Part shown: in pieces, positions 1 through 64,000 of the stretch
How positions within the stretch are numbered: position 1 is the stretch's first letter
Layout of the letters: the number at the start of each line of letters is the position of its first letter
Source: Salpingoeca rosetta
Lineage: Eukaryota; Protista; Choanoflagellata
Reading direction: 5' to 3'
NCBI GenBank assembly: GCA_033442325.1
Contig: JAWQFM010000003.1
Span: 705,825 to 769,824 of the forward strand
DNA length: 64,000 nucleotides
Position numbers and translations under genes: made by a program
Notes under the pieces: model-generated
The model's input: only the letters and a program-made list of their open reading frames with translations
What the model was told of the DNA's origin: nothing
The model's database searches: none

Positions 1-128
1 GTCTTCTTTGGTTGACACTTCATGAAGCTTCTACTGTTGTGTTAACACTCACTCACTCACTCACTCACTCACTCACTCACTCACTCACTCACTCACTCAC
101 TCACTCACTCACTCACTCACCATGGCAG

Positions 129-293
129 GGTGTCGCCAATCGCGTGCAGCGGATTCGCTTTGAACAGCGCCGTGCCCTGCTGATGGGTACCACGACCCCC
201 TCCGGCACCACTCCCTCGGCTTCGGCTGCGTCCTCCCGCCCTGCCAGTGCCCGTTCCCGCAGACGCAAGCCCCGTGTCTGCGTCATTGCTTGA
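129..293 (+). CDS. Terminal exon of a gene truncated at the window start; basic tail ending in a CaaX box (RRRKPRVCVIA*)
   Basis: (CACT)n intron tract at 46-120, acceptor cag at 126-128, then an open GC-rich frame GVANRVQRIRFEQRRALLMG...RRRKPRVCVIA to TGA at 291-293. The reading phase is assumed. Confidence 0.55.
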   Translation, partial: GVANRVQRIRFEQRRALLMGTTTPSGTTPSASAASSRPASARSRRRKPRVCVIA

Positions 294-1563
294 AAAGGCC
301 AGCGCACTCGCGCAATGTGACAGCTTCACGCGTGACGTGTCGTGCCAAACCCCCTCTTGCTGATGTCGGGCGCTTTTCATCGTTCCTCCTTGTATGTTTG
401 CTTGCATGATGGCTGTTTGTTTCGTTGTGGCGCTCGCGTCTTGCTGTCATGCAGCTGAACAATCCACTTTCCAGCACTTGCTTTGTTGCCTGTTTGCTTC
501 GTTCTGACATGCTTTCGTGTTCTTGCTTCCTTCTTTCGTTCCTCCCTTTGCTGCTTGATCCTTGCTTGCGTTCTCATGCGTGATTGTGCCCCCCCCCCTA
601 GCTAGCCTGCTCTTTCGTGCCTCTCAACATCTCTCGCACGCACACGTTCATGCACATGCACACATGCCCTGACAAAACCCCCCAACAGAAACATAGCCAA
701 TCAGAAAAAAATCCCAAACCCCAACCCCAAAGCCGCGCACACTGTCCCACGCCATCGCCAGGTTTTGCTTGACCTTCCTGCTTGCTGCAATCAATCGTGT
801 ATGGACGAATTGTCAAACGGAAATGGCGCTACGGGAACAACCACGACTTAAAAACAGCGACAACAAACACACAGGACAAGAACGATGCATGCTCGGCCAG
901 CCAAACACGCACAATGCTCATCACCGCCACTGACACGCCTTGCAAGCAGGCATGGTCGGGTTGGCGGTGCAACATAAAGCAACGCGCAAAGCAACAACAA
1001 AATCACACACCAGCAAACACTATGAGGAGTAACAGGGATGTGTGAACTTGACAGCCACAACGAAAGACCACAAGGAAAGGCGGTGGGCGGACAGAACAGT
1101 TCAAGTAAAAGAGAGAACACGTCAGTGCAAGCATGTGATGCAACACCGGTACGCTACACGCCAAACAAAGAGGCGAACAAACACACAAAAAGAGACACAC
1201 AAAGAGCGCCCATGTACGTGCGCACAGATGATGGCGAAAATGCACACAAAAAGACACAGCAACAACGAACCAAGCAAACAACTCAAACACAACACCAAGA
1301 CAACGACTACACATGGACAATGTACAAGGATCTGCCTCGCGTCTGCTGCGCCATGACAACAGCAACACTGACACGCGTTTGATGCCAAGCGACGCGGCGC
1401 CCACAAAGGACACAAAAGAACACCAAAACACAAACATACACACAAGGAGGGCTCTCAGGTTAAGGGAGAGATGTGTGTGGGGGGGGGCTTGTCAAGGAGC
1501 AGCAGAGAGCGGCAGAGAGGACCACATGAATGTGCCTCGGTTTAGCTCAGGTGATGCTGCTGC

Positions 1564-4500
1564 TCAAATGTTGTCAGCGATGGAGAGCATAAACTTGCGG
1601 TACTTGTTTGGCCCCCATTGCCGCACGCGCTGCCACTTGTCGGGGTGCTGACGGAAGTACACGGCGCAGCCCACAATGACGAGGGCGAGGATGATGCAGG
1701 AGATGGTGACGCTGACAATGAGCGGAAGGTTGCTGCCGCCGCTCACCTGGTAGTAGCCGCCAGCCGGAGCGGCTGCGGACCCACCCACCTGGAACACGGC
1801 CTCCCCGTTGCGGATGCGTGCGTTGGGGATCTTGCGCCGAATCTGATGGCAGCTGGTGCCGTTGTACACACACGCGCGGCCGGCGGGCGTGTCTGGGAAG
1901 TAGTACACGTCACCGTAGGAGATGGCCACTGTCACGGGCATGCGCACGGTGATGGGCTTGCCAGACTCTGGGTCGCGCTCGGGCAGAGCCGTGTACTCCG
2001 TGTTGCCGTCAAACCACAGGCTCACCCACATGTCGCCGGCCTCAATCGCAGAGAGGGACGCGGGCGAGATGCTGCCCCAGATGCCCTCAATCTCAAACTG
2101 GTTGTTGAAGGTGGTGTTGACCACGGCGTGCTGGCGCTGCGCCGTCTTGAACTCCACCTGCACATACGGCAGGTTGCCCGTGTCGCTGTAGTACTGGCGG
2201 GCCCAGGGCTCAAAGGCGTCCGAGGTGAGGCGGTAGTAGAGCTGCGTGGCGTCCAGGATGCGCACGGTGACGCGGATGTCCTCGCGGATCATGACGCCCT
2301 CGCGCCGCGTGTTGGCCAGCTGCAGCGTCGTGTCGAGGAACTGCACAATGGTGGCGAGGTCCAGCGGGGTGACCTGCAGAATGTCGCTGCCAGCGGTGCT
2401 CAGGCCGCGGTTCCGGCCGCCCGTGGCAATCGCAGACAGGCCAATGTGCTGCAGGCTCGGCAGGGACTTTGGCTCGATGTTCACGGAGAAGTCGCTCAGC
2501 TCAATGGCCACCTCGTCCGTGCGCACGCCAGAGAAGGTGTCCTCGGTGCTCATGGTGACAATGCCGCCGCGGCTGCCAATGGGCGCCGTCGTCTGCGGCG
2601 CCTCCGTCACCACAATCTTACCCTTCTGGCTGCGGTTGGAGAAGTTGTTGTTGCGCGTGCACATGTAGTGGTAGGTGCCAACGCCCGTGACGCGGTGCGG
2701 CTTGATGTCAAAGTACGTGCCTGCGTCATCGAGCTCAGACATCTCGCCGCCCAGCTGCACGTTGTTGAGGGTGGACAGGTCCACCAGCTGCTGGTACGTC
2801 ATGCCGAGGAAGCCGTCGCGGGTGACGTTGTCCAGGTGCTCCGGGTGCGACATGCCCCACGCGCCGTGCTTGTACTTGTCCGGCACGCCAATGTCCTCCA
2901 GGCGCACGCGCGCTGGCCGCTGCTCCCAGTTGGTGGGGCGGTCTGCGCGCGGGCACTCGCTCCTGACGCACTTGAGCTCGTTGGCGGGCTCCACCTCGTA
3001 GTCCTGCGGGCAGTCGAGCAGCACGGACGCGTCCTGCCCGTCGCTGCCGCCAGCCTGCGCCGTCTCCGTGGGGCGGTCAATCCACTCGCACTTGCTCGAC
3101 GGCTCGTAGCACAGGCGCCAGTTGTACGGGTGCGGCTCCGTCAGCGTGGGCTGGTCCTCTGGCGGGCAGGGGTAGTCGCCCATGGTCGGGTACATGTTGG
3201 GGCGCCAGCCCTCAAGGCCGGGCTCCTGGTCCTTTGTGGTCCAGAAGGTGCCGTCGGCGCCCTGCCCACCGGCCTTCTCCACGCCGCGCCCAAACTGGCC
3301 GCGCACGTACTCGAGGAGGGCCACGTTGGACCGGTCCGTGCCCTGCTTGCCCTGCCCGTCGTTGTGGTTGGGGTTGGTGTTGGAGCCCGTCCACTGGAAG
3401 TGCACGCAGTCGCCCTCGCGAATGTGCAGGCGGTTTGGCGTGAAGTCGTACTCGGTGCCGGGGAACGTCTGCACAATGTTGCCGCGCTTGCCGCGCACGT
3501 TGAGGGAGAAGATACCGTCGCACTGCTTGCGCAGCTCGTCGTCGCGCAGGGTCGACTTGTAGCGGTGGGAGCGGTCCTGGAACGTGCGCCCGAGCTGGGC
3601 CGTGTTGATGGCCAGCTGCAGGTCAAAGTCCTTGTCCTCGGAGGACCCGGGGAGGAAGCCCGTGCCGTTGAAGCACTTGTACGTCTGGTCTGCGGGGTCG
3701 ACGGCCACCTCGGGGTAGTACACGGGGCAGAAGAACCGCGACGCCGGCTGGCGGCCCGTGTAGTCCACAGAGCCGTTTGCGAGGCGGGTGTAGCAGTACG
3801 TCGGGTCGCCTTCAATCGTGAGCTCCGGGTCTGCGCAGAAGAGCCGCTGCGAGAAAAAGTCGAAAATCTGCACCTGCGGGTTCTGCTCGAAGAGGTACCC
3901 GCGGGCGTTTTCCCAGGGGCGCGCGCTGTCCGAGGTCTGGATGCCGTGTGCGCCGGCCACGTTGATGTGCGCGGGCCCGTTGCCCTGGTCCTTGTTCAGG
4001 CTGCTGTTGACCTGGCCCGCGTTGTGCGGGTCGAGCCCGGCGTAGTCCCAGGTGGTGATGTTGTAGCGGATGCGGGTGGCGCAGCGCTCGTGGGCAAAGC
4101 CCGGGTAGGTGAGGTTCCAGCCGTTGGTCTGGCCGCCGACGCCGTTGCCGAGGTGGTTGACGCGTGACCAGTCCGCCTCCATGCACTGCGGCGGGCGGAC
4201 GTGCGGGTAGACCTCCGAGTGGGACGGGGCACGCGCCCAGCGGGCACGCGGCAGGTTCTGCAGGAAGCACTCGCGCTCGATGACCTCGCGGTGCATGCAG
4301 GAGCTGTCCTGGTCGCTGACGAGGTGCAGGCCCGTGGCGTTGAGGTGCGACGCGCGGCAGCGGTCCGCCTCCTGCTGGAAGGCGAGCGAGTCGTTGTAGG
4401 CGGCCGGGCACCAGCTCTGCACGCAGTAGGACGCGTTGACCGTGTCGTGGACAAAGTTCTCGGGGCAGGTGGCGTTGAGGGTGGCGTTGTACGCGCTGAG

Positions 4501-6126
4501 GACGCGCGTGTTCACGCACTCGCTGGGCACGCAGAGCGGGCAGGTGGACATGGACTCTGGGTGCACGACGTTGCTGCCTGGGCAGTCTGGGCAGAGGGCC
4601 TCGAGCTCTGCGGCGGTGATGGTGCGGTTGACGCGCCAGTCGTCCAGGCAGACCTGGAGGGTGCTGTTGTCCCAGGCGTTGTCGAAGCAGGAGCGGATGT
4701 CGGCGATGCACCTCTGGAACTCGGCTTCGACGGTGGCGAGGAGCTGCTCGTGCGCGGGGGAGCGCTGCTCGCGCAGGAAGGCGACCATCTCGGAGCCCTC
4801 CTCGTTGAGGGCCTCGCACGTTTCCTTTGTGTTTGGGATGAATCCGTTGCGGCCGTTGCCGCCCGTGGCGACCTTGTGGTGGTACCACGTGTCGGGGATG
4901 GCGCAGTAGTTCCTGCCGAGCACGTTCTCGCTCTGGTTGCGGTATGCGTCGCAGCGGGAGGCGTTGTTGGTGAAGATGACCCAGTCGATCCAGGGGGTTG
5001 GGTGCCAGTACGGGTAGTGGTCGCGCTCCTCGGGGCACTCAAAGCCGTGGCGGGCGCCATTGTTGTTCTGGCGGGTGTAGATGGCGGTGTTACCGCGGAG
5101 GTTGCGGTCTGAGGTGAAGAGGCCGCGGTTGCGCATGCGGTACTTGCAGTTGACGTAGTAGTCGTAGTCCTCGTGCATGCCGTAGCGCACGTCTGTGTTG
5201 CAGTCGTTGTTGAGGCAGTTGGAGGGCTGGTCTGGGATGGTTCGCGTGGTGACGCCGTCGCGCAGGTTGTCTGAGCACATGTACTGGATGACAATCTGGC
5301 AGTCGTTGTAGTCGTTGCCGCACGCGTGCTGGTTTGTCCATTCCAAGGGGATGGTTTCGCCCTCGTAGTAGTTGAGCGAGCCCACGTTGTACCCGCCACG
5401 GTTGTTGTTCTGCGAATCAAACAGCCTGGTATATGTGTGTATGTGTGTGTGTGAGAGAGAGTGTGTGTGTGAATGAGTGTGAGTGAGAGAGTGTGTGTGT
5501 GAATGAGTGTGTGAGTGTGTGAGTGTGTGAGTGTGTGTGTGAGTGAGAGTGTGTGAGTGTGTGAGTGAATGATAACGGCTTGCTTGGTAGTGTTGTTAGT
5601 TGTTTGTTGTGGGTTTGCATGCGTGTTGACACAACGCTGCTGCTTTGCGTGCACATGAACTCTCCAGCAGCCAACTGATTCAAGCAAGCGGCAACTGTGT
5701 TCCTGGTGGGTGTCACCACCGAACTTGTACCGCCATGAAGGTCCCACCAACAATGCGTATGCACACGCCCCAACAAACACACACACACACTGAGGAACAC
5801 ACACACACACACACTGAGGAACAAACACACACACACACACTGAGGAACACATACACACACACACTCAGAAACACACACGCACTCACACACACACGCTCAC
5901 ACACACACACACTCTCTCTCTCTCACACACACACACACACATACACCCCAAGCATCAATTTCACACACCTGTTGGCGTTGTTTCTGTCACGACGAGCCTC
6001 ATCAAGACGGTTGTTGGAGCCGCGCATGTTTTGCAAGTACATGTCGGCAGTGGTGCTCGCGACCAGCGCAGCCACCACCACAAGCGCCAGCGCCAATGAA
6101 CCCCTGCTTGTGCTGTTGCTGGCCAT
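1564..6126 (-). CDS. DD3-3-like type I membrane glycoprotein (~1339 aa)
   Basis: Exons 6126-5969 and 5425-1564 (AG|gt...cag|G, total 4020 nt). Signal peptide MASNSTSRGSLALALVVVAALVASTTA, followed by DD3-3-type motifs DMYLQNMRGSNNRL, LFDSQNNNRGGYN, EWTNQHACG, ECPEERDHYPYWHPTPW, LAINTAQLGRTFQDRSH, NVRGKRGNIVQTFP and YMCTRNNNFSNRSQKG. Cys-rich inserts, a C-terminal TM helix (LIVSVTISCIILALVIVGCAVYF) and a short basic cytoplasmic tail. Confidence 0.85.
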
Positions 6127-6804
6127 GATGATGAATTGTGACTGGGGTAGTGTTGTTCTGTTGCTTGTGTTGTGTGTGTGAGTTGTGTGTGAGTTGTGGT
6201 CTTGTTTTGTGTGAAGTGTTGTCTTGTGTTGTCTGGTGATGCGATGTGGTCGTGTGTTGTGTGAGACTGCCTTGGCGCCAGTCTTCAATCTCTTTGCTGC
6301 TACTGCCGCTGCCTCTTGTGTGGGGTGAAACGCGCACACACTCAGGCACGCACGAGCGCTGCAATGCGGCTGAGGTGGATGGATGGATGGATACAGCGGT
6401 GCAGCAAGGACGAAACAAACAACAGGCAGACCAGCAAGGCGTCGTTGTGTTCTTCTTGCGAATGAAGCCCACGATCGCTCGTGCGTAAATCTTTCGAGGA
6501 AACAGCAAAGATTTCTTCCTCCTGCGATTAATTTTTTTTGTTGTTCCCAGCGACAACCCCACATACAACACCGCTGCCTGCTGTTGTTGTTTGGTTCGCT
6601 CCATCCATCCATCCATCCATCCATTCGTCCATATCCACACACGCACATCGCCGCCAGCTGGTGCTGTGTTTTGTTGAGTGCACCTTGCAGTCGCATGTGA
6701 GGTGAAGTGTTGTTGTCCGTCACCACATCCTTCACTACACCACACCACACCACACCACACCACACCACACCACACACGCACACTTTTTCACACACACGCA
6801 CACG

Positions 6805-9075
6805 ATGCGAGTGAGAAGCGCGCTTGCTGCGCTGTTGGTTGTGCTTGGTGTGCTGTGCTGCAGTGCACCCATCGCCCTCGGTGATGTGTACATGCACAAC
6901 CCACGCGGATCCAACAACCGCCTGAACGAGCGGTCCGCCAACCGCAACAACGGCAACCGCATGTTCGACTCGCAGAACAACAACCGCGGCGGCTACAACA
7001 AGGGCGACAACAGCGTCAACGCGTTTCAGACATACTCGGAGCAGCATGACATGACCTTCTTCATGTCGCACCCGGACGCGGAGAAGGGCGGTAAGGGCGA
7101 GTCCGTCCTCACCGTCGAGTGGACCAACCAGCACGGCTGCGGCGGAAACGAGCACAACGACCCGCACAAGCTCAACTGCAACATGGTCCTGCAGTACATG
7201 TGCCTCCCGGAGGAGGTGCGCGAGCAGACGCGCGAGACGTGCGACGAGGAGTGCCGCATCCCGCGCCCTGAGAACCCAACCTGCGACCCGGACAACGCCA
7301 ACCAGTGCGGCCTGTCCCCAATCAAGGACATGTTCCGCTGCCGCGAGCTCGGCATGCTGCCCACGGAGGCGGAGATGTACGACCGCTACAACTGCCCGCA
7401 CAGCTGCGGCAACAACGCCGCCGCCAGCAGCCAGCTCGACTGCGGCTCGTCCTGGCGCGAGTACGCCGGCACCGCGGGCTACCTGCGCATGCGCGACGGC
7501 CTCAACACCAACCGCCAGGACTACACCAAGCCCAACAGCGGCACGCTCACGGAGCAGGCCCGCTACAACCGCAAGGCGGGCAACGTGCGCGAGGACCGCG
7601 GTCTGCACGAGGACTGGGACTTTTACGACGAGTGCTACCGCCGCGAGCGCAACCGCGGCCTCTTCACTGCAGACCAGAACCTGCGCAACAACAACCTCGG
7701 CTACTCCTCGGCCGTGTTCACGCGCCAGAACCCCAACGACAACCGCCGCGGGTACGAGTGCCCGGAGGAGCGCGACTACTGGCCCTACTGGCACCCGAGC
7801 CCCTGGGTCGACATTGCCGTGCTCACGGACCGCTCGGACCTGTGCCCCTTTTACCAGGCCGAGTCGCAGAACGTCAAGGGCAAGCACTTTTGCCGCAACA
7901 CGCGCCGCTGCACCAACTGCATCCGCTTCAACAACGAGGCGCAGTGCAAGGCCAACGGCGGCAAGTGGGTGCTGCACCCGCCGCACCACCGCCCGGCGCC
8001 AGAGTGCCTGCAGGCCGCGTGGACCCGCGTGAACCACCTGGGCAACGGCCGCCACGGCCAGCCGGTCACCTACAACTGGACCCTGCCCTACCTGGAGGTG
8101 GGCGCCGACCGCTTTGCCGAGGCCGTGCCCCACCGCTGCGTCCTGCGCCTGCGCTACAACATCTCCACGGACGACTACGACGCCTGGCGCGTCAACGCCT
8201 CGTTCAACAACAACGAGGGCGCCGGTGTCGTGTCCCCCGTGCGGCAGAACCCGAACGTGGACATTGGCGCGCGCAACACGGCCCTGCGCCTGGCCATCAA
8301 CACGGCCCAGTTTGGCCGCACCTTCCAGGACCGCTCGCACGTGTTCCGCCTCGTCCCGCGCACAGACGGGCGCTTCACAGGCAGCCGCCCGCGCGCCAAT
8401 GCCAACGTCAACAACGCAGAGTTCTTTGGCAAGCGCCGCCTGTACAACCTCAACGTGCGCGGCAAGCGCGGCAACATTGTGCAGACGTTCCCCGCGGTGG
8501 AGTACGACTTTGTGCCGAACCACCTGCACATCTCCGAGGGCGACCTGGTGCACATCCAGTGGGCGGGCTCCAACACGCACAACAACGGCAACCCGGCTGG
8601 CGACGGGCAGGCGGGCGATGCGGGGGAGGGCCGCGGCGGGACAGACCGCCACAACTTTGTTGAGCTGCGCCGCCGCCAGTTTGGGGAGAGCTTCCCTGCC
8701 ACCTGGGAGGAGAACACCATCTTCAAGAACATGGTGGATGCCCTGGACGCGCATGCCGAGTTTGAGGAGGAGCCGCACACCATCTCCACCACGCTGGACC
8801 GCGGGCGCGACTGGGAGGAGGTGAAGCAGAGCTGGGCGCTTCGCATGGCCAGCGCAGGGTACTACCGCTCGTTCAACTACAAGGACAACGACGGGAGACC
8901 AGACCCCAACTCCGTGGAGGGCAGGCCCACGCAGCTCAACACCCTGCTGGACAACGCCCCCGCCTCGTATGTGGGCGGCATCTTCCGGTTTGCGCGCGGC
9001 ACGTACAACTACATGTGCACCCGCAACCACAACTTCTCCAACCGCGACCAAAAGGGCCACCTTGTCGTCGAATGA
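6805..9075 (+). CDS. DD3-3-like secreted protein (756 aa, intronless)
   Basis: Single ORF with signal peptide MRVRSALAALLVVLGVLCCSAPIALG and the same motif series as its neighbour (DVYMHNPRGSNNRL, MFDSQNNNRGGYN, ECPEERDYWPYWHPSPW, LAINTAQFGRTFQDRSH, NVRGKRGNIVQTFP, YMCTRNHNFSNRDQKG). It stops right after the last motif and has no TM helix. Confidence 0.88.
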   Translation: MRVRSALAALLVVLGVLCCSAPIALGDVYMHNPRGSNNRLNERSANRNNGNRMFDSQNNNRGGYNKGDNSVNAFQTYSEQHDMTFFMSHPDAEKGGKGESVLTVEWTNQHGCGGNEHNDPHKLNCNMVLQYMCLPEEVREQTRETCDEECRIPRPENPTCDPDNANQCGLSPIKDMFRCRELGMLPTEAEMYDRYNCPHSCGNNAAASSQLDCGSSWREYAGTAGYLRMRDGLNTNRQDYTKPNSGTLTEQARYNRKAGNVREDRGLHEDWDFYDECYRRERNRGLFTADQNLRNNNLGYSSAVFTRQNPNDNRRGYECPEERDYWPYWHPSPWVDIAVLTDRSDLCPFYQAESQNVKGKHFCRNTRRCTNCIRFNNEAQCKANGGKWVLHPPHHRPAPECLQAAWTRVNHLGNGRHGQPVTYNWTLPYLEVGADRFAEAVPHRCVLRLRYNISTDDYDAWRVNASFNNNEGAGVVSPVRQNPNVDIGARNTALRLAINTAQFGRTFQDRSHVFRLVPRTDGRFTGSRPRANANVNNAEFFGKRRLYNLNVRGKRGNIVQTFPAVEYDFVPNHLHISEGDLVHIQWAGSNTHNNGNPAGDGQAGDAGEGRGGTDRHNFVELRRRQFGESFPATWEENTIFKNMVDALDAHAEFEEEPHTISTTLDRGRDWEEVKQSWALRMASAGYYRSFNYKDNDGRPDPNSVEGRPTQLNTLLDNAPASYVGGIFRFARGTYNYMCTRNHNFSNRDQKGHLVVE

Positions 9076-10064
9076 CGCGCCACAACTTCAGCGTCATTTC
9101 GGTGACCATTATGCATGCATACATGCAATCAATCAATGGCATGGCACTTGGTTGTGCAGTTTGGTTTTTGTTTGTTTTGTGCGTCTGCGCCTAGACTTCT
9201 TGGTCTTGTTTGTGTCGTTGTATGAACTGCATCTGTAGCTGTGTTTGCGTCTGTGTATCTGTTCGTTTGTCTGGTTTGTGTCTTTTGTCTGTGTGCGCGT
9301 TTTGATGGCGCCATAGTGTGTTACACCTTTTACTTCTCCTTTTTTTCGTTGATGATGGTGGTCGGTTCACTTGCGTGCCCTGCCATGTGTGCTCTTTTGT
9401 CTTTTCTTTCTCTTCACCCGCACGAACGAACGCACACACCCGACGACGACGACGACGACGACGACGCCGACGACGCCGACGACGATGGAAAGAAGAAATG
9501 ATGCTGGTGGTGATGGTGGTGTGTTGTTGCGTCATGCATCTGACCTCCAACCGCCGCTGCCACCCACCTTCTTTGTGTGCGCTTGGCTGGTTCCACAGCG
9601 CACCTTCGTCTGGTCTTTTGTTTCTTCCACCCCTCCTCTTCTTGCCACCACTTGCTTGCTTGCTTGCTTGCTTGCTTCTGTCCCCTTCCTTCAGTCTGCT
9701 TCTCACACAATACAAGAACTGAAGACACCACACGGCCTTCCTTCCTTTGCCCTTTGCCACGCGATAGCCAATCCTTTCTTTTGCTCACACACACACACAC
9801 GCTCGCACACACGCTCGCACACACGATCTCTTCAAGAAGCGGAGAGGAGTGTTTTGCATGCAAGCATTGCTTCGCGCCCTGCTGTTGCCGTTGCGTGGAA
9901 AGAAAAACGCGGGCTTGCGTCACCGTGCGATTTTCGATAAGGCAGGCACACACCACGTGCACCACACACACACACACCACATACACCGCAGCGCAAGCAG
10001 ACTGCATCACCCACCCACCCCCTGTCGTGTTCTCGCCGCCCTCCCTCGCCTTCTACTCTCCACA

Positions 10065-10557
10065 ATGGCAGACACCAACAATGCGATCGCACAGCAGGTT
10101 GTGCAGATCACATACGATGACCTTCGTAGTGGCAAGGACCTCTCGAAACAAGGTGTGTCTGTGTGTGTGTGTGTGTGTCTGTGTGTCTGTGTCTGTGTGT
10201 GTGTGTGTGTGTGTCTGTGTGTCTGTGTCTGTGTGTGTCTGTGTGTGTGTCTGTGTGTCTGTGTGTGTGTCTGTGTGTCTGTGTGTCTGTGTGTCTGTGT
10301 GTCTGGCTCGCTGGCTGGCTCGCTGGCTGTGTGCATAAATAAACTCCACCAGCGTTTTCGTGTATCTTTGCTGACCTTCACTTGCTCACTCTTGCTCGCT
10401 CCTTGCTTGCGTATCGTGTGTAGTCAAAGAGGCCTTTGATAAGGATGGCATGGGTCTCATTGCCGTCACGGGCCTTCCCGACGATTACCTCGACATGTGC
10501 AAGAACGTCCACAGCGCGGTATGTGTGTGTGTCTCTGTGTGTGTCTGTGTGTCTGTG

Positions 10558-10596
<39 letters not shown>

Positions 10597-11945
10597 GTGT
10601 GTGTGTGTCTGTCTCTGTGCTTCCTGTCTCCCCATACTCTATCCATCTCTTCATGCTTCTCTCCATCTCTTCATGCCTCTCTCCATCCCTACCTGTCCCC
10701 CCCCCCCTTATCTTTCTCTCTGTTCTGTTCTTCTTCGACCTTCTCATTCAACCCCACCTCCGTTTGTTTGTCGATGAGTAGGTCCGCGCGTTTGCCAACC
10801 TCCCTGAAGAGGAGCGCAAGCAGTTTGAGGTACCACCATTCTATCAGCGTGGCTGGGACCACGGTCACGAGCTCATGAAGGTACGTGCATGTGTGTATGC
10901 ATGTGCGCGTGTATGCATGTGTGCGTGTCTGTGTGTGTGTGTGTGTGTGTTGCATGCATATGTGTGTATGTTTGTCTGCCTGTCTGCCTGTCTGTCTGTG
11001 TGTATGCATGTGTGTATAACCTATTGCTGTTGACAGACTTTCGCAGCAAGTGTGACATGCGTGTCTTGTTTTGCCAACCTCATGTGCTCCACCACCACCA
11101 CCCCCCACTTACACACGCGCACACATAACTTGTAGGACGGCCACCCTGATCTGTCGAAAGGCTCGTTCTACTTCAACCCGGGCCAGGATGCGTTTGAGGA
11201 TGTCGATGCGGAGACGGCCAAGAAGTACCCCACCTTCTTCGGCAAGAACGTCTTCCCCAAAACGCAGGTACCCGAGTTTGAGCCCGCAGTCAAGCGCTGC
11301 AGCAAGTTCATGCAAGAGGTGGGCGTCATGCTCGCCAGCCAGTGCGACAAGCTCTTCACACAGCCCAAGACCATCTCAGAGGGCGAGCCAGGCCTGTGCG
11401 AGAGCATTGCCAAGCAGCTCAACCGCCACGCCTGCCGCGGCCTCTACTACTTCCCCACCGCCGAGGGCGACAAGGTGAAGGACGGCTGGTGCGGCTGGCA
11501 CAACGACCACTGCCTGCTCACGGGCCTCATCCCAGGACAGTTTTTCGAGGAGCCTGCAGGCAACGCGTGCGAGAGCCCGGACCCGGACGCCGGCCTGTAC
11601 ATCTGCACGCGCTCTGGCCAGGTGGTCAAGCCCCGCCCGCCCAAGAACGCCATGCTGTTTCAGATTGGCGAGACGGCACAAATCCTCAGCGGCGGTGCGC
11701 TGCGTGCCACCCCACATATGGTGCGTCCCCCGCGCGCCAATGGCGTTGCCCGCACCACCATGCCCATCTTCATGCAGCCCGGCCACGAGCTCGTCCTCGA
11801 CATGCCCGCAAACGCCGACGACGACGCGCTGCTGTGCCCGCACCTGCCAGAGGGTGTGCCCACGCTCGCCAGCCGCTACACCCCAGGCGTCTCCTTTGGT
11901 GACTTCAGCAACACCACCTTTGCCGCGTACTACAACCAAAAGTAA
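10065..11945 (+). CDS. 2-oxoglutarate/Fe(II)-dependent oxygenase (IPNS/DIOX-like), ~363 aa
   Basis: Exons 10065-10152, 10424-10518, 10782-10880 and 11136-11945, all GT-AG and in frame. Iron-binding triad GWHNDH...ATPHMV, with the downstream Arg in ARTTMPIF; N-terminal [17 protein letters not shown] and [12 protein letters not shown] segments. Confidence 0.85.
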
Positions 11946-12677
11946 ACCCACACGTGTGTGACATCACACGCGTCAACGCACGACGCGTGTATACATGCTG
12001 TCGTGACCGCTGATGCTGGTCGTGGTGGCTGTACGTGGTACTCTGTTTTGTGTGTTGGTGGAACGTGCACGTTCGGTTTTCACTGTCAACGCGCACGCCC
12101 CCACAAGTCACCGTTGCGAATCATGCATGACGCGCAGCTTGGAGCAGTGTTGCAGACCGTAATTTCATGAGGTTTTCGGCTCTGTGTGCGCCTGCTCTCC
12201 CCCTTCCCCCTTCCCTCTGCTTTACTTTGCCTTTCGTCAGTGTAGCTCTTTCGGTTTCCTCTGTGATGTGTGCTGTGGCTTGCTTGCTTGCTTGCTTCTT
12301 GCTGTCTGTTGTTACACGTCGACATCAAACTTGCATAAAAGCGCAGCATGCACGCATGTATGTCCTCCAAAGGGATTGGACTGTTTATGTTTGTTACAAT
12401 ACGACTGCACATGAAACCGTAACAGCAATCCTACACTGCAGCGAATGACATGGGGGTAACCAGTGAAGAAATGACGAACAAGGGCATGTAAAGTTTGAAC
12501 ACAACGAGGACACGTTTGCCTGCTGCTGTGTGCGCCCAAGCGCGGCAAACCATGCACGCGCAGGCACATACACACAACCACATGCACACATACACACATG
12601 CACACATGCACACACAATCACACATATACACACACAACCACACACGCGCGCACACAACCACACACACGCACACACTG

Positions 12678-13013
12678 CTACGCTTGCTCCTCTGTCTGGC
12701 TGGCTGTGGAAGAGGCACGGCTGTGCGTGGTGCGCTGCCCGGCAGAGGAGGACGTGGAGAGCGGAGACGGCAGGCGCGGCTTCTCGCTGCTGGAGCTGCC
12801 ACGTGTTGACCTGCTCCTCATGGGCCGGTGGTGCGGTGTCAGGAACTGGGCTTCCGCACCAAGGCCCATGTTCGCGTTGCTGGTGATGTTTGCGGGTGGT
12901 GTCGTTGGCGCCTGTTGCTGTCGGTGTGGCGACACTTGTGGTGACCGTCTTGGTGACTGTTGTGGTGAATGCTGCTGCTGTTGCTGCTGCTGCTGTTGTT
13001 GTTGTTGTTGTTG

Positions 13014-13049
<36 letters not shown>

Positions 13050-13501
13050 TTGTTGTTGCTGTTGCTGCTGCTGCTGCTGCTCAGTCTCGGACATGAACAC
13101 GCTGCCGTCCCCACCGCTGCTTTGTTCGCTTGCATCTGTTGGCAGCACGTTTGTCGGGTTCGCCCCTCCGCGCGGGCGCGTGTGTTGTTTGGCCTTGAGA
13201 CGCGCCAGCTCTTCCTCCAGCTCACGATTGCGTGCATGCAAGGAGGCAATGGTCCTGCGGCTCCCAGCCAGCGCAGACTCTGCTGCCTGTGCGCGCTGGC
13301 GAAGCGTGATCACTTCCCGCTGGGCAATGCTGGCCATCTGCTGCGCCTGTCGTAGTCGTGTTCGAAGCTCTGTCATGTGCGGGTCTTCCTTCTTCCGCCC
13401 ATCGCTCTGCGGGTGCAGATGAGAGTTGGAACAATTGCATGTGAGACGCGCAGCGCAGGGGACAACACGCAGTCATGGTGCAAGCAATTGAACAGAGAGA
13501 G

Positions 13502-13556
<55 letters not shown>

Positions 13557-13862
13557 ACACACACACACACACACAACCACAACTGCATTTCACACACCAT
13601 AACTACATTTCACGTGACACACGAGTCTCAGATGTCGCGCTGTGTGTCATTAGATGCACTGTGGGCGGCAACTCACGAATTCCTCGAAGATGCTGAGGAG
13701 CTCCGGGTTGGTGCAGCCGTCAGCGGGTATGAGGCCTTCCTAGCTCAAAGTGGATCGGCAGCGCAATATTTGTACGGATTGAGAGGAAGTACAACAACAA
13801 CGGACTGGTACACGAAGCACAAGCATAAACAATGTGGAGGAGTGCAGGGAGGCAACCGTGCG

Positions 13863-13908
<46 letters not shown>

Positions 13909-13927
13909 ACACACACACACACAGACA

Positions 13928-13997
<70 letters not shown>

Positions 13998-14570
13998 GCA
14001 CGCACACACACACACACACACGCACGCACACACGCGCGCGTGCTGTGGCTGGACTGACCTCATCCCTCATGTTTGGGTCGGCGCCGCCTTTGAGCAGAGC
14101 ACGAACCGCTGCACTGTGCCCATTGCGGGCAGCGAGATGCAAAGGCGTGTCACCCATCTACGGGCAAGGGTTGAACGCAACAAAACGACGCGTCAAGACA
14201 AATGGCAGAGCGTGTGCATGCGGTTGAGCACGCATGTGAACGCATGATGGTGGTGGCTTACAAGCGCTGGCAGTGCCGAAGCAGAGCTGCATGCACATCC
14301 TCCTCAACCTCGCACAGCCTCACTCGCACATGCGCTCGCACAACCCCATAGGTACAACCTCCCTCACTCGCGCACCTCGTTCTGAACGTTCGGGTTTGCG
14401 TTGTGGTCAATGAGTCGTGCTATGATATCTGCGTGTCCTTCTTGGGATGCCAGGTGCAGAGGCGTGTATCCATCGCCCTCCTGTAACGGGGTGGGATGAG
14501 CAAGTTGAGGTTCAAGGAGTGAGTTGACATGAACGGATGAGTGAAACGAGCTCTCAATGCCATCATCATA

Positions 14571-14643
<73 letters not shown>

Positions 14644-15145
14644 AGGCTGCTGACCTCGTTTTGACGATTGACAGCGGCACCACAGTGTAGAAGGTGATCC
14701 AAGATGCTTGTGGAGCCCACGTACGCTGCTAGGTGCAGCGGCGTGTAACCAATCTGCGTGCACACAAACACGAGAATAGACGGTGATGTGAGCAGATGAG
14801 GCAACACTGTCGGCTGCTTTGATACGACTTCAAACTCGCGGGCGTCGTACAGCCGTGCATCACACACACACACACACATGCACACACACACACTCACTCA
14901 CTCACTCACTATCACTCACTCACTCACTCACTCACTCACTCACTCACTCACTAACACTCACTCACTAACACTCACGAACACTCACTAACACTCACTCACT
15001 AACACTCACGAACACCCACACACGGGCAGCGCACCTCGTCCTCTGCATCAACGGAGGCGCCACGCTGTGTCAGGACCTGCGCCACAGTCAGCATGTTCTT
15101 GATGGCCGCCTTGTGCAGAGGCGTCGTCTCCCTCCTCCCACTCAT
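12678..15145 (-). CDS. Ankyrin-repeat protein (4 ANK) with coiled coil and polyQ/Ser-rich tail, ~401 aa
   Basis: Exons 15145-15035, 14753-14655, 14480-14376, 14157-14059, 13739-13677 and 13406-12678, all phase 0. Repeats TPLHKAA, GYTPLHLAA, GYTPLHLAS and GDTPLHLAA, then the heptad-like segment LRTRLRQAQQ...ELEEELARLK and about 36 Gln. Confidence 0.8.
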
Positions 15146-15500
15146 CTTCGTTGGTGGTCAGTTGTCTGCAGGTTTGTGCTGATTGATGGAAGTGGTTGGT
15201 TGCTTGCTTGGGTTGATTGTTGTTTTGATCGAGTTCCATTTGTGCTGAACGACGCGTCAAAGGTGGGTACACGCTCTTCGTCCTCACTCACTCACTCGCT
15301 CATTCGCCCTGTTCTCCGCACACACTCGCTCGCTCGCTCTCTCACAATAACAACAGTAAAAGTCAATCAAAAGCAAAGCAAAGCCACAAGAAGAAGAACA
15401 AGAACACCAACAAGAGGAGGAAAGTACACAAGACACACACACACACTCAAAGCACAAGATAGACACTACACACAAGAGACACACACGCCACAATGCGCGA

Positions 15501-16022
15501 CTATGAATCAAGCTGGCAGAGCAGAGCAGCGCCCTTGGCAATCCAGTAGTCCTGTGGCTGTGTGGAGGGAAGATGCACGGCCACAACAAAGTTGGTGGAG
15601 TGGCCCGTCGTTGACAACACGCCGGCACGCACAGATGTTTTGTACAGGGGCGCAATGTAGTCCTTGGGCGGCGGAGTAAAGTTGGCAGTGGGCAGCATGT
15701 GCATCACGGGTAACGGCGCCTGCATCTGCCCAGGCAGCGAATCGCTCACAACCGCAGCGTCATCGTCCCAACGGAACGCTGTTCCGTTCAAGCACATGCG
15801 GACGCGCAACATAAGCAAATGCAACAAGTAAGCAGGACGAACGTGAGAAGGCACCAGGCGTTAAGACAGTCACGCAGTCACAAGCACGAGCAAGCACAAA
15901 CGAGAGAAAAAGTCGCAACCAGACGCAGGTGGAAACGCATCAATACAGAGAACACGCAGATTCCCATACACATCAAACAACGAGATCCAATACGCAGCAG
16001 CGACAAGCACAGCACAATACAA

Positions 16023-16057
<35 letters not shown>

Positions 16058-19000
16058 ACATCACGCAGCGAACGGAGAAACACACACACACACACACACA
16101 CAAACACGGACATACAAACACGCACACACACGCACACGCACATACAAACACACACACACTCACGCACACGCACACGCACACGCACACGCACACACACACA
16201 CAGGCAACGAGTACGCGCGCGCACATGGGTTACGCACCATCCATAAAAATGCCGTGAACAAGCACGCCGTCGTCAAAATGGGGCAGCTCTGGCGTGTGGT
16301 CCTTGGCTCCTTCCTCAATGTACACGTGAGGTAATACCTCAAACTGGAAACTCAACGTGTCAATCGGCAAGTTGTACTTGCGCGCGTGCGTCTGCAACGT
16401 GCCGGTCAGGAAACCCTGCAATACGACCACAACACGAGAGCACGAATCAATATGTATTGGGGAGTCGTGTGAGTTGCTGTACATTCTGCGCATCGAGGTC
16501 ACACGGCAGGTCCATGCGAGAACAAACCCCACAACAATGCCACGAAACACACCAGCACATCCAAACTGTACACATACAAACACACACAAACACAAGCTCG
16601 CGCGCACACATACAACACAAACACACACGCATACACGCATACAACACAAACACACACACATACACACATACAACACAAACACAAATACACACACATACAA
16701 CACAAACACAAACACATACACACAAACACAAACACAAACACAAGCTCGCACGCACACACACACACGCATACAAACACACCTGTGGAAAGAAGAAGCCGGA
16801 GAGCCAGAAGGACTTGGGCTTGCCGTGCTTGAGCCAGTGCTCAACAAACTCCAGGCGCAGCACCAAATCCTTCACCCAAGACGCGAGCGGCTTCAAGGAT
16901 GGATATGCCGCCGTCGCCCACATCTCGGGCACCTGGTTGTTGAGGAAGCTCGTGTACACGCGCTCCAGCTCCGCGCTCATCACCACCAGACCCTTGATCG
17001 CCTTCTTGATGTTGCTGAGCGAGTCCCACAGCACCACAAGCAGCTTGTTGAACCGGTCCACCTCCTGCCGCAGCACCGTGCTCAGCGACTGCACGCGCCC
17101 TTGCTCGTCAAGGTCAAACGTGCCCGGCTTCGCCTCGTCAATGTCCAGCAGCGCCTTGGGCAGCTTCTCCTCAATCGAGCCCGCCAGCTCAAACACAATC
17201 TCATCGGGCGTCTTGCCGCTCGCCCCTCCGCTCATGCGCGGCTGCACATCGAGGATCGTGCGCACAAGCATGTTCGTTTCCTCCAGCTGGAACGCAATGT
17301 TTGCGTTGTCGTGCATGCCAAACACCTCCGGGTCGTCCGAGAAGGGAAGGCTGTCCACGTACTCCTGCATCTGCTCAATCGTCTCCACCGCAGGCGCGTA
17401 GTACGTGCCAGAGGGCGAGTACTTGTAGTCCGCGTCCAGGGCCTCCTTCACCAGGTACCTGCGGAGAATCGTCGACAGGCACCGCTCGTCCCACCGGTCC
17501 GTCACGCGCCCACCGTACGTGATCTCGCTCGTGATGAAGAACAGCGCGCTCCACGGCACGTGCCCGTCCTCCAGGAAGATGCGCAGGTTCTCCAGCGCGC
17601 ACTCGCGGTCCGACGAGCTAAACTCGTAGGGGATGTTCCATCCGAGCGCACGGAACTTCTTGCGCTCCTGGATCACGGCGTGGAAGAAGCACAGCCCGAA
17701 GATGAGCTTGCGCCACGTCGTGCCCAGCTTGTGCTTCTCGAAGAAGCTGGGCTCGATGGACGCAAACGCGCCCCGCAGGTTGGCCTTGAGGCCCTTGGGC
17801 GGCTCGTTGGTCACCTTCACGCTGTTCTGCAGCACGCTCACGGGGAAGAACGAGCACGGCGCGGAGCTGAGGAACAGGCGGAAATCGTCGTGCACCGCAG
17901 CCTTGGGGTCCGCCAGCCCCTTGATCACCTGCTCCATCCGCGTCATCCACGACTTGGCCAAGTGGCAGTTCTGCAGGAACACCCAGTCGCCGTTGCGCGT
18001 CGCCTTCTCAATCAGCTTCTCCGCCACGGGGCCCTGGCCCTGCCCGAGAGAGATGGAGTGCACGCGATCGCTGTACGACTTCTCCTGCGCAAAGCGGAGG
18101 AACCCGGACATGGGATCCGAGCCCACCGACAGCACGAAAATGAGCGGCACCGTGGACAGCATGTCGTTGTACAGCGCCTGCATGCTCACGGGCGGCGACT
18201 CCACAAACCGCCGCCCAAGCGACAGGCTCACAAACGCCGCCACGCCCTCCACGGCGCGGTGCGGCACCAGCGCGCGAATCACCATGAGCTTCTGGAACGG
18301 CGTCAGCGCCTCCGCCCACGCCTTGGACGGCTCCCCGCCCTGCTTCAACGTGTCCCCGGCGTGCAGATTGAGCGTCACGGTGACGCTGCCCAGCTCAATC
18401 GGCATGGGGACCGTGACCAGGTCCTGGCCCAGGCCCGCAAACACGTCCGGGAACGCCGTTTCGAGGTCGCAGCACTCGTGCCACACGTGCTCCTGCAGCC
18501 ACGCCGCCGCGTGCTCGGGAATCGGCGGGTACTCCCGCTCCGCAGCGCCAGACCCGCGCAGGAAGTGGTTCCACTCGGGCGTGGTCACGGTGCCGTCCAC
18601 GCGCAGAATCTCAATGCACATCATGAAGCTGAACATAAGCTTGTGGCGCTCAAACAGGCCGCGCGACACGTTGGCAAACACGTTCTCCGTCGAGTAGGAG
18701 ATGATGTTCCGCAGGCGCGTGTCCAGGTCCGATGCCTTCTCGCTCGCCTCAATGCACTGCACGAACAGCTGCTTGAAGTACTCCAGCGAGTACTGGTACA
18801 TGGGGTCGATGTTGCTCATGTCCGCAATGACAAAGAACAGGACGGAGCCGCGCACGGCCGCCGGGCGGTACTTGTCGCGCGCCTCCGTGATGGACGCCTC
18901 CGTGGTCTCTGCGCGCTTCAGGCGCTCGCCAATGGCCGTGGACGTCGTCTTGGAGTCGTTGAGCGTGTTGATGAGCCGCTCGTCATCAAGGATGTTGCCC

Positions 19001-22000
19001 TCCGAGTTGAACAACAGCTTCAGGATCTCGTCCTCGATGCTCTTCAGCTGTGCGCGGTCCTCGTTGATCTGCAGAATCAGCTTTGTCCGCTCCTCCTCCA
19101 GGTCGGGTCGCTCGAGGCGCACCACGTCCGCAAGCAGCTGGTCCTCCAAGCCCGTCTTGGTCACCGTGAAGTTGATGATGGTCACCTTGATGCAAATCTC
19201 GGGCAGGTAGTGCGGGTTGGCCATCTTCGTCGTCATGTAGAAGCGGAAGTTCTTGTCGTAGTCAATGTCGCTGTCACCGAGGCGGATCAGCGTGCGCCCG
19301 CCCTGCTTGAACGTCTGCTTCAGCAGGATGGGCTCCAGCGAGGGGTCCAGCGTCTCCTCAACCTCCTCCAGCAGCACGGGCTGCCCAATGCGGATGGCGT
19401 TCTCCAGCGTGCGCAGGAAGTTGGGGTCTGTCAGCTTGATCACGTGCAGGCCGTTTCGCGCCTCCATCTGCCGAATCCACTTGTTCGCCTGGTCCTGCGG
19501 GTCGATCATCAGCGGCCAGCGCCGCCCACACGTCACCAGCACCGCGTTCTCCGTGGACAGCTGGTCGCGCGGCAGGCCGCTGGCGTTCCACTGCCGAATC
19601 TGGAACGGGCTCGACAGCACGTCCGCCACGCCCATGCCCTCCGTCACGGGGATCTCCAGCTCCTTGCACTTGGCCACCCAGCCCGAGACCAGGTCGGCGC
19701 GGTAGGAGCTGGTGAAGGCGCCAAAGTACGCCACGCACGCGGCCGCCAGGAACACGTTGCCCACGACGTCGTGCACTTGCTGGTCATACTCCTTGACCGT
19801 TTCCGCCCAGCGCACCTGCTCGTCTGCCAGCGCCGTCTGCAGCTTTCCTGCACGCGACAAACGCGCCGCCGTCCTCTCCATGTTGCGCTCCAGCTCCTCC
19901 TTGGCCGCAACGCTCTGCTTGTACTGCTTCTGCAGCGCCTTGATCTTGCCCTCAACCTCCGCCAGCCGGTCCTGCTTGGTCTTCAGCTCGGCCATGGTCT
20001 TGTTCAGCGCCGCTTGCGCCGCCTTGAGCTTCTCGCGCTTGGGCTCCACCGTGCGGAACACGTGCGCGTACTTGTCCATGGCCCGCACCCACATGCAGAT
20101 GGACCGGCATGCCTTGGACACCTTCTCCACCTTCTCCGGCACAAAGTCTGGGTTGTCGATGTAGGGCTTGATCTTCTTCAGCGTGCGGTCAGGGATGTTG
20201 TCCTTGTCGTACTGCATCATCTGCTTCAGAAAGTCCGCCTCGCCCAGCAGCGACTTGGCCGTCTTCCAGTCCGTCTTGCGCCCAAACAGCAGGCACACGG
20301 CCTCCATCACCGTCTGCACCAGCGCTGGCGGCGACGCAAAGGCCTTGAGCTCCTGCACGTCCTCCTTTCGCAGCGACTTGAGCGCGTCCGTGGCCGCCTG
20401 CAGCGCCGGCAGGGCCTCGTCCAGATCGCGCTGCGCGTCCATCTTGATGGCCTCCGTCTCGTTGGCCTCCTTCTGCGCCACAGCCTCCTCGGCCTTGACC
20501 ACCTTGCGCACCTCGTCGGCCTTGGCCTTGTCCACCTTGATGCGCTCCATGAGCTGCATCGTGTCCTCGCTCTGCTGCTTCAGCACTGGCTCCAGTGCCG
20601 TGAGCTCCTCCTCCATGGTGGCCACCAGGTCGTTTGTCTCCTCGAGCTTGTTCAAACCCGTCTGGAAGCGGTCCCGCTGCAGCATGATGTCACGCTTCTT
20701 CTCGTCAAGCATGCCCGTGTACAGGTTGATGAGCTCCAGGTAGCTCGTCGGCGTCGTGTAGTACTTGCGCCGCAGCTCCTCGTAGAAGCGGTCGGCCGTC
20801 TCGCTGACGCTCGTGTGGATCTCCACGCACATCTGCGCAATCTTGCCCTTGAGGCTCTCGTCGCCCAGGTCCACAAACTCGAAGAAGCGCTGCGCAACGC
20901 CGAGCAGGGCCTCGCGCGGCCACTCTGTGAACCAGTCGATGGTGCAGCAGTTGACAATCGAGGGGAACATGCGGCAGCGGGAGCGGAATGCGTCGCCCAC
21001 GGGGCTCATGCACAGCACAATGTGCAGGTTGTCGCGCACGCGGTTGATGAAGTACTGAAACACGGCGTCACGCGACTCGGAGATGCCGGCCTGTCGCGCA
21101 AGCGGGCGCACGGGCTGCAGGAACTGCTCAATCTCGTCGTTCTCAATTAAATTGGGCACCTCGCCCGAGTTGAGCATGTTGTTGATGTCCTCGAGAAACT
21201 CCTCAACCACAATCTGCGTGTCTGTGAAGAGGAAGACGGTCTGCTCGCCCTTGGAGCCGGCGAGTTCGTACAGCTTCTTCAGGTCCTCGCGGAACTCTGA
21301 GTAACCGTAGCCGCGCGTGATCTCAATTTGGAAGCACTTGAAGCCCGCCATGTGGCACGCCATGCGGGTGAGCGACTGCTTGCCGGTGCCGCCAACGCCA
21401 ACAAGCAGGGCGTTGCCGCGTGGCTGGCGAATCATGCGCGCAATGCGAGCAACGTGCGCAATGGCGTCCTGGAAGAACACCAGCTTCATCTCCTTCTGCG
21501 AGCTCAGGTTGTAGTCGTCCAAGTAATCCTCCAACACCTTGGGGAGCTGTCAACAAGGATTCAACATGTGTTTTGTGTGTGCGTGTGTGCGTGTGTGTTT
21601 GTGTTTGTGTGTTTGTGTGTTTGTGTGTTTGTGTGTGTGCGCGTTGTGGCGTGTGTGTGTGTGTGTGTGTGCGCGCGCGCGCGTTGTGGCGTGTATGAGA
21701 ACATGACACATGAACAAACGGTGAAGCGAAGCCGCATCTGAGAACATGCCGTGTTGTGTTGTGCACGCAGACACTGGGGGGAATAAAACAAGGCTGCGAG
21801 CAAATGCGCACCTTTGCTTGGTCGAGCGGTTCGTAAAGACGATCCTCGGCCGGCGCACCCATCTTCATAAAGTCTCCAAAGAGAACAGGCTTGGTGGCAA
21901 GCTGCTCCGCCTCCACATTCTGCATGCGTGGGCACAATTGGGTTGTACGAGTGGGTCAGTGCGTGAGGTTGACAACGGCAGGGGGAGCGGGGGTTGAGCA

Positions 22001-25000
22001 TGCAAGCGTGACAAAGATCCGGGGCACAAGCCTGCACAGTAGGGTCTACGCGTGAGTGCACATTGATTCACCTTGTTGAAGTGCTTGTACGCCATCTCGG
22101 CCAGGATTTCGTTGAAAAAGCCCTTGTCCTCGGCGTTGATGAGACGGTCGTGGAACACGCGCGAGCACTCGTGGCAGAAGAGATCAAACACGTGGTCTGG
22201 CGTGCGAACCACCGAGGAATCCACCTAGAAGATAAAAAAACATCATGAAATGCAATTGCGATGGGATGGAACAACAATCCATGAGCAACTGTTAGCCGCC
22301 GTCTCACCAGACACACAACATGATATCGACACAAACACGGTATCAACTACCAACACATCCTATTCAACTACCAACACCCATGCAGTCACAAGTGAGCTCC
22401 CGCCCCGCCCCCAACACACACACACACACACGCACGCACACACGCACGCACACACGCACACACGCACGCACGCACACACGCACGCACACACGCACGCACA
22501 CACGCACACGCACACACACACACCTGAAGGATGCCCTGGATGCACTTGGAGAGATCACGAAGGTTGAAGACGTAATGCGACTTGGCTGGTGTGGGCAACA
22601 AATCCGTACTCATGCGCTCGTAGATGCCGACAGCGGCGTTGACCACAGCCGACGCGGTGCCAATCACTTCCTTCTGGAAGTCGCACACGGTGAAGAACCC
22701 GCGCGTGATCTGCTCGAAGATGCCCTTGAGCGTGTCCTCGTCTGGGGAGGGCAAGCACATCATGGCAAAGTGGCGCAGCAGGCGCGGCGTGGTCGGGTTG
22801 CGGCCACCACCGGGCGGTGCGCACGCGGCAATCAGCGTCAGGTCCACAATGCCGGTCCACGTGAGCTTGGCGCGGTCGTAGAAGCCGTCGTAGTCCTGCA
22901 GCTGTCGCAGCAGCTCGATTGGCGGCTGCGCACCGTACGTCTCCAGCTTGGGCATGTTCAAGTCGTCCACAAACAGCAGCATGTGCTTGCCCATGGGCGG
23001 CCCAAGCCTGTTCTTGGGCTTCTTCTCCAGCTTGCTCTCGATAATCTCCTGCGTGCGCTGCGAGCTGGTCTGCGCAGAGAAGTTCATGGTCAGCGGCAGC
23101 ACGGAGCCTGCAGCCTCGGCCGTGTCCAGGTACTCCTTCGCAATCACGCTCTTGCCAACGCCAGTGGTGCCCGTGAAGAGCACAGAGTGGCGCATGCGTG
23201 AGAAGCGCTCCAGCAGGTGCTTGAACTTGACTGTGGACGACGTGGGCACGAGCATGTCGAAGAACGGCACGCCCTCCTTGTAGGCGAATTTGGGCACAAT
23301 GTCCGCCCAGCGCAGCAGCGCGGGGGTGTTGGCCTCCAAGGCAACGTAGTAGTCGAAGACGGTGCCCTGGCCCGGGATGCGGATGTCGTGGCGGTCGCTA
23401 AACGAGTCGCGAACAAGCGCGTCAAAGCCCAGGTGGTCCTGGTCAACCAGGTTCCCGCCGACGGACCAGATGAAGGCAAACAGAAAGTAGTTGGAGAGGA
23501 TGGCGTTGAGGTGCTCGTCTTGCTCCTGGGCAGACCAGTCGACGCGTGGGGCGCCTTGGGCGTCCTTCTCGCGCAGCAGATCCTCCAGCAGCACACACAG
23601 CGCGCTTGCCTTGGCCATGTCCACCTGGGCAATGCCCTCGCGCAAGGTCTTGTGGACCTGGTGCAAGACAGAGTCCACGTGCTCGGCAAAGAGGTCGTTC
23701 AGGTGCTCCTTCTGCGGCTCCTGCAGGATGTCGAGGTTGTGCATCCAGCGGTTGACGTAGGGCCGCCAGCCAAGCTCCTGCGGGTCAACGTACACCATGC
23801 CGCAGCGGGACACGGTGGCTGGGGAGGCCACGGCAAGGTCCGCAACCTCAAACAGCATGTGCATGCTGGACGAGAGCTTGATGCGCTCCGAGTTTGCCAA
23901 GCACAGCATCTTGTTGTCGTCGAGCACGGTGTTCATGTTCTCGATCCACAGCGCATCGACGGGGCCGTCGCAGACGATCCATTTGTGGTCGTCGTTGGTC
24001 TGCGCCACGCACTGGCGCACGAGGGTGGCCATGAGGCCATCGCGCCACTCGCCGGTGGTGCCGTCAACCTGGCCGTACAGCTCGCCCATGCTCACCGCCT
24101 TTGGGTTGAGGATGTACTGGTGCACGGGTCGGTACTCAAAGTGCTCCACCCCCTTGTCGTGCAGGCGCGTGAGCGTGTCTGCCAAGACGGCAAGGACGGT
24201 GGACTTGCCGCCGCCGGTTGGGCCAACAAGCATGACGCCGTGGCGCACCACCATCGTCTCGTACAGCTGAATCACCTTGGTCACCTGCGGGTTCTCCACC
24301 TCCAGCTCGCGCTCCTCAATGCACTCCACAATTGTCTCGCGCAGGGAGCCGTAGTCGTGCTCGGGCAGCTCCACCCCGGGGAAGAGGTCTGACAGGATGG
24401 CCGTGAACAGCGCAACGTCCTCCGCAAGGAACTTGGGCAGGTTGCTGTCGCGCAGGGCGGTGAGCAGCACGGTGGCCTCGCTCTGGCCAACACGCGAGCG
24501 CTTGAGCGAGCCCGCCATTACCAGCACAGACTTGACGGCACGCATGCCGAAATCATAGTGGTCCTGCTGAGAAAGCTGCTCGCTGCACAGCTTGTACATC
24601 TGCGTCATCTTGCGAGCCAGGTTGCGCGGGCTCTCAAAGCCCTCGGAGAAGAGAATCACCTCCGCAATCAGCGCGTAGTCTGGCACCATCATGGCAAAGG
24701 GGCGGAAGAGCGCTTTGAGGTTGTCTGGCAGCTCCGTGCGGCCGGCATAGCCGGGGTTCATGGTGATGAAGGCGGCGCACTTGGGGATGAGGCGAATCTC
24801 GCGGCCCTCAAACATGAAACGCTTGGCGCCGCGCGTCTTGGCGTTCTTGATGGTGAGAATCTGCTGCGCAATCACAGAGAGCACCTCAATGTCGATGCGG
24901 TTGAACTCGTCAAAGCAGCACCACGCGCCGCTCTGCGCCAGACCCGAGAAGAACTTGCCCATCATGCGGTAGTCCAGGCCTTCGCTGCAATTGAACACAA

Positions 25001-28000
25001 TGCACGGGTTACCAAGCGCCTGCCACCGTGAAGGAGAGAGCACGGGTTGAACGAGACAAGCCGTAAGTCGAGATGAGTACGTGAGTGGATGCATGACTGA
25101 AGTAAGTGATCGATGCATGGATGCATGCACGGATGAAAAGTACGAGTCGTGGATGCATGCATGGATGAAAAGTACGAGTCGTGGATAGATGCATGCATGC
25201 ATGCATGCGTGCGTGCGTGTACACACTGGTAGTGCGGTATTGTTGTGCAGGTGTGTTTGTGTAGTTGAATGTACCTTTGCCATGTCCTTTGTTGTCTCCG
25301 TTTTTCCAGTTCCGGCCGGACCGGCAGGGGCACCGCCGAGGTCGAGTTGCAGCGCACCCATGAGGCAGAGGTAGCAGCGATCTGTCAGCGGCGTGATGAC
25401 GAGACGCATGCTCGCTCCGAGATACTCGTACGCATACACGAAGCGCGAGTTGGACATGCGCGCAACCATGTCGTCAATGTCGTCCTCCCAGTAATAGCGC
25501 AGCTGGCGCACCCACTCAAAGTCCTGCATTGAGAAGAGGGGATGCGGTGCGGCGGCGGCGGTGGTGGTGTGGGCATGGGTGGGTGTGGGTGTGGGTGTGG
25601 GTGGGATTAATCAACAACAAACCAGACACCAGTCCACAAAGTCCACCGCTCCACGGACACAAACACACACATACACGTATACACACACAAATTCGCACAC
25701 ACACACACACAACACACACACACACATACACACAAGTTCGCACACACACACACATACACACACACACAAACAAAATTCACACACCACCACCTGTATCCAG
25801 AAACTGACCTCGAGGTCGGAGACCTTGGAGTGGACCAGGGAAGTCACGTTGTCGCGGGCGTGCACGTCAATGGTGATGAGGGCACCAAGCACCTTTCGGA
25901 ACAGCTTGGACAGCTTCTGGCGCGACATGGCGGCCAGGTCAGCGAGCTGGCTGATGCACTGCTTCTCGTACGCCTCGAGCGCCTGCTGCGGATTCTCGTT
26001 CGTGATGGCGCGCGTGACGTCGCGGCACCACATCATCTGCGACACGCTGATGATGACCTGGGACGGGTGGCGGCCAACCCACTCCGTGCGCGGGCACGCC
26101 GTGTAGTCGGTGATGGCGGCCTTGGTCAGCGCATACAGCGACTTGACCATGGCGTCCTCCACGGAGCACAGCCACACCTCCACGTTGCCGCGGGCCTTGA
26201 GCCCTTTGCCCAGCGCCACGCGCTCGCCCTCTGGCGAGATCATGGCGTAGATGTCGTTGGCAGTCTTGCCGTCCTCGCCAAACTCAAGCTTCTGGATGGC
26301 GTCAAAGCACTTGCGCAGGTGCGGCTGCACGGCCTGCGGGTTGCGCGTCTGTGCGAGGATCTCAAGCAGCTCGTCGTTGGAGAGGAAGAAGAAGCGCGAG
26401 AACACCATCCGCTTGCTCTCGAGGTAGTCCTCCAGGCACTTCTGAATCTGCTCCAAAAGCGCGTTGTTCTTCTTGAAGCGCTCCAGGAAGCCTGGCGTCG
26501 TGCCGGCGCGGATTGCGTTTGGAAACGCCGTTGTCTTGCGCATGGCGTCCTTGAAGGACTTGTCAACCTCCAGGAACATCTTGGCCTCGGACGGCAGCTG
26601 CCGCTGGATGTCTGGCGCAGAGAAGATGCTCTCCAGGTAGATCCAACTGCGCTGGCACTCAAGCCACTCGTCAACCGTCTCCGAGAAGAGGTTGAGTTGC
26701 CGCTGCCAGTCCTCCACGCGCTGGCGAATGGGCTCCACGTGCCGCGACCCGGCGATGGTGGCAATGTTCACCTGCGAGTCGTCCAGCAGCATCTGGATGT
26801 CGTCCATGCCACCCAGGATGGTCACGTCCTTGCTGTCACGGAAGGGGATCACGGGAAGCTCCGCTTCCTTCCACGCGTCCTCAACCTGCACGCATTGGAC
26901 ATGGCGCACACCAAAGCGTGCGTGTCATGTTAGTTGGTTCAAACCGCGCACATGGGAACAGATAGGGGAGACAGCGTTGAACGGAGGCGGCGCGCAATCA
27001 CACACACACACATGCACATGCACAAGCACAAATGTTTGAACAGGAATGTACACATGCACGCACGCAAACAGAAAACGCACAATGTCGCAGACATATGCAG
27101 ACACACAAAACCACATGCACACACAAACACGCACACACATGCGCACACGCACAAACAAGCGCACCTTCTTGAGCATGACTTCGAGTGAAGCCTCGGAGGA
27201 GGCGCCGGAGCTGACTTCTTGAATCTCTTCGCCATGCTTGAACACATCCAGCTCGCTCAGCATGCCCAGGTTCAGCGTGTCGTCCAAGGGAAGCGTTTGT
27301 CCAATGATGCCAAAGATTTTCTCCCAGTGGCGCGGGCGCAGCGCCGGGTTGCGCAGGTCCATAATCACCGGCATCTTTGCCTTCATCTTCTCAATGTTGA
27401 GCTGGAGCTGTGGGGAGACCTCGTTCTGCGGCAGCTGCTTCGTCAGCGAATACGCCGCCTTGGCCATCCGTGTGACCTGGGGCAGGGCAATGCAAGTGGG
27501 TGTTGGGGATTGGGTGGTGGGTGTGTGGTGCATGTGGGTTTGCGTGTGAGGAACAAATATGCGCACAACACCATGGCCAACTGCCACCACTTGCATGTAC
27601 AAGCCCACGCCCTTGCATGCGGCCAAGCATGCTGTCTCTCCCCGCGTATGTGACCTCGCTCTCAAACAAACACGCACTAATACACGCACGCACAAACGTA
27701 CAAACACGCACTAATACACGCACCCCAAACCACTAAAAACACGTACGTACACCAAACGCACACACGCACACACGCACACACGCACACACGCACACACGCA
27801 CACACGCACAAGCACACACCGTGTTGCTCATTTCTTCAGCATCCATCTTGAGGAATTGCTGCTGCGCCCAGTCCTGCTCGAGGCTGTTCCACTCGTCGAT
27901 GGTGTCCCAAAGCGCCTTCTTCGCCTTGACCTCTGCGTGCGTCTCCTCAAGCGCAGAGAAGCGCGTGACCTCAATCTTGAACTTCTTCTGGTACGAGCGG

Positions 28001-31000
28001 TACTCGGCCGCCCGCTGCTGCAGCGTCTCCATCTTCTGGTTCAGCTCGCGTGTAAAGGCAAGCACCTTCTCCAGCTCGGCCTGCGGGTCAAACACAAGCT
28101 CGTTGGACGCCTCCTCGCGCACCTCAAGCACGTTGGCGCTGAGCTTCGAGATGTCCTCGTCAAGCACGTCACAGAAGGAGTTGATGCGCTTGTTCTGCTC
28201 GTCCACGGCCGCCTTGACCGTGTCGCGCAGGCGGATGATGTTGTTCTTGGCTGTCTCAAACTCCGCCACGTCCTCTGGCGGTGCCTCGATGCCGAAGCGA
28301 TCAATGAGCGCATACAGGTCTGTCACCAGCTTGGCGTCCTTCTCAATCGTCTCCATGGTTGCGTCAATCTCATCGACAAACGTGAGCGCGCGCACGTACT
28401 CCTCCGTGGTGGTTGGCTGCATCTCCAGCTGGTGCATGGCGCCGTGCATCTGCTCGGCCACCTCCTTGTTCTTGCGGCAGGCGAGCTTGGGCAGGGCGCG
28501 GTGGAGCGCCTCCAGGCACGCGCGCGGCACCGGCAGAAACGTCTCCTTGAGCTGACGGCAGTCCACCACCATCATGCCGAGGTTGTTGGCGGGCACAATC
28601 CCGCTGCCCGTGGTGATCATCTTGGAAAACTCCTCAAGCGACTGGGTGTAGAACTCGAGCGAGTGCTCCGTCTCCTCCAGCCACTCCAGGTCAATGCCGT
28701 GGCTGCGCGCGTACATGTCGCGAATCACGGACATGTGCCCCTTGAACTTGTTGGCCACGCGATACGCAAAGTCCAGCAGGTCCATGACGCCCTCGGAGTG
28801 CTCTGCCAAGCGCTCGTCCTCCTCCAGAATCTCGGCAAGGTGGCCCGGCTCCTCGCCAACAAAGTCCTCCTGGCGGTGCCCGAGCGTGGGCCGCGTGACA
28901 AAGTCAAAGTGCGGGGAGGGCGCGATGGGCTCCACGGCGCACACGCGCTCCTTGAACGAGGTAATGAGTCGGCCAAGCTCGTGCTTGACGTCGCCGTTGT
29001 CCGGATCAAGATCCAGCGCATCCACATCCAGCAGCAGGTCAATCTGGTCACAGTGGTGGCGGCGATGGAGGTGTTCGGTGAGAAAACAAAGAATATGTGG
29101 GCAACTACGACGAAGAGGGATAAAGTGGTGACGATGACTGCGCAGAATTCATCGGCCACACACCGGCGCATAGACAGACCGACACATACACAACAACACC
29201 CTCAAACAAACAAACAAACAACACAACAACACACTCAAACAAACAACACAACAACACCCTCAAACAAACAAACAAACAACACAACACAACACAACACAAC
29301 ACAACACAACACAACACAACACAACACAACACAACACAACACAACACAACACAACACAACACAACACAACAACCAAACACAACACAACAACCAAACACAA
29401 CACAAACGCAACACAACAACACACTCAAACAAACAAACAAACAAACAAACAAACAAACACAACAACCAAACACAACACAACAACACACTCGAATAAAACA
29501 GACAAACAACCACGACGAACCTTAAACAGCGGGACGGCCTCGTCTGGGTCGGCGGTGATGAGCTCGCGCTCAACAAATCGTTTCACGGGGAAGCGGTAGT
29601 CGTCCACCGTGATGGCTGACGGCCCAAACTCGGGCACAGGCTCCTCCTCCACTTCCTCCTCCAGGATGATGGAGCCTTGGTGGGCCAGGGCCGCCTTTCG
29701 CTTGGCCTCTTCCTCCTTCTTCTTCCGTGCTGCCTCCTCTTGCTGCTGCTGCTTCTTCTTCTTCTTTGCCTCCTCGTCATCACCGCTGTCGTCGCCCTCA
29801 TCTGCGGGGCCCGCGGCGGCAACGCTGTCATCCCGCAGGTGCTCGAGGTAGTGTCGCAGGAACCCAACAGACTCGACAGAGAGCTGCTGCATGGCGTTGG
29901 CGACAAGCATGTCAATCAGGCGAAGGAACGCTGCGAGGCGGATGCAGTTGGCCCGCTTGCGCGCTTGCTCCGTGTACGTCATCTTGGCATTTGCGTCTGC
30001 AGCGCGTGAAGCGAAACAAATGAGTCGCATGTGTGTATGTGTGTGTGGGGGGGGGGTGGGTGAAAGGTGAACCACTTGCTGAAAACCGCTTGGCATGAAA
30101 CCGTGTCCAGCAGGACGTTAAGATGCATTCGTACGCATTTACACACACACACACACTTGTGCAAACAATGAAGAAAACGAACCGCTGAACCCGAGGTCTT
30201 CCATGGTCCGCCTGCAGGCGTCAAGGGCAATGTCAATCACCTGGCGCCGCAGGTGCTGGAGCTTGGCCGTGACTGCGTCACACTTCTCGCGCTGTCGCAC
30301 GAAAAACTGCTCCACGGTGTACGGTTTCCTTGGGTCGATGTCCACCAGCCGCATGTCAACGACATCGAGGCAGATGGCACGAATCTGCATGAGGGCGGGG
30401 CGCAAGATGTCGTGATGCAGGAAGAGGTGTGCGCTGAGCTCCTCCGTGTGTGCGAGCTGGCGCGCTTGGACAATGTTGTTGCGCCACGTGGTGAACGCCT
30501 TCCACATGCGGTACTTGAAGAAGATGGGCAGCTGGCGGAGGCGGGAGTGGAAGATGAACTCGCGCTCGAAGCGATCCAGGGGCGTGAAGGTGGACATCTT
30601 GCCGTCAATCTGGGTCACGCCCTCAACGCTCAAGGTGAAGAAGGAGTCGCCGGGCCGGATTTCCGCGTGCCGCACGGGCTTGAGATCGTACACGTTGCGG
30701 TCAACCTTGGATGGGTCGCGTGGCACCAGGTACAAGAAGCCAACACGCGCGCCGCCTTGTTTGACAAAGTCGATGAGCTCGCTGGTGCTCTTGTCTCTGA
30801 GTTGATCCACCACATCGTCACTGATGGCGGTCGCCGTGCTATCAGTGCTTGCCCTTGCGGCAAGTTGTTGCTGTTGCTTCTGCCTCCGCAACGTGCCAGC
30901 AGAGGCAGTTGCAGACGGCAATGACGCAGAAGCAGCCTCCGCTGCCATCCTGCCATCACTGCGCTGCTGCTGCTGCTGCTGTTGTTGTTGTGGTTGTGGT

Positions 31001-31356
31001 GGTGTTGGTGGCGGCAGTGGTGCGTGGTGGGAGAAGGCCACATCCATGGGCTCTGGGGCAGACGGCACTGGGGGAAGCTTGAGGCTCCGCCCAAGGCCGC
31101 GGGACGAGGTTGACTTGAGGGATGGTGGCTTGCGTGCCTTGAATGTGCCTGTGCGCTGTGTGCCGGCTGATGCCTGGTGCAATCGGGACGCAAGCTGCTT
31201 CCCAGACTCCAGGCGCTCATCCCTGCTGCCACCGCTGCATGGCCGGGCACGGCCACCAGGCAAAGACCCACTCCTGCCCTGTCGCAAGGCATCCTTTGAC
31301 ATGGGAAGCTGTGGCGCTTCCCTCTGCTGCTTGGACGGGTTGATGGCGTGCGACAT
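15501..31356 (-). CDS. DNAH6: Axonemal inner-arm dynein heavy chain, DNAH6-like (~4163 aa, 12 exons)
   Basis: Exons 31356-30183, 29996-29521, 29043-27820, 27476-27165, 26885-25809, 25523-25275, 25019-22524, 22224-22072, 21919-21812, 21546-16780, 16415-16238 and 15778-15501 (12492 nt, in frame). P-loops [24 protein letters not shown] and GVGGTGKQ; CFDEFNRI; stalk and MTBD. The C-terminus [16 protein letters not shown] matches the DNAH6 ending as I recall it. Confidence 0.93.
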
Positions 31357-31364
31357 CTTCGGGC

Positions 31365-31395
<31 letters not shown>

Positions 31396-31605
31396 GTGTG
31401 TCTGAGTGTCCGAAAACAAAGGGGGGCAAAGAGGCCCAAGGGTGTGGCAGGTGCTTCCCTTCTTGCTTCGCTCTCGCCGGGTTGAACGGCGGCGGAAGCC
31501 TCGCTCACAAAGAAGGCAGGTGTCTGATGCTGGTGTTGGTGACCGTGTGCTGTGTGCTGTGTTGGGGGTTTGGTGTGTTGGTGAGTTTGCCTTCGTTGCC
31601 TGTCT

Positions 31606-31622
31606 GTTGGCAAGCTGGCAAC
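31606..31622 (-). promoter_or_regulatory. Candidate RFX (X-box-like) site in the DNAH6/EMC4 divergent promoter
   Basis: GTTGGCAAGCTGGCAAC contains GTTGCCA on the dynein sense strand (31622-31616), about 260 bp upstream of the dynein ATG. A further GTTGCC lies at 31595-31600. The motif is short and could be chance. Confidence 0.4.
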
Positions 31623-31743
31623 CAGTGTAGAAAATACTTTGAAGATGTGGACAATCGGCGTCAATACTGGGTTTGCCATTTGCATCCTCACCTGCAATTG
31701 GCAAAACAGGCACAGCCAACACACACGACCACACATCACAACC

Positions 31744-32024
31744 ATGGACTGGAACCTGCCATCAGAGAAGAAGAGCGGCATCGAGGTGCCAAAGCAGGCG
31801 CGGCCCTTTGGCATGCCGTCTGGTCCCATCGAGAAGACCTCTGAACGTGGCCCAAACAAGCAAAATGTCAAGGAGCTCAAAGCAAAGGTGGGATGTGCCG
31901 TGCTTTTTGTGCACGTGCTTTTGTGTGTGTGTGTGTGTGTGTGTCTGCTTTTTGTGTGTGCGTGCTTTTGGGTGTGTGTGCGTGTCTGCGTGTGTGTGTG
32001 TGCGCGCGTGTGTGTGTGTGTGTC

Positions 32025-32104
<80 letters not shown>

Positions 32105-32455
32105 TGCGTGTCTGCATGTGGGTGTACATCAACTTGCGTGTCACCAATGTCCTCACACAAACACACACGCACGCATGCACTTGCACCACCTCGTCTTCAG
32201 CTGGCATGGCAAGTGGCAACGCGCCCGATGCAGGGTTTGCTGATGAACTTCTTCATGCTGTGGATGATGGGAAGCAGCGTGAACCTGTTCACGTTCCCCA
32301 TGCTCGGTTACATGGTCTACTCGCCCCTCGTTGCCCTCTCGTCCATCTCCACAGGTACGCACGATTTCCGATCGTGCACTCAGAATCGTGACCATTGGCT
32401 GCCTTTTCTTTTTGTTGTGTGTTGTTTTCTCGCTTTCTACCCTCGCACACACACA

Positions 32456-32519
<64 letters not shown>

Positions 32520-33144
32520 CCCTGAGTATCCCCTTGCACTCGAATCGCACACACACACACACGGACAGTTCTCATTCGCATGCACACGTCCAACTCCCCC
32601 CCATGTGTTATGGCTTGCAGAGTTTGAGAAGCTCAGCAAGGAAGAATCGTTTTGGCTGCAGAAGATTGTGTTTGCGTTGGGTCAACTCACCGTTATTGGG
32701 CTTGCGGTGTACAAGTGCTCGGGTCTCGGCCTGATTCCAACAACGCAGGGAGACTGGCTCGAGTTTCTGCCACACGTGGAAGTAAGTTGTGTGTGTGTGT
32801 TTGTTTGTCTGTTTGTCTGCCTGTCTGTGTATGTCTGTTTGTCTGCCTGTCTGTGTATGTCTGTGCCTGAGTGTGTCTGTGTATGTTTGTGTCTGTGTAT
32901 GTCTGAGTCTGTGTATGTCTGTGTCTGTTTATGTCTGTGTTCTTTGCTTGCATGTGTGTGTGCGTGCGAGCGTGAGCTTGCGCACCTGTGTGTTTTGTCA
33001 CTCCCGTATGCTTGCCACCATTTTCACACGCATTCTTGTTCTTGCACACGCCGAACTTATGCCTTTCCTCTCACGCGCTGCCTGTATCTGCCTCTTCTGT
33101 AGCCTGCAGAGTATTCATCGGGTGGCGTCTCGCTGAGCTCGTAG
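31744..33144 (+). CDS. EMC4: ER membrane protein complex subunit 4 (~166 aa)
   Basis: Exons 31744-31887, 32201-32354, 32621-32781 and 33103-33144 (501 nt). Family-typical segments KLAWQVATRPMQGLLMNFFMLWMMGSSVNLF, LAVYKCSGLGLIPTTQGDWLEF and C-terminal EYSSGG. Confidence 0.88.
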
Positions 33145-33307
33145 GCTTGCTGTGTTGCAGCTCTTCCCCATGCCATAGCTTGTTGTCGCTGTTTGATGTG
33201 ATGAGTCTTTTTTCTTCCCACACTGTTGCGTGTTTAGTGCTGTTGAATGAGCGGTGGTGGGTGTATCTCAAACAATAGCAAGCAAACGAGTGACGAAACC
33301 GACCATG

Positions 33308-33435
<128 letters not shown>

Positions 33436-33711
33436 CGAATGACATTCTCTTGCTGAGAGAGTGTGTATGGGGGTGTTTATGGGGTGGGGAACAACAAGAT
33501 CTGGTTTGCAGCACATCGAGCCGAGCCAATCGCACACACAAGATGACGAATGCAAGAACCGACAAGACGTGGAGAGCAAAGCAGAGCACAGACAAGCAAA
33601 CAAACAGAAACGAACAAGCAGGAGCCTGCACTACAATCAACAACTGTCACGAGACAAATGGTCACAGGAAATGGATGGAGTGAAGAGAGAAGAAAGAAAA
33701 CCCGTCACCGC

Positions 33712-33780
33712 GGCAGTATTCATCAGGCATGCACTGTTCCGTAATCGGAGTTGCAGTGCTGCACATCACAAATGTGTGTG
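33712..33780 (-). promoter_or_regulatory. Candidate SECIS element (GUGA-type, form II) in the TrxR 3' UTR
   Basis: The minus strand reads auuu-GUGAU-GUGCAGCACUG-C-AA-C-UCCG-AUUA-CGGA-A-CAGUGCAUGCC-UGAU-gaau. This gives a UGAU/UGAU quartet, helix II (GCACUG/CAGUGC plus GCA/UGC), an unpaired AA and an apical mini-helix UCCG/CGGA, about 220 nt downstream of the in-frame UGA. Confidence 0.75.
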
Positions 33781-33985
33781 GCAATGGCACATGTGGCCAC
33801 TACCAACGCACGAATACACAACAGATCAGAGCCCATCCCGCTTGAAGCAGAGACAGCAGACAAGCGGGACAGTTGAGGGAATCGCCCTCCTCCGCTGATT
33901 GTGTGTGAAAACAAGAACAGAGCAGTGTGTTGCAAAATGCAACCGCTAACCGCTCAACACGTTTCACACACGGCGAAGGAGGAAA

Positions 33986-37220
<3,235 letters not shown>

Positions 37221-37876
37221 CTTGTCCTCTGCCACACGCACGTCTCCACACCAGAGCAAGCGTTTCCAAGTGGCCTTCTTCGTCTTGGTGGTTGGTTGGT
37301 TGGTTCACAATCTGTTCTCGGCCACACAACGCACACAACGCAGCAACTGCAGCCGGCGAGAATGGGTTGTTCGAGGAGGCGGGGAGAATGGCGGTTTGGC
37401 TGTTTTGCGTTCTGGTGTATTTTGCTTTATTGGGGAAAACTCGCTGAAATCTTACACTGCTCCCAGCGCTCAAAGATGGGGAAGGCAATTGCGGCAAAAC
37501 AAAGGGCAGCGGTGCGTATGGGTGAATGTGTGTGAGAGCACGCGCCTCACAGTTCTGGTGTCGTGTGTGTGTGTTGGGTGGATGCAACAAAACATACCAG
37601 CACATGCGCGCGAGACTGAAATCAGTCCCATTCGCAGCCATCTCCGCCTAACGACAGCACAAAAGAGGGCGCATCAAAAAAAAAACCAAAAAAAAAAAAG
37701 GAGCACACACAACCACCACAACCAACAACCAAACCGTTCAATCCACTACCACACACCACGCCTTTGCTGTTGTCTTTTGACGTACGTTTGTTGTGCGTGT
37801 GTGAGTGTTCGAACAGACAAACCACACACACACACACACAACCACACTTCTGTCAGCCACACTATTGTCAGGAACA

Positions 37877-38125
37877 ATGCTTCGTCGCCGACAATGGCCA
37901 AAGGCGGCTGCCATCGCCGCAGCCATCGTCCTGCTGTATGTCTTTGTGCTCAAGCCAGAGATGGAAGAGAGCGCCCGCGACGGCCCACTGCTGCACCACA
38001 ACGATGCGCGCAGCAACGACAACCACCACCACCACCACCAGCAACAGCAACAGCACCACAGTGACACAGGCGGAAGCGTGGACACAAATCACAAGCAACA
38101 ACAGCAACAGCAGCAACAACAACAA

Positions 38126-38168
<43 letters not shown>

Positions 38169-39814
38169 TTGGCGGAGGCAATGGCCATGTCTATCCCGAT
38201 CTGAGCGTGTACCCGGGTGGCGTGAACATTCGTGGCGAGGTGGACGACAAGCACCTGCACGGCAACAAGATTGGTGTGCGGGACGACGGCGTCATGGGCT
38301 TCCGCACCACATCGTACGTGTCCATGAAGGACGAGTCCCTGGAAATGAAGCGCATCGCGCACAAGCAAAACTGCTTCAACCTCAGGCGCAGCGACAGCAT
38401 CCCGCTGGACCGCGACATCCCAGACCACCGCGACTCGCAGTGCAAGAAGATTGTGTATCCAAACGACATGCCTGCAGCCAGCGTGGTGTTTGTCTTCTTC
38501 AACGAGCCGCTCTCGCCCCTGCTGCGCTCCATCCACTCCGTCCTGGACCGCACCCCGCCACACCTGCTGCACGAGATTGTGCTCGTGGACGACGGCAGCG
38601 ATGCGCAGTGGCTGCAGCAGGAACTCAACGACTACATGCGCTGGCTGCCCAAGACCAAGATCGTGCGCATGCCGCAGCGCAAGGGCCTCATGGAGGCGCG
38701 CGTGCAGGGCGCCAAGGCCGCCACGGGCGAGGTGATTGTGTTCCTCGACTCGCACATTGAGGTGTCCCCGGTCTGGCTGGAGCCCATGCTTGCACGCATC
38801 ACGGAGGACCGCCGCCATGTCGTCATGCCCATCATCGACAGCATCGACGCAGACTCGTTCCAGTACCGCAAGGGCGGCCTCGACATCCTCGGCTTCTCCT
38901 GGGCGCTGGGCCAGAAGAGCATCGGCACGCGCCGCCGCACGCGCACGCAGCCCATGCCCTCGCCCATCATGGCCGGCGGCTTGTTCGCCATGGACCGCAA
39001 GTACTTCTTCGACCTCGGCGCGTACGACCCGGAGATGCAGCTGTACGGTGGCGAAGAGATGGAGATCTCCTTCCGCATCTGGCAGTGCGGCGGCACGCTC
39101 GAGTGCATCCCTTGCTCGCGCGTCGGGCACGTGTTCCGCACGGGCAAGTACTGGAAGGGCCAGGTGTACACGGTGCCTGGCGACGTGATCGTTCGCAACA
39201 AGCTGCGCGCGGCCGAGGTGTGGATGGACGAGTACAAGGACATTGTCAAGCGCGTCATGTCCCCGCTGCCACGCGGCAAGACGCTGGGCCCGCTCGACAT
39301 GATGTTCGACATCCGCAAGCGCCACAACTGCAAGCCCTTCAAGTGGTACCTGGAGAACGTGTACCCGGAGATGTTTGTGCCATACGACCCGGACCACGTC
39401 GTTGCCAGCGGTGAGGTGCGCAACCCGCACACGGACGCGTGCTTTGACACGCTCGGCGCGCGGCACCAGGGCGCCCGCATCGGCGCATACCCGTGCCACC
39501 ACTCCCACGGCACGCAGGAGTTTGTGCTGTCCACGGGCGGCGACATTCGCGTTGCGGCCATGGACTTTGACACGTGCCTTGACCGCGGCAACGGGGACGG
39601 CAGCATCGGCATCTGGCCGTGCCATCAGACCGGCGGCAACCAGAAGTGGAACTATGACCCAAAGTCTGGCCGCCTCAGTGACGGCGACGGCCACATTTGC
39701 GCAGAGGCGCAGCGCACAGCAACCCCAAGCAGCCCGTTCAAGCTTGTCCTGTCGCCATGCGATCTCACCAACCCGGCCCAGCAGTGGATCTTCAAGGAGG
39801 CGGAGCCAAAGTAG
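37877..39814 (+). CDS. GALNT: Polypeptide N-acetylgalactosaminyltransferase (GT27) with ricin-B lectin domain, 645 aa, intronless
   Basis: Type II topology (MLRRRQWPK plus TM AAAIAAAIVLLYVFVL), His/Gln-rich stem, SVVFVFFNE, EIVLVDDGS, DxH motif FLDSHIE, PIMAGGLFAMDR, YGGEEMEISFRIWQCGG and PCSRVGHVFR. C-terminal QxW lectin repeats (TQEF, NQKW, AQQW). Confidence 0.93.
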
Positions 39815-39935
39815 CAGCGACGGCGATTGATTGGTTGATGATGGTGGCGGTGGTGGTGGTGGCGGTGGCGGTGGTGGCCTGATGACTTTTGGGTCACTCA
39901 GCTCAGAGAGCACTTGTGCTCGCCTCGACTTTGTG

Positions 39936-39998
<63 letters not shown>

Positions 39999-40382
39999 TT
40001 GACTGGTACTTGGTTCGTTCCCTTCACCTTTGCCATTCGTTTCGCGCGTTGTGTGTGTGTGTGTGTGCGTGTTCGTGTTCGCTCGAGTTGGATTTGGGTG
40101 TCGTTGATTCATATGTGGACTGGCTTTGCGTGTTACTTGCAGCAATGATGACAACAGTAGCCTGCCCTCTCATTTCTGCATAGCGTCGATCAAACAACAA
40201 CAGCACAATGAACATATGCGACAGAAACAAACGAGAGTGCCATGTTTGCAGTGTTTACGGTGTTGGATGTGGGCAGTGGTCGTGATGGTTGTGCATCAAG
40301 ACAAACAAACGCAACGACAACAACAACAACACCACCACCACGTCATGTCTAAATACCTTTCTCTCATGCAACAAGCACAAGT

Positions 40383-40608
40383 AACTCACTCACTCACTCA
40401 CTCACTCACTCACTCACTCACTCACTCACTCACACACACACACTCACTCACTCACTCACTCACACACTCACTCACTCACTCACTCACACACACACTCACT
40501 CACTCACTCACTCACTCACTCACTCACTCACACACACACTCACTCACTCACACACACACTCACTCACTCACTCACTCACTCACTCACTCACTCACTCACT
40601 CACTCACT
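40383..40608. repeat. (CACT)n/(CA)n compound microsatellite between the convergent GALNT and SLC25 3' ends
   Basis: About 225 bp of CACT units interrupted by CA runs. Similar tracts lie at 46-120 and 14890-15010. Confidence 0.85.
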
Positions 40609-40929
40609 CGCTGCCACAACGGTACACGTCTTCGTTTTACTTCATTTCACAACCGAATAAAAGACAAGGCGACACGCTACCGTGTTAACGCTCACACGTG
40701 CGTCCAAAGCAAAACCTACGAGCTATTACGATAGCACAGATAATACATACGAAACAACACACGCGCCCAAGCAGCTAGCTCACTGCAAACTGGGAAGCCG
40801 CAATACAGTCCGGAAAAAAAGACCCACATCACCACGACACATCACAAAGAGAAGAGGGGCAGCAGGAGTGTGCGGCCGGTCATGCTTCAACGGGAAGAGC
40901 GTTCGATTCGACGTCCTCGCGCCAGACAC

Positions 40930-42741
40930 TCAACCAAACCAGCCCAAGCCAAGGGCCTGACGAATCTGCTCATAGATCTGCACAGGCGACAAGCAAATCC
41001 CCACAGAGGCAACAAGATGGGGATGGCGAGTCCGGGCAACGTGGGAGAATGATGAGAAAAGTGCACGTGATACGATGTGATGGGATCGCGCAAGTGTCTG
41101 CGCACATGGGACTGAATACGCGCAGGCAAAGAGCAATGCAAACACATCTGACGCACACGCCGCACACACGCACACACGCACGCACACACATACAGATGCG
41201 CATGTAAACATACACGTACACGCACGCACACGCGCACACACGCACACATACACACATGCACACACACACATGCACACGCACACGCACGCACACGCACACA
41301 CGCATGCACGTACCGGGGTCATGACGACAAAGAGCGAGCAGATGCGCACGGCAGAAGGGGTCCAGCCACGGAAGAGGGCAAGCGGGCCCTCGTGGCGAAC
41401 AAGCTGGACAAGGCAATCGAGCGGGTTCTTGAACAGGTGCGGCTCAGACATGTACCGCGACTTGACCACATCCGCCGGCGCTGCTGCTGTGGCAAAGGTG
41501 AGGCCTGACACGAGCGATGCCGCGGCGTGCAGCATGGGGCCCTCGCTGGCTGCAAAGTGCTTCTTGCCCAGGTACTTTGTGTGGTCGTAGGCTGCCAGCT
41601 GCGCGCCCGTGCCCATGGCGGCGCGAATCACGGTTGCGGACGACCCGGCATACATCTTGAGGAACCCTTCTGCGCGAATGATGTGCGCCATCGCCTGGAA
41701 CCCGTTGTGGTATCTGACGGCATGCCCCTTGGAGAGCCCCGTGACGTAGACGGGGCCCTTGGGCGTGTTCGCCACGCGGCCAGCTTCCCGCTGCATGCGA
41801 ATCTTGACCACGTCTGTTGGGTTTGCAATCAAGGCGCCAAAGCCGCCCGTGACTGCACCGGAGAACATTTTCTTCAGGATGCCGACGTCGCCCACGTTTG
41901 CGTTTTCGGAGTCGAAGATGACGCGCTTGACGATCGGGTAGGCGCCGTACCGGATGCCAGAGTACAGGATGTCTCTGTAGCATGCCGACACAATGCCGGC
42001 AGACAGGAGGGAACTGATGCCTTCCTCCGCGACGATGGTGCGCATGGTTCTGCCAAATGTTGTGTACACGCGTTTGCTGGGATCGGGCACAGACATGGAC
42101 TCTGCTTGCATGCGCACTTTCGCCGTGTCAGTCCAATTGAAGCAAGCCGTCCCAGCAAACGCCGTGCAGTACCCTACATGCACATGCGTGCGTGCGATTG
42201 CGTATGTGTGTGTGCGTATATGCGTATGTGTGCGTATGTGCGTGTGTGTGTGTGTGTGTGCGATTGCATGTGTGTGTGCGTGATAAAGTGTGTGTGTGTG
42301 TGTGTGTATTGGGGTTACGATTGCACGGCTACCAGTGTGCATCTGAGCACCAACTTTCTCGAACTCATCAGCTACATCCCATCCCAGCACACTGCAAGCA
42401 AGCACGGCACTGCCGATCGCATGCGCCGATCGCCATTGCCACAAATGCACAACGCTCGCCTCTACCCCAAACACCCCCTCCCCATCCAGCGCTCACACAC
42501 GCAACACGCACACACACACGCACACACACACACACATGCGCATCCACACACGAAAGTACACGCACGCGCGCGCGCGCACATGCACACATCATCCCCATTG
42601 CGCACCAGAGGAGAAGATCTCGCGGAAGTTTCTGTGGCGAGGAGACGATCCAGGTTCGGGCTTGTCCATGAGCAGTCCAAGGAGTACAGCACTGGACGAC
42701 CCAAACAACAGGGCCAGCGCAACGCCTTCCGTCATCACCAT
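40930..42741 (-). CDS. Mitochondrial carrier (SLC25; UCP/dicarboxylate/oxoglutarate-malate group), ~390 aa with N-terminal extension
   Basis: Exons 42741-42606 and 42461-42333 (both tentative), 42173-41314 and 40977-40930 (1173 nt in frame). Three carrier repeats NWTDTAKVRMQ, NPTDVVKIRMQ and APADVVKSRYM; YSGIRYGAY, QLAAYDHTK and EGPLALFRGW. Confidence 0.85.
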
Positions 42742-43076
42742 GATGGCTAGTGCAGTGCAGTGCAGTGCAGTGTGTGGTGCAGTGTGTTGCGTGTGGTGGT
42801 GTGCAGCGTGTTTGTCCTGCCTTCTTGGTCAACAACCACAAAACCTGATGTTGCGAATATCTTCAACCACTTTTCCTCACTGCGCCTTTCGTGCACGAGA
42901 CACTGCTGATTCTGCTGATTCTGCGATCGACTGCCTTTTTTCCTTTTTCTTCTGCACTGTCCACCACACCAACCAACCACCATCGTCAACCCCTTGCTTG
43001 CTCTCATCATCAGACCTGCCAACACCCGCACCGACACACCAACACACCAACACGAGCACTACCACCACCAAAGCCG

Positions 43077-44899
43077 ATGGTGGAAGAAGATTCTAACCAA
43101 CCAGCTGTGCCGCAGCAGCAACATGCGGCGGAGCGAGACCTGCTGTACAAGGCGTTTGCGGAAGTGAGCGTGGCATACACGGATGTGACGGGCCAGTTTG
43201 GTGTTACACCGGCATGCCCGTCATGCATTGACGTTTCCGCCCTCGTCAACTACGCCATCAACCTCAACCTGGAGAAGCTCGGCGCGGAGTCCGCCGTGGA
43301 CATCAAGCCCGAGGAGGAGGAGGCTCTCCTGCACAAGGTGCAATGGCTCCTGGTCGTCCATTACGTGGAGAACATTGTGGAGCAGTTCCACACCAACGGC
43401 GTGCCTTTCAACCTCATCATCTTTGAGAACAAGGCCGCCGCAGTGCCGAGCGCTCGGGCCGCACTGCACGCCGCAGTGCTCGCGCACCTCCAGCACAACA
43501 CCGAGCTGAACGTGCAGGTGGTGCCCTCCCCGCACAGCGAGGCCTGGGCCCACTTTGTGGAGCTCAAGCTGCCCTCCATGCTCATCACAGAGTACCCAAA
43601 GACCATGGACACAGAGTACCACACGCAGTGCTACGCCAACCTGTGGTGCCTCACCCACGACGCCGTCCCTGTCGTGCTCTTTGACCACATGGAGAACCAC
43701 AACCCGCGCTTCACGGGCTACCACCTCGACCCGCGCGCCCTCGACACCGTGGACGAGCATCTCACGGAGGCCGTGCGCGTTCTCATCAAAGAGAGTGTCC
43801 CGGCGGCCAACATCGTCATGCAGGACGTCGCGGAGCTGCACCGCCTCGTCCCCGACGGCGTCAACGCCGCCAAGACCATCGCGCTTGCCGGCGCGCTTGC
43901 GGAGGCCGACCTGAAGTCGCCCGAGGAGCGGACCATCGGCGCCCTCTTCTTCCTGCAAGGCCTCTTCACAGACGCCCTCAAGCTCGAGGACATGTGCTTC
44001 CGCGGCGTCGTCCTGCCCACAGACGCCTCTAAGACCACCCAGGCATGCCCTGCGATCGTCACGCGCCTCATTGAGCAGATGCGCCTCTTCCCGCAGCACC
44101 AGGACGGCCTCGCCCCCACCCACTACGATGGCAAGGTCCTCCACACCATGCTGGCATACGCCCACTTGCCCGGCAGCCAGCCGGCCACCATTGGCAGCAT
44201 CGCAGCAACGTTCACCGTTGCTGACGAGCTCAAGGCCTGCGCAGGCCTCATCAAGCAGCTGAACCTGGAGTGGCTGCTGCCCGACACTGCGCTCGCCGTG
44301 GAAGGGTGCGATGCCGCTGTTGCCGCCTGGCGCGACACCCAGTCCGCGGTGCAGGCTGAGGCCGGCACCCATGGCGGCGATGCCGCCTTGGAGCTCCATC
44401 CCGTGCGCCAGAACGCGCTGCTTGCAGACATTCTCCTCGATGATGACCACACGGAGGACCTGCACACCCAGGACAGTCTTGCCATTGAAAAGCTTCGCGG
44501 CAACGGCGCCACGGAGTGGTGCGTGTCCTTTGTTGTTTGCATGCATGCAATCTTGTCGTTCTCGTTGTCATTGTCGTTGTTGTCGTTGTTGTCCTTGTTC
44601 TTGTTCTTGTTCTTATTGTTGTTCTCGCTCCTGTTCTTGTTCTTGTTCTTGTTCTTATTGTTGTTCTCGTTCTCCGCTGCCCCTCCCCGTCACCACCACC
44701 ACCACTGACGCACAAACCACACCTTCGCTTGCGCCTTGCGCACGTGTGTGTGTGTGACTGTTTCCAACAGGGACGACGCGACCTTCCAGCGCGACCGGCC
44801 CATGTATGTGCGCTTTTCCAACGACGACGAGGAAGAGCTGACGGAGGAAGAGATTGAGAAACTCAACCGCCACCAGCAGAACGAGGCCTTCCGTAACGC

Positions 44900-44953
<54 letters not shown>

Positions 44954-47900
44954 GGTTGCGTGAATGCTTGAATGTGTGTGTGTGTGCGGATTGTATTTCT
45001 CTGCATCTGATGTAAATGATGCTGTGCGCCTTCTTACAAATCCACATGATGTGCGCTTCCATCACCACCACCCATCACACCCCTCCTTCGCCGCAGGTGG
45101 AAGCGTACATCAGGCTTGCGCGCAACCGCCGCCTCATCCACGAGCGGGATGCCCGCCCGCTGCTGGAGGAGGCCGTGCGTAAGGCCCCCGGTGCCTGGCA
45201 GAGGCGGTTGCGGAGCTGCCTCGACAGAAACCACTGGGCTGCCGCGCTGCCAGTGTGTTTGAAGGCACGAAAGGCATTCGATGCTGCACGCGCACGCCAG
45301 CGCCTCGCCGCCTTCAACACGAAATTCGCCCAAACCCTGCTCGGTACACCCACACCGCGCCACACTGCTGGCTGCAAATGATGCCCGCGTGTCTTGCCTG
45401 TGTGTTGCTGAGGATTCGTTTGTTTGTCTGCATGTCTGTGCGTGCATGCGTGTGATGCCAAAGCTAGCTATTGGTCTTTTCTGATTGTTCGTGAGCTTTT
45501 ACTTCTTCTTGTCCCTCCTTTTGCTCTCTCACTCTCACACTTACACCATCTCTCACACCCACTCTCACACTCTCTCACACACTCACACACAAACTCACAA
45601 AACGTCACACTCACAAACTCACATCACGTCTGCTTCGTTTTTCCACCCTTGCTGACACGCAGGACAACTCCAGCGCATGAATCTCGATGCTGCTCCCCAG
45701 GAGAAGCAGAAGGCGCCCAAGACAGCTCACTGCGTCCGCGTGTTTGCACGCGAGATTGTTGGGGGCCAGAAGCGGCTGGACGCGGTGAAGGCGACGCTGG
45801 CTGAACTGCGAGACATGGCCAAGAAGGCCCGCACTGCCCGCACAGAGAAGTCCATTGGCGACTGGTTCTTCAAGGAGAAGCGCCTCTTTGAGTATGATGT
45901 ACGTCATTGCTGTTTGTGTATGTGCCCATTGTGCGAAATCGCACCACATGAATACACGCCTGTACAATTTCAACACCTTTGCTCTCTCTACCGTAGTCCC
46001 CGCTCCTATTTTACCCCCGCACACGCGTTCACTCGCCCACTCACACGCGCCCACTCACACTCGCTCGCTCACTCACTCACTCACCCACTCCCTCACTCAC
46101 TTGCTCGCTCGCAATTTGGCAATGGCCCAGGGCAAGCCCGTGGAGGAGACGCTGATGTACGAGGAGGACGTGCTGGGCATTTCAAAGCCGGCGCCCAACG
46201 CCAAGCAGGCCATTGCCGACTTCAAGAAGCTGCGGTACCGCGAGCAGCTGCGGGAATACCGGGCAGAGGCCGCCGTCATTGCCATGGAGATGCACCTGCT
46301 GCGGCTCGACTGCCACCTTGAAGAGGAGGAGAGCCGTGCTGAAGCAGGCACAGCCAATGAAGAGGACACCATGAACCATCACGACTATGACCCGTGCGTC
46401 CTGTCCAAGACGGACCACCTCACGGTCGCTGTCACCAACGCCCTGCTGGACCTGATTGAGGAGATGTGTGACACGTCCTCAAAGCTGCATGAGCACGTGC
46501 TCAAGCTGCACCCGCGTGTGCTCAGCGCCATGCTGCAGCTGCACTTTGAGGAGGATGCAAAGAAGGTCCTCAAGCTCCTCCAGGCAAAGGTCGGTGCCCC
46601 AACTTCTGTTTCCCTTGCTGTGCCGTAGCTGGCCCGTGGATGTTGGCGTGAGTGTGGGTGGGTGTTGGTGTTGGTGTCAGGATGTGTGATCTGTGTGAGT
46701 GGGTGTTGGTGTTGGAGGGTAAAGCACTGTTGAAGGCGTGTGTCAAGCACCTCTTACGTGTTTGGGCGCGCACGCTCACCCTTCAACCGCTGCTTGTGTA
46801 CAGTTTGATGTGACCACGACCCTTGAGGGCCTGGAATCCTCGCGCGACCTCGGCATTCCGTCCACAACACTCATTGACTTCCAGCTTCGGGCCATGGGCC
46901 CTTACTTTCAGCGGCCCAAGGGCAACCCAGACGAGAGGTACGCCTGGCTTGCTTGCTTGCTTGGTCAGTGTGCGCTTGAACTGTGACAACACGTGGGCCT
47001 GGAGGTCAAAGGGTTGTGACTGCGACGCTCCTTGTCCACACACACACACACGCGCGCGCACACAGAGAGAGAGAGAGAGAGAGCACACACAGCACACACG
47101 CACACACACACACACACATCACACATCACACACATCACACACACACACATCACACATCACACACACACACACACCCGCTTTGAATCTCGTTTGGCCCGCC
47201 TCCACCCTCCCTCCCCCTCTCGCCTCTCTCCCATCTCACACACTGCCCTCTTCCTGTGCGCGTGTGTTTATTCTTGCGTGTAGGTCTCCCTTCTTTGATC
47301 CTGATGACTGGCAGGTTGAGCTGCTGGATGCAGTTGATGCGCGTCGCAGTGCCCTCATCTCTGCCCCCACCTCCAGCGGCAAGACATTCATCTCCTTCTA
47401 CGCCATGGAGAAGGTGCTCCGTGCCCGCGCTGACCTTGACGATCCAAAGACCAAGGCCGACGCAGACAAGCAGGTCATTGTCTACGTCTCGCCAACCAAG
47501 GCTCTCGTCAACCAGACTGTCGCAGAGGTGCGAGCGCATGTGCATTGACGCGTATGGCTACTCGGGTAAAACGTTTTGTGGATGCTTCCTCTAAGTTGTT
47601 CTCTCCCTTTGTGCACTGTCCGGGATAACGTCGCTCACCGCTCATGCTACCGTAACACGCAACTCGCACACACACATACACCTTCAGATTGAGGGGCGCT
47701 ACAGCAAGAAGATGCCGCGTGGCCAAGTACTAGCGACTGCCTTCACCAAGGAATTTGGCATGGAAGAGTACAAGAGCTGCCAAGTACGTAACCTCAGTTG
47801 TTTGTTTGAGACGTTGACTTGCACACGCGCACACTCACGCGTACGCATGCACAAACAACTTGCTCTCTTCTCCTTGCATAAGTGTCCTGTGAACCTTGCT

Positions 47901-50900
47901 TTGTCTTGAGGGCAGGCGACTACATATGTGCAAGCACGTCATGCCTCAAAACGACTCGCAAACTCTCACAAAGTCTTACACGTACTCATCCACATGCCCT
48001 CACCTTGCACCTCTGCCTGCTATATTTTTTATCCTGTTGTGTCGTGGTACAGGTCCTTGTGACAGTGCCGGAGTGCCTCGAGCACCTGCTGCTGATGGCC
48101 GGTGATGAAGGCTGGAAGCATCGCATCAAGTGGGTCATCCTCGATGAGGTACACAGCGTGTCCCTGAACGAGGGCTTCTTCTGGGAGCGCCTGCTCACCC
48201 TGATTGACTGCCCGTTCCTCGCCCTCTCCGCCACAATTGGCAACACGGAGAGCTTCATTTCGTGGCTGGAGGCCCTGGAGCGCGAGCGCCTTGCCCGTCG
48301 TGGCGGCGACGTCACCCAGCCGCTGGTGAAGATCCGCCACCACCTCCGCTGGAATGACCTGGACACGTGGTGCTACGACCTCGACAACAGCCGCATGGTC
48401 ACCGTGAACCCGCTGGGCGTGCTGTCCCCGGCCAAGCTTGTCCTTGACGGCTTTCCCTCGGGCTGCCGCCTGCTGCCGGAGCACGCGTACGAGCTGTGGT
48501 CCATTGCCAGCGATATTATGAAGCAGCGCGAGTCCCTGCCTGCTGCCACGCGTGCTCTGCTGCAGCCGCTTGATCCCAGCGCGTGGTTTGTCAAGCACCA
48601 GCCGCTTGCTGGCGATGCCGAGCACGGCCTGTGCGGGCGCGTGCGTGTTAAGTCGTATGCGGAGTACGAGGAACAGCTCAAGGCGAAGCTGACCGACCTT
48701 GCGCGCGAGGATCGGGAGCTGCTGGAGGAGCTTGCTGCCGAGGTTGGCGACCGCATTGAGCGCCCCTCCCGCAACATGCTTGCCGACCGCGACCTGCAGG
48801 ACGGCGCGCACCTGCTGTCGTTCCTGCGCCACATGTGCAACGGGCCGGCGAACCGGCTGCCTGCGCTGCTGTTCCACCTGGACATGGCCGGCATTGACCG
48901 CATCCTCGAGTCGCTGCACTTCGCCCTCTGCCGCGAGCAGGACGAGCACTACTACCTGCACGACGTCGTTGGGGTGCGTTTGCGAGGCCGTTACGAGATG
49001 CACGGTGGTGGTGGTGGCGGTGGTGATATGTGTGATATGTTTAACTGTGTCTGTATACCTGACTGTCTGTCTGTTTTCCGTCTGTCTGTCTCTCTGTTTT
49101 GGCGGCACACAGTCACACTCATGCATGCGCGCACGCGCACACACACACACACACACGCACACGTACGCACGCACACATACACACGCACGTTTTCACTGGC
49201 GCTCACTTGATATTGCTCATTTCGGGTTTTGTGTTTCACATCACCATTCTTCACATTGCAGGGCAGCCACTCCCGCCTGAACGAAGCGCACGCCAAGCAC
49301 CTACAGGAAGCGCGCGAGGCGGTGGACAGGTACATGCATGAGCTGAAGGAGGCCGTGCAGCACATCACGGACGAGAAGAAGAGGGAGGAGGAGCTGCAGG
49401 CGCGCATTGATAAGGAGACTGACCGGCAGTTGGAGCGCCTGTGGGGAGAGACGTACGAGGAAATGAACCGCAAGTGGCTGGAGCGAACCAAGGCTGCGGC
49501 TGAGGCCAAGGCGCGCGCCTACATCAACCAGCTGATTGCAGATGGGCAGCTGCCCAGGAACGAGGCCGCCATGCGCCAGCAGCTGGAGGACGACCACGTG
49601 AGTGCAGAGGTTGATCGCCTGTCTGCCGAGCGCATGCGCCCCTTCTGCCTGTCAGAGCTGCCCGTGTCACTAGAGGACCTCGCGGACGCCTTCCCCAAGA
49701 GCAACAAGCAGAAGATGCAACGCAAGCTGGAGTCGTCTCTGTTCCACCAGGCGCTTCGCCGCGGCATTGGCATCCACTACCCGGAGCTGACCAAGGACCG
49801 CCGCCAGGCCGTCGAGCGCCTCTTCCGCGACCGCAAGCTCGCCGTCGTCATCTCAACAGACACCCTTGGTGTGTGTCTGTGTGTCTGTGTGTCTGTGTGT
49901 GCGCGCGTGTGCGTGTGTGTGTGTGTGGTGGTGGTGGTGGTGGTGGTGGTGGTGGTGGATTTCATGTTTGAGAGCTGCATTGTTCCGGTGCGTGCTTGCA
50001 TCCTTGAGAGAGAATGTGTGGGTGGGCCCCTTTTTGTTTGTGCCCTGTATGTGTTGCGGACGCCATCACAACAGTGGCAAGCTGTGATCTCACCCCCACC
50101 CACTTGCTATCTATCTTCATCGCCTTGACAACAGCTCTTGGCATCAGCATGCCGTGCCGCTCTGTTGTGTTCTTGGGTGACAACCCTGCTCTGGATTCCC
50201 TCAACTACCACCAGATGTCTGGTCGCGCTGGCCGTCGTGGACATGACATCCGTGGGCATGTTGTGTTCTATGGTATTTCCAAGCACAAGATCCGCCGCCT
50301 CCTCTCATCCCCTCTCCGCCAGATGTTCCCCAACATCCCGCTCGACTCTTCCACGTGCGTGCCTCCACCTAGCTGTGCTTGCACCTGTGCGTGTGTGTGT
50401 GTGTGTCAGTGTGCATGTGCGTCCGTGTATGTGTGTGTGTGTGTCTGTACGTCTGTACGTCTGTGTGTGTGTCTGTCTGTCTGTCTGGCGACTGGCTGTC
50501 TGTCTACTGTAGCTTGGTTTGTCGTGCCACCCGTTTGACATCGAACTAGCCCTCATTTGCAAATCCCCGCATCACGTACGCAGTGCGGTGCGAGCCATGG
50601 CGCGCTTCCAGGAAGCCAAGGGCACGCTGAAGGAGAAGGAAGGGCTGAGCCTGCGCCGCCTGCTGCTGGAGCCGTACGCAACGCAGGACGCCGAGCGCCA
50701 GGCCATGCTGCCCGTGTACATGCGCGCACAGCTTGAGACGCTGCTGCGCCTGAACCTGTTGACGTTTGACACCAACCCGAAGCTGCTTGCTTACCGGGAG
50801 GCTAAGGCGGAAGAGCGGCGGCGGCTTCGAGAAGAGGGCGAGGCCGAGGAGGCGGCACTGCTCGCTGCTGAACGAGCGAAGGAAGAGGAGGAGAAAGCAA

Positions 50901-52418
50901 AGGAGGAAGAGGCACAGGAGGGAGAGGAGGTGCCTGACGACTGGGAAGCCCTGCTTGGTGGCGATGAGGACGATGAAGATGACAAAGACGACGACGACAC
51001 TGCGGAGTCGTGGGAGGCACTCGCGAACGAAGCGGAGGAAGGCGGTGAGTCCGCGGCCGAGCCAGATGCGGATGACGCACAGAGGGTCGATGCCGACGAG
51101 GAGGAGGAGGAGCTGGAGCTGGAGGAAGCGGCCGACCCCGACGCTCCCCTTGCTTTTGCTGGCCCTGTTGTTGGCCGCATCGGCAGCATGGTGAGCTACC
51201 TGGCCTGCCACGACCCCAACAACGTGTGGATGGCGTACCTCGTGCGCACGGGGGCCCTCAGCCAGTTTCTGTCTCCAACAACGGAGGCGGAGCGCCTGAC
51301 CCACGACGAGCGCAGCGATCGGCTGGAGCTCTTCCGAGCGATTTTGCTGAGCATGCCGCAGCCTCGCGTGCACCCGACAGAGGTGCACCACACGAAGCGC
51401 ATGTTCCCGGATGCGCAGGACGTGTACCTGGTGCAGCCTGCGCTGTCCGACGCCCTGCACCAAGCCGCAGTCAACTTCCGCGCCCAGGTCTTGGACACGT
51501 TTGCCAGCATCCTGCGCCTGCACGGCCTGCGTAAGGCTCCTGCTGGCGCTGGCGTTGGGCTGCCGCTCTCCAAGGACAAGGGCCAGGTAGGCGGCAGCAA
51601 AGGCCTGCCGAGCGATCTGCAGGAGCTGAAGGTCTGCGACCCTCTCCGCCTGCCCACTGCTGCTGTGTCTGGTCGCGGCTTCGGCTACGACAGCGTGCGG
51701 GAGCTGCTGCTTGAGATCCAGCGCCTTCCGGGCCTCTCGGCCGACATTGTGCCCATTCCCGCGTGTGTGGACGAGCGCCAACCGCATCTCCTTGGCATCA
51801 TGTACGACATCTACCGCCGCGGCGACCTCAAGACGCTGCTGCCACAGGCCAAGCTGCACGCCAACACTTTCTACTCATCTGCTGCTCTTTTCCACCACAA
51901 CGCAAAGGTGCGCTTGCGTGCCTGTGTTGGGTGTGGGTGTGTGTGTCAGTGTCAGTGTAAACACCTGTCTGACGTCTGCTGGCTGTGTGCCTCGCTGTCT
52001 GTCTGTCTGTCTAACCGTCTGCCTGCCTGCCTGTTTGCTTGCTTTGTGGTACGATGCACTTTGTGCCAAACGCGTGTATGTGGCTTGCCGTATTCATGTG
52101 TTGTATTGGTTTGTTGTGGTTTTGTTTCGGTGTTGTGCTTCCATGTGTGTGTGTGTGTGTTGAGCTCACTGCTACCATCAAATGTGCTGTTGCGGTCAAC
52201 AGGTGCTTGTGGAGGCGCTTCGTCGTCGTGCTACGCCAACCACTGCGGCGACGACCGATGCTGCTGCAGAGGAGGAACCTGGCGAGGCCACAGAGGACGC
52301 CAGCCGCGCCGCCACCGCCGAGCCGGCGACGGAGGGTGCCCGCCTTGTGGGCGACCTCAGCACCGTCGTCAACGACTTTTACGGTGCCCTCGAGCGCGTT
52401 GGCCTCATCTGGATCTAA
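43077..52418 (+). CDS. DDX60: DDX60-like Ski2-family DExH RNA helicase (~2091 aa, 13 exons)
   Basis: Exons 43077-44518, 44771-44900, 45097-45343, 45663-45898, 46131-46589, 46804-46937, 47284-47527, 47688-47783, 48053-48973, 49262-49868, 50135-50354, 50584-51907 and 52203-52418 (6276 nt). DDX60-typical FQLRAMG...[12 protein letters not shown]; motifs [47 protein letters not shown] and [10 protein letters not shown]. Confidence 0.85.
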
Positions 52419-52954
52419 TCCAACTCCCGCCGCTGACTCTGTGTGTGTGTGTGTGTAGTATGCTTTGTGTGTGTCGTGTGTGTGTGTGTGTGTGTGTGTG
52501 TTGCTTGTCTCTTCTGCTTTGTCTCCTTCTTCTCCGTCCTGTTCGTTTCATTCACCTCCTTCTTCTTGTTCGTCTTTGTGGCTTGTTCGATTGTGAGGAC
52601 GTGTCAGTTGCAGTGATCGTTGTGTGTGGCATGATGATATGACAGCAGCAGCATGCCTCGAGCAAAGAAGCTGCCTGCTGGCTGGTGGTGTTTGTGTTTG
52701 TTTGATCTGCCAATACAGTGACATTTCGTGGAAGACATTGGTGAAATTTCGGGTTGTTTGGCGCACAACAAAGCCACCCTCAACAACAACAACCAACTTG
52801 CATTCCTACCAACCCTTCCTACCTGTTGTCTTCATCGTGCCTTCCCTCCTTCTGTCTGTCGTCAAAGGCGCAGCAACGCATCTCGCGTCCCATACCCCCA
52901 CCAATCTCACCCACAAGCAAACGTGCAAGCAAGCAAAAGGGAGAAGCCGCCACC

Positions 52955-53269
52955 ATGTTAAAGTCAACTGGGAAAGAGGGGCGGCCCAACTTTCAGCTGG
53001 ACTGTGACAAGTTTGCTGCTGAGCAGCTGCGGCAGAAACATGTTTCCAACGTGTACCGCTTGACGCGCGAGGAGCGCCTTCGCATCATGGACCCAGAGTG
53101 CGTCTTGCTGGTGGTGGTTGTTGTTGTTGTTGTGTTGCTGATGGTGGTGGTGGTGAAGCTGTGCATTTGTAGTTGCTGTCGCTGTGTTTGTTGTGCGTGT
53201 CTGTGTCTGTGCGCAGGCCTGTGTGTGTGTCTGTGTCTGTGCGCAGGCCTGTGTGTGTGTGTGTGTGTA

Positions 53270-53347
<78 letters not shown>

Positions 53348-53605
53348 GTTGGACGTTTTCATGTGTACATGTCATGTGGTTGGGGGGGGGTGTCCTTCCT
53401 GCATCCCTTTGCAGTTGTTTGTCCGGCTTCAATCTCACGCCAGTTGCCTTTTGCTCGACAGATGAGCCAAAGAAAGTGATTACATACAAGCTTCCAGATT
53501 ACTCCAAGGTTTCGAGCAAGATTGGCCAGTCCGCCACCTCCCCATACAAACGACGTGCGTGACTTCAAACACACGTGTGTGTGTTTGTGTTTGTGCGTGT
53601 GTGTG

Positions 53606-53636
<31 letters not shown>

Positions 53637-54264
53637 TTGTGCGTGTGTGTGCGCGCGCGGTTGTGCGCGTGTACGCTTGTGTTGAACGCTTGTGCGTGTG
53701 TGTGTACACTTGTGTGCTGCTCGTGCCCGTCTTGTCCTTGCGTGCATCTGCGTTTCGTTCTGTGATTCCGATTGCCTGCTTCCTGGCTTGTGACAGATGG
53801 CGGTAATGTGCGCGTCAAGTTTGGCGTGGCCAAGAAACGCAACCTGCCGCCACTGACGCCGGCAGCGCCGGACCGCGAGGCCACATATCTGCGGCGCAAG
53901 GAGCTGCTTCGCGAGTACACACGCAAGCTGGACCCATCAGGCACGTCGCCAGAGAAGCGGCGGAGCCCTGGCCGCGGGCCGCAGCCCGACGGTGGCGCAA
54001 GCCCAACACATCACAGCAACAAGCAACGACGCGAACAACACGGCAGCGACAGCGGCAGCACCACTGGCCCCAACACTACCACCCACGCCGCCACCAGCAG
54101 CAACAGAAGTGGTGAGAATGACGAGTACAGCCGACACAACGACGTTCGTCGTGCGACTGATCAGACCCCGGCATCACCTGAGTCCCCAACCACCATCAAC
54201 GATCACAAAGATGCTGATGTACATGCATCATCGTACGCGAACGTCGCCGCCCACGGCAATTCAA

Positions 54265-54295
<31 letters not shown>

Positions 54296-54332
54296 TGGTG
54301 CAGTTGAGCTGATGGATGGTCCGCAGGACTGA
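52955..54332 (+). CDS. Uncharacterised ~272-aa largely disordered protein with one Tau/MAP2-like microtubule-binding repeat
   Basis: Exons 52955-53097, 53415-53554 (acceptor tentative) and 53797-54332 (819 nt in frame). The spliced segment reads KVITYKLPDYSKVSSKIGQSATSPYKR-H-GGNVRVK, followed by a basic/Pro-rich and then acidic poly-Asp tail. Confidence 0.62.
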
Positions 54333-54701
54333 GGAACACCATGGGTGGTGGTGGTGGTGTGTGGTGATTGTGGTAGCGCTCTCATGCTGGTCGTGTCATG
54401 GTGGTTGGGAGGGGACGAGGTTCGTATCGTGTGCGGGTCGATGGTTCGTGTCATCATGTGCGGGTGGACGGTGCACGGCAGACACTTTGTGGTTGCCTTC
54501 CCGCTTCCCCTCCCCCCCCCCATTGTTTTGTTTTATTTCTTCTTCCTCATCTTGTTCGTCGTCTTCTTTGACGACTTGGTCTTTTTTGTTGCCCATACAC
54601 GATCTTTTCCTGTGGGTTGTGGTGCTTTGTGATGACTCATTCACACACACACACACACACGCACACACACACATACACACATACACAAGCACGCACACAC
54701 A

Positions 54702-54748
<47 letters not shown>

Positions 54749-55180
54749 CGTTTTGTGTAGTGTTGCCTTTGTGTGTGAATTTTTTCCATCTGAACGAATA
54801 AAATCGCGCGGTACACACTTCCGTCAGCTCCACAATCCAAAAAGGCGGACAACTAGCTGTCTTCTGTCAGCTCGCGTCAGGTCAAACGTACCCCCGCGCG
54901 TGCATGCTTGCATGCACGCCATACGCACACACACGCACACACACACGCATACGCCTCTCACCTGAGCGTTCGTCGAGTTATGAAACCCTCTGTCGTGACA
55001 TGACACGCATCACAGCAACAGAAAACCAAATAATAAAACAATGGCGCGGAGTGAGTGCGACATGGGCTCGCTCTGACACCCTCCGTCCGTCCGTTCCGTC
55101 CGTTCCCAGCCAACCCACTTCGACCTGACACTCCCTAATAATGCGTTTGACAAGCACCCCTTTTTTGCTGGCAGTGTGCA

Positions 55181-55236
55181 TCTCCCTTCTCCCTTCTCCC
55201 TTCTCCCTTCTCCCTTCTCCCTTCTCCCTTCTCCCT
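55181..55236. repeat. (TCTCCCT)x8 heptamer repeat; potential G-quadruplex on the minus strand
   Basis: Eight tandem TCTCCCT units; the minus strand reads (AGGGAGA)n with eight G3 tracts. Confidence 0.75.
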
Positions 55237-55483
55237 TTTTCTTCTTTGCGTGCTCTGGCCCTCTCGCAATTGTATGGTGGAGCAGCTGCACATCGTCATT
55301 TACCTCGGCATCAGCTGTTTGAAGACTACGAGAAACACAGGCAGGAGCAAAGGAGACTCAAGACCCAAGGGCAGAGCAAGAACAGCCACACGCTCACAAG
55401 ACCACAGCAACACAGCTGTTTGAGCAGCCAGCCAGCCCCAGCCATCATCAAAGCACTGCAGCACAGACTGTACGACAGACATC

Positions 55484-58400
55484 ATGTCAAGGGTTATTAT
55501 GCCGGGCCACCTGGACGCCAGAGGAGTGGCTCAAGCAGCTGGTATCCCAGAATGGTGCACCAAACCCGAAGACATCTGCATCCGGCCCACGGAAGCCATC
55601 GTTGACGCATCTGGCCCCGTCGACGAGTACCTGACCCAAGTCCTCCGGCGCATCAAGGCTGAGTTCAAAGCATTCTACGATGACCTGGACCACGATTATC
55701 CCACCAGGTATGATGCATGCACACACAACACTTGCACAGAGAGAGAGACAACACACAGGGCTGTGAACCCACAGATACGAGCACATATCCATCGACACCA
55801 ACCCATCCCTCTGTAGCGTGCGATCGCTCTGCTCTCGTCCCTTGCATCCCGCTTTGCATGCGACCATGTAGAGATGTAGTGTTTGGGTTTATGTGCGCTG
55901 GCAATCACTGCTTCCTTGACATCACACTCACACGCACAGAGTTCCAACTCCCACCCCAACTTCCTCTCACGCACACACAAATACACACACACACTCTCTC
56001 TCTCACACACTCTCTCTCACACACACACACACTCTCTCTCTCTCTTTTACCCTCGCTCTCTCCCTCTCTTGCCCCCACGCAACATGTCGCAGGTACATTG
56101 CCAAGGTCAGACTGACGGGCGGGAGCCTCACGGTGACTGACATGAAGCCTGAAGAGACAGTGGAAGAACGCGTCGAGGAGCTTGAAAAGTTTGACGCGGG
56201 TGACTTTCAGTACCACATGCTCAAGTACAAGGGAGCGTTTTACATCGCTTTTGGGCAACGAGGAGGGCAATCCCTCTCCCTTGTGCCGTGTGGACCGCCT
56301 TCCTCCCAAGCAGGCAGCCCTCGCACTGGCTGGGCTGCCTTGGCCCTCCAACCCGAAGAGCATGACAATGACCATGCACTCGTCCTCGACTACAGTTACG
56401 TCGGCGACATCATCGCACAGGCGCAGGCCTGTAGGGCGCTGCTGGAGCGTGGGGAGCACTCCGCACTCCTGACAGCGGTCGCTGACCCATCTCAGCGCAC
56501 AGTGGTGCCGTACAATCATCGCAACTTCAGCGAGGATGTGCCCATCAACGAGGCCCAGCAAACCGCGCTGAGGGCCCTCCGATACAACGTCGAGGCTGTT
56601 CGAGGACCACCGGGGACAGGCAAGAGTACAACCATCTATCACCTCGTCAAGAGTGTGCTGGACCCAAGCGGCATCACCATCGTTACTTGTGTCCAGGTGA
56701 GCACGACGCTCCATAATCAAGTACTTGCTGTCCATGCTTGCTTGTGTGTGTGTGTGTGTGTGTTCGTGCGTGTCTGTGTGTCCGTGTATTTGTGTGTGTT
56801 TATGTGTTTGCGAGCTTGTTCGCTCGACGATTGCGTTCAGCCTGGCACGCACCCCATGCTCTCTGCGTGTCATGTCAATCACGCTAGTGTACAAACGCCC
56901 CCTGCGCACAATCGCACACACAAACACACACACACACTACTCACACACATCACACACACACACTACTCACACGTGGACTGGTTCTGCAGAACAAGGCTGT
57001 TGAAGCTGTTGCTGAGAAGCTGCGCCAAGGCAGCATCGAGTTTTTCGTTGTGGGCAACTACGAGCGCCTGAGTCCGATGTCGCGCAAGTGCACCCTCGAG
57101 CAACGGGTGAAGCAGGACCCACGCGTCAAGGCCATGGAGAGGAAGATCAGGCGGCTCAAGTTCTTCCTCGAGAAGGTCATTCGCCCAGCCCGGCAGGCGA
57201 ATGTTGTCTCCAGCAACGCACGCCACCAACGGTACCGCCAGCATCGTGCCAATGAGCTCTTCGGCACCGTATCACTGACGGACGCCAGGAGTGCCGCCAA
57301 GCATCGGTGGCTGGCAAACGACCCGTGGGACAGGTTCTGGCGCGCGTGGATGCGCCACCGCCACCCGCAGCTGGAGGTCATGGAGCAAGTCTGCAACGGC
57401 CTCATTCAACGTCTCTCGACGGAGTGCATTGAGACGATCCAAGATGTCCGGCTCGGGATTGTTTCCTCTGTTCGGGCCATTCTCTGCACAGCTGCCAGCG
57501 CAGCGAGCAGGCTGCCTAAGCTGGAAAGTGATTTTGACGTGGACTTTGCTTCCCGCGTCAACAGCATCGTCCTTGACGAGGCTGGCACCTGCCCGGAGGC
57601 GTGTGTGACGTTGCTGCTGCACGCGTGTCCACACACGGACCGCATCATCGCCATCGGCGATAACAAGCAGCTTCCCTCGTTCTCCCGCATCCGAGACGTG
57701 AAAAACGCCTGCCACGACTTTGCCTGGAATGGGTCGTGCCGTTTTGGAGATCGCTGCAGATTCCGCCACGTGACGCAGCAGGGCTTCTTCCACCGGCTGG
57801 CCACGGTCTTGCGGGGCGGGAGCGGTGTGCACCAGCTCACTGTCCAGTACCGCATGCACGCGAGCATCTGTGGCATGGTGTCGCGTACCTTCTACGGTGG
57901 TACCCTTGTTACGCCCGGCAGCACTGCTCGCGACCGCAGCAGCCAGGATCGCCACGGCCTGTGGTGGATTGAGACCTCCGCAGCGGCCAAGGAACAGAAG
58001 GAGAGCAAGTCATATGTCAACCAGGACGAGTGCCACCAGGTCCAGGAGGCGCTGATGAAGCTGCAAGACGAGGTGGGAAGGCACGGCTTTGAGCAGCTCA
58101 GCGTCAAGGTCATCACGTTCTACAAGAAACAGCGGAAGCTGATGGCTGACGTGCTACGCCAAAGCGGTTTCAGGGTGCACACGAGCGATGATGCTCGCCA
58201 GCAGAGGCGGCGGAGGCGGCGGAGGCAGCAGAGGCGTCAACAAACTGCCCCGCCCGACGAGTTTACGGACGGCGATGACGAGGTGGATGAAGAGGAAGAT
58301 GACGCGTTCAAGGGCGTGCAGGTGCAGACGGTGGACGAAAGCCAGGGCTCCGAGTCTGACGTCGTGATATTGTCCTGTGTGCGCTGCAACGACCACGGCA

Positions 58401-58624
58401 ATGTGGGTTTTGTGAGCATGCGCAATCGCATGAATGTCGCTTGCAGTCGAGCTCGCTACCGCCTCGTCATTGTCGGCAACAGTGACACGCTGAAGGAGCA
58501 CAGTCATCAGTGGCGCATGATCCATCGACACTGTCGCCGCGTTCACTCGGCTCAGGAACTTTCTCATTTCGGCCGCCCCGTGGTCGATCTGCAACAAGCA
58601 CTGGCGGACCTGGGCCTGTTTTGA
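55484..58624 (+). CDS. UPF1/NAM7-like SF1 helicase with an internal CCCH zinc finger (~820 aa)
   Basis: Exons 55484-55707, 56093-56696 and 56990-58624 (2463 nt). Q-motif NEAQQTA, GPPGTGKST, TCVQNKAVE, LDEAG, GDNKQLP, LTVQYRMH, ITFYKKQ, TVDESQGSESD and RMNVACSRAR. C-x8-C-x5-C-x3-H at 57710-57769. Confidence 0.87.
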
Positions 58625-59523
58625 ACAGTGGCATGGAATTGACCTGTGCCAAGTGTCGCGTGTTACTTTTCTCTTCCTTTTCGTGCGCCCTGCGTCCGAA
58701 TGCGAGAGTTTGGGTTGAGATGTTGCTCATTCTTGGTTTGTTTGTTCTGGTATTGCCCTCATAACACGCTGCGTTGCTGCGGTTCAAGGGTTCCGTCTTT
58801 TTTCATTTTGCTTGGGTCCCTCTGTGGTCTCGAGGCTCTGGTGCACATGCTTTTGGCTTGCTGTATTCTTGTGTTGTTGGAACACGTGGTGGAGGCTGGG
58901 TGGGCAGGAGGGAGGTGCCCTCCGCCCATATACTGGCTGGTTCTCTTTCTCTTACGGGGGTTCTTTGTTGTTTGCTGCTCCTTTGAGCCGTGTGTTGGCT
59001 GGCGAGAAGCCATCCATTCTCCTATTCTCTGCCCTTGGTGCTCTTGTTCTCGGCCGTTGATGTCGCCGTTGTTGCGGAGGATACGAGAAGCATGTTGGGT
59101 ATCCTCCTCTTTTCTTACTTACGATTACCTGCCACTGTCTGTAGTGTTCTGGTACTTGATCTTGTGATGTTTGACTTGTTGGGGTGTGGTAGAAGAAGAA
59201 GGCAGACGCAAATACAAGGAAAAAAAAAAAACACAGGCTCGATTCAGTGCATCAGGGTACCTGCGGGAAGCAAAGCGGAAGGGCGATATGGAAGACGCGA
59301 GGCTGTAAGGGCAGTGCAGCAGACGGCAAGAGACACAAGAAGCACAGCAGAAGACTGAGAAAGCGAGAAAGAGTCGGACAAACACTCAAAGAAACAGAAG
59401 AAACACAAGGGCAGAGTGCCTGCAAGCACAGGGCTGTTCCAATACAAGCGACTGAATTCAGGGTCACGGCAGTTAACAACCACAAACCAACAACAGCAAA
59501 GCAAAGCAGCACGCCCTCACGCC

Positions 59524-59766
59524 ATGCCCAACGTCTGCAAGGAGAGCGAGGGCGCGCATGTTGTGCTCGCCACGTCCTGGGATCCAGAGCACCCTCCCGA
59601 GGCCCTTGTTGATGGGTACGTGCGGTGTTGATGTTCGTGTACACATGTGCGTATTTGAGGAACACGTGCGATTGAGGCTGGGCGGGCGATCGTGGATTAT
59701 GCGACAGTGAAGTGTTTGAGGGCGATGCATCGCACACACAAATGAACTCCCTGCTAATCTGATGAA

Positions 59767-59839
<73 letters not shown>

Positions 59840-59920
59840 TACACGCACACGCACAAATACACGCACACGCACACACGTACACAAATACACGCAAACACAC
59901 GCACACAAATACACGCAAAC

Positions 59921-59964
<44 letters not shown>

Positions 59965-60657
59965 GCACTTGACAGGGAGGAAGGCACATTCTGGAGCACG
60001 ACGGGCATGTATCCGCAAGAGATTGTGATTACGTTCCCAGCCGCAACCCGCGTGACGACCCTGGAAACCAAGAGCGCATGTATCAAGAACATTGTCATTC
60101 AGAAGAGCTCAAACCAATCCCCAGCGGGATGGGATGATCTCACATCTACCGGTGCGTGTGTGTGTGCGTGTGCGTGTGTGTGTGCGTGTGTGTGTGTGTG
60201 TGTGCCTGTGCCTGTGCATGTGCCGCTTGCGTTTCATGCCTGCGTGAACCATTTAGGCACGCGCACTGCTGTGCTTGTACTTGTGAATGATACACGCGTC
60301 CTGACATGACTCTGGTCTGTTCTGTCGCCCCTATGTATCCGACTGTCAACGCAGAACTGACACACTCGGAAGGACATGTGCAGCTTGAGGACCACAAGGT
60401 AAGCTACAACCTCACCCACACTTACGCGCAGACAAATGGGCGCGGAGGCGGGACACACACGCACATGCACATACATACACACACATGCACACACACACAC
60501 TCTCTCTCTCTTCTCACCGGCTCTTCTGACAACTGCTTTGTTTGTATAGATTGACCCGTGCATCATTCGACACATCCGCATCATCATCAAGAGCGGCTAC
60601 GAGCCATTTGTTGCGCTCTACTCCATCGTCATGGAAGGAACGCCCATCGAGTCGTAA
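59524..60657 (+). CDS. IFT25: Intraflagellar transport protein 25 (HSPB11), 139 aa
   Basis: Exons 59524-59615, 59976-60151, 60355-60398 and 60550-60657 (420 nt). GAHVVLATSWDPEHPPEALVDG, TFWSTTGMYPQEIVITF and RHIRIIIKSGYEPFV match the IFT25 family. Confidence 0.9.
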
Positions 60658-61337
60658 CCGGCAGCGTCACCTTCCTCTCCCCATCCTCAGACAGCAAGGG
60701 CCCCGGAGAAGACACCATCAACCATGTGCTGACTCGCGATGCACGCGTGCAGCGGAGCAAGAGAGCGGGTGTGCAAGCTTCAGTGTGTATGTGTGGGATT
60801 GCGTGAGCGAGTAAGCGAATGTGTTGAGGTGGAAGGGAGCGAAGTTGCTTGTACACGTGTGTGTGTGTATGCGCGCATGCGAGTCGATGCGTATGTGCAC
60901 ACGTGTGGATGCGTTTGTGTCTACTCCGGTTAACTGCGTTCGCATGTTGTGAGAGGCTCACACACTTGCGCAACGTGTGTGTGTGTGTGTGGGTGTGTGT
61001 GTGTGTGTGCGTGTGTGTGTGTGTGCGTGCGGCTGGTAGGAAGGGCATGTCGTTTGAGAGAGGTTGAACCTGTACACACAGTGAAGAGTGCCATGCAAAG
61101 TATCTCCACAGTGATCTGGCTGCATTGAAGGAACAAGAGCCTATGGTTTTAATCACGCAGATATGCACGTGGTCCAAGCAATCACACAGTTACACACAGA
61201 CAAGCAGGCAGACAAACAGACACAAACAAACTGACAGGCAGGACACAATCACACGCACGCACAAACACACATATCACATACACACATTTGTCACACACAT
61301 ATCACACACACACACAATCACGCGGGCAGCGAGGAGG

Positions 61338-61819
61338 TTACGCAGACTTCTGCTCCTCCGTGGCCTGGTCTGTCGTCGAAGTGCTGTCATCCTGTGCAGC
61401 AGCGGGAGAGTCGTGCGCCTCTGCCTCTGTTGTCGTCTGTGTAGATGCGGTGGTGTCGGTTGCCTCCGTAGCGTCTGTCTTGCTCTGCTGCTCGCCCTCA
61501 TCGCCTGCGTAGTAGTCTGCGTGTTGGTTAAAGCACTCGTGCATGGCCTCAAACTGCTGAATGCAGTCGCTCCCTAAACAAACAATACCACAACCCAGCA
61601 ACGTGAGCACAGCGTGGCAACGGTAAGACGGCACCAAGGATTGTACAGAAACGGCATGATTTAGGGGGCGGGGGGGGTTACAACGACAACGGGTGCAAAG
61701 GCAACGGGTGCAACGTCAACGGGTGCAAGCTTGTTTGCAACAAGCCGACCATGCGTCTCCCTTCCTCTGTAGACGCACACGTCGACATGCGTGCTCTGCA
61801 ACACGTACCCACACGTATG

Positions 61820-61865
<46 letters not shown>

Positions 61866-62551
61866 ATATCACACCTTTCTCTTCGGCTTGGCTGTAGACG
61901 AAGCAAGAGAAGGCAGCCTTGAAGGTCTCGCCACACGGGCCATCAGCCATGCCTGTCATCACACGCACGGTGTCAGCACAGTTGGTCACCGATACAAGCG
62001 CGGGCTACGACAGAGACAAGGGAAGGAAAACATGGTCGTACTTGCACACAGACATGCAGAGAGACGGGGAGAGACGAATGAAACATATCCACACACACAC
62101 ACAACCAACACGCAAACACACACACACGCAAGCACACCACACACACATACACACACACACCAGTACAAGCACCGGTACCCCCCCTCTCACACACACGCAC
62201 ACACTCGAGCCACGGGCACACCTTGCAGGCATGGGCAGTCCCAGTCAATCTCGCCGGAAGGGCCAACTGCTTCCCCCAGGTCAGGGCGCAAGGGCGCCTT
62301 GTCCTTATCCTCAACGATGTTCATCTCCTCCTCCGATTCTGGCGTGGTGAAGATGACCACATCCTTCTCCTCTGAACCCGGCACATGGGGTGCAGCAACC
62401 CACAACAGACAAGAGTGTGAGCATGAGCCTGGACCACGCAAATGGTTGCCACCGTGGAAACGATGACCACAGTACACACAACGACACGCACACAACGACA
62501 CGCCCACAACGACGCGCATACAACGACACGCATACAACGACACGCACATAC

Positions 62552-62604
<53 letters not shown>

Positions 62605-62663
62605 AGACGCACATGCACACCAGCACCACGTGACAGCGTCATCTCACCTTGCTGGGCGCTCAT
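61338..62663 (-). CDS. CHCHD4: Mitochondrial IMS import oxidoreductase MIA40/CHCHD4, ~159 aa
   Basis: Exons 62663-62648, 62371-62222, 61952-61875 and 61573-61338 (480 nt). [10 protein letters not shown] (CPC motif), twin CX9C ([11 protein letters not shown] and [11 protein letters not shown]) and an acidic tail. Confidence 0.9.
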
Positions 62664-62891
62664 CGTGGTCGTGGGTGTTGCGGTTTCGATGTGTTTCAGC
62701 GAAAAATACACAAAAATACAGCAAATCCTCCACAACCCGCGAACGAAAAGGCGACCAGTGGCACACACCGACTGTCTCTCCGCACACCTTCCACTGACAC
62801 ACGAACGAGTAGCGTGTCTCCTGCCGTTGTTGCTGACGACCAACCTTTCCTTTCATACAAATCACATCAATCGCAGTGACAGACAGACACA

Positions 62892-64000
62892 ATGGACGCG
62901 GGAAGTGCTGTCACAGGGTTCTTGAAGGCTGTGAATCGAGCCTGCGCCACAGAGGATGGCCCAGCGCTGGCCAGGCTGCTGTCACTGCGCGACGGGCACG
63001 TCCCGCACGTCTACCGCGGCGTGCCCGCGGTGAACGTGGAGGCGCTGGCATCCAGCCTCATCAAGGCAGAGCGACCCGTGGCTGCTGTGGCAGCAGCGCA
63101 CCTGCGCGCCGCTTCAAAGCTCATGACTGGAAACATGGAAGACGCGTTCAACCACCAGTGCACGTGCTGCGACAAGCTCGCCGCATACATCAGCGAGGTT
63201 GAGGAAGGAAACTGGCAGCTGAAGGCCCTCAACATTGTCATGTTCGAGCTGCGGCAGCTCGCCAAGCTCGTGGACGAGATGCTTGCGGGGCAAGACCAGC
63301 AGGTTGAGGCCATCAGCAAGGCCACGCGCCTCTTCCAGGACTGCTTTCGCGCTGTGGGCAACGATCGCCGTGCGGACATTGCGCGGAGCAAGAAGGTTGG
63401 CATGATGTTCATCGCAAATCACATGTTCAACCTCGCCTTCAGAGACAACAACTTTGCCTACGTCAACACCATCATCCGCACCATGAACTCCAACAAACGC
63501 ATCGAGCACTATCAACCCATGTGCCATCGAGTTACCTTCTACTATTACATGGGTCGCAAGGCGCTCCTGGACGCAGCATACGGGTGCGTGTGCTTGTTGC
63601 TTCTGTGTGTTTGTGTGTATGTGTGTGTGTGTGTACGTGTGTGTGTTTGTGTGTTTGTGTGTGTATGTGTGTGTACGTGTGTGTGTATGTGTGTTTGTGT
63701 GTGTATATGTGTGTGTACGTGTGTGTGTTTGTGTGTTTGTGTGTGTATGTGTGTGTGTACGTGTGTGTTTGTGTGTTTGATTGTGCGCGCGAGTTTGTGT
63801 GTGTGTGTGTGTTGTTGTTGTGTGTCATTGTTTGATTGTGCGAGGCGTTTGGTGGACTTGTCCATGTGCTTTCTTGTAGTGGAAGTATCGTCAAATGCTT
63901 GTTGCAGCAGCAACCATCGCGGGTTTCTTCCTCATCCATCACACCTGCACTTTGCTCGCTTGTCTCTTTTGGCAGCGAGGCTCGCACATACTTCGAAAAG
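62892..64000 (+). CDS. PCID2: PCI-domain protein 2 (PCID2/CSN12/Thp1-like), 3' truncated by the window end
   Basis: Exon 62892-63583 (MDAGSAVTGFLKAV...DCFRAVGNDRRADIARSKKVGMMFIANHMF...HRVTFYYYMGRKALLD), then a phase-2 intron and an exon from 63976 (EARTYFEK). Not listed in the supplied ORF track. Confidence 0.8.
   Translation, partial: MDAGSAVTGFLKAVNRACATEDGPALARLLSLRDGHVPHVYRGVPAVNVEALASSLIKAERPVAAVAAAHLRAASKLMTGNMEDAFNHQCTCCDKLAAYISEVEEGNWQLKALNIVMFELRQLAKLVDEMLAGQDQQVEAISKATRLFQDCFRAVGNDRRADIARSKKVGMMFIANHMFNLAFRDNNFAYVNTIIRTMNSNKRIEHYQPMCHRVTFYYYMGRKALLDAAYGCVCLLLLCVCVYVCVCVRVCVCVFVCVCVCTCVCMCVCVCICVCTCVCLCVCVCMCVCTCVFVCLIVRASLCVCVCCCCVSLFDCARRLVDLSMCFLVVEVSSNACCSSNHRGFLPHPSHLHFARLSLLAARLAHTSK

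What the first reader, a model, noticed from the sequence alone, without database searches (positions are those of the whole stretch)
1564..9075. Head-to-head pair of DD3-3-like paralogues: one membrane-anchored, one secreted
Seen: two diverged paralogues share the same ordered motif series and start 678 bp apart on opposite strands (ATGs at 6126 and 6805). The minus copy adds long Cys-rich inserts, a ~290-aa juxtamembrane region, a TM helix and a short basic tail. The plus copy ends immediately after the last conserved motif and has no anchor. Knowledge: DD3-3-type proteins (first described in Dictyostelium) have no established biochemical function that I know of. Inference: a shared bidirectional promoter co-expresses a surface-bound and a soluble form, possibly a receptor/ligand, heteromeric adhesion or matrix module, or a receptor/decoy pair. 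This is a candidate undescribed extracellular system.
Basis: partly seen in the sequence, partly recalled or inferred. Interest (0 to 1): 0.75.

Follow-up and report, generated by a model that had tools for sequence, protein, structure and literature searches.

The report
Ancient divergent DD3-3 gene pair
Two back-to-back genes of the choanoflagellate Salpingoeca rosetta encode a secreted and a membrane-anchored form of the poorly understood DD3-3 surface glycoprotein, and the same pairing survives in other choanoflagellates, a sponge, a placozoan, a mollusc and amphioxus, which suggests an old, co-regulated two-part cell-surface module.

Summary
The window is Salpingoeca rosetta. The plus gene is PTSG_02296 (756 aa, intronless). 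Their ATGs lie 678 bp apart. They are the only two DD3-3 genes in the genome.

New here:
- The pair represents two ancient classes. A tree separates a secreted class from a TM-anchored class (100/100), with choanoflagellates and animals on both sides. Each class has its own conserved intron position.
- The head-to-head arrangement is kept in Monosiga, three environmental choanoflagellate contigs, Oscarella, Trichoplax, Elysia and Branchiostoma. It is broken in Nematostella.
- Models show a compact ectodomain: a large beta-sandwich plus a cupredoxin-fold domain lacking conserved copper ligands.
- The S. rosetta anchored copy adds Cys-rich inserts and a ZU5-like/FnIII-like stalk. TM-class tails are short and basic, and almost always end in Val, Ile or Leu.

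Best reading: an ancient pair co-regulated from a shared divergent promoter, with products acting together at the cell surface. Co-expression and physical interaction are untested. The genes are annotated as hypothetical and the family is named, but I found no description of the conserved pairing in the searched literature.

The parts
6805..9075 (+). PTSG_02296: secreted (short-class) DD3-3 paralogue, 756 aa, single exon, including the stop codon
   Evidence: ORF. A CDS length of 2271 nt is listed for PTSG_02296 in Fairclough 2013 Additional file 6. Orthologues: M. brevicollis 63% identical, animal 'DD3-3-like' proteins 43-50%.
6805..6882 (+). Signal peptide (residues 1-26). The mature protein starts at a conserved Asp (D-V-Y-M-H-N-P-R-G...).
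   Evidence: Hydropathy. The N-terminal alignment shows conservation beginning exactly at this Asp in 60 sequences. The Edman N-terminus of ascidian HrSMLP1 starts at the same Asp (PMC6916515).
6883..8433 (+). Large N-terminal beta-sandwich domain (residues 27-543), with a choanoflagellate-specific Cys-rich insert at 7219-7464
   Evidence: AF2 model m14221edb1573, pTM 0.84. Only weak LPMO-like structural hits, Z 4.2-4.6. Insert mapped.
8434..9072 (+). Cupredoxin-fold C-terminal domain (residues 544-756) with a long internal insert and a near-invariant R-G-K-R loop at 8458-8469
   Evidence: VIA-align Z 7.2 (5fc9), 6.7 (plastocyanin), 92-94 residues aligned. Foldseek plastocyanin probability 0.96. 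Motif counts.
6127..6804 (.). 678-bp divergent intergenic region (candidate bidirectional promoter plus both 5' UTRs). It contains an inverted (GGAT)n/(ATCC)n repeat, arms 6376-6398 and 6597-6619.
   Evidence: The stretch is unique in the genome. The nearest relative has a 677-bp spacer but little sequence conservation.
5969..6126 (-). PTSG_02295 exon 1: signal peptide (6046-6126) and the start of the conserved N-terminus
   Evidence: Hydropathy.
5426..5968 (-). GT-AG intron, phase 2, 543 nt, rich in CA/GT repeats, at a position conserved across the TM class in choanoflagellates and animals
   Evidence: The same position and phase occur in L008, M. brevicollis, Elysia, Nematostella, Branchiostoma, Trichoplax and Sycon.
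1564..5425 (-). PTSG_02295 exon 2 (1286 codons plus stop): the rest of the membrane-anchored (TM-class) DD3-3 paralogue
   Evidence: 100% identical to P0121, 'hypothetical protein PTSG_02295 [Salpingoeca rosetta]', 1339 aa.
4261..4746 (-). Cys-rich insert 1 (residues 280-441, 14 Cys, 7 N-x-S/T), absent from animal, Pigoraptor and Syssomonas TM forms. Further inserts lie at 3652-3861 and 2866-3285.
   Evidence: MAFFT comparison with five shorter TM-class proteins.
2605..3516 (-). Cupredoxin-like domain of the minus copy (residues about 690-993), with a Cys-containing insert
   Evidence: Homology to plus-copy residues 544-756. Model m5bffb4707f75.
1732..2613 (-). Juxtamembrane stalk (residues about 991-1284): ZU5-like beta-sandwich with an FnIII-like sandwich inserted at 1975-2346
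   Evidence: VIA-align Z 13.6, 12.4 and 11.7 to ankyrin ZU5, 9.1 to UNC5b, 7.5-9.4 to GAIN subdomain B, about 7 to FnIII. Foldseek ZU5A-ZU5B E 1.3e-4. pLDDT is mostly 85-95 here.
1672..1728 (-). Transmembrane helix (residues 1286-1304)
   Evidence: Kyte-Doolittle 19-mer mean of 2.89. Modelled as one long helix.
1567..1671 (-). 35-aa basic cytoplasmic tail. It starts with a conserved Y-F-R-x-H-P-D-K-W motif and ends in ...A-D-N-I.
   Evidence: Of 110 TM-class proteins, 107 end in V, I or L. Median tail length is about 31 aa and median net charge +6.

Best explanation
The locus holds the two members of an ancient DD3-3 paralogue pair that predates the choanoflagellate-animal split. PTSG_02296 is the secreted class and PTSG_02295 the type-I membrane-anchored class.

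Shown: the paralogy, the orthology of each copy to a separate class, class-specific intron positions, retention of the head-to-head arrangement in choanoflagellates and four animal phyla, the domain folds, and the presence or absence of an anchor.

Inferred mechanism: the 678-bp spacer acts as a shared divergent promoter that keeps the two genes co-expressed. Both products enter the secretory pathway and lose their signal peptides, exposing a conserved N-terminal Asp. The anchored form is displayed on a ZU5/FnIII-like stalk. Its short basic tail ends in a hydrophobic residue, suited to a PDZ scaffold or to ER export. The soluble form works with it at the cell surface, most likely held there as a heteromeric partner. 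The ectodomain is more likely a binding module for a glycan or surface ligand than a copper redox enzyme.
For: Paralogy. Identity of the genes. Only two family members in the genome.

Two classes:
- An IQ-TREE tree of 52 proteins separates short from TM at 100/100, with choanoflagellates and animals on both sides. Pigoraptor and Syssomonas fall on the TM side.
- None of the 120 best hits of the plus copy has a C-terminal TM, against 110 of the 120 best hits of the minus copy.
- The TM class has a phase-2 intron just before L/M-F-D-S-Q. The short class has a phase-0 intron just after F-D-S-Q. Each position is shared by choanoflagellates and animals.

Conserved head-to-head pairs, verified by tblastn: M. 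brevicollis, environmental contigs L008, L009 and L010, Oscarella, Trichoplax, Elysia and Branchiostoma.

Cross-lineage microsynteny in Holozoa is otherwise rare. The published exception, head-to-head integrin alpha/beta genes, encodes a co-expressed heterodimer (PMC5560861).

HrSMLP1 was purified from the insoluble membrane fraction of haemocytes. No TM is reported for it, and its size (73.8 kDa) fits the short class.
Against: - I obtained no expression, TSS or interaction data for either gene. The stored copy of the S. rosetta FPKM table is cut.
- Nematostella keeps both classes but has separated them, so linkage is not obligatory.
- The Sycon locus shows two TM copies in tandem, with no short copy in the part of the locus fetched.
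[quoted passage not shown] Conservation within choanoflagellates could therefore be plain synteny.
- The spacer sequence is barely conserved even with an 80%-identical relative.
- HrSMLP1's class could not be fixed from its 17 published N-terminal residues, because the signatures are mixed.
Confidence: 0.55

Rival explanations
1. Same activity in two places. The two classes carry out the same, still unknown, binding or catalytic activity independently, one on the membrane and one in the medium or matrix. The linkage is kept only because regulatory DNA is shared or interleaved. The proteins do not touch.
For: The core motifs are nearly identical in both classes, so both probably bind the same ligand. 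Nematostella tolerates separation. There is no interaction evidence.
Against: It does not explain why a short-class-sized protein without a reported TM is found in an insoluble membrane fraction. Class-specific residue signatures kept for several hundred million years suggest distinct roles.
Confidence: 0.3
2. Neutral relic. An old inverted duplication has simply not yet been broken up, and the arrangement has no functional meaning.
For: The intergenic distance is short in several species, giving few breakpoints. Nematostella broke the pair without losing either gene.
Against: The arrangement is retained in two choanoflagellate lineages and four animal phyla, although holozoan gene order is otherwise scrambled (PMC5560861). 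In Branchiostoma and Elysia the spacers are several kb, yet the pair persists.
Confidence: 0.07
3. Copper or redox enzyme. The ectodomain pairs an LPMO-like sandwich with a cupredoxin domain, and both forms are extracellular copper-dependent oxidoreductases or copper handlers.
For: Cupredoxin fold at Z 7.2. Five LPMO families and X325 align from the mature N-terminus at Z 4.2-4.6. Core polar motifs are extremely conserved.
Against: The mature N-terminus is Asp, not His. The fifth-position His is Gln in the S. rosetta TM copy and in 19 other TM-class proteins. The cupredoxin Cys is replaced in 39 of the 235 proteins in which the motif was found, and there are no downstream His or Met ligands. 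The LPMO Z-scores are at background level for this tool (note).
Confidence: 0.08

Closest known systems
DD3-3 (Dictyostelium discoideum) and animal 'protein DD3-3-like' entries
   Same: Clear sequence homologues. The plus copy is 43-50% identical to named animal DD3-3-like proteins over 65-76% of its length for most of them, and the minus copy hits the roughly 770-aa DD3-3 entries.
   Different: No biochemical function is established for the family, and no Pfam model matched. In the papers that mention DD3-3 (I opened six of the eleven listed), I found no mention of the two-class split, the conserved gene pair or the fold assignment. The choanoflagellate TM form is about 570 aa longer than animal TM forms.
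HrSMLP1 of Halocynthia roretzi (PMC6916515)
   Same: A DD3-3-like glycoprotein on a cell surface. Its Edman N-terminus starts at the same conserved Asp as predicted here.
   Different: It is described as a single gene acting as an allorecognition self-marker. No partner or paralogue pairing was considered. I could not settle its class.
Head-to-head integrin alpha/beta gene pairs of Capsaspora and Corallochytrium (PMC5560861)
   Same: Divergently arranged genes for extracellular or membrane proteins, conserved across holozoan lineages and co-expressed. This is the best analogue for how the locus may work.
   Different: Integrin alpha and beta are unrelated proteins, both membrane-anchored, with a proven heterodimer. 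Here the partners are paralogues, one is soluble, and no complex has been shown.
Collagen IV COL4A1/COL4A2 and histone H2A/H2B pairs (from my own knowledge, not tested here)
   Same: Paralogues sharing a bidirectional promoter, whose products assemble in fixed stoichiometry.
   Different: Unrelated protein families. Stoichiometric assembly is unproven for DD3-3.
Cupredoxins and ephrins
   Same: The C-terminal domain has the cupredoxin Greek-key fold. Ephrins, which are copper-free cupredoxin-fold surface ligands, also appear among the hits (Z 4.4-4.6).
   Different: The copper ligands are not conserved. There is no sequence similarity to ephrins. A roughly 100-aa insert interrupts the domain.
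ZU5 domains (ankyrin, UNC5) and GAIN subdomain B
   Same: The juxtamembrane module of the minus copy matches ZU5 at Z 11.7-13.6 and GAIN-B at Z 7.5-9.4.
   Different: To my knowledge ZU5 domains are cytoplasmic, whereas this module is extracellular. It carries an inserted FnIII-like sandwich. No conserved H-[LF]-[ST] self-cleavage motif appears in the consensus of 38 long forms.

Membership tests
DD3-3 family | Significant full-length sequence similarity to proteins named DD3-3 or DD3-3-like | tested here: met
   the plus copy scores E about 1e-196 to 1e-171 against named animal DD3-3-like proteins; the minus copy scores E about 1e-183 and weaker against named DD3-3 entries.
DD3-3 family | Ordered series of conserved motifs, from the N-terminal D-x-Y...R-G-S-N-N-R to the C-terminal N-F-S-N-R-x-Q-K | tested here: met
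   Invariant columns in the 61-sequence alignment A1. Both window proteins carry the motifs in order.
DD3-3 family | Curated family model (Pfam or NCBIfam) | tested here: inconclusive
   The Pfam scan returned no family for either protein. I do not know whether a DD3-3 model exists in the library. NCBIfam was not scanned.
DD3-3 short (secreted) class | No C-terminal TM, protein ending within a few residues of the last motif, phase-0 intron after F-D-S-Q, R-L-N-E signature | tested here: met
   The plus copy has no TM and the R-L-N-E signature, and groups with the short class at 100/100. The class intron has been lost in S. rosetta (single ORF).
DD3-3 TM class | C-terminal TM, short basic tail ending in a hydrophobic residue, phase-2 intron before L/M-F-D-S-Q, R-L-D-E signature | tested here: met
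   The minus copy meets all four.
Blue copper proteins (type 1 cupredoxins) | Cupredoxin Greek-key fold | tested here: met
   Z 7.2 at 2.3 A over 92 residues (5fc9). Z 6.7 to plastocyanin. Foldseek probability 0.96.
Blue copper proteins (type 1 cupredoxins) | His, Cys, His, Met copper ligand set | tested here: not met
   The only candidate Cys is replaced by S, N, G or D in 39 of 235 proteins. The following loop has no conserved His or Met.
Lytic polysaccharide monooxygenases and X325 | N-terminal His of the mature protein forming the histidine brace | tested here: not met
   The mature N-terminus is Asp. The nearby His (fifth residue) is Gln in the minus copy.
Lytic polysaccharide monooxygenases and X325 | LPMO beta-sandwich fold | tested here: inconclusive
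   Z is only 4.2-4.6 with rmsd 3.5-5.0 A, which is at the tool's background level.
ZU5 domain | ZU5 beta-sandwich fold | tested here: met
   Z 13.6, 12.4 and 11.7 with 120-128 residues aligned at 2.7 A. Foldseek E 1.3e-4.
GAIN/GPS or ZU5-type autoproteolytic modules | Conserved H-[LF]-[ST] cleavage motif in the last strands | tested here: not met
   No such conserved motif appears in the consensus or the invariant list of alignment A3.
Class I PDZ-binding C-terminus | [ST]-x-hydrophobic residue at the C-terminal end | tested here: not met
   The S. rosetta tail ends D-N-I, which is class-III-like. Of 110 TM-class tails, 51 fit class I and 107 end in V, I or L. Binding to PDZ domains was not tested.

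The most novel reading that the evidence does not exclude
The secreted and anchored DD3-3 forms are obligate partners of one pre-metazoan cell-surface recognition or adhesion complex. Their bidirectional gene pair would then be one of the very few microsyntenies kept from the choanoflagellate-animal ancestor, and the ascidian allorecognition marker HrSMLP1 would be a late use of this module.
Probability: 0.25. Interest if true: 0.8.

Novelty: new variant of a known kind. Interest (0 to 1): 0.62.

Why it matters
DD3-3 proteins are among the most strongly conserved extracellular proteins shared by choanoflagellates and invertebrate animals (45-50% identity). They are reported absent from vertebrates (PMC6916515, PMC6208332) and have no known biochemistry.

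This analysis shows that the family consists of two ancient classes, one soluble and one anchored. Their genes have stayed head-to-head since before animals arose, in lineages where almost no other gene order survives. That turns an anonymous family into a concrete, testable two-component surface module.

S. rosetta is a good organism for the test. It has exactly one copy of each class and only 678 bp between them. To my knowledge it is also genetically tractable. The result bears on the origin of animal cell-surface recognition and on why some gene pairs resist rearrangement.

Tried and rejected
- Pfam gave no family for either protein or for exon 1.
- A PDB sequence search gave nothing at E up to 1.
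- The ESM Atlas returned only the DD3-3 family itself and chance-level structural rows.
- The default mixture-model tree did not finish in two runs, so I used LG+G4 with a careful search instead.
- The metagenome scan returned 80 loci, nearly all 2-3 kb mRNA-length contigs. They were useless for gene order.
- Aligning the spacer with the closest relative showed only scattered short blocks. The inverted GGAT/ATCC repeat is unique in the genome and absent from that relative, so it is neither a transposon nor a conserved element.
- A literature search for PTSG_02295/02296 found no main-text mention. The stored supplementary table held only the antisense rows, so I have no sense-strand expression values.
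- Furin cleavage at the near-invariant R-G-K-R loop was considered. HrSMLP1 runs as an intact 100-kDa band, so cleavage is unlikely, at least in ascidian haemocytes.
- GPS/ZU5-type self-cleavage of the stalk was considered and rejected for lack of a conserved motif.
- A downstream anchor exon for the plus copy was rejected.
Exons were searched and translated separately by reference. Where a full-length protein was needed, I used the database protein P0121.

Full report
**Identity of the window.** The window is GC-rich eukaryotic DNA with CA/GT-rich non-coding stretches and GT-AG introns. Exon 2 of the minus gene is 100% identical to 'hypothetical protein PTSG_02295 [Salpingoeca rosetta]', 1339 aa. 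CDS lengths of 4020 and 2271 nt are listed for PTSG_02295 and PTSG_02296 in a supplementary table of Fairclough et al. 2013. They equal the two gene models derived here.

**Checking the observation.**
- The plus gene is one ORF, 6805-9075, 756 aa.
- The minus gene starts at ATG 6126 but is split. Exon 1 ends at 5969. A 543-nt GT-AG intron (5968-5426, phase 2) follows, and exon 2 runs from 5425 to the stop at 1564-1566.
They were translated and searched separately by reference. Where a full-length protein was needed I used the database protein P0121.
- BLASTP between the products gives five collinear matches (E 3e-31, 1e-30, 2e-15, 3e-11, 2e-08).
- Both proteins have N-terminal signal peptides. 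Only the minus product has a C-terminal TM (residues 1286-1304), followed by a 35-aa basic tail.
- Compared with shorter TM-class relatives, the minus product has inserts at 280-441 (14 Cys), 575-644 and 767-906, plus about 292 aa between the last family motif and the TM.
- The plus product stops 7 residues after that motif.
- A six-frame search of the whole genome finds no other family member.

**Family.**
- No Pfam family matched and no PDB sequence relative exists.
- The word-index search shows that the plus copy is a standard DD3-3 protein. It is 63% identical to M. brevicollis MONBRDRAFT_31750 and 43-50% identical to many animal 'protein DD3-3-like' entries of about 650 aa.
- The minus copy has full-length orthologues of 1300-1480 aa in many choanoflagellate transcriptomes and environmental contigs. 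Its best animal hits are a second set of DD3-3 entries of about 770 aa.

**Two ancient classes.**
- None of the 120 best hits of the plus copy has a C-terminal TM. They end a median of 6 residues after the last motif.
- By contrast, 110 of the 120 best hits of the minus copy have a C-terminal TM.
- A maximum-likelihood tree (52 proteins, 528 columns, LG+G4) separates the two classes with 100/100 support. Choanoflagellates and animals are on both sides. Pigoraptor (labelled Opistho-2) and Syssomonas (labelled Colp12) fall on the TM side; the two species names are my reading of those dataset labels.
- Gene structure gives independent support. TM-class genes share a phase-2 intron one codon before L/M-F-D-S-Q. 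This is seen in S. rosetta, L008, M. brevicollis, Elysia, Nematostella, Branchiostoma, Trichoplax and Sycon.
- Short-class genes share a phase-0 intron directly after F-D-S-Q. This is seen in M. brevicollis, L009, L010, Branchiostoma, Trichoplax, Elysia, Oscarella and Nematostella.
- Class signatures also hold: R-L-N-E in 99 of 106 short proteins, against R-L-D-E in 93 of 101 TM proteins.
- The duplication therefore predates the choanoflagellate-animal split. There is no sign of within-species gene conversion.

**Conserved head-to-head arrangement.** I mapped both classes by tblastn on fetched loci.

| Species or contig | Arrangement | Spacing |
|---|---|---|
| M. brevicollis | TM gene (-), short gene (+) | 961 bp between annotated genes |
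| TARA scaffold L008 | Head-to-head | 677 bp between ATGs |
| Environmental contigs L009, L010 | Head-to-head | not measured |
| Oscarella lobularis (sponge) | TM gene (-), with a tail ending ...S-F-Q-S-K-V; short gene (+) | about 465 bp between first coding exons |
| Trichoplax sp. H2 | Head-to-head | about 2.5 kb between annotated genes |
| Elysia chlorotica | Head-to-head; annotated gene ranges overlap | overlapping |
| Branchiostoma | Head-to-head | about 6 kb between annotated genes |

- The pair is broken in Nematostella, where each gene has unrelated neighbours.
- The Sycon locus holds two TM copies in tandem.
Some of these contigs are only 0.17-1.4 Mb. This is suggestive but is not proof of adjacency.
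- Published work reports that cross-lineage microsynteny in Holozoa is rare. It singles out head-to-head integrin alpha/beta genes, a co-expressed heterodimer, as the notable exception (PMC5560861).
- One caveat applies. [quoted passage not shown] The animal comparisons therefore carry the weight of the argument.

**Folds.**
- The plus copy, modelled with 61 aligned sequences, is confident (pLDDT 79.6, pTM 0.84).
- Residues 544-756 adopt a cupredoxin fold: Z 7.2 at 2.3 A over 92 residues to 5fc9, Z 6.7 to plastocyanin, and Foldseek probability 0.96.
- The type 1 copper ligands are not conserved.
- Residues 27-519 give only weak LPMO-like hits (Z 4.2-4.6), all aligned from the mature N-terminus. 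That N-terminus is Asp, not His.
- The ESM Atlas added nothing further.
- Edman sequencing of ascidian HrSMLP1 begins at the same conserved Asp (PMC6916515). This supports the predicted signal-peptide cleavage site.
- The C-terminal 697 residues of the minus copy, modelled with 38 sequences, show a confident juxtamembrane module. It matches ankyrin and UNC5 ZU5 domains (Z 13.6-9.1), more weakly GAIN subdomain B (Z 7.5-9.4), and carries an inserted FnIII-like sandwich (Z about 7).
- No conserved self-cleavage motif is present in the alignment consensus.

**Cytoplasmic tail.** TM-class tails are short (median about 31 aa) and basic (median net charge +6). A juxtamembrane motif of the Y-F-R-K-H-P-D-K-W type is found in 55 of the 110 tails. 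They end in V, I or L in 107 of 110 cases, and 51 fit a class I PDZ ligand. The S. rosetta tail ends D-N-I. This points to a conserved cytoplasmic partner or an ER-export signal. That is inference, not a test.

**Intergenic region.** The 678-bp spacer contains an inverted (GGAT)n/(ATCC)n repeat (6376-6398 and 6597-6619). The repeat is unique in the genome and not conserved in the closest relative, whose spacer is nevertheless 677 bp long. I could obtain no TSS or expression data.

**Interpretation.**
- Shown: the paralogy, the class orthology, the anchored versus secreted dichotomy, the deep conservation of the divergent arrangement, and the domain folds.
- Inferred: shared bidirectional regulation, and joint action at the cell surface, possibly as a heteromer that tethers the soluble form.
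- Literature on function is thin. HrSMLP1 is a surface or membrane-fraction glycoprotein linked to haemocyte allorecognition (PMC6916515). A sponge DD3-3 is induced by microbial patterns, and a Dictyostelium knockout is reported to aggregate faster (PMC6208332). Sea star anterior epidermis expresses dd3-3.
- The main rival is independent action of the same activity in two locations, with the linkage kept only by shared regulatory DNA.

**Verdict.** The genes belong to a named but functionally unknown family. In the searched literature I found no description of the ancient two-class structure, the conserved bidirectional pair or the fold assignments.

Noticed in passing
window 16447-32000 (-) and L001 13761-22818 (-): A dynein heavy chain gene, in several exons, lies downstream of the short DD3-3 gene in both S. 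rosetta and M. brevicollis. Local synteny between the two choanoflagellates therefore extends beyond the pair.
   Followed up: partly
window 11310-11945 (+): An ORF with a 2OG-Fe(II) oxygenase domain (Pfam E 1.6e-05) sits between the DD3-3 pair and the dynein gene.
   Followed up: no
L010 381-2690 (+): In one environmental choanoflagellate contig, a furin/kexin-like proprotein convertase (Peptidase_S8 plus P_proprotein) lies tail-to-tail with the short DD3-3 gene. The family has a near-invariant R-G-K-R loop (plus copy 8458-8469), but ascidian HrSMLP1 runs as an intact 100-kDa protein.
   Followed up: partly
window 6376-6398 and 6597-6619: An inverted (GGAT)n/(ATCC)n repeat (23-nt arms, 91% complementary, 198 nt apart) lies in the middle of the divergent spacer. 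It is unique in the genome and absent from the nearest relative.
   Followed up: yes
L012 30285-30500 (+): In Nematostella, a second copy of the last cupredoxin exon of the TM-class gene lies about 12.5 kb downstream, with tblastn statistics identical to 17784-17999. It is probably a tandem partial or second copy.
   Followed up: no
L012 23347-25645 (+): The gene next to the Nematostella TM-class DD3-3 has a Tae4 hit (PF14113). As far as I know this family comprises bacterial type VI amidase effectors, so its presence in an animal genome is worth a look.
   Followed up: no
P0012 and P0132: In one choanoflagellate transcriptome, the short and long transcripts carry the same Trinity component name (comp16588_c0, seq2 and seq1). 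This could mean overlapping divergent transcripts or shared k-mers.
   Followed up: no
L015 1-17486 (+): Sycon ciliatum has two TM-class DD3-3 genes in tandem (763 and 806 aa), a lineage-specific duplication (sister pair at 100/100).
   Followed up: partly
window 7219-7464 (+): The secreted copy also carries a choanoflagellate-specific Cys-rich insert (82 aa, 8 Cys) relative to animal short forms.
   Followed up: partly

Follow-up and report, generated by a model that had tools for sequence, protein, structure and literature searches.

PTSG_02305 from Salpingoeca rosetta, a choanoflagellate: a probable Tau-type protein with two tandem repeats and a partly wrong gene model

Gene structure at the PTSG_02305 locus

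Within the window, the 64-kb stretch of Salpingoeca rosetta DNA analysed here and numbered from its first letter, a protein search showed the product of the locus to be identical to PTSG_02305, a 272-residue hypothetical protein encoded on the + strand, with its start ATG at 52955 and its stop codon at 54330–54332. Exon 1 (52955–53097, + strand), part of the annotated gene, encodes a conserved N-terminal region, RPNFQLDC...VYRLTREERLRIMDP, and ends at the donor GA/GTGCGT (53097/53098). These motifs recur at the N-terminus of the orthologues from Monosiga, Choanoeca and P0010 described below, and on this alignment we take annotated exon 1 to be genuine. The annotated intron 1 (53098–53461, + strand) consists of (GTT)n/(GT)n microsatellites and should be the place of at least one exon that has no copy in the assembly. 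Exon 2 (53462–53554, + strand) is 93 nt, or 31 codons, long, has phase-1 introns on both sides and holds one whole Tau-like repeat, termed R-b (EPKKVITYK-LPDYSKVSSKIGQ-SATSPYKR). The core motif of the repeat, LPDYSKVSSKIGQ (53491–53529, + strand), aligns with the microtubule-contacting segment of Tau repeats. Intron 2 (53555–53796, + strand), a 242-nt GT..AG intron in phase 1, contains an imperfect GT microsatellite. Exon 3, running from 53797 to the end of the stop codon at 54332 on the + strand, encodes (H)GG, the hexapeptide VRVKFG (53808–53825), a basic patch VAKKRNLPPL, a conserved helix PDREATYLRRKELLREYTRKLD (53871–53933) and an extended, disordered acidic tail whose last residues are poly-Asp and AVELMD; its reading frame is backed by translation and by conservation in orthologues.

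Two stranded RNA-seq runs and two contig sets were mapped to the region 53400–54400, skipping simple repeats at 53566–53669 and 54257–54306. The joint from 53554 to 53797, with GT..AG ends and 242 bases skipped, was crossed by 94 and 88 reads in the two runs, with 35–37 distinct start points, and occurred in one transcript contig. This small gene is well expressed, with an RNA depth of 200–900 across the exons and near zero within the intron, and the mate orientation was consistent with a + strand mRNA. The donor CGAC/GTGCGT (53554/53555) and the acceptor GACAG/AT (53796/53797) leave a split codon, C/AT, for His, so that the left half, which ends in SPYKR, continues as ...KVITYKLPDYSKVSSKIGQSATSPYKR-H-GGNVRVKFG.... 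Over the joint this product is the annotated PTSG_02305 protein, and the transcript of Microstomoeca roanoka is continuous across the equivalent point (QQKYGGNVRVKY). The same phase-1 intron is present in two environmental genomic relatives, L020 and L021. The junction, frame and intron phase that the original prediction had read from the DNA letters were thus borne out by reads, contig, annotated protein and relatives.

The exon 1/exon 2 junction of the same prediction was wrong, as is the annotated start of exon 2 at 53415. The 5′ end of exon 2 lies at 53462, where 168 and 353 loose-end RNA reads and one contig break off. Reads ending there carry 30 further upstream letters, which translate in frame as IDAQGQVIK followed by a split His codon, a peptide resembling IDAHGQVPKH and IDANGQVIKH of orthologues. 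Neither the 30-letter read consensus nor its halves matched anything in the 64-kb window or the 55-Mb assembly, and the N-terminal parts of the orthologues gave no tblastn-type match in the S. rosetta genome. Read depth at 53400–53433 was about 1–4% of exon depth. The annotated coding stretch 53415–53461 (DCLSGFNLTPVAFCST), which is not conserved and has barely any reads, was therefore rejected as a real coding part.

All orthologues have a middle part (RRRPPGxVG..., then ...RIDxxG...KH) that is absent from the annotated S. rosetta model. In L020, an exon ending ...IDANGQVIK C/gtacgt sits 104 nt upstream of the next exon, which starts ag/AT GAA CGC AAA AAA, is 93 nt long and ends at a phase-1 donor; the exon after it starts ag/AT GGC GGG AAT GTT. 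The same 93-nt exon, in phase 1 at both ends, occupies positions 717–809 of L020 and 99–191 of L021. From this structure it follows that S. rosetta exon 2 spans 53462–53554. The assembly should have lost at least one exon within the microsatellite-filled interval 53098–53461, encoding RRRPPG..., a first Tau-like repeat (R-a) and ...IDAQGQVIK. In S. rosetta itself, R-a is represented by its final 10 codons only, in the RNA reads. As a practical point, both the reference assembly and the PTSG_02305 annotation are wrong at this locus.

A choanoflagellate family with two tandem repeats

Relatives were sought with a profile run exhaustively against 1.84 billion representatives and with word-indexed searches of 5.8 billion proteins. 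Orthologues were found in five further choanoflagellates: Microstomoeca roanoka (P0002, from a transcriptome), Barroeca monosierra (P0003), Choanoeca perplexa (P0006), Monosiga brevicollis (P0008, MONBRDRAFT_31618) and the source of a EukProt transcriptome (P0010). Two environmental fragments (P0004 and P0005) are further relatives, and L020 and L021 are environmental genomic contigs of close relatives. From the searches of 1.84 and 5.8 billion proteins came no relative of the protein in its entirety from animals, fungi or any other group, and no named relative of the family. A family profile retrieved family members only from the 5.8 billion proteins, and a metagenome locus scan with A1 gave 260 pattern matches, none of them confirmed. 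The PTSG_02305 family is so far found in choanoflagellates only. Our literature search returned no paper linking Tau-type repeats with choanoflagellates and none naming PTSG_02305 or MONBRDRAFT_31618.

The proteins are short, with a total length of only about 160–330 residues. In the AlphaFold2 model of the Monosiga orthologue, N-terminal helices occupy residues 8–84, and one confident helix spans residues 185–208 (pLDDT 83–92), its counterpart in S. rosetta being PDREATYLRRKELLREYTRKL. The repeat region is predicted to be disordered, like that of Tau, and so is the remainder of the protein.

Although the original prediction described a single-repeat relative of Tau, a second, weaker Tau-like copy, R-a, lies about 30 residues upstream of R-b in the orthologues: VLDFQARVTSRID in Monosiga, VIDFHSKVKSKIQ in P0010 and KLEFSKAKPRID in Barroeca. 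Profiles of R-a and R-b matched each other with a probability of 90.6% (hhalign, E = 1.3e-6), and the spacing from the R-a Asp to the R-b Asp is 29, 29, 32, 31 and 31 residues in five orthologues. With two repeats standing in the Tau register in the orthologues, the family is therefore not single-repeat, and the first S. rosetta repeat is encoded by the exon missing from the assembly. As R-a and R-b are paralogous, their resemblances to Tau do not amount to two independent observations.

A hexapeptide follows R-b in all six orthologues (VRVKFG, VRVKYG, IQIKYG, VKIAYG, VQVQYA and VKVEYA). Its Val lies 23 residues after the R-b Asp in the S. rosetta clade and 21 residues after it in the Monosiga clade; in the Tau R3 stretch the corresponding spacing is also 23. 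The PHF6-like hexapeptide had at first been placed at VITYK, a peptide that is poorly conserved (IVSHK and FVQHR in orthologues) and that we rejected as a conserved PHF6 equivalent; the better conserved candidate is the one after the GG (VRVKFG, IQIKYG). Tandem imperfect repeats, 31–32 residues long in the PF00418 family, and a strand of the V-Q-I-x-x-K type opening the next repeat are two features of that family that the choanoflagellate proteins share.

Resemblance to the Tau repeat

Aligned without gaps, the spliced S. rosetta stretch and Tau R3 share 16 of 35 residues; this count, recounted here from the HMMER alignment, agrees with the one first reported. None of 2,000,000 composition-preserving shuffles reached 14 identities. 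That figure is not enough by itself, because the match came out of a very large scan. On the sequence controls, the similarity to Tau depends on residue order, not on composition.

Against the Pfam model PF00418, whose curated gathering cut-off is 27 bits, the S. rosetta piece scored 15.1 bits (E = 0.02, model positions 2–18 of 31). Barroeca gave the best score of the family (22.6 bits, E = 9.6e-5), followed by Monosiga (17.6 bits), Microstomoeca (11.9 bits) and Choanoeca (7 bits); P0010 gave none. The expected match to this family thus held as to its identity, PF00418 being the sole repeat family matched and always at the same place, and fell short in score, with no orthologue reaching the cut-off. 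In several orthologues PF00418 was the top or only Pfam match at the motif, with the alignments spanning only model positions 1–20 of 31. Isolated R-a pieces had no match in Pfam, and a six-frame PF00418 scan of the S. rosetta genome returned nothing at E ≤ 10.

The PDB searches covered 177,635 sequences. With the S. rosetta peptide, the Barroeca protein and a six-species R-b profile as queries, all 45 matches at E ≤ 10 were Tau. The R-b profile found full-length tau at E of about 1e-4; its best single repeat scored 17.9 bits (i-E 0.026), as against 15.1 bits for the best Tau repeat with the single sequence. Single-repeat E-values lay between 0.03 and 0.4, and the significance in the PDB comes largely from summation over the four mutually related repeats of Tau. 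A non-overlapping R-a profile (A5) also placed Tau first, its top 20 matches all being Tau (E = 0.015–0.09) and aligned to KLDFKDRVQSKI of Tau R4. The reversed S. rosetta and Barroeca peptides gave no matches at E ≤ 10; composition therefore does not account for the matches. In a language-model embedding search with Barroeca residues 20–110, three PF00418 clusters came first and the best ten were all PF00418 (score 0.80), a result that we treat as a lead only. The same search with the Monosiga part and with P0002 gave no usable feature match. The structural rows of the embedding search are meaningless, as the underlying model is disordered.

The first match outside the family among the 1.84 billion representatives was P0007 (E = 1.8e-5), itself PF00418-positive at 63.6 bits. 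P0007 and P0011 are metagenomic eukaryotic proteins built of repeats of about 96 residues, each with one Tau-like motif, and their segment ILHxPxPDYSKVxSKVG is almost identical to the choanoflagellate ITYKLPDYSKVSSKIG. By hhalign, the P0007 repeats matched the choanoflagellate profile at 59% (E = 9e-5); R-a against the P0007 repeats was not significant. Unlike the choanoflagellate family, P0007 has at least 8 copies at a spacing of 85–96 residues in one intron-less 968-residue ORF, and the two show no similarity beyond the motif. As a query in a protein database search, P0007 found one unnamed relative only. The contig that encodes it carries a reverse transcriptase.

The microtubule-bound segment of Tau, VKSKIGSTENLK, and the roles of its contact residues have been described in a preprint (10.1101/267153). 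The contacting consensus of the Tau-type repeats, V-K-S-K-I/C-G-S, includes the KXGS serine. S. rosetta has S, K, I and G at the positions of Tau Ser258, Lys259, Ile260 and Gly261. Across the six orthologues the V and I of the core motif are invariant and S-K/R is kept, in line with the conservation anticipated for the motif, and the G is found in two species. At the position of the regulatory Ser262, S. rosetta has Gln, so that KIGQ stands in place of the MARK-target KXGS, as the original prediction had stated. Gln also occupies this position in Barroeca, Microstomoeca and Choanoeca; Monosiga and P0010 alone have Ser, and in these two Asp replaces the Gly. The β-turn Asn (Asn265 in R1), which the preprint (10.1101/267153) calls universal in the repeats of classical MAPs, aligns with Thr in S. 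rosetta and with variable residues in the orthologues; the equivalent of Tau Lys267 is Pro in S. rosetta. Behind R-b, the proteins of S. rosetta, Barroeca, Microstomoeca, L020 and L021 have HGG or YGG. No remnant of PGGG stands there in Monosiga, Choanoeca or P0010, and none follows R-a; this GG remnant is confined to one clade.

The comparison extends to intron positions. When the two sequences are aligned without gaps, the codon interrupted by the phase-1 intron at 53554/53797 is paired with the first Gly of the Tau R3 PGGG. Exon 11 of MAPT is 82 nt long. Exon 10, which encodes R2, is flanked by phase-0 introns (Sundermann 2016, PMC4815063). Phase-0 flanks for exon 10 and this length for exon 11 would put the next junction in phase 1, within the first Gly codon of PGGG; our literature search returned no paper giving the exact MAPT exon 11/12 codon. 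The two phase-1 introns of S. rosetta, at 53461/53462 and 53554/53797, are both kept in L020 and L021. The Monosiga brevicollis gene has a single intron, in phase 1 in the codon just before Glu132, at the place and in the phase of the S. rosetta 53461/53462 intron, and has no intron at the 53554/53797 equivalent. Within the S. rosetta clade a phase-1 intron marks the end of each repeat, and R-b is therefore a self-contained 93-nt exon. This arrangement of one repeat per symmetric 93-nt phase-1 exon is seen in three species of one clade. The pattern agrees with a multiplication of repeats through exon duplication and hints at a shared history, although the second intron is absent from Monosiga.

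Taken together, the family resembles animal Tau/MAP2/MAP4 proteins (PF00418, including invertebrate tau-like proteins) in its tandem repeats of about 31 residues within a disordered basic region, in a core D-[LYF]-S/K-x-V-x-S-K-I-G with GG about 10 residues on, and in a V-x-I/V-x-Y hexapeptide 23 residues past the Asp. Further likenesses are reciprocal best similarity in the PDB, Pfam and embedding searches and, putatively, a layout in which every repeat has its own exon and the first PGGG Gly codon is split by a phase-1 intron. It differs in having two repeats rather than the three to five of animal MAPs, in scoring below the Pfam cut-off, in having HGG or nothing where Tau has PGGG, in Gln or other residues for the MARK-target Ser, and in the absence of the universal Asn. 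With the 27-bit score, KXGS serine, PGGG and Asn all wanting, PTSG_02305 lacks several defining features of Tau/MAP2/MAP4 and is therefore not filed as a member of that family. The flanks, too, are unrelated to Tau: they lack a projection domain or proline-rich region of Tau type and comprise helical sequence at the N-terminus, the conserved helix and the acidic tail. Because the remainder of the protein does not resemble Tau, PTSG_02305 is not an orthologue of Tau, MAP2 or MAP4.

Origin of the repeat module

We propose that PTSG_02305 probably represents a divergent microtubule-binding module of the Tau type, older than the animals. For the explanation as a whole, that is, one gene encoding a two-repeat Tau-type protein whose annotated model is partly wrong, we estimate a probability of about 0.55. 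That the repeat module is homologous to the repeats of animal MAPs has close to an even chance, and the joint claim that it is homologous and also binds microtubules in the same way, the binding being putative, stands at even odds or a shade above. On this reading the mostly disordered protein starts with a short helical N-terminus, followed by a basic centre whose two repeats stand about 31 residues apart, the GG, the hexapeptide, a conserved amphipathic helix and an acidic tail. R-a would correspond to a repeat like Tau R4 (LDFxxRVxSKI) and R-b to one like Tau R1/R3 (PDYSKVSSKIG), the latter followed at Tau spacing by the GG remnant and a V-x-V/I-x-Y/F-G hexapeptide. Both repeats may extend along the protofilament, with the conserved S-K-I of each anchored on α-tubulin as in Tau, and the acidic tail may project away or damp binding. 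The repeat module itself probably shares ancestry with the animal MAP module. A complex prediction with S. rosetta α-tubulin (L012:1495–2847), β-tubulin (L010:1495–2829) and residues 65–112 of P0001 scored 0.00, which speaks neither for nor against binding.

The main competing explanation is convergence or chance: a disordered protein would carry a K/S/P-rich short linear motif whose likeness to the opening half of a Tau repeat is accidental, with no shared ancestry; the protein could then be something such as a phospho-regulated adaptor or a nuclear/nucleolar basic-acidic protein. We regard this as unlikely, while giving it real weight. Every PF00418 score is below threshold, the single-repeat E-values in the PDB are unremarkable, and the hallmark PGGG, KXGS Ser and Asn are not conserved. 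The multiple-testing burden is also heavy, so that a one-off match of 16/35 could be chance; two adjacent repeats, their period, the 23-residue hexapeptide spacing and the GG, however, all fall in one gapless Tau register. Any extended binding surface could impose a 31-residue period. One clade shows the likeness most strongly, it is weak in Choanoeca and P0010, and the large searches found no animal orthologue of the whole protein. The positions conserved within the family are those common to Tau, and the family profile outscores the single sequence against the best Tau repeat; against convergence stand also the blank reversed controls and the independent embedding method, which also gave PF00418.

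It is a good deal less probable, and in our view improbable, that the protein belongs to another described family that is under-detected here, such as a flagellar/fibrous-sheath protein or a spliceosome- or phosphatase-associated acidic protein, with the Tau-like stretch incidental. Sub-threshold Pfam matches to FSIP1 (18 bits, in Monosiga) and, over the acidic tails, to Cwf15/Cwc15 (16 bits), PPP4R2 and NOA36 point in this direction. These weak matches, however, lie in low-complexity acidic or coiled regions, differ among orthologues and are far under the cut-offs, and no named relatives emerged from the 1.84 and 5.8 billion proteins.

The Tau-type reading itself, a pre-metazoan relative of Tau/MAP2/MAP4 as first put forward, is upheld in part: the matches are specific to PF00418 and Tau and the reversed controls are blank, while the scores stay under 27 bits and PGGG, the KXGS Ser and the Asn are missing. 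The Tau/MAP2/MAP4 repeat module has generally been traced only to a non-vertebrate metazoan ancestor (PMC4815063). The description of the family as animal-restricted does not strictly hold, since Sundermann 2016 (PMC4815063) lists a protein with Tau-like repeats from Rhizopus delemar, a non-animal opisthokont, with an architecture unlike animal MAPs; a pre-animal origin would therefore not be without precedent. Compared by its published description alone (PMC4815063), the Rhizopus protein has recognisable repeats, whereas those of the choanoflagellates are sub-threshold.

We offer tentatively, at somewhat under even odds, a scenario in which the Tau/MAP2/MAP4 repeat predates animals and the choanoflagellate two-repeat protein is near the ancestral module, each symmetric phase-1 exon holding a single repeat of 31 codons. 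Exon duplication and fusion to new flanking domains would then have turned this module into the animal MAPs with their three to five repeats, and neurons would be younger than both the S-K-I tubulin anchor and the aggregation-prone V-x-I-x-Y hexapeptide. Tau, MAP2 and MAP4 hold a central place in the cytoskeleton of neurons and in tauopathies. If the Tau-type reading is true, the origin of their module would move before animals. The choanoflagellate protein would also provide a minimal natural two-repeat version for the study of tubulin binding without PGGG and without KXGS regulation. The question is directly testable in S. rosetta, in which transfection and editing are possible.

Gene model of PTSG_02305

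Comparison of RNA reads with the reference assembly showed that PTSG_02305, the S. rosetta gene with Tau-like repeats, lacks at least one exon in the assembly, within window positions 53098-53461. The reads carry upstream coding letters (...IDAQGQVIK) spliced to 53462, the first position of exon 2, and these letters were not found anywhere in the 55-Mb assembly. The same interval, annotated as intron 1, is full of (GTT)n/(GT)n arrays and contains a 30-nt duplication, suggesting a collapsed or mis-joined region. The annotated model uses an acceptor at 53414/53415, which adds the peptide DCLSGFNLTPVAFCST (window 53415-53461; residues 48-63 of the annotated protein, P0001). Because this peptide is conserved in no orthologue and its coding positions have barely any read cover, the public protein sequence of PTSG_02305 is partly artefactual.

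Read anomalies in exon 3

Within exon 3, at 53944-54113, we observed read pairs of opposite orientation (first mate on the + strand) at a depth of up to 140-250, compared with 500-950 for the sense orientation; these may represent an antisense transcript or a library artefact. A few reads also contain joints that go back, from 54130 to 54070 and from 54183 to 54068. The part of the exon that they span (54068-54183) is of low complexity, coding Thr/Ser/Asn, and the joints are probably repeat-driven artefacts or length polymorphism.

Metagenomic proteins with Tau-like motifs and S. rosetta tubulins

Two eukaryotic metagenomic proteins, P0007 (L009:2083-4989) and P0011, comprise at least eight repeats of about 96 residues, each with one Tau-like motif (PMPDYSNIQAKVGTW...KIGGD). 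P0007 passes the Pfam Tubulin-binding profile PF00418 at 63.6 bits (cut-off 27), and its contig also carries a reverse-transcriptase ORF. In the S. rosetta genome, on contigs other than that of PTSG_02305, two copies of beta-tubulin (445 aa; L010:1495-2832 and L011:1495-2832) and an alpha-tubulin (451 aa; L012:1495-2850) are intron-less ORFs, unusual for a species whose other genes are intron-rich.

C-terminal motif of the acidic tails

A conserved short motif follows the poly-Asp/Glu run and ends the acidic tails of PTSG_02305 (window 54288-54329), its orthologues from Microstomoeca roanoka (P0002) and Monosiga brevicollis (P0008), and two environmental fragments (P0004 and P0005). Its variants in the family, AVELMD, PVELLDD, AIELTDE and AIELQ, gave no match to a known motif; the element may serve in docking or autoinhibition.
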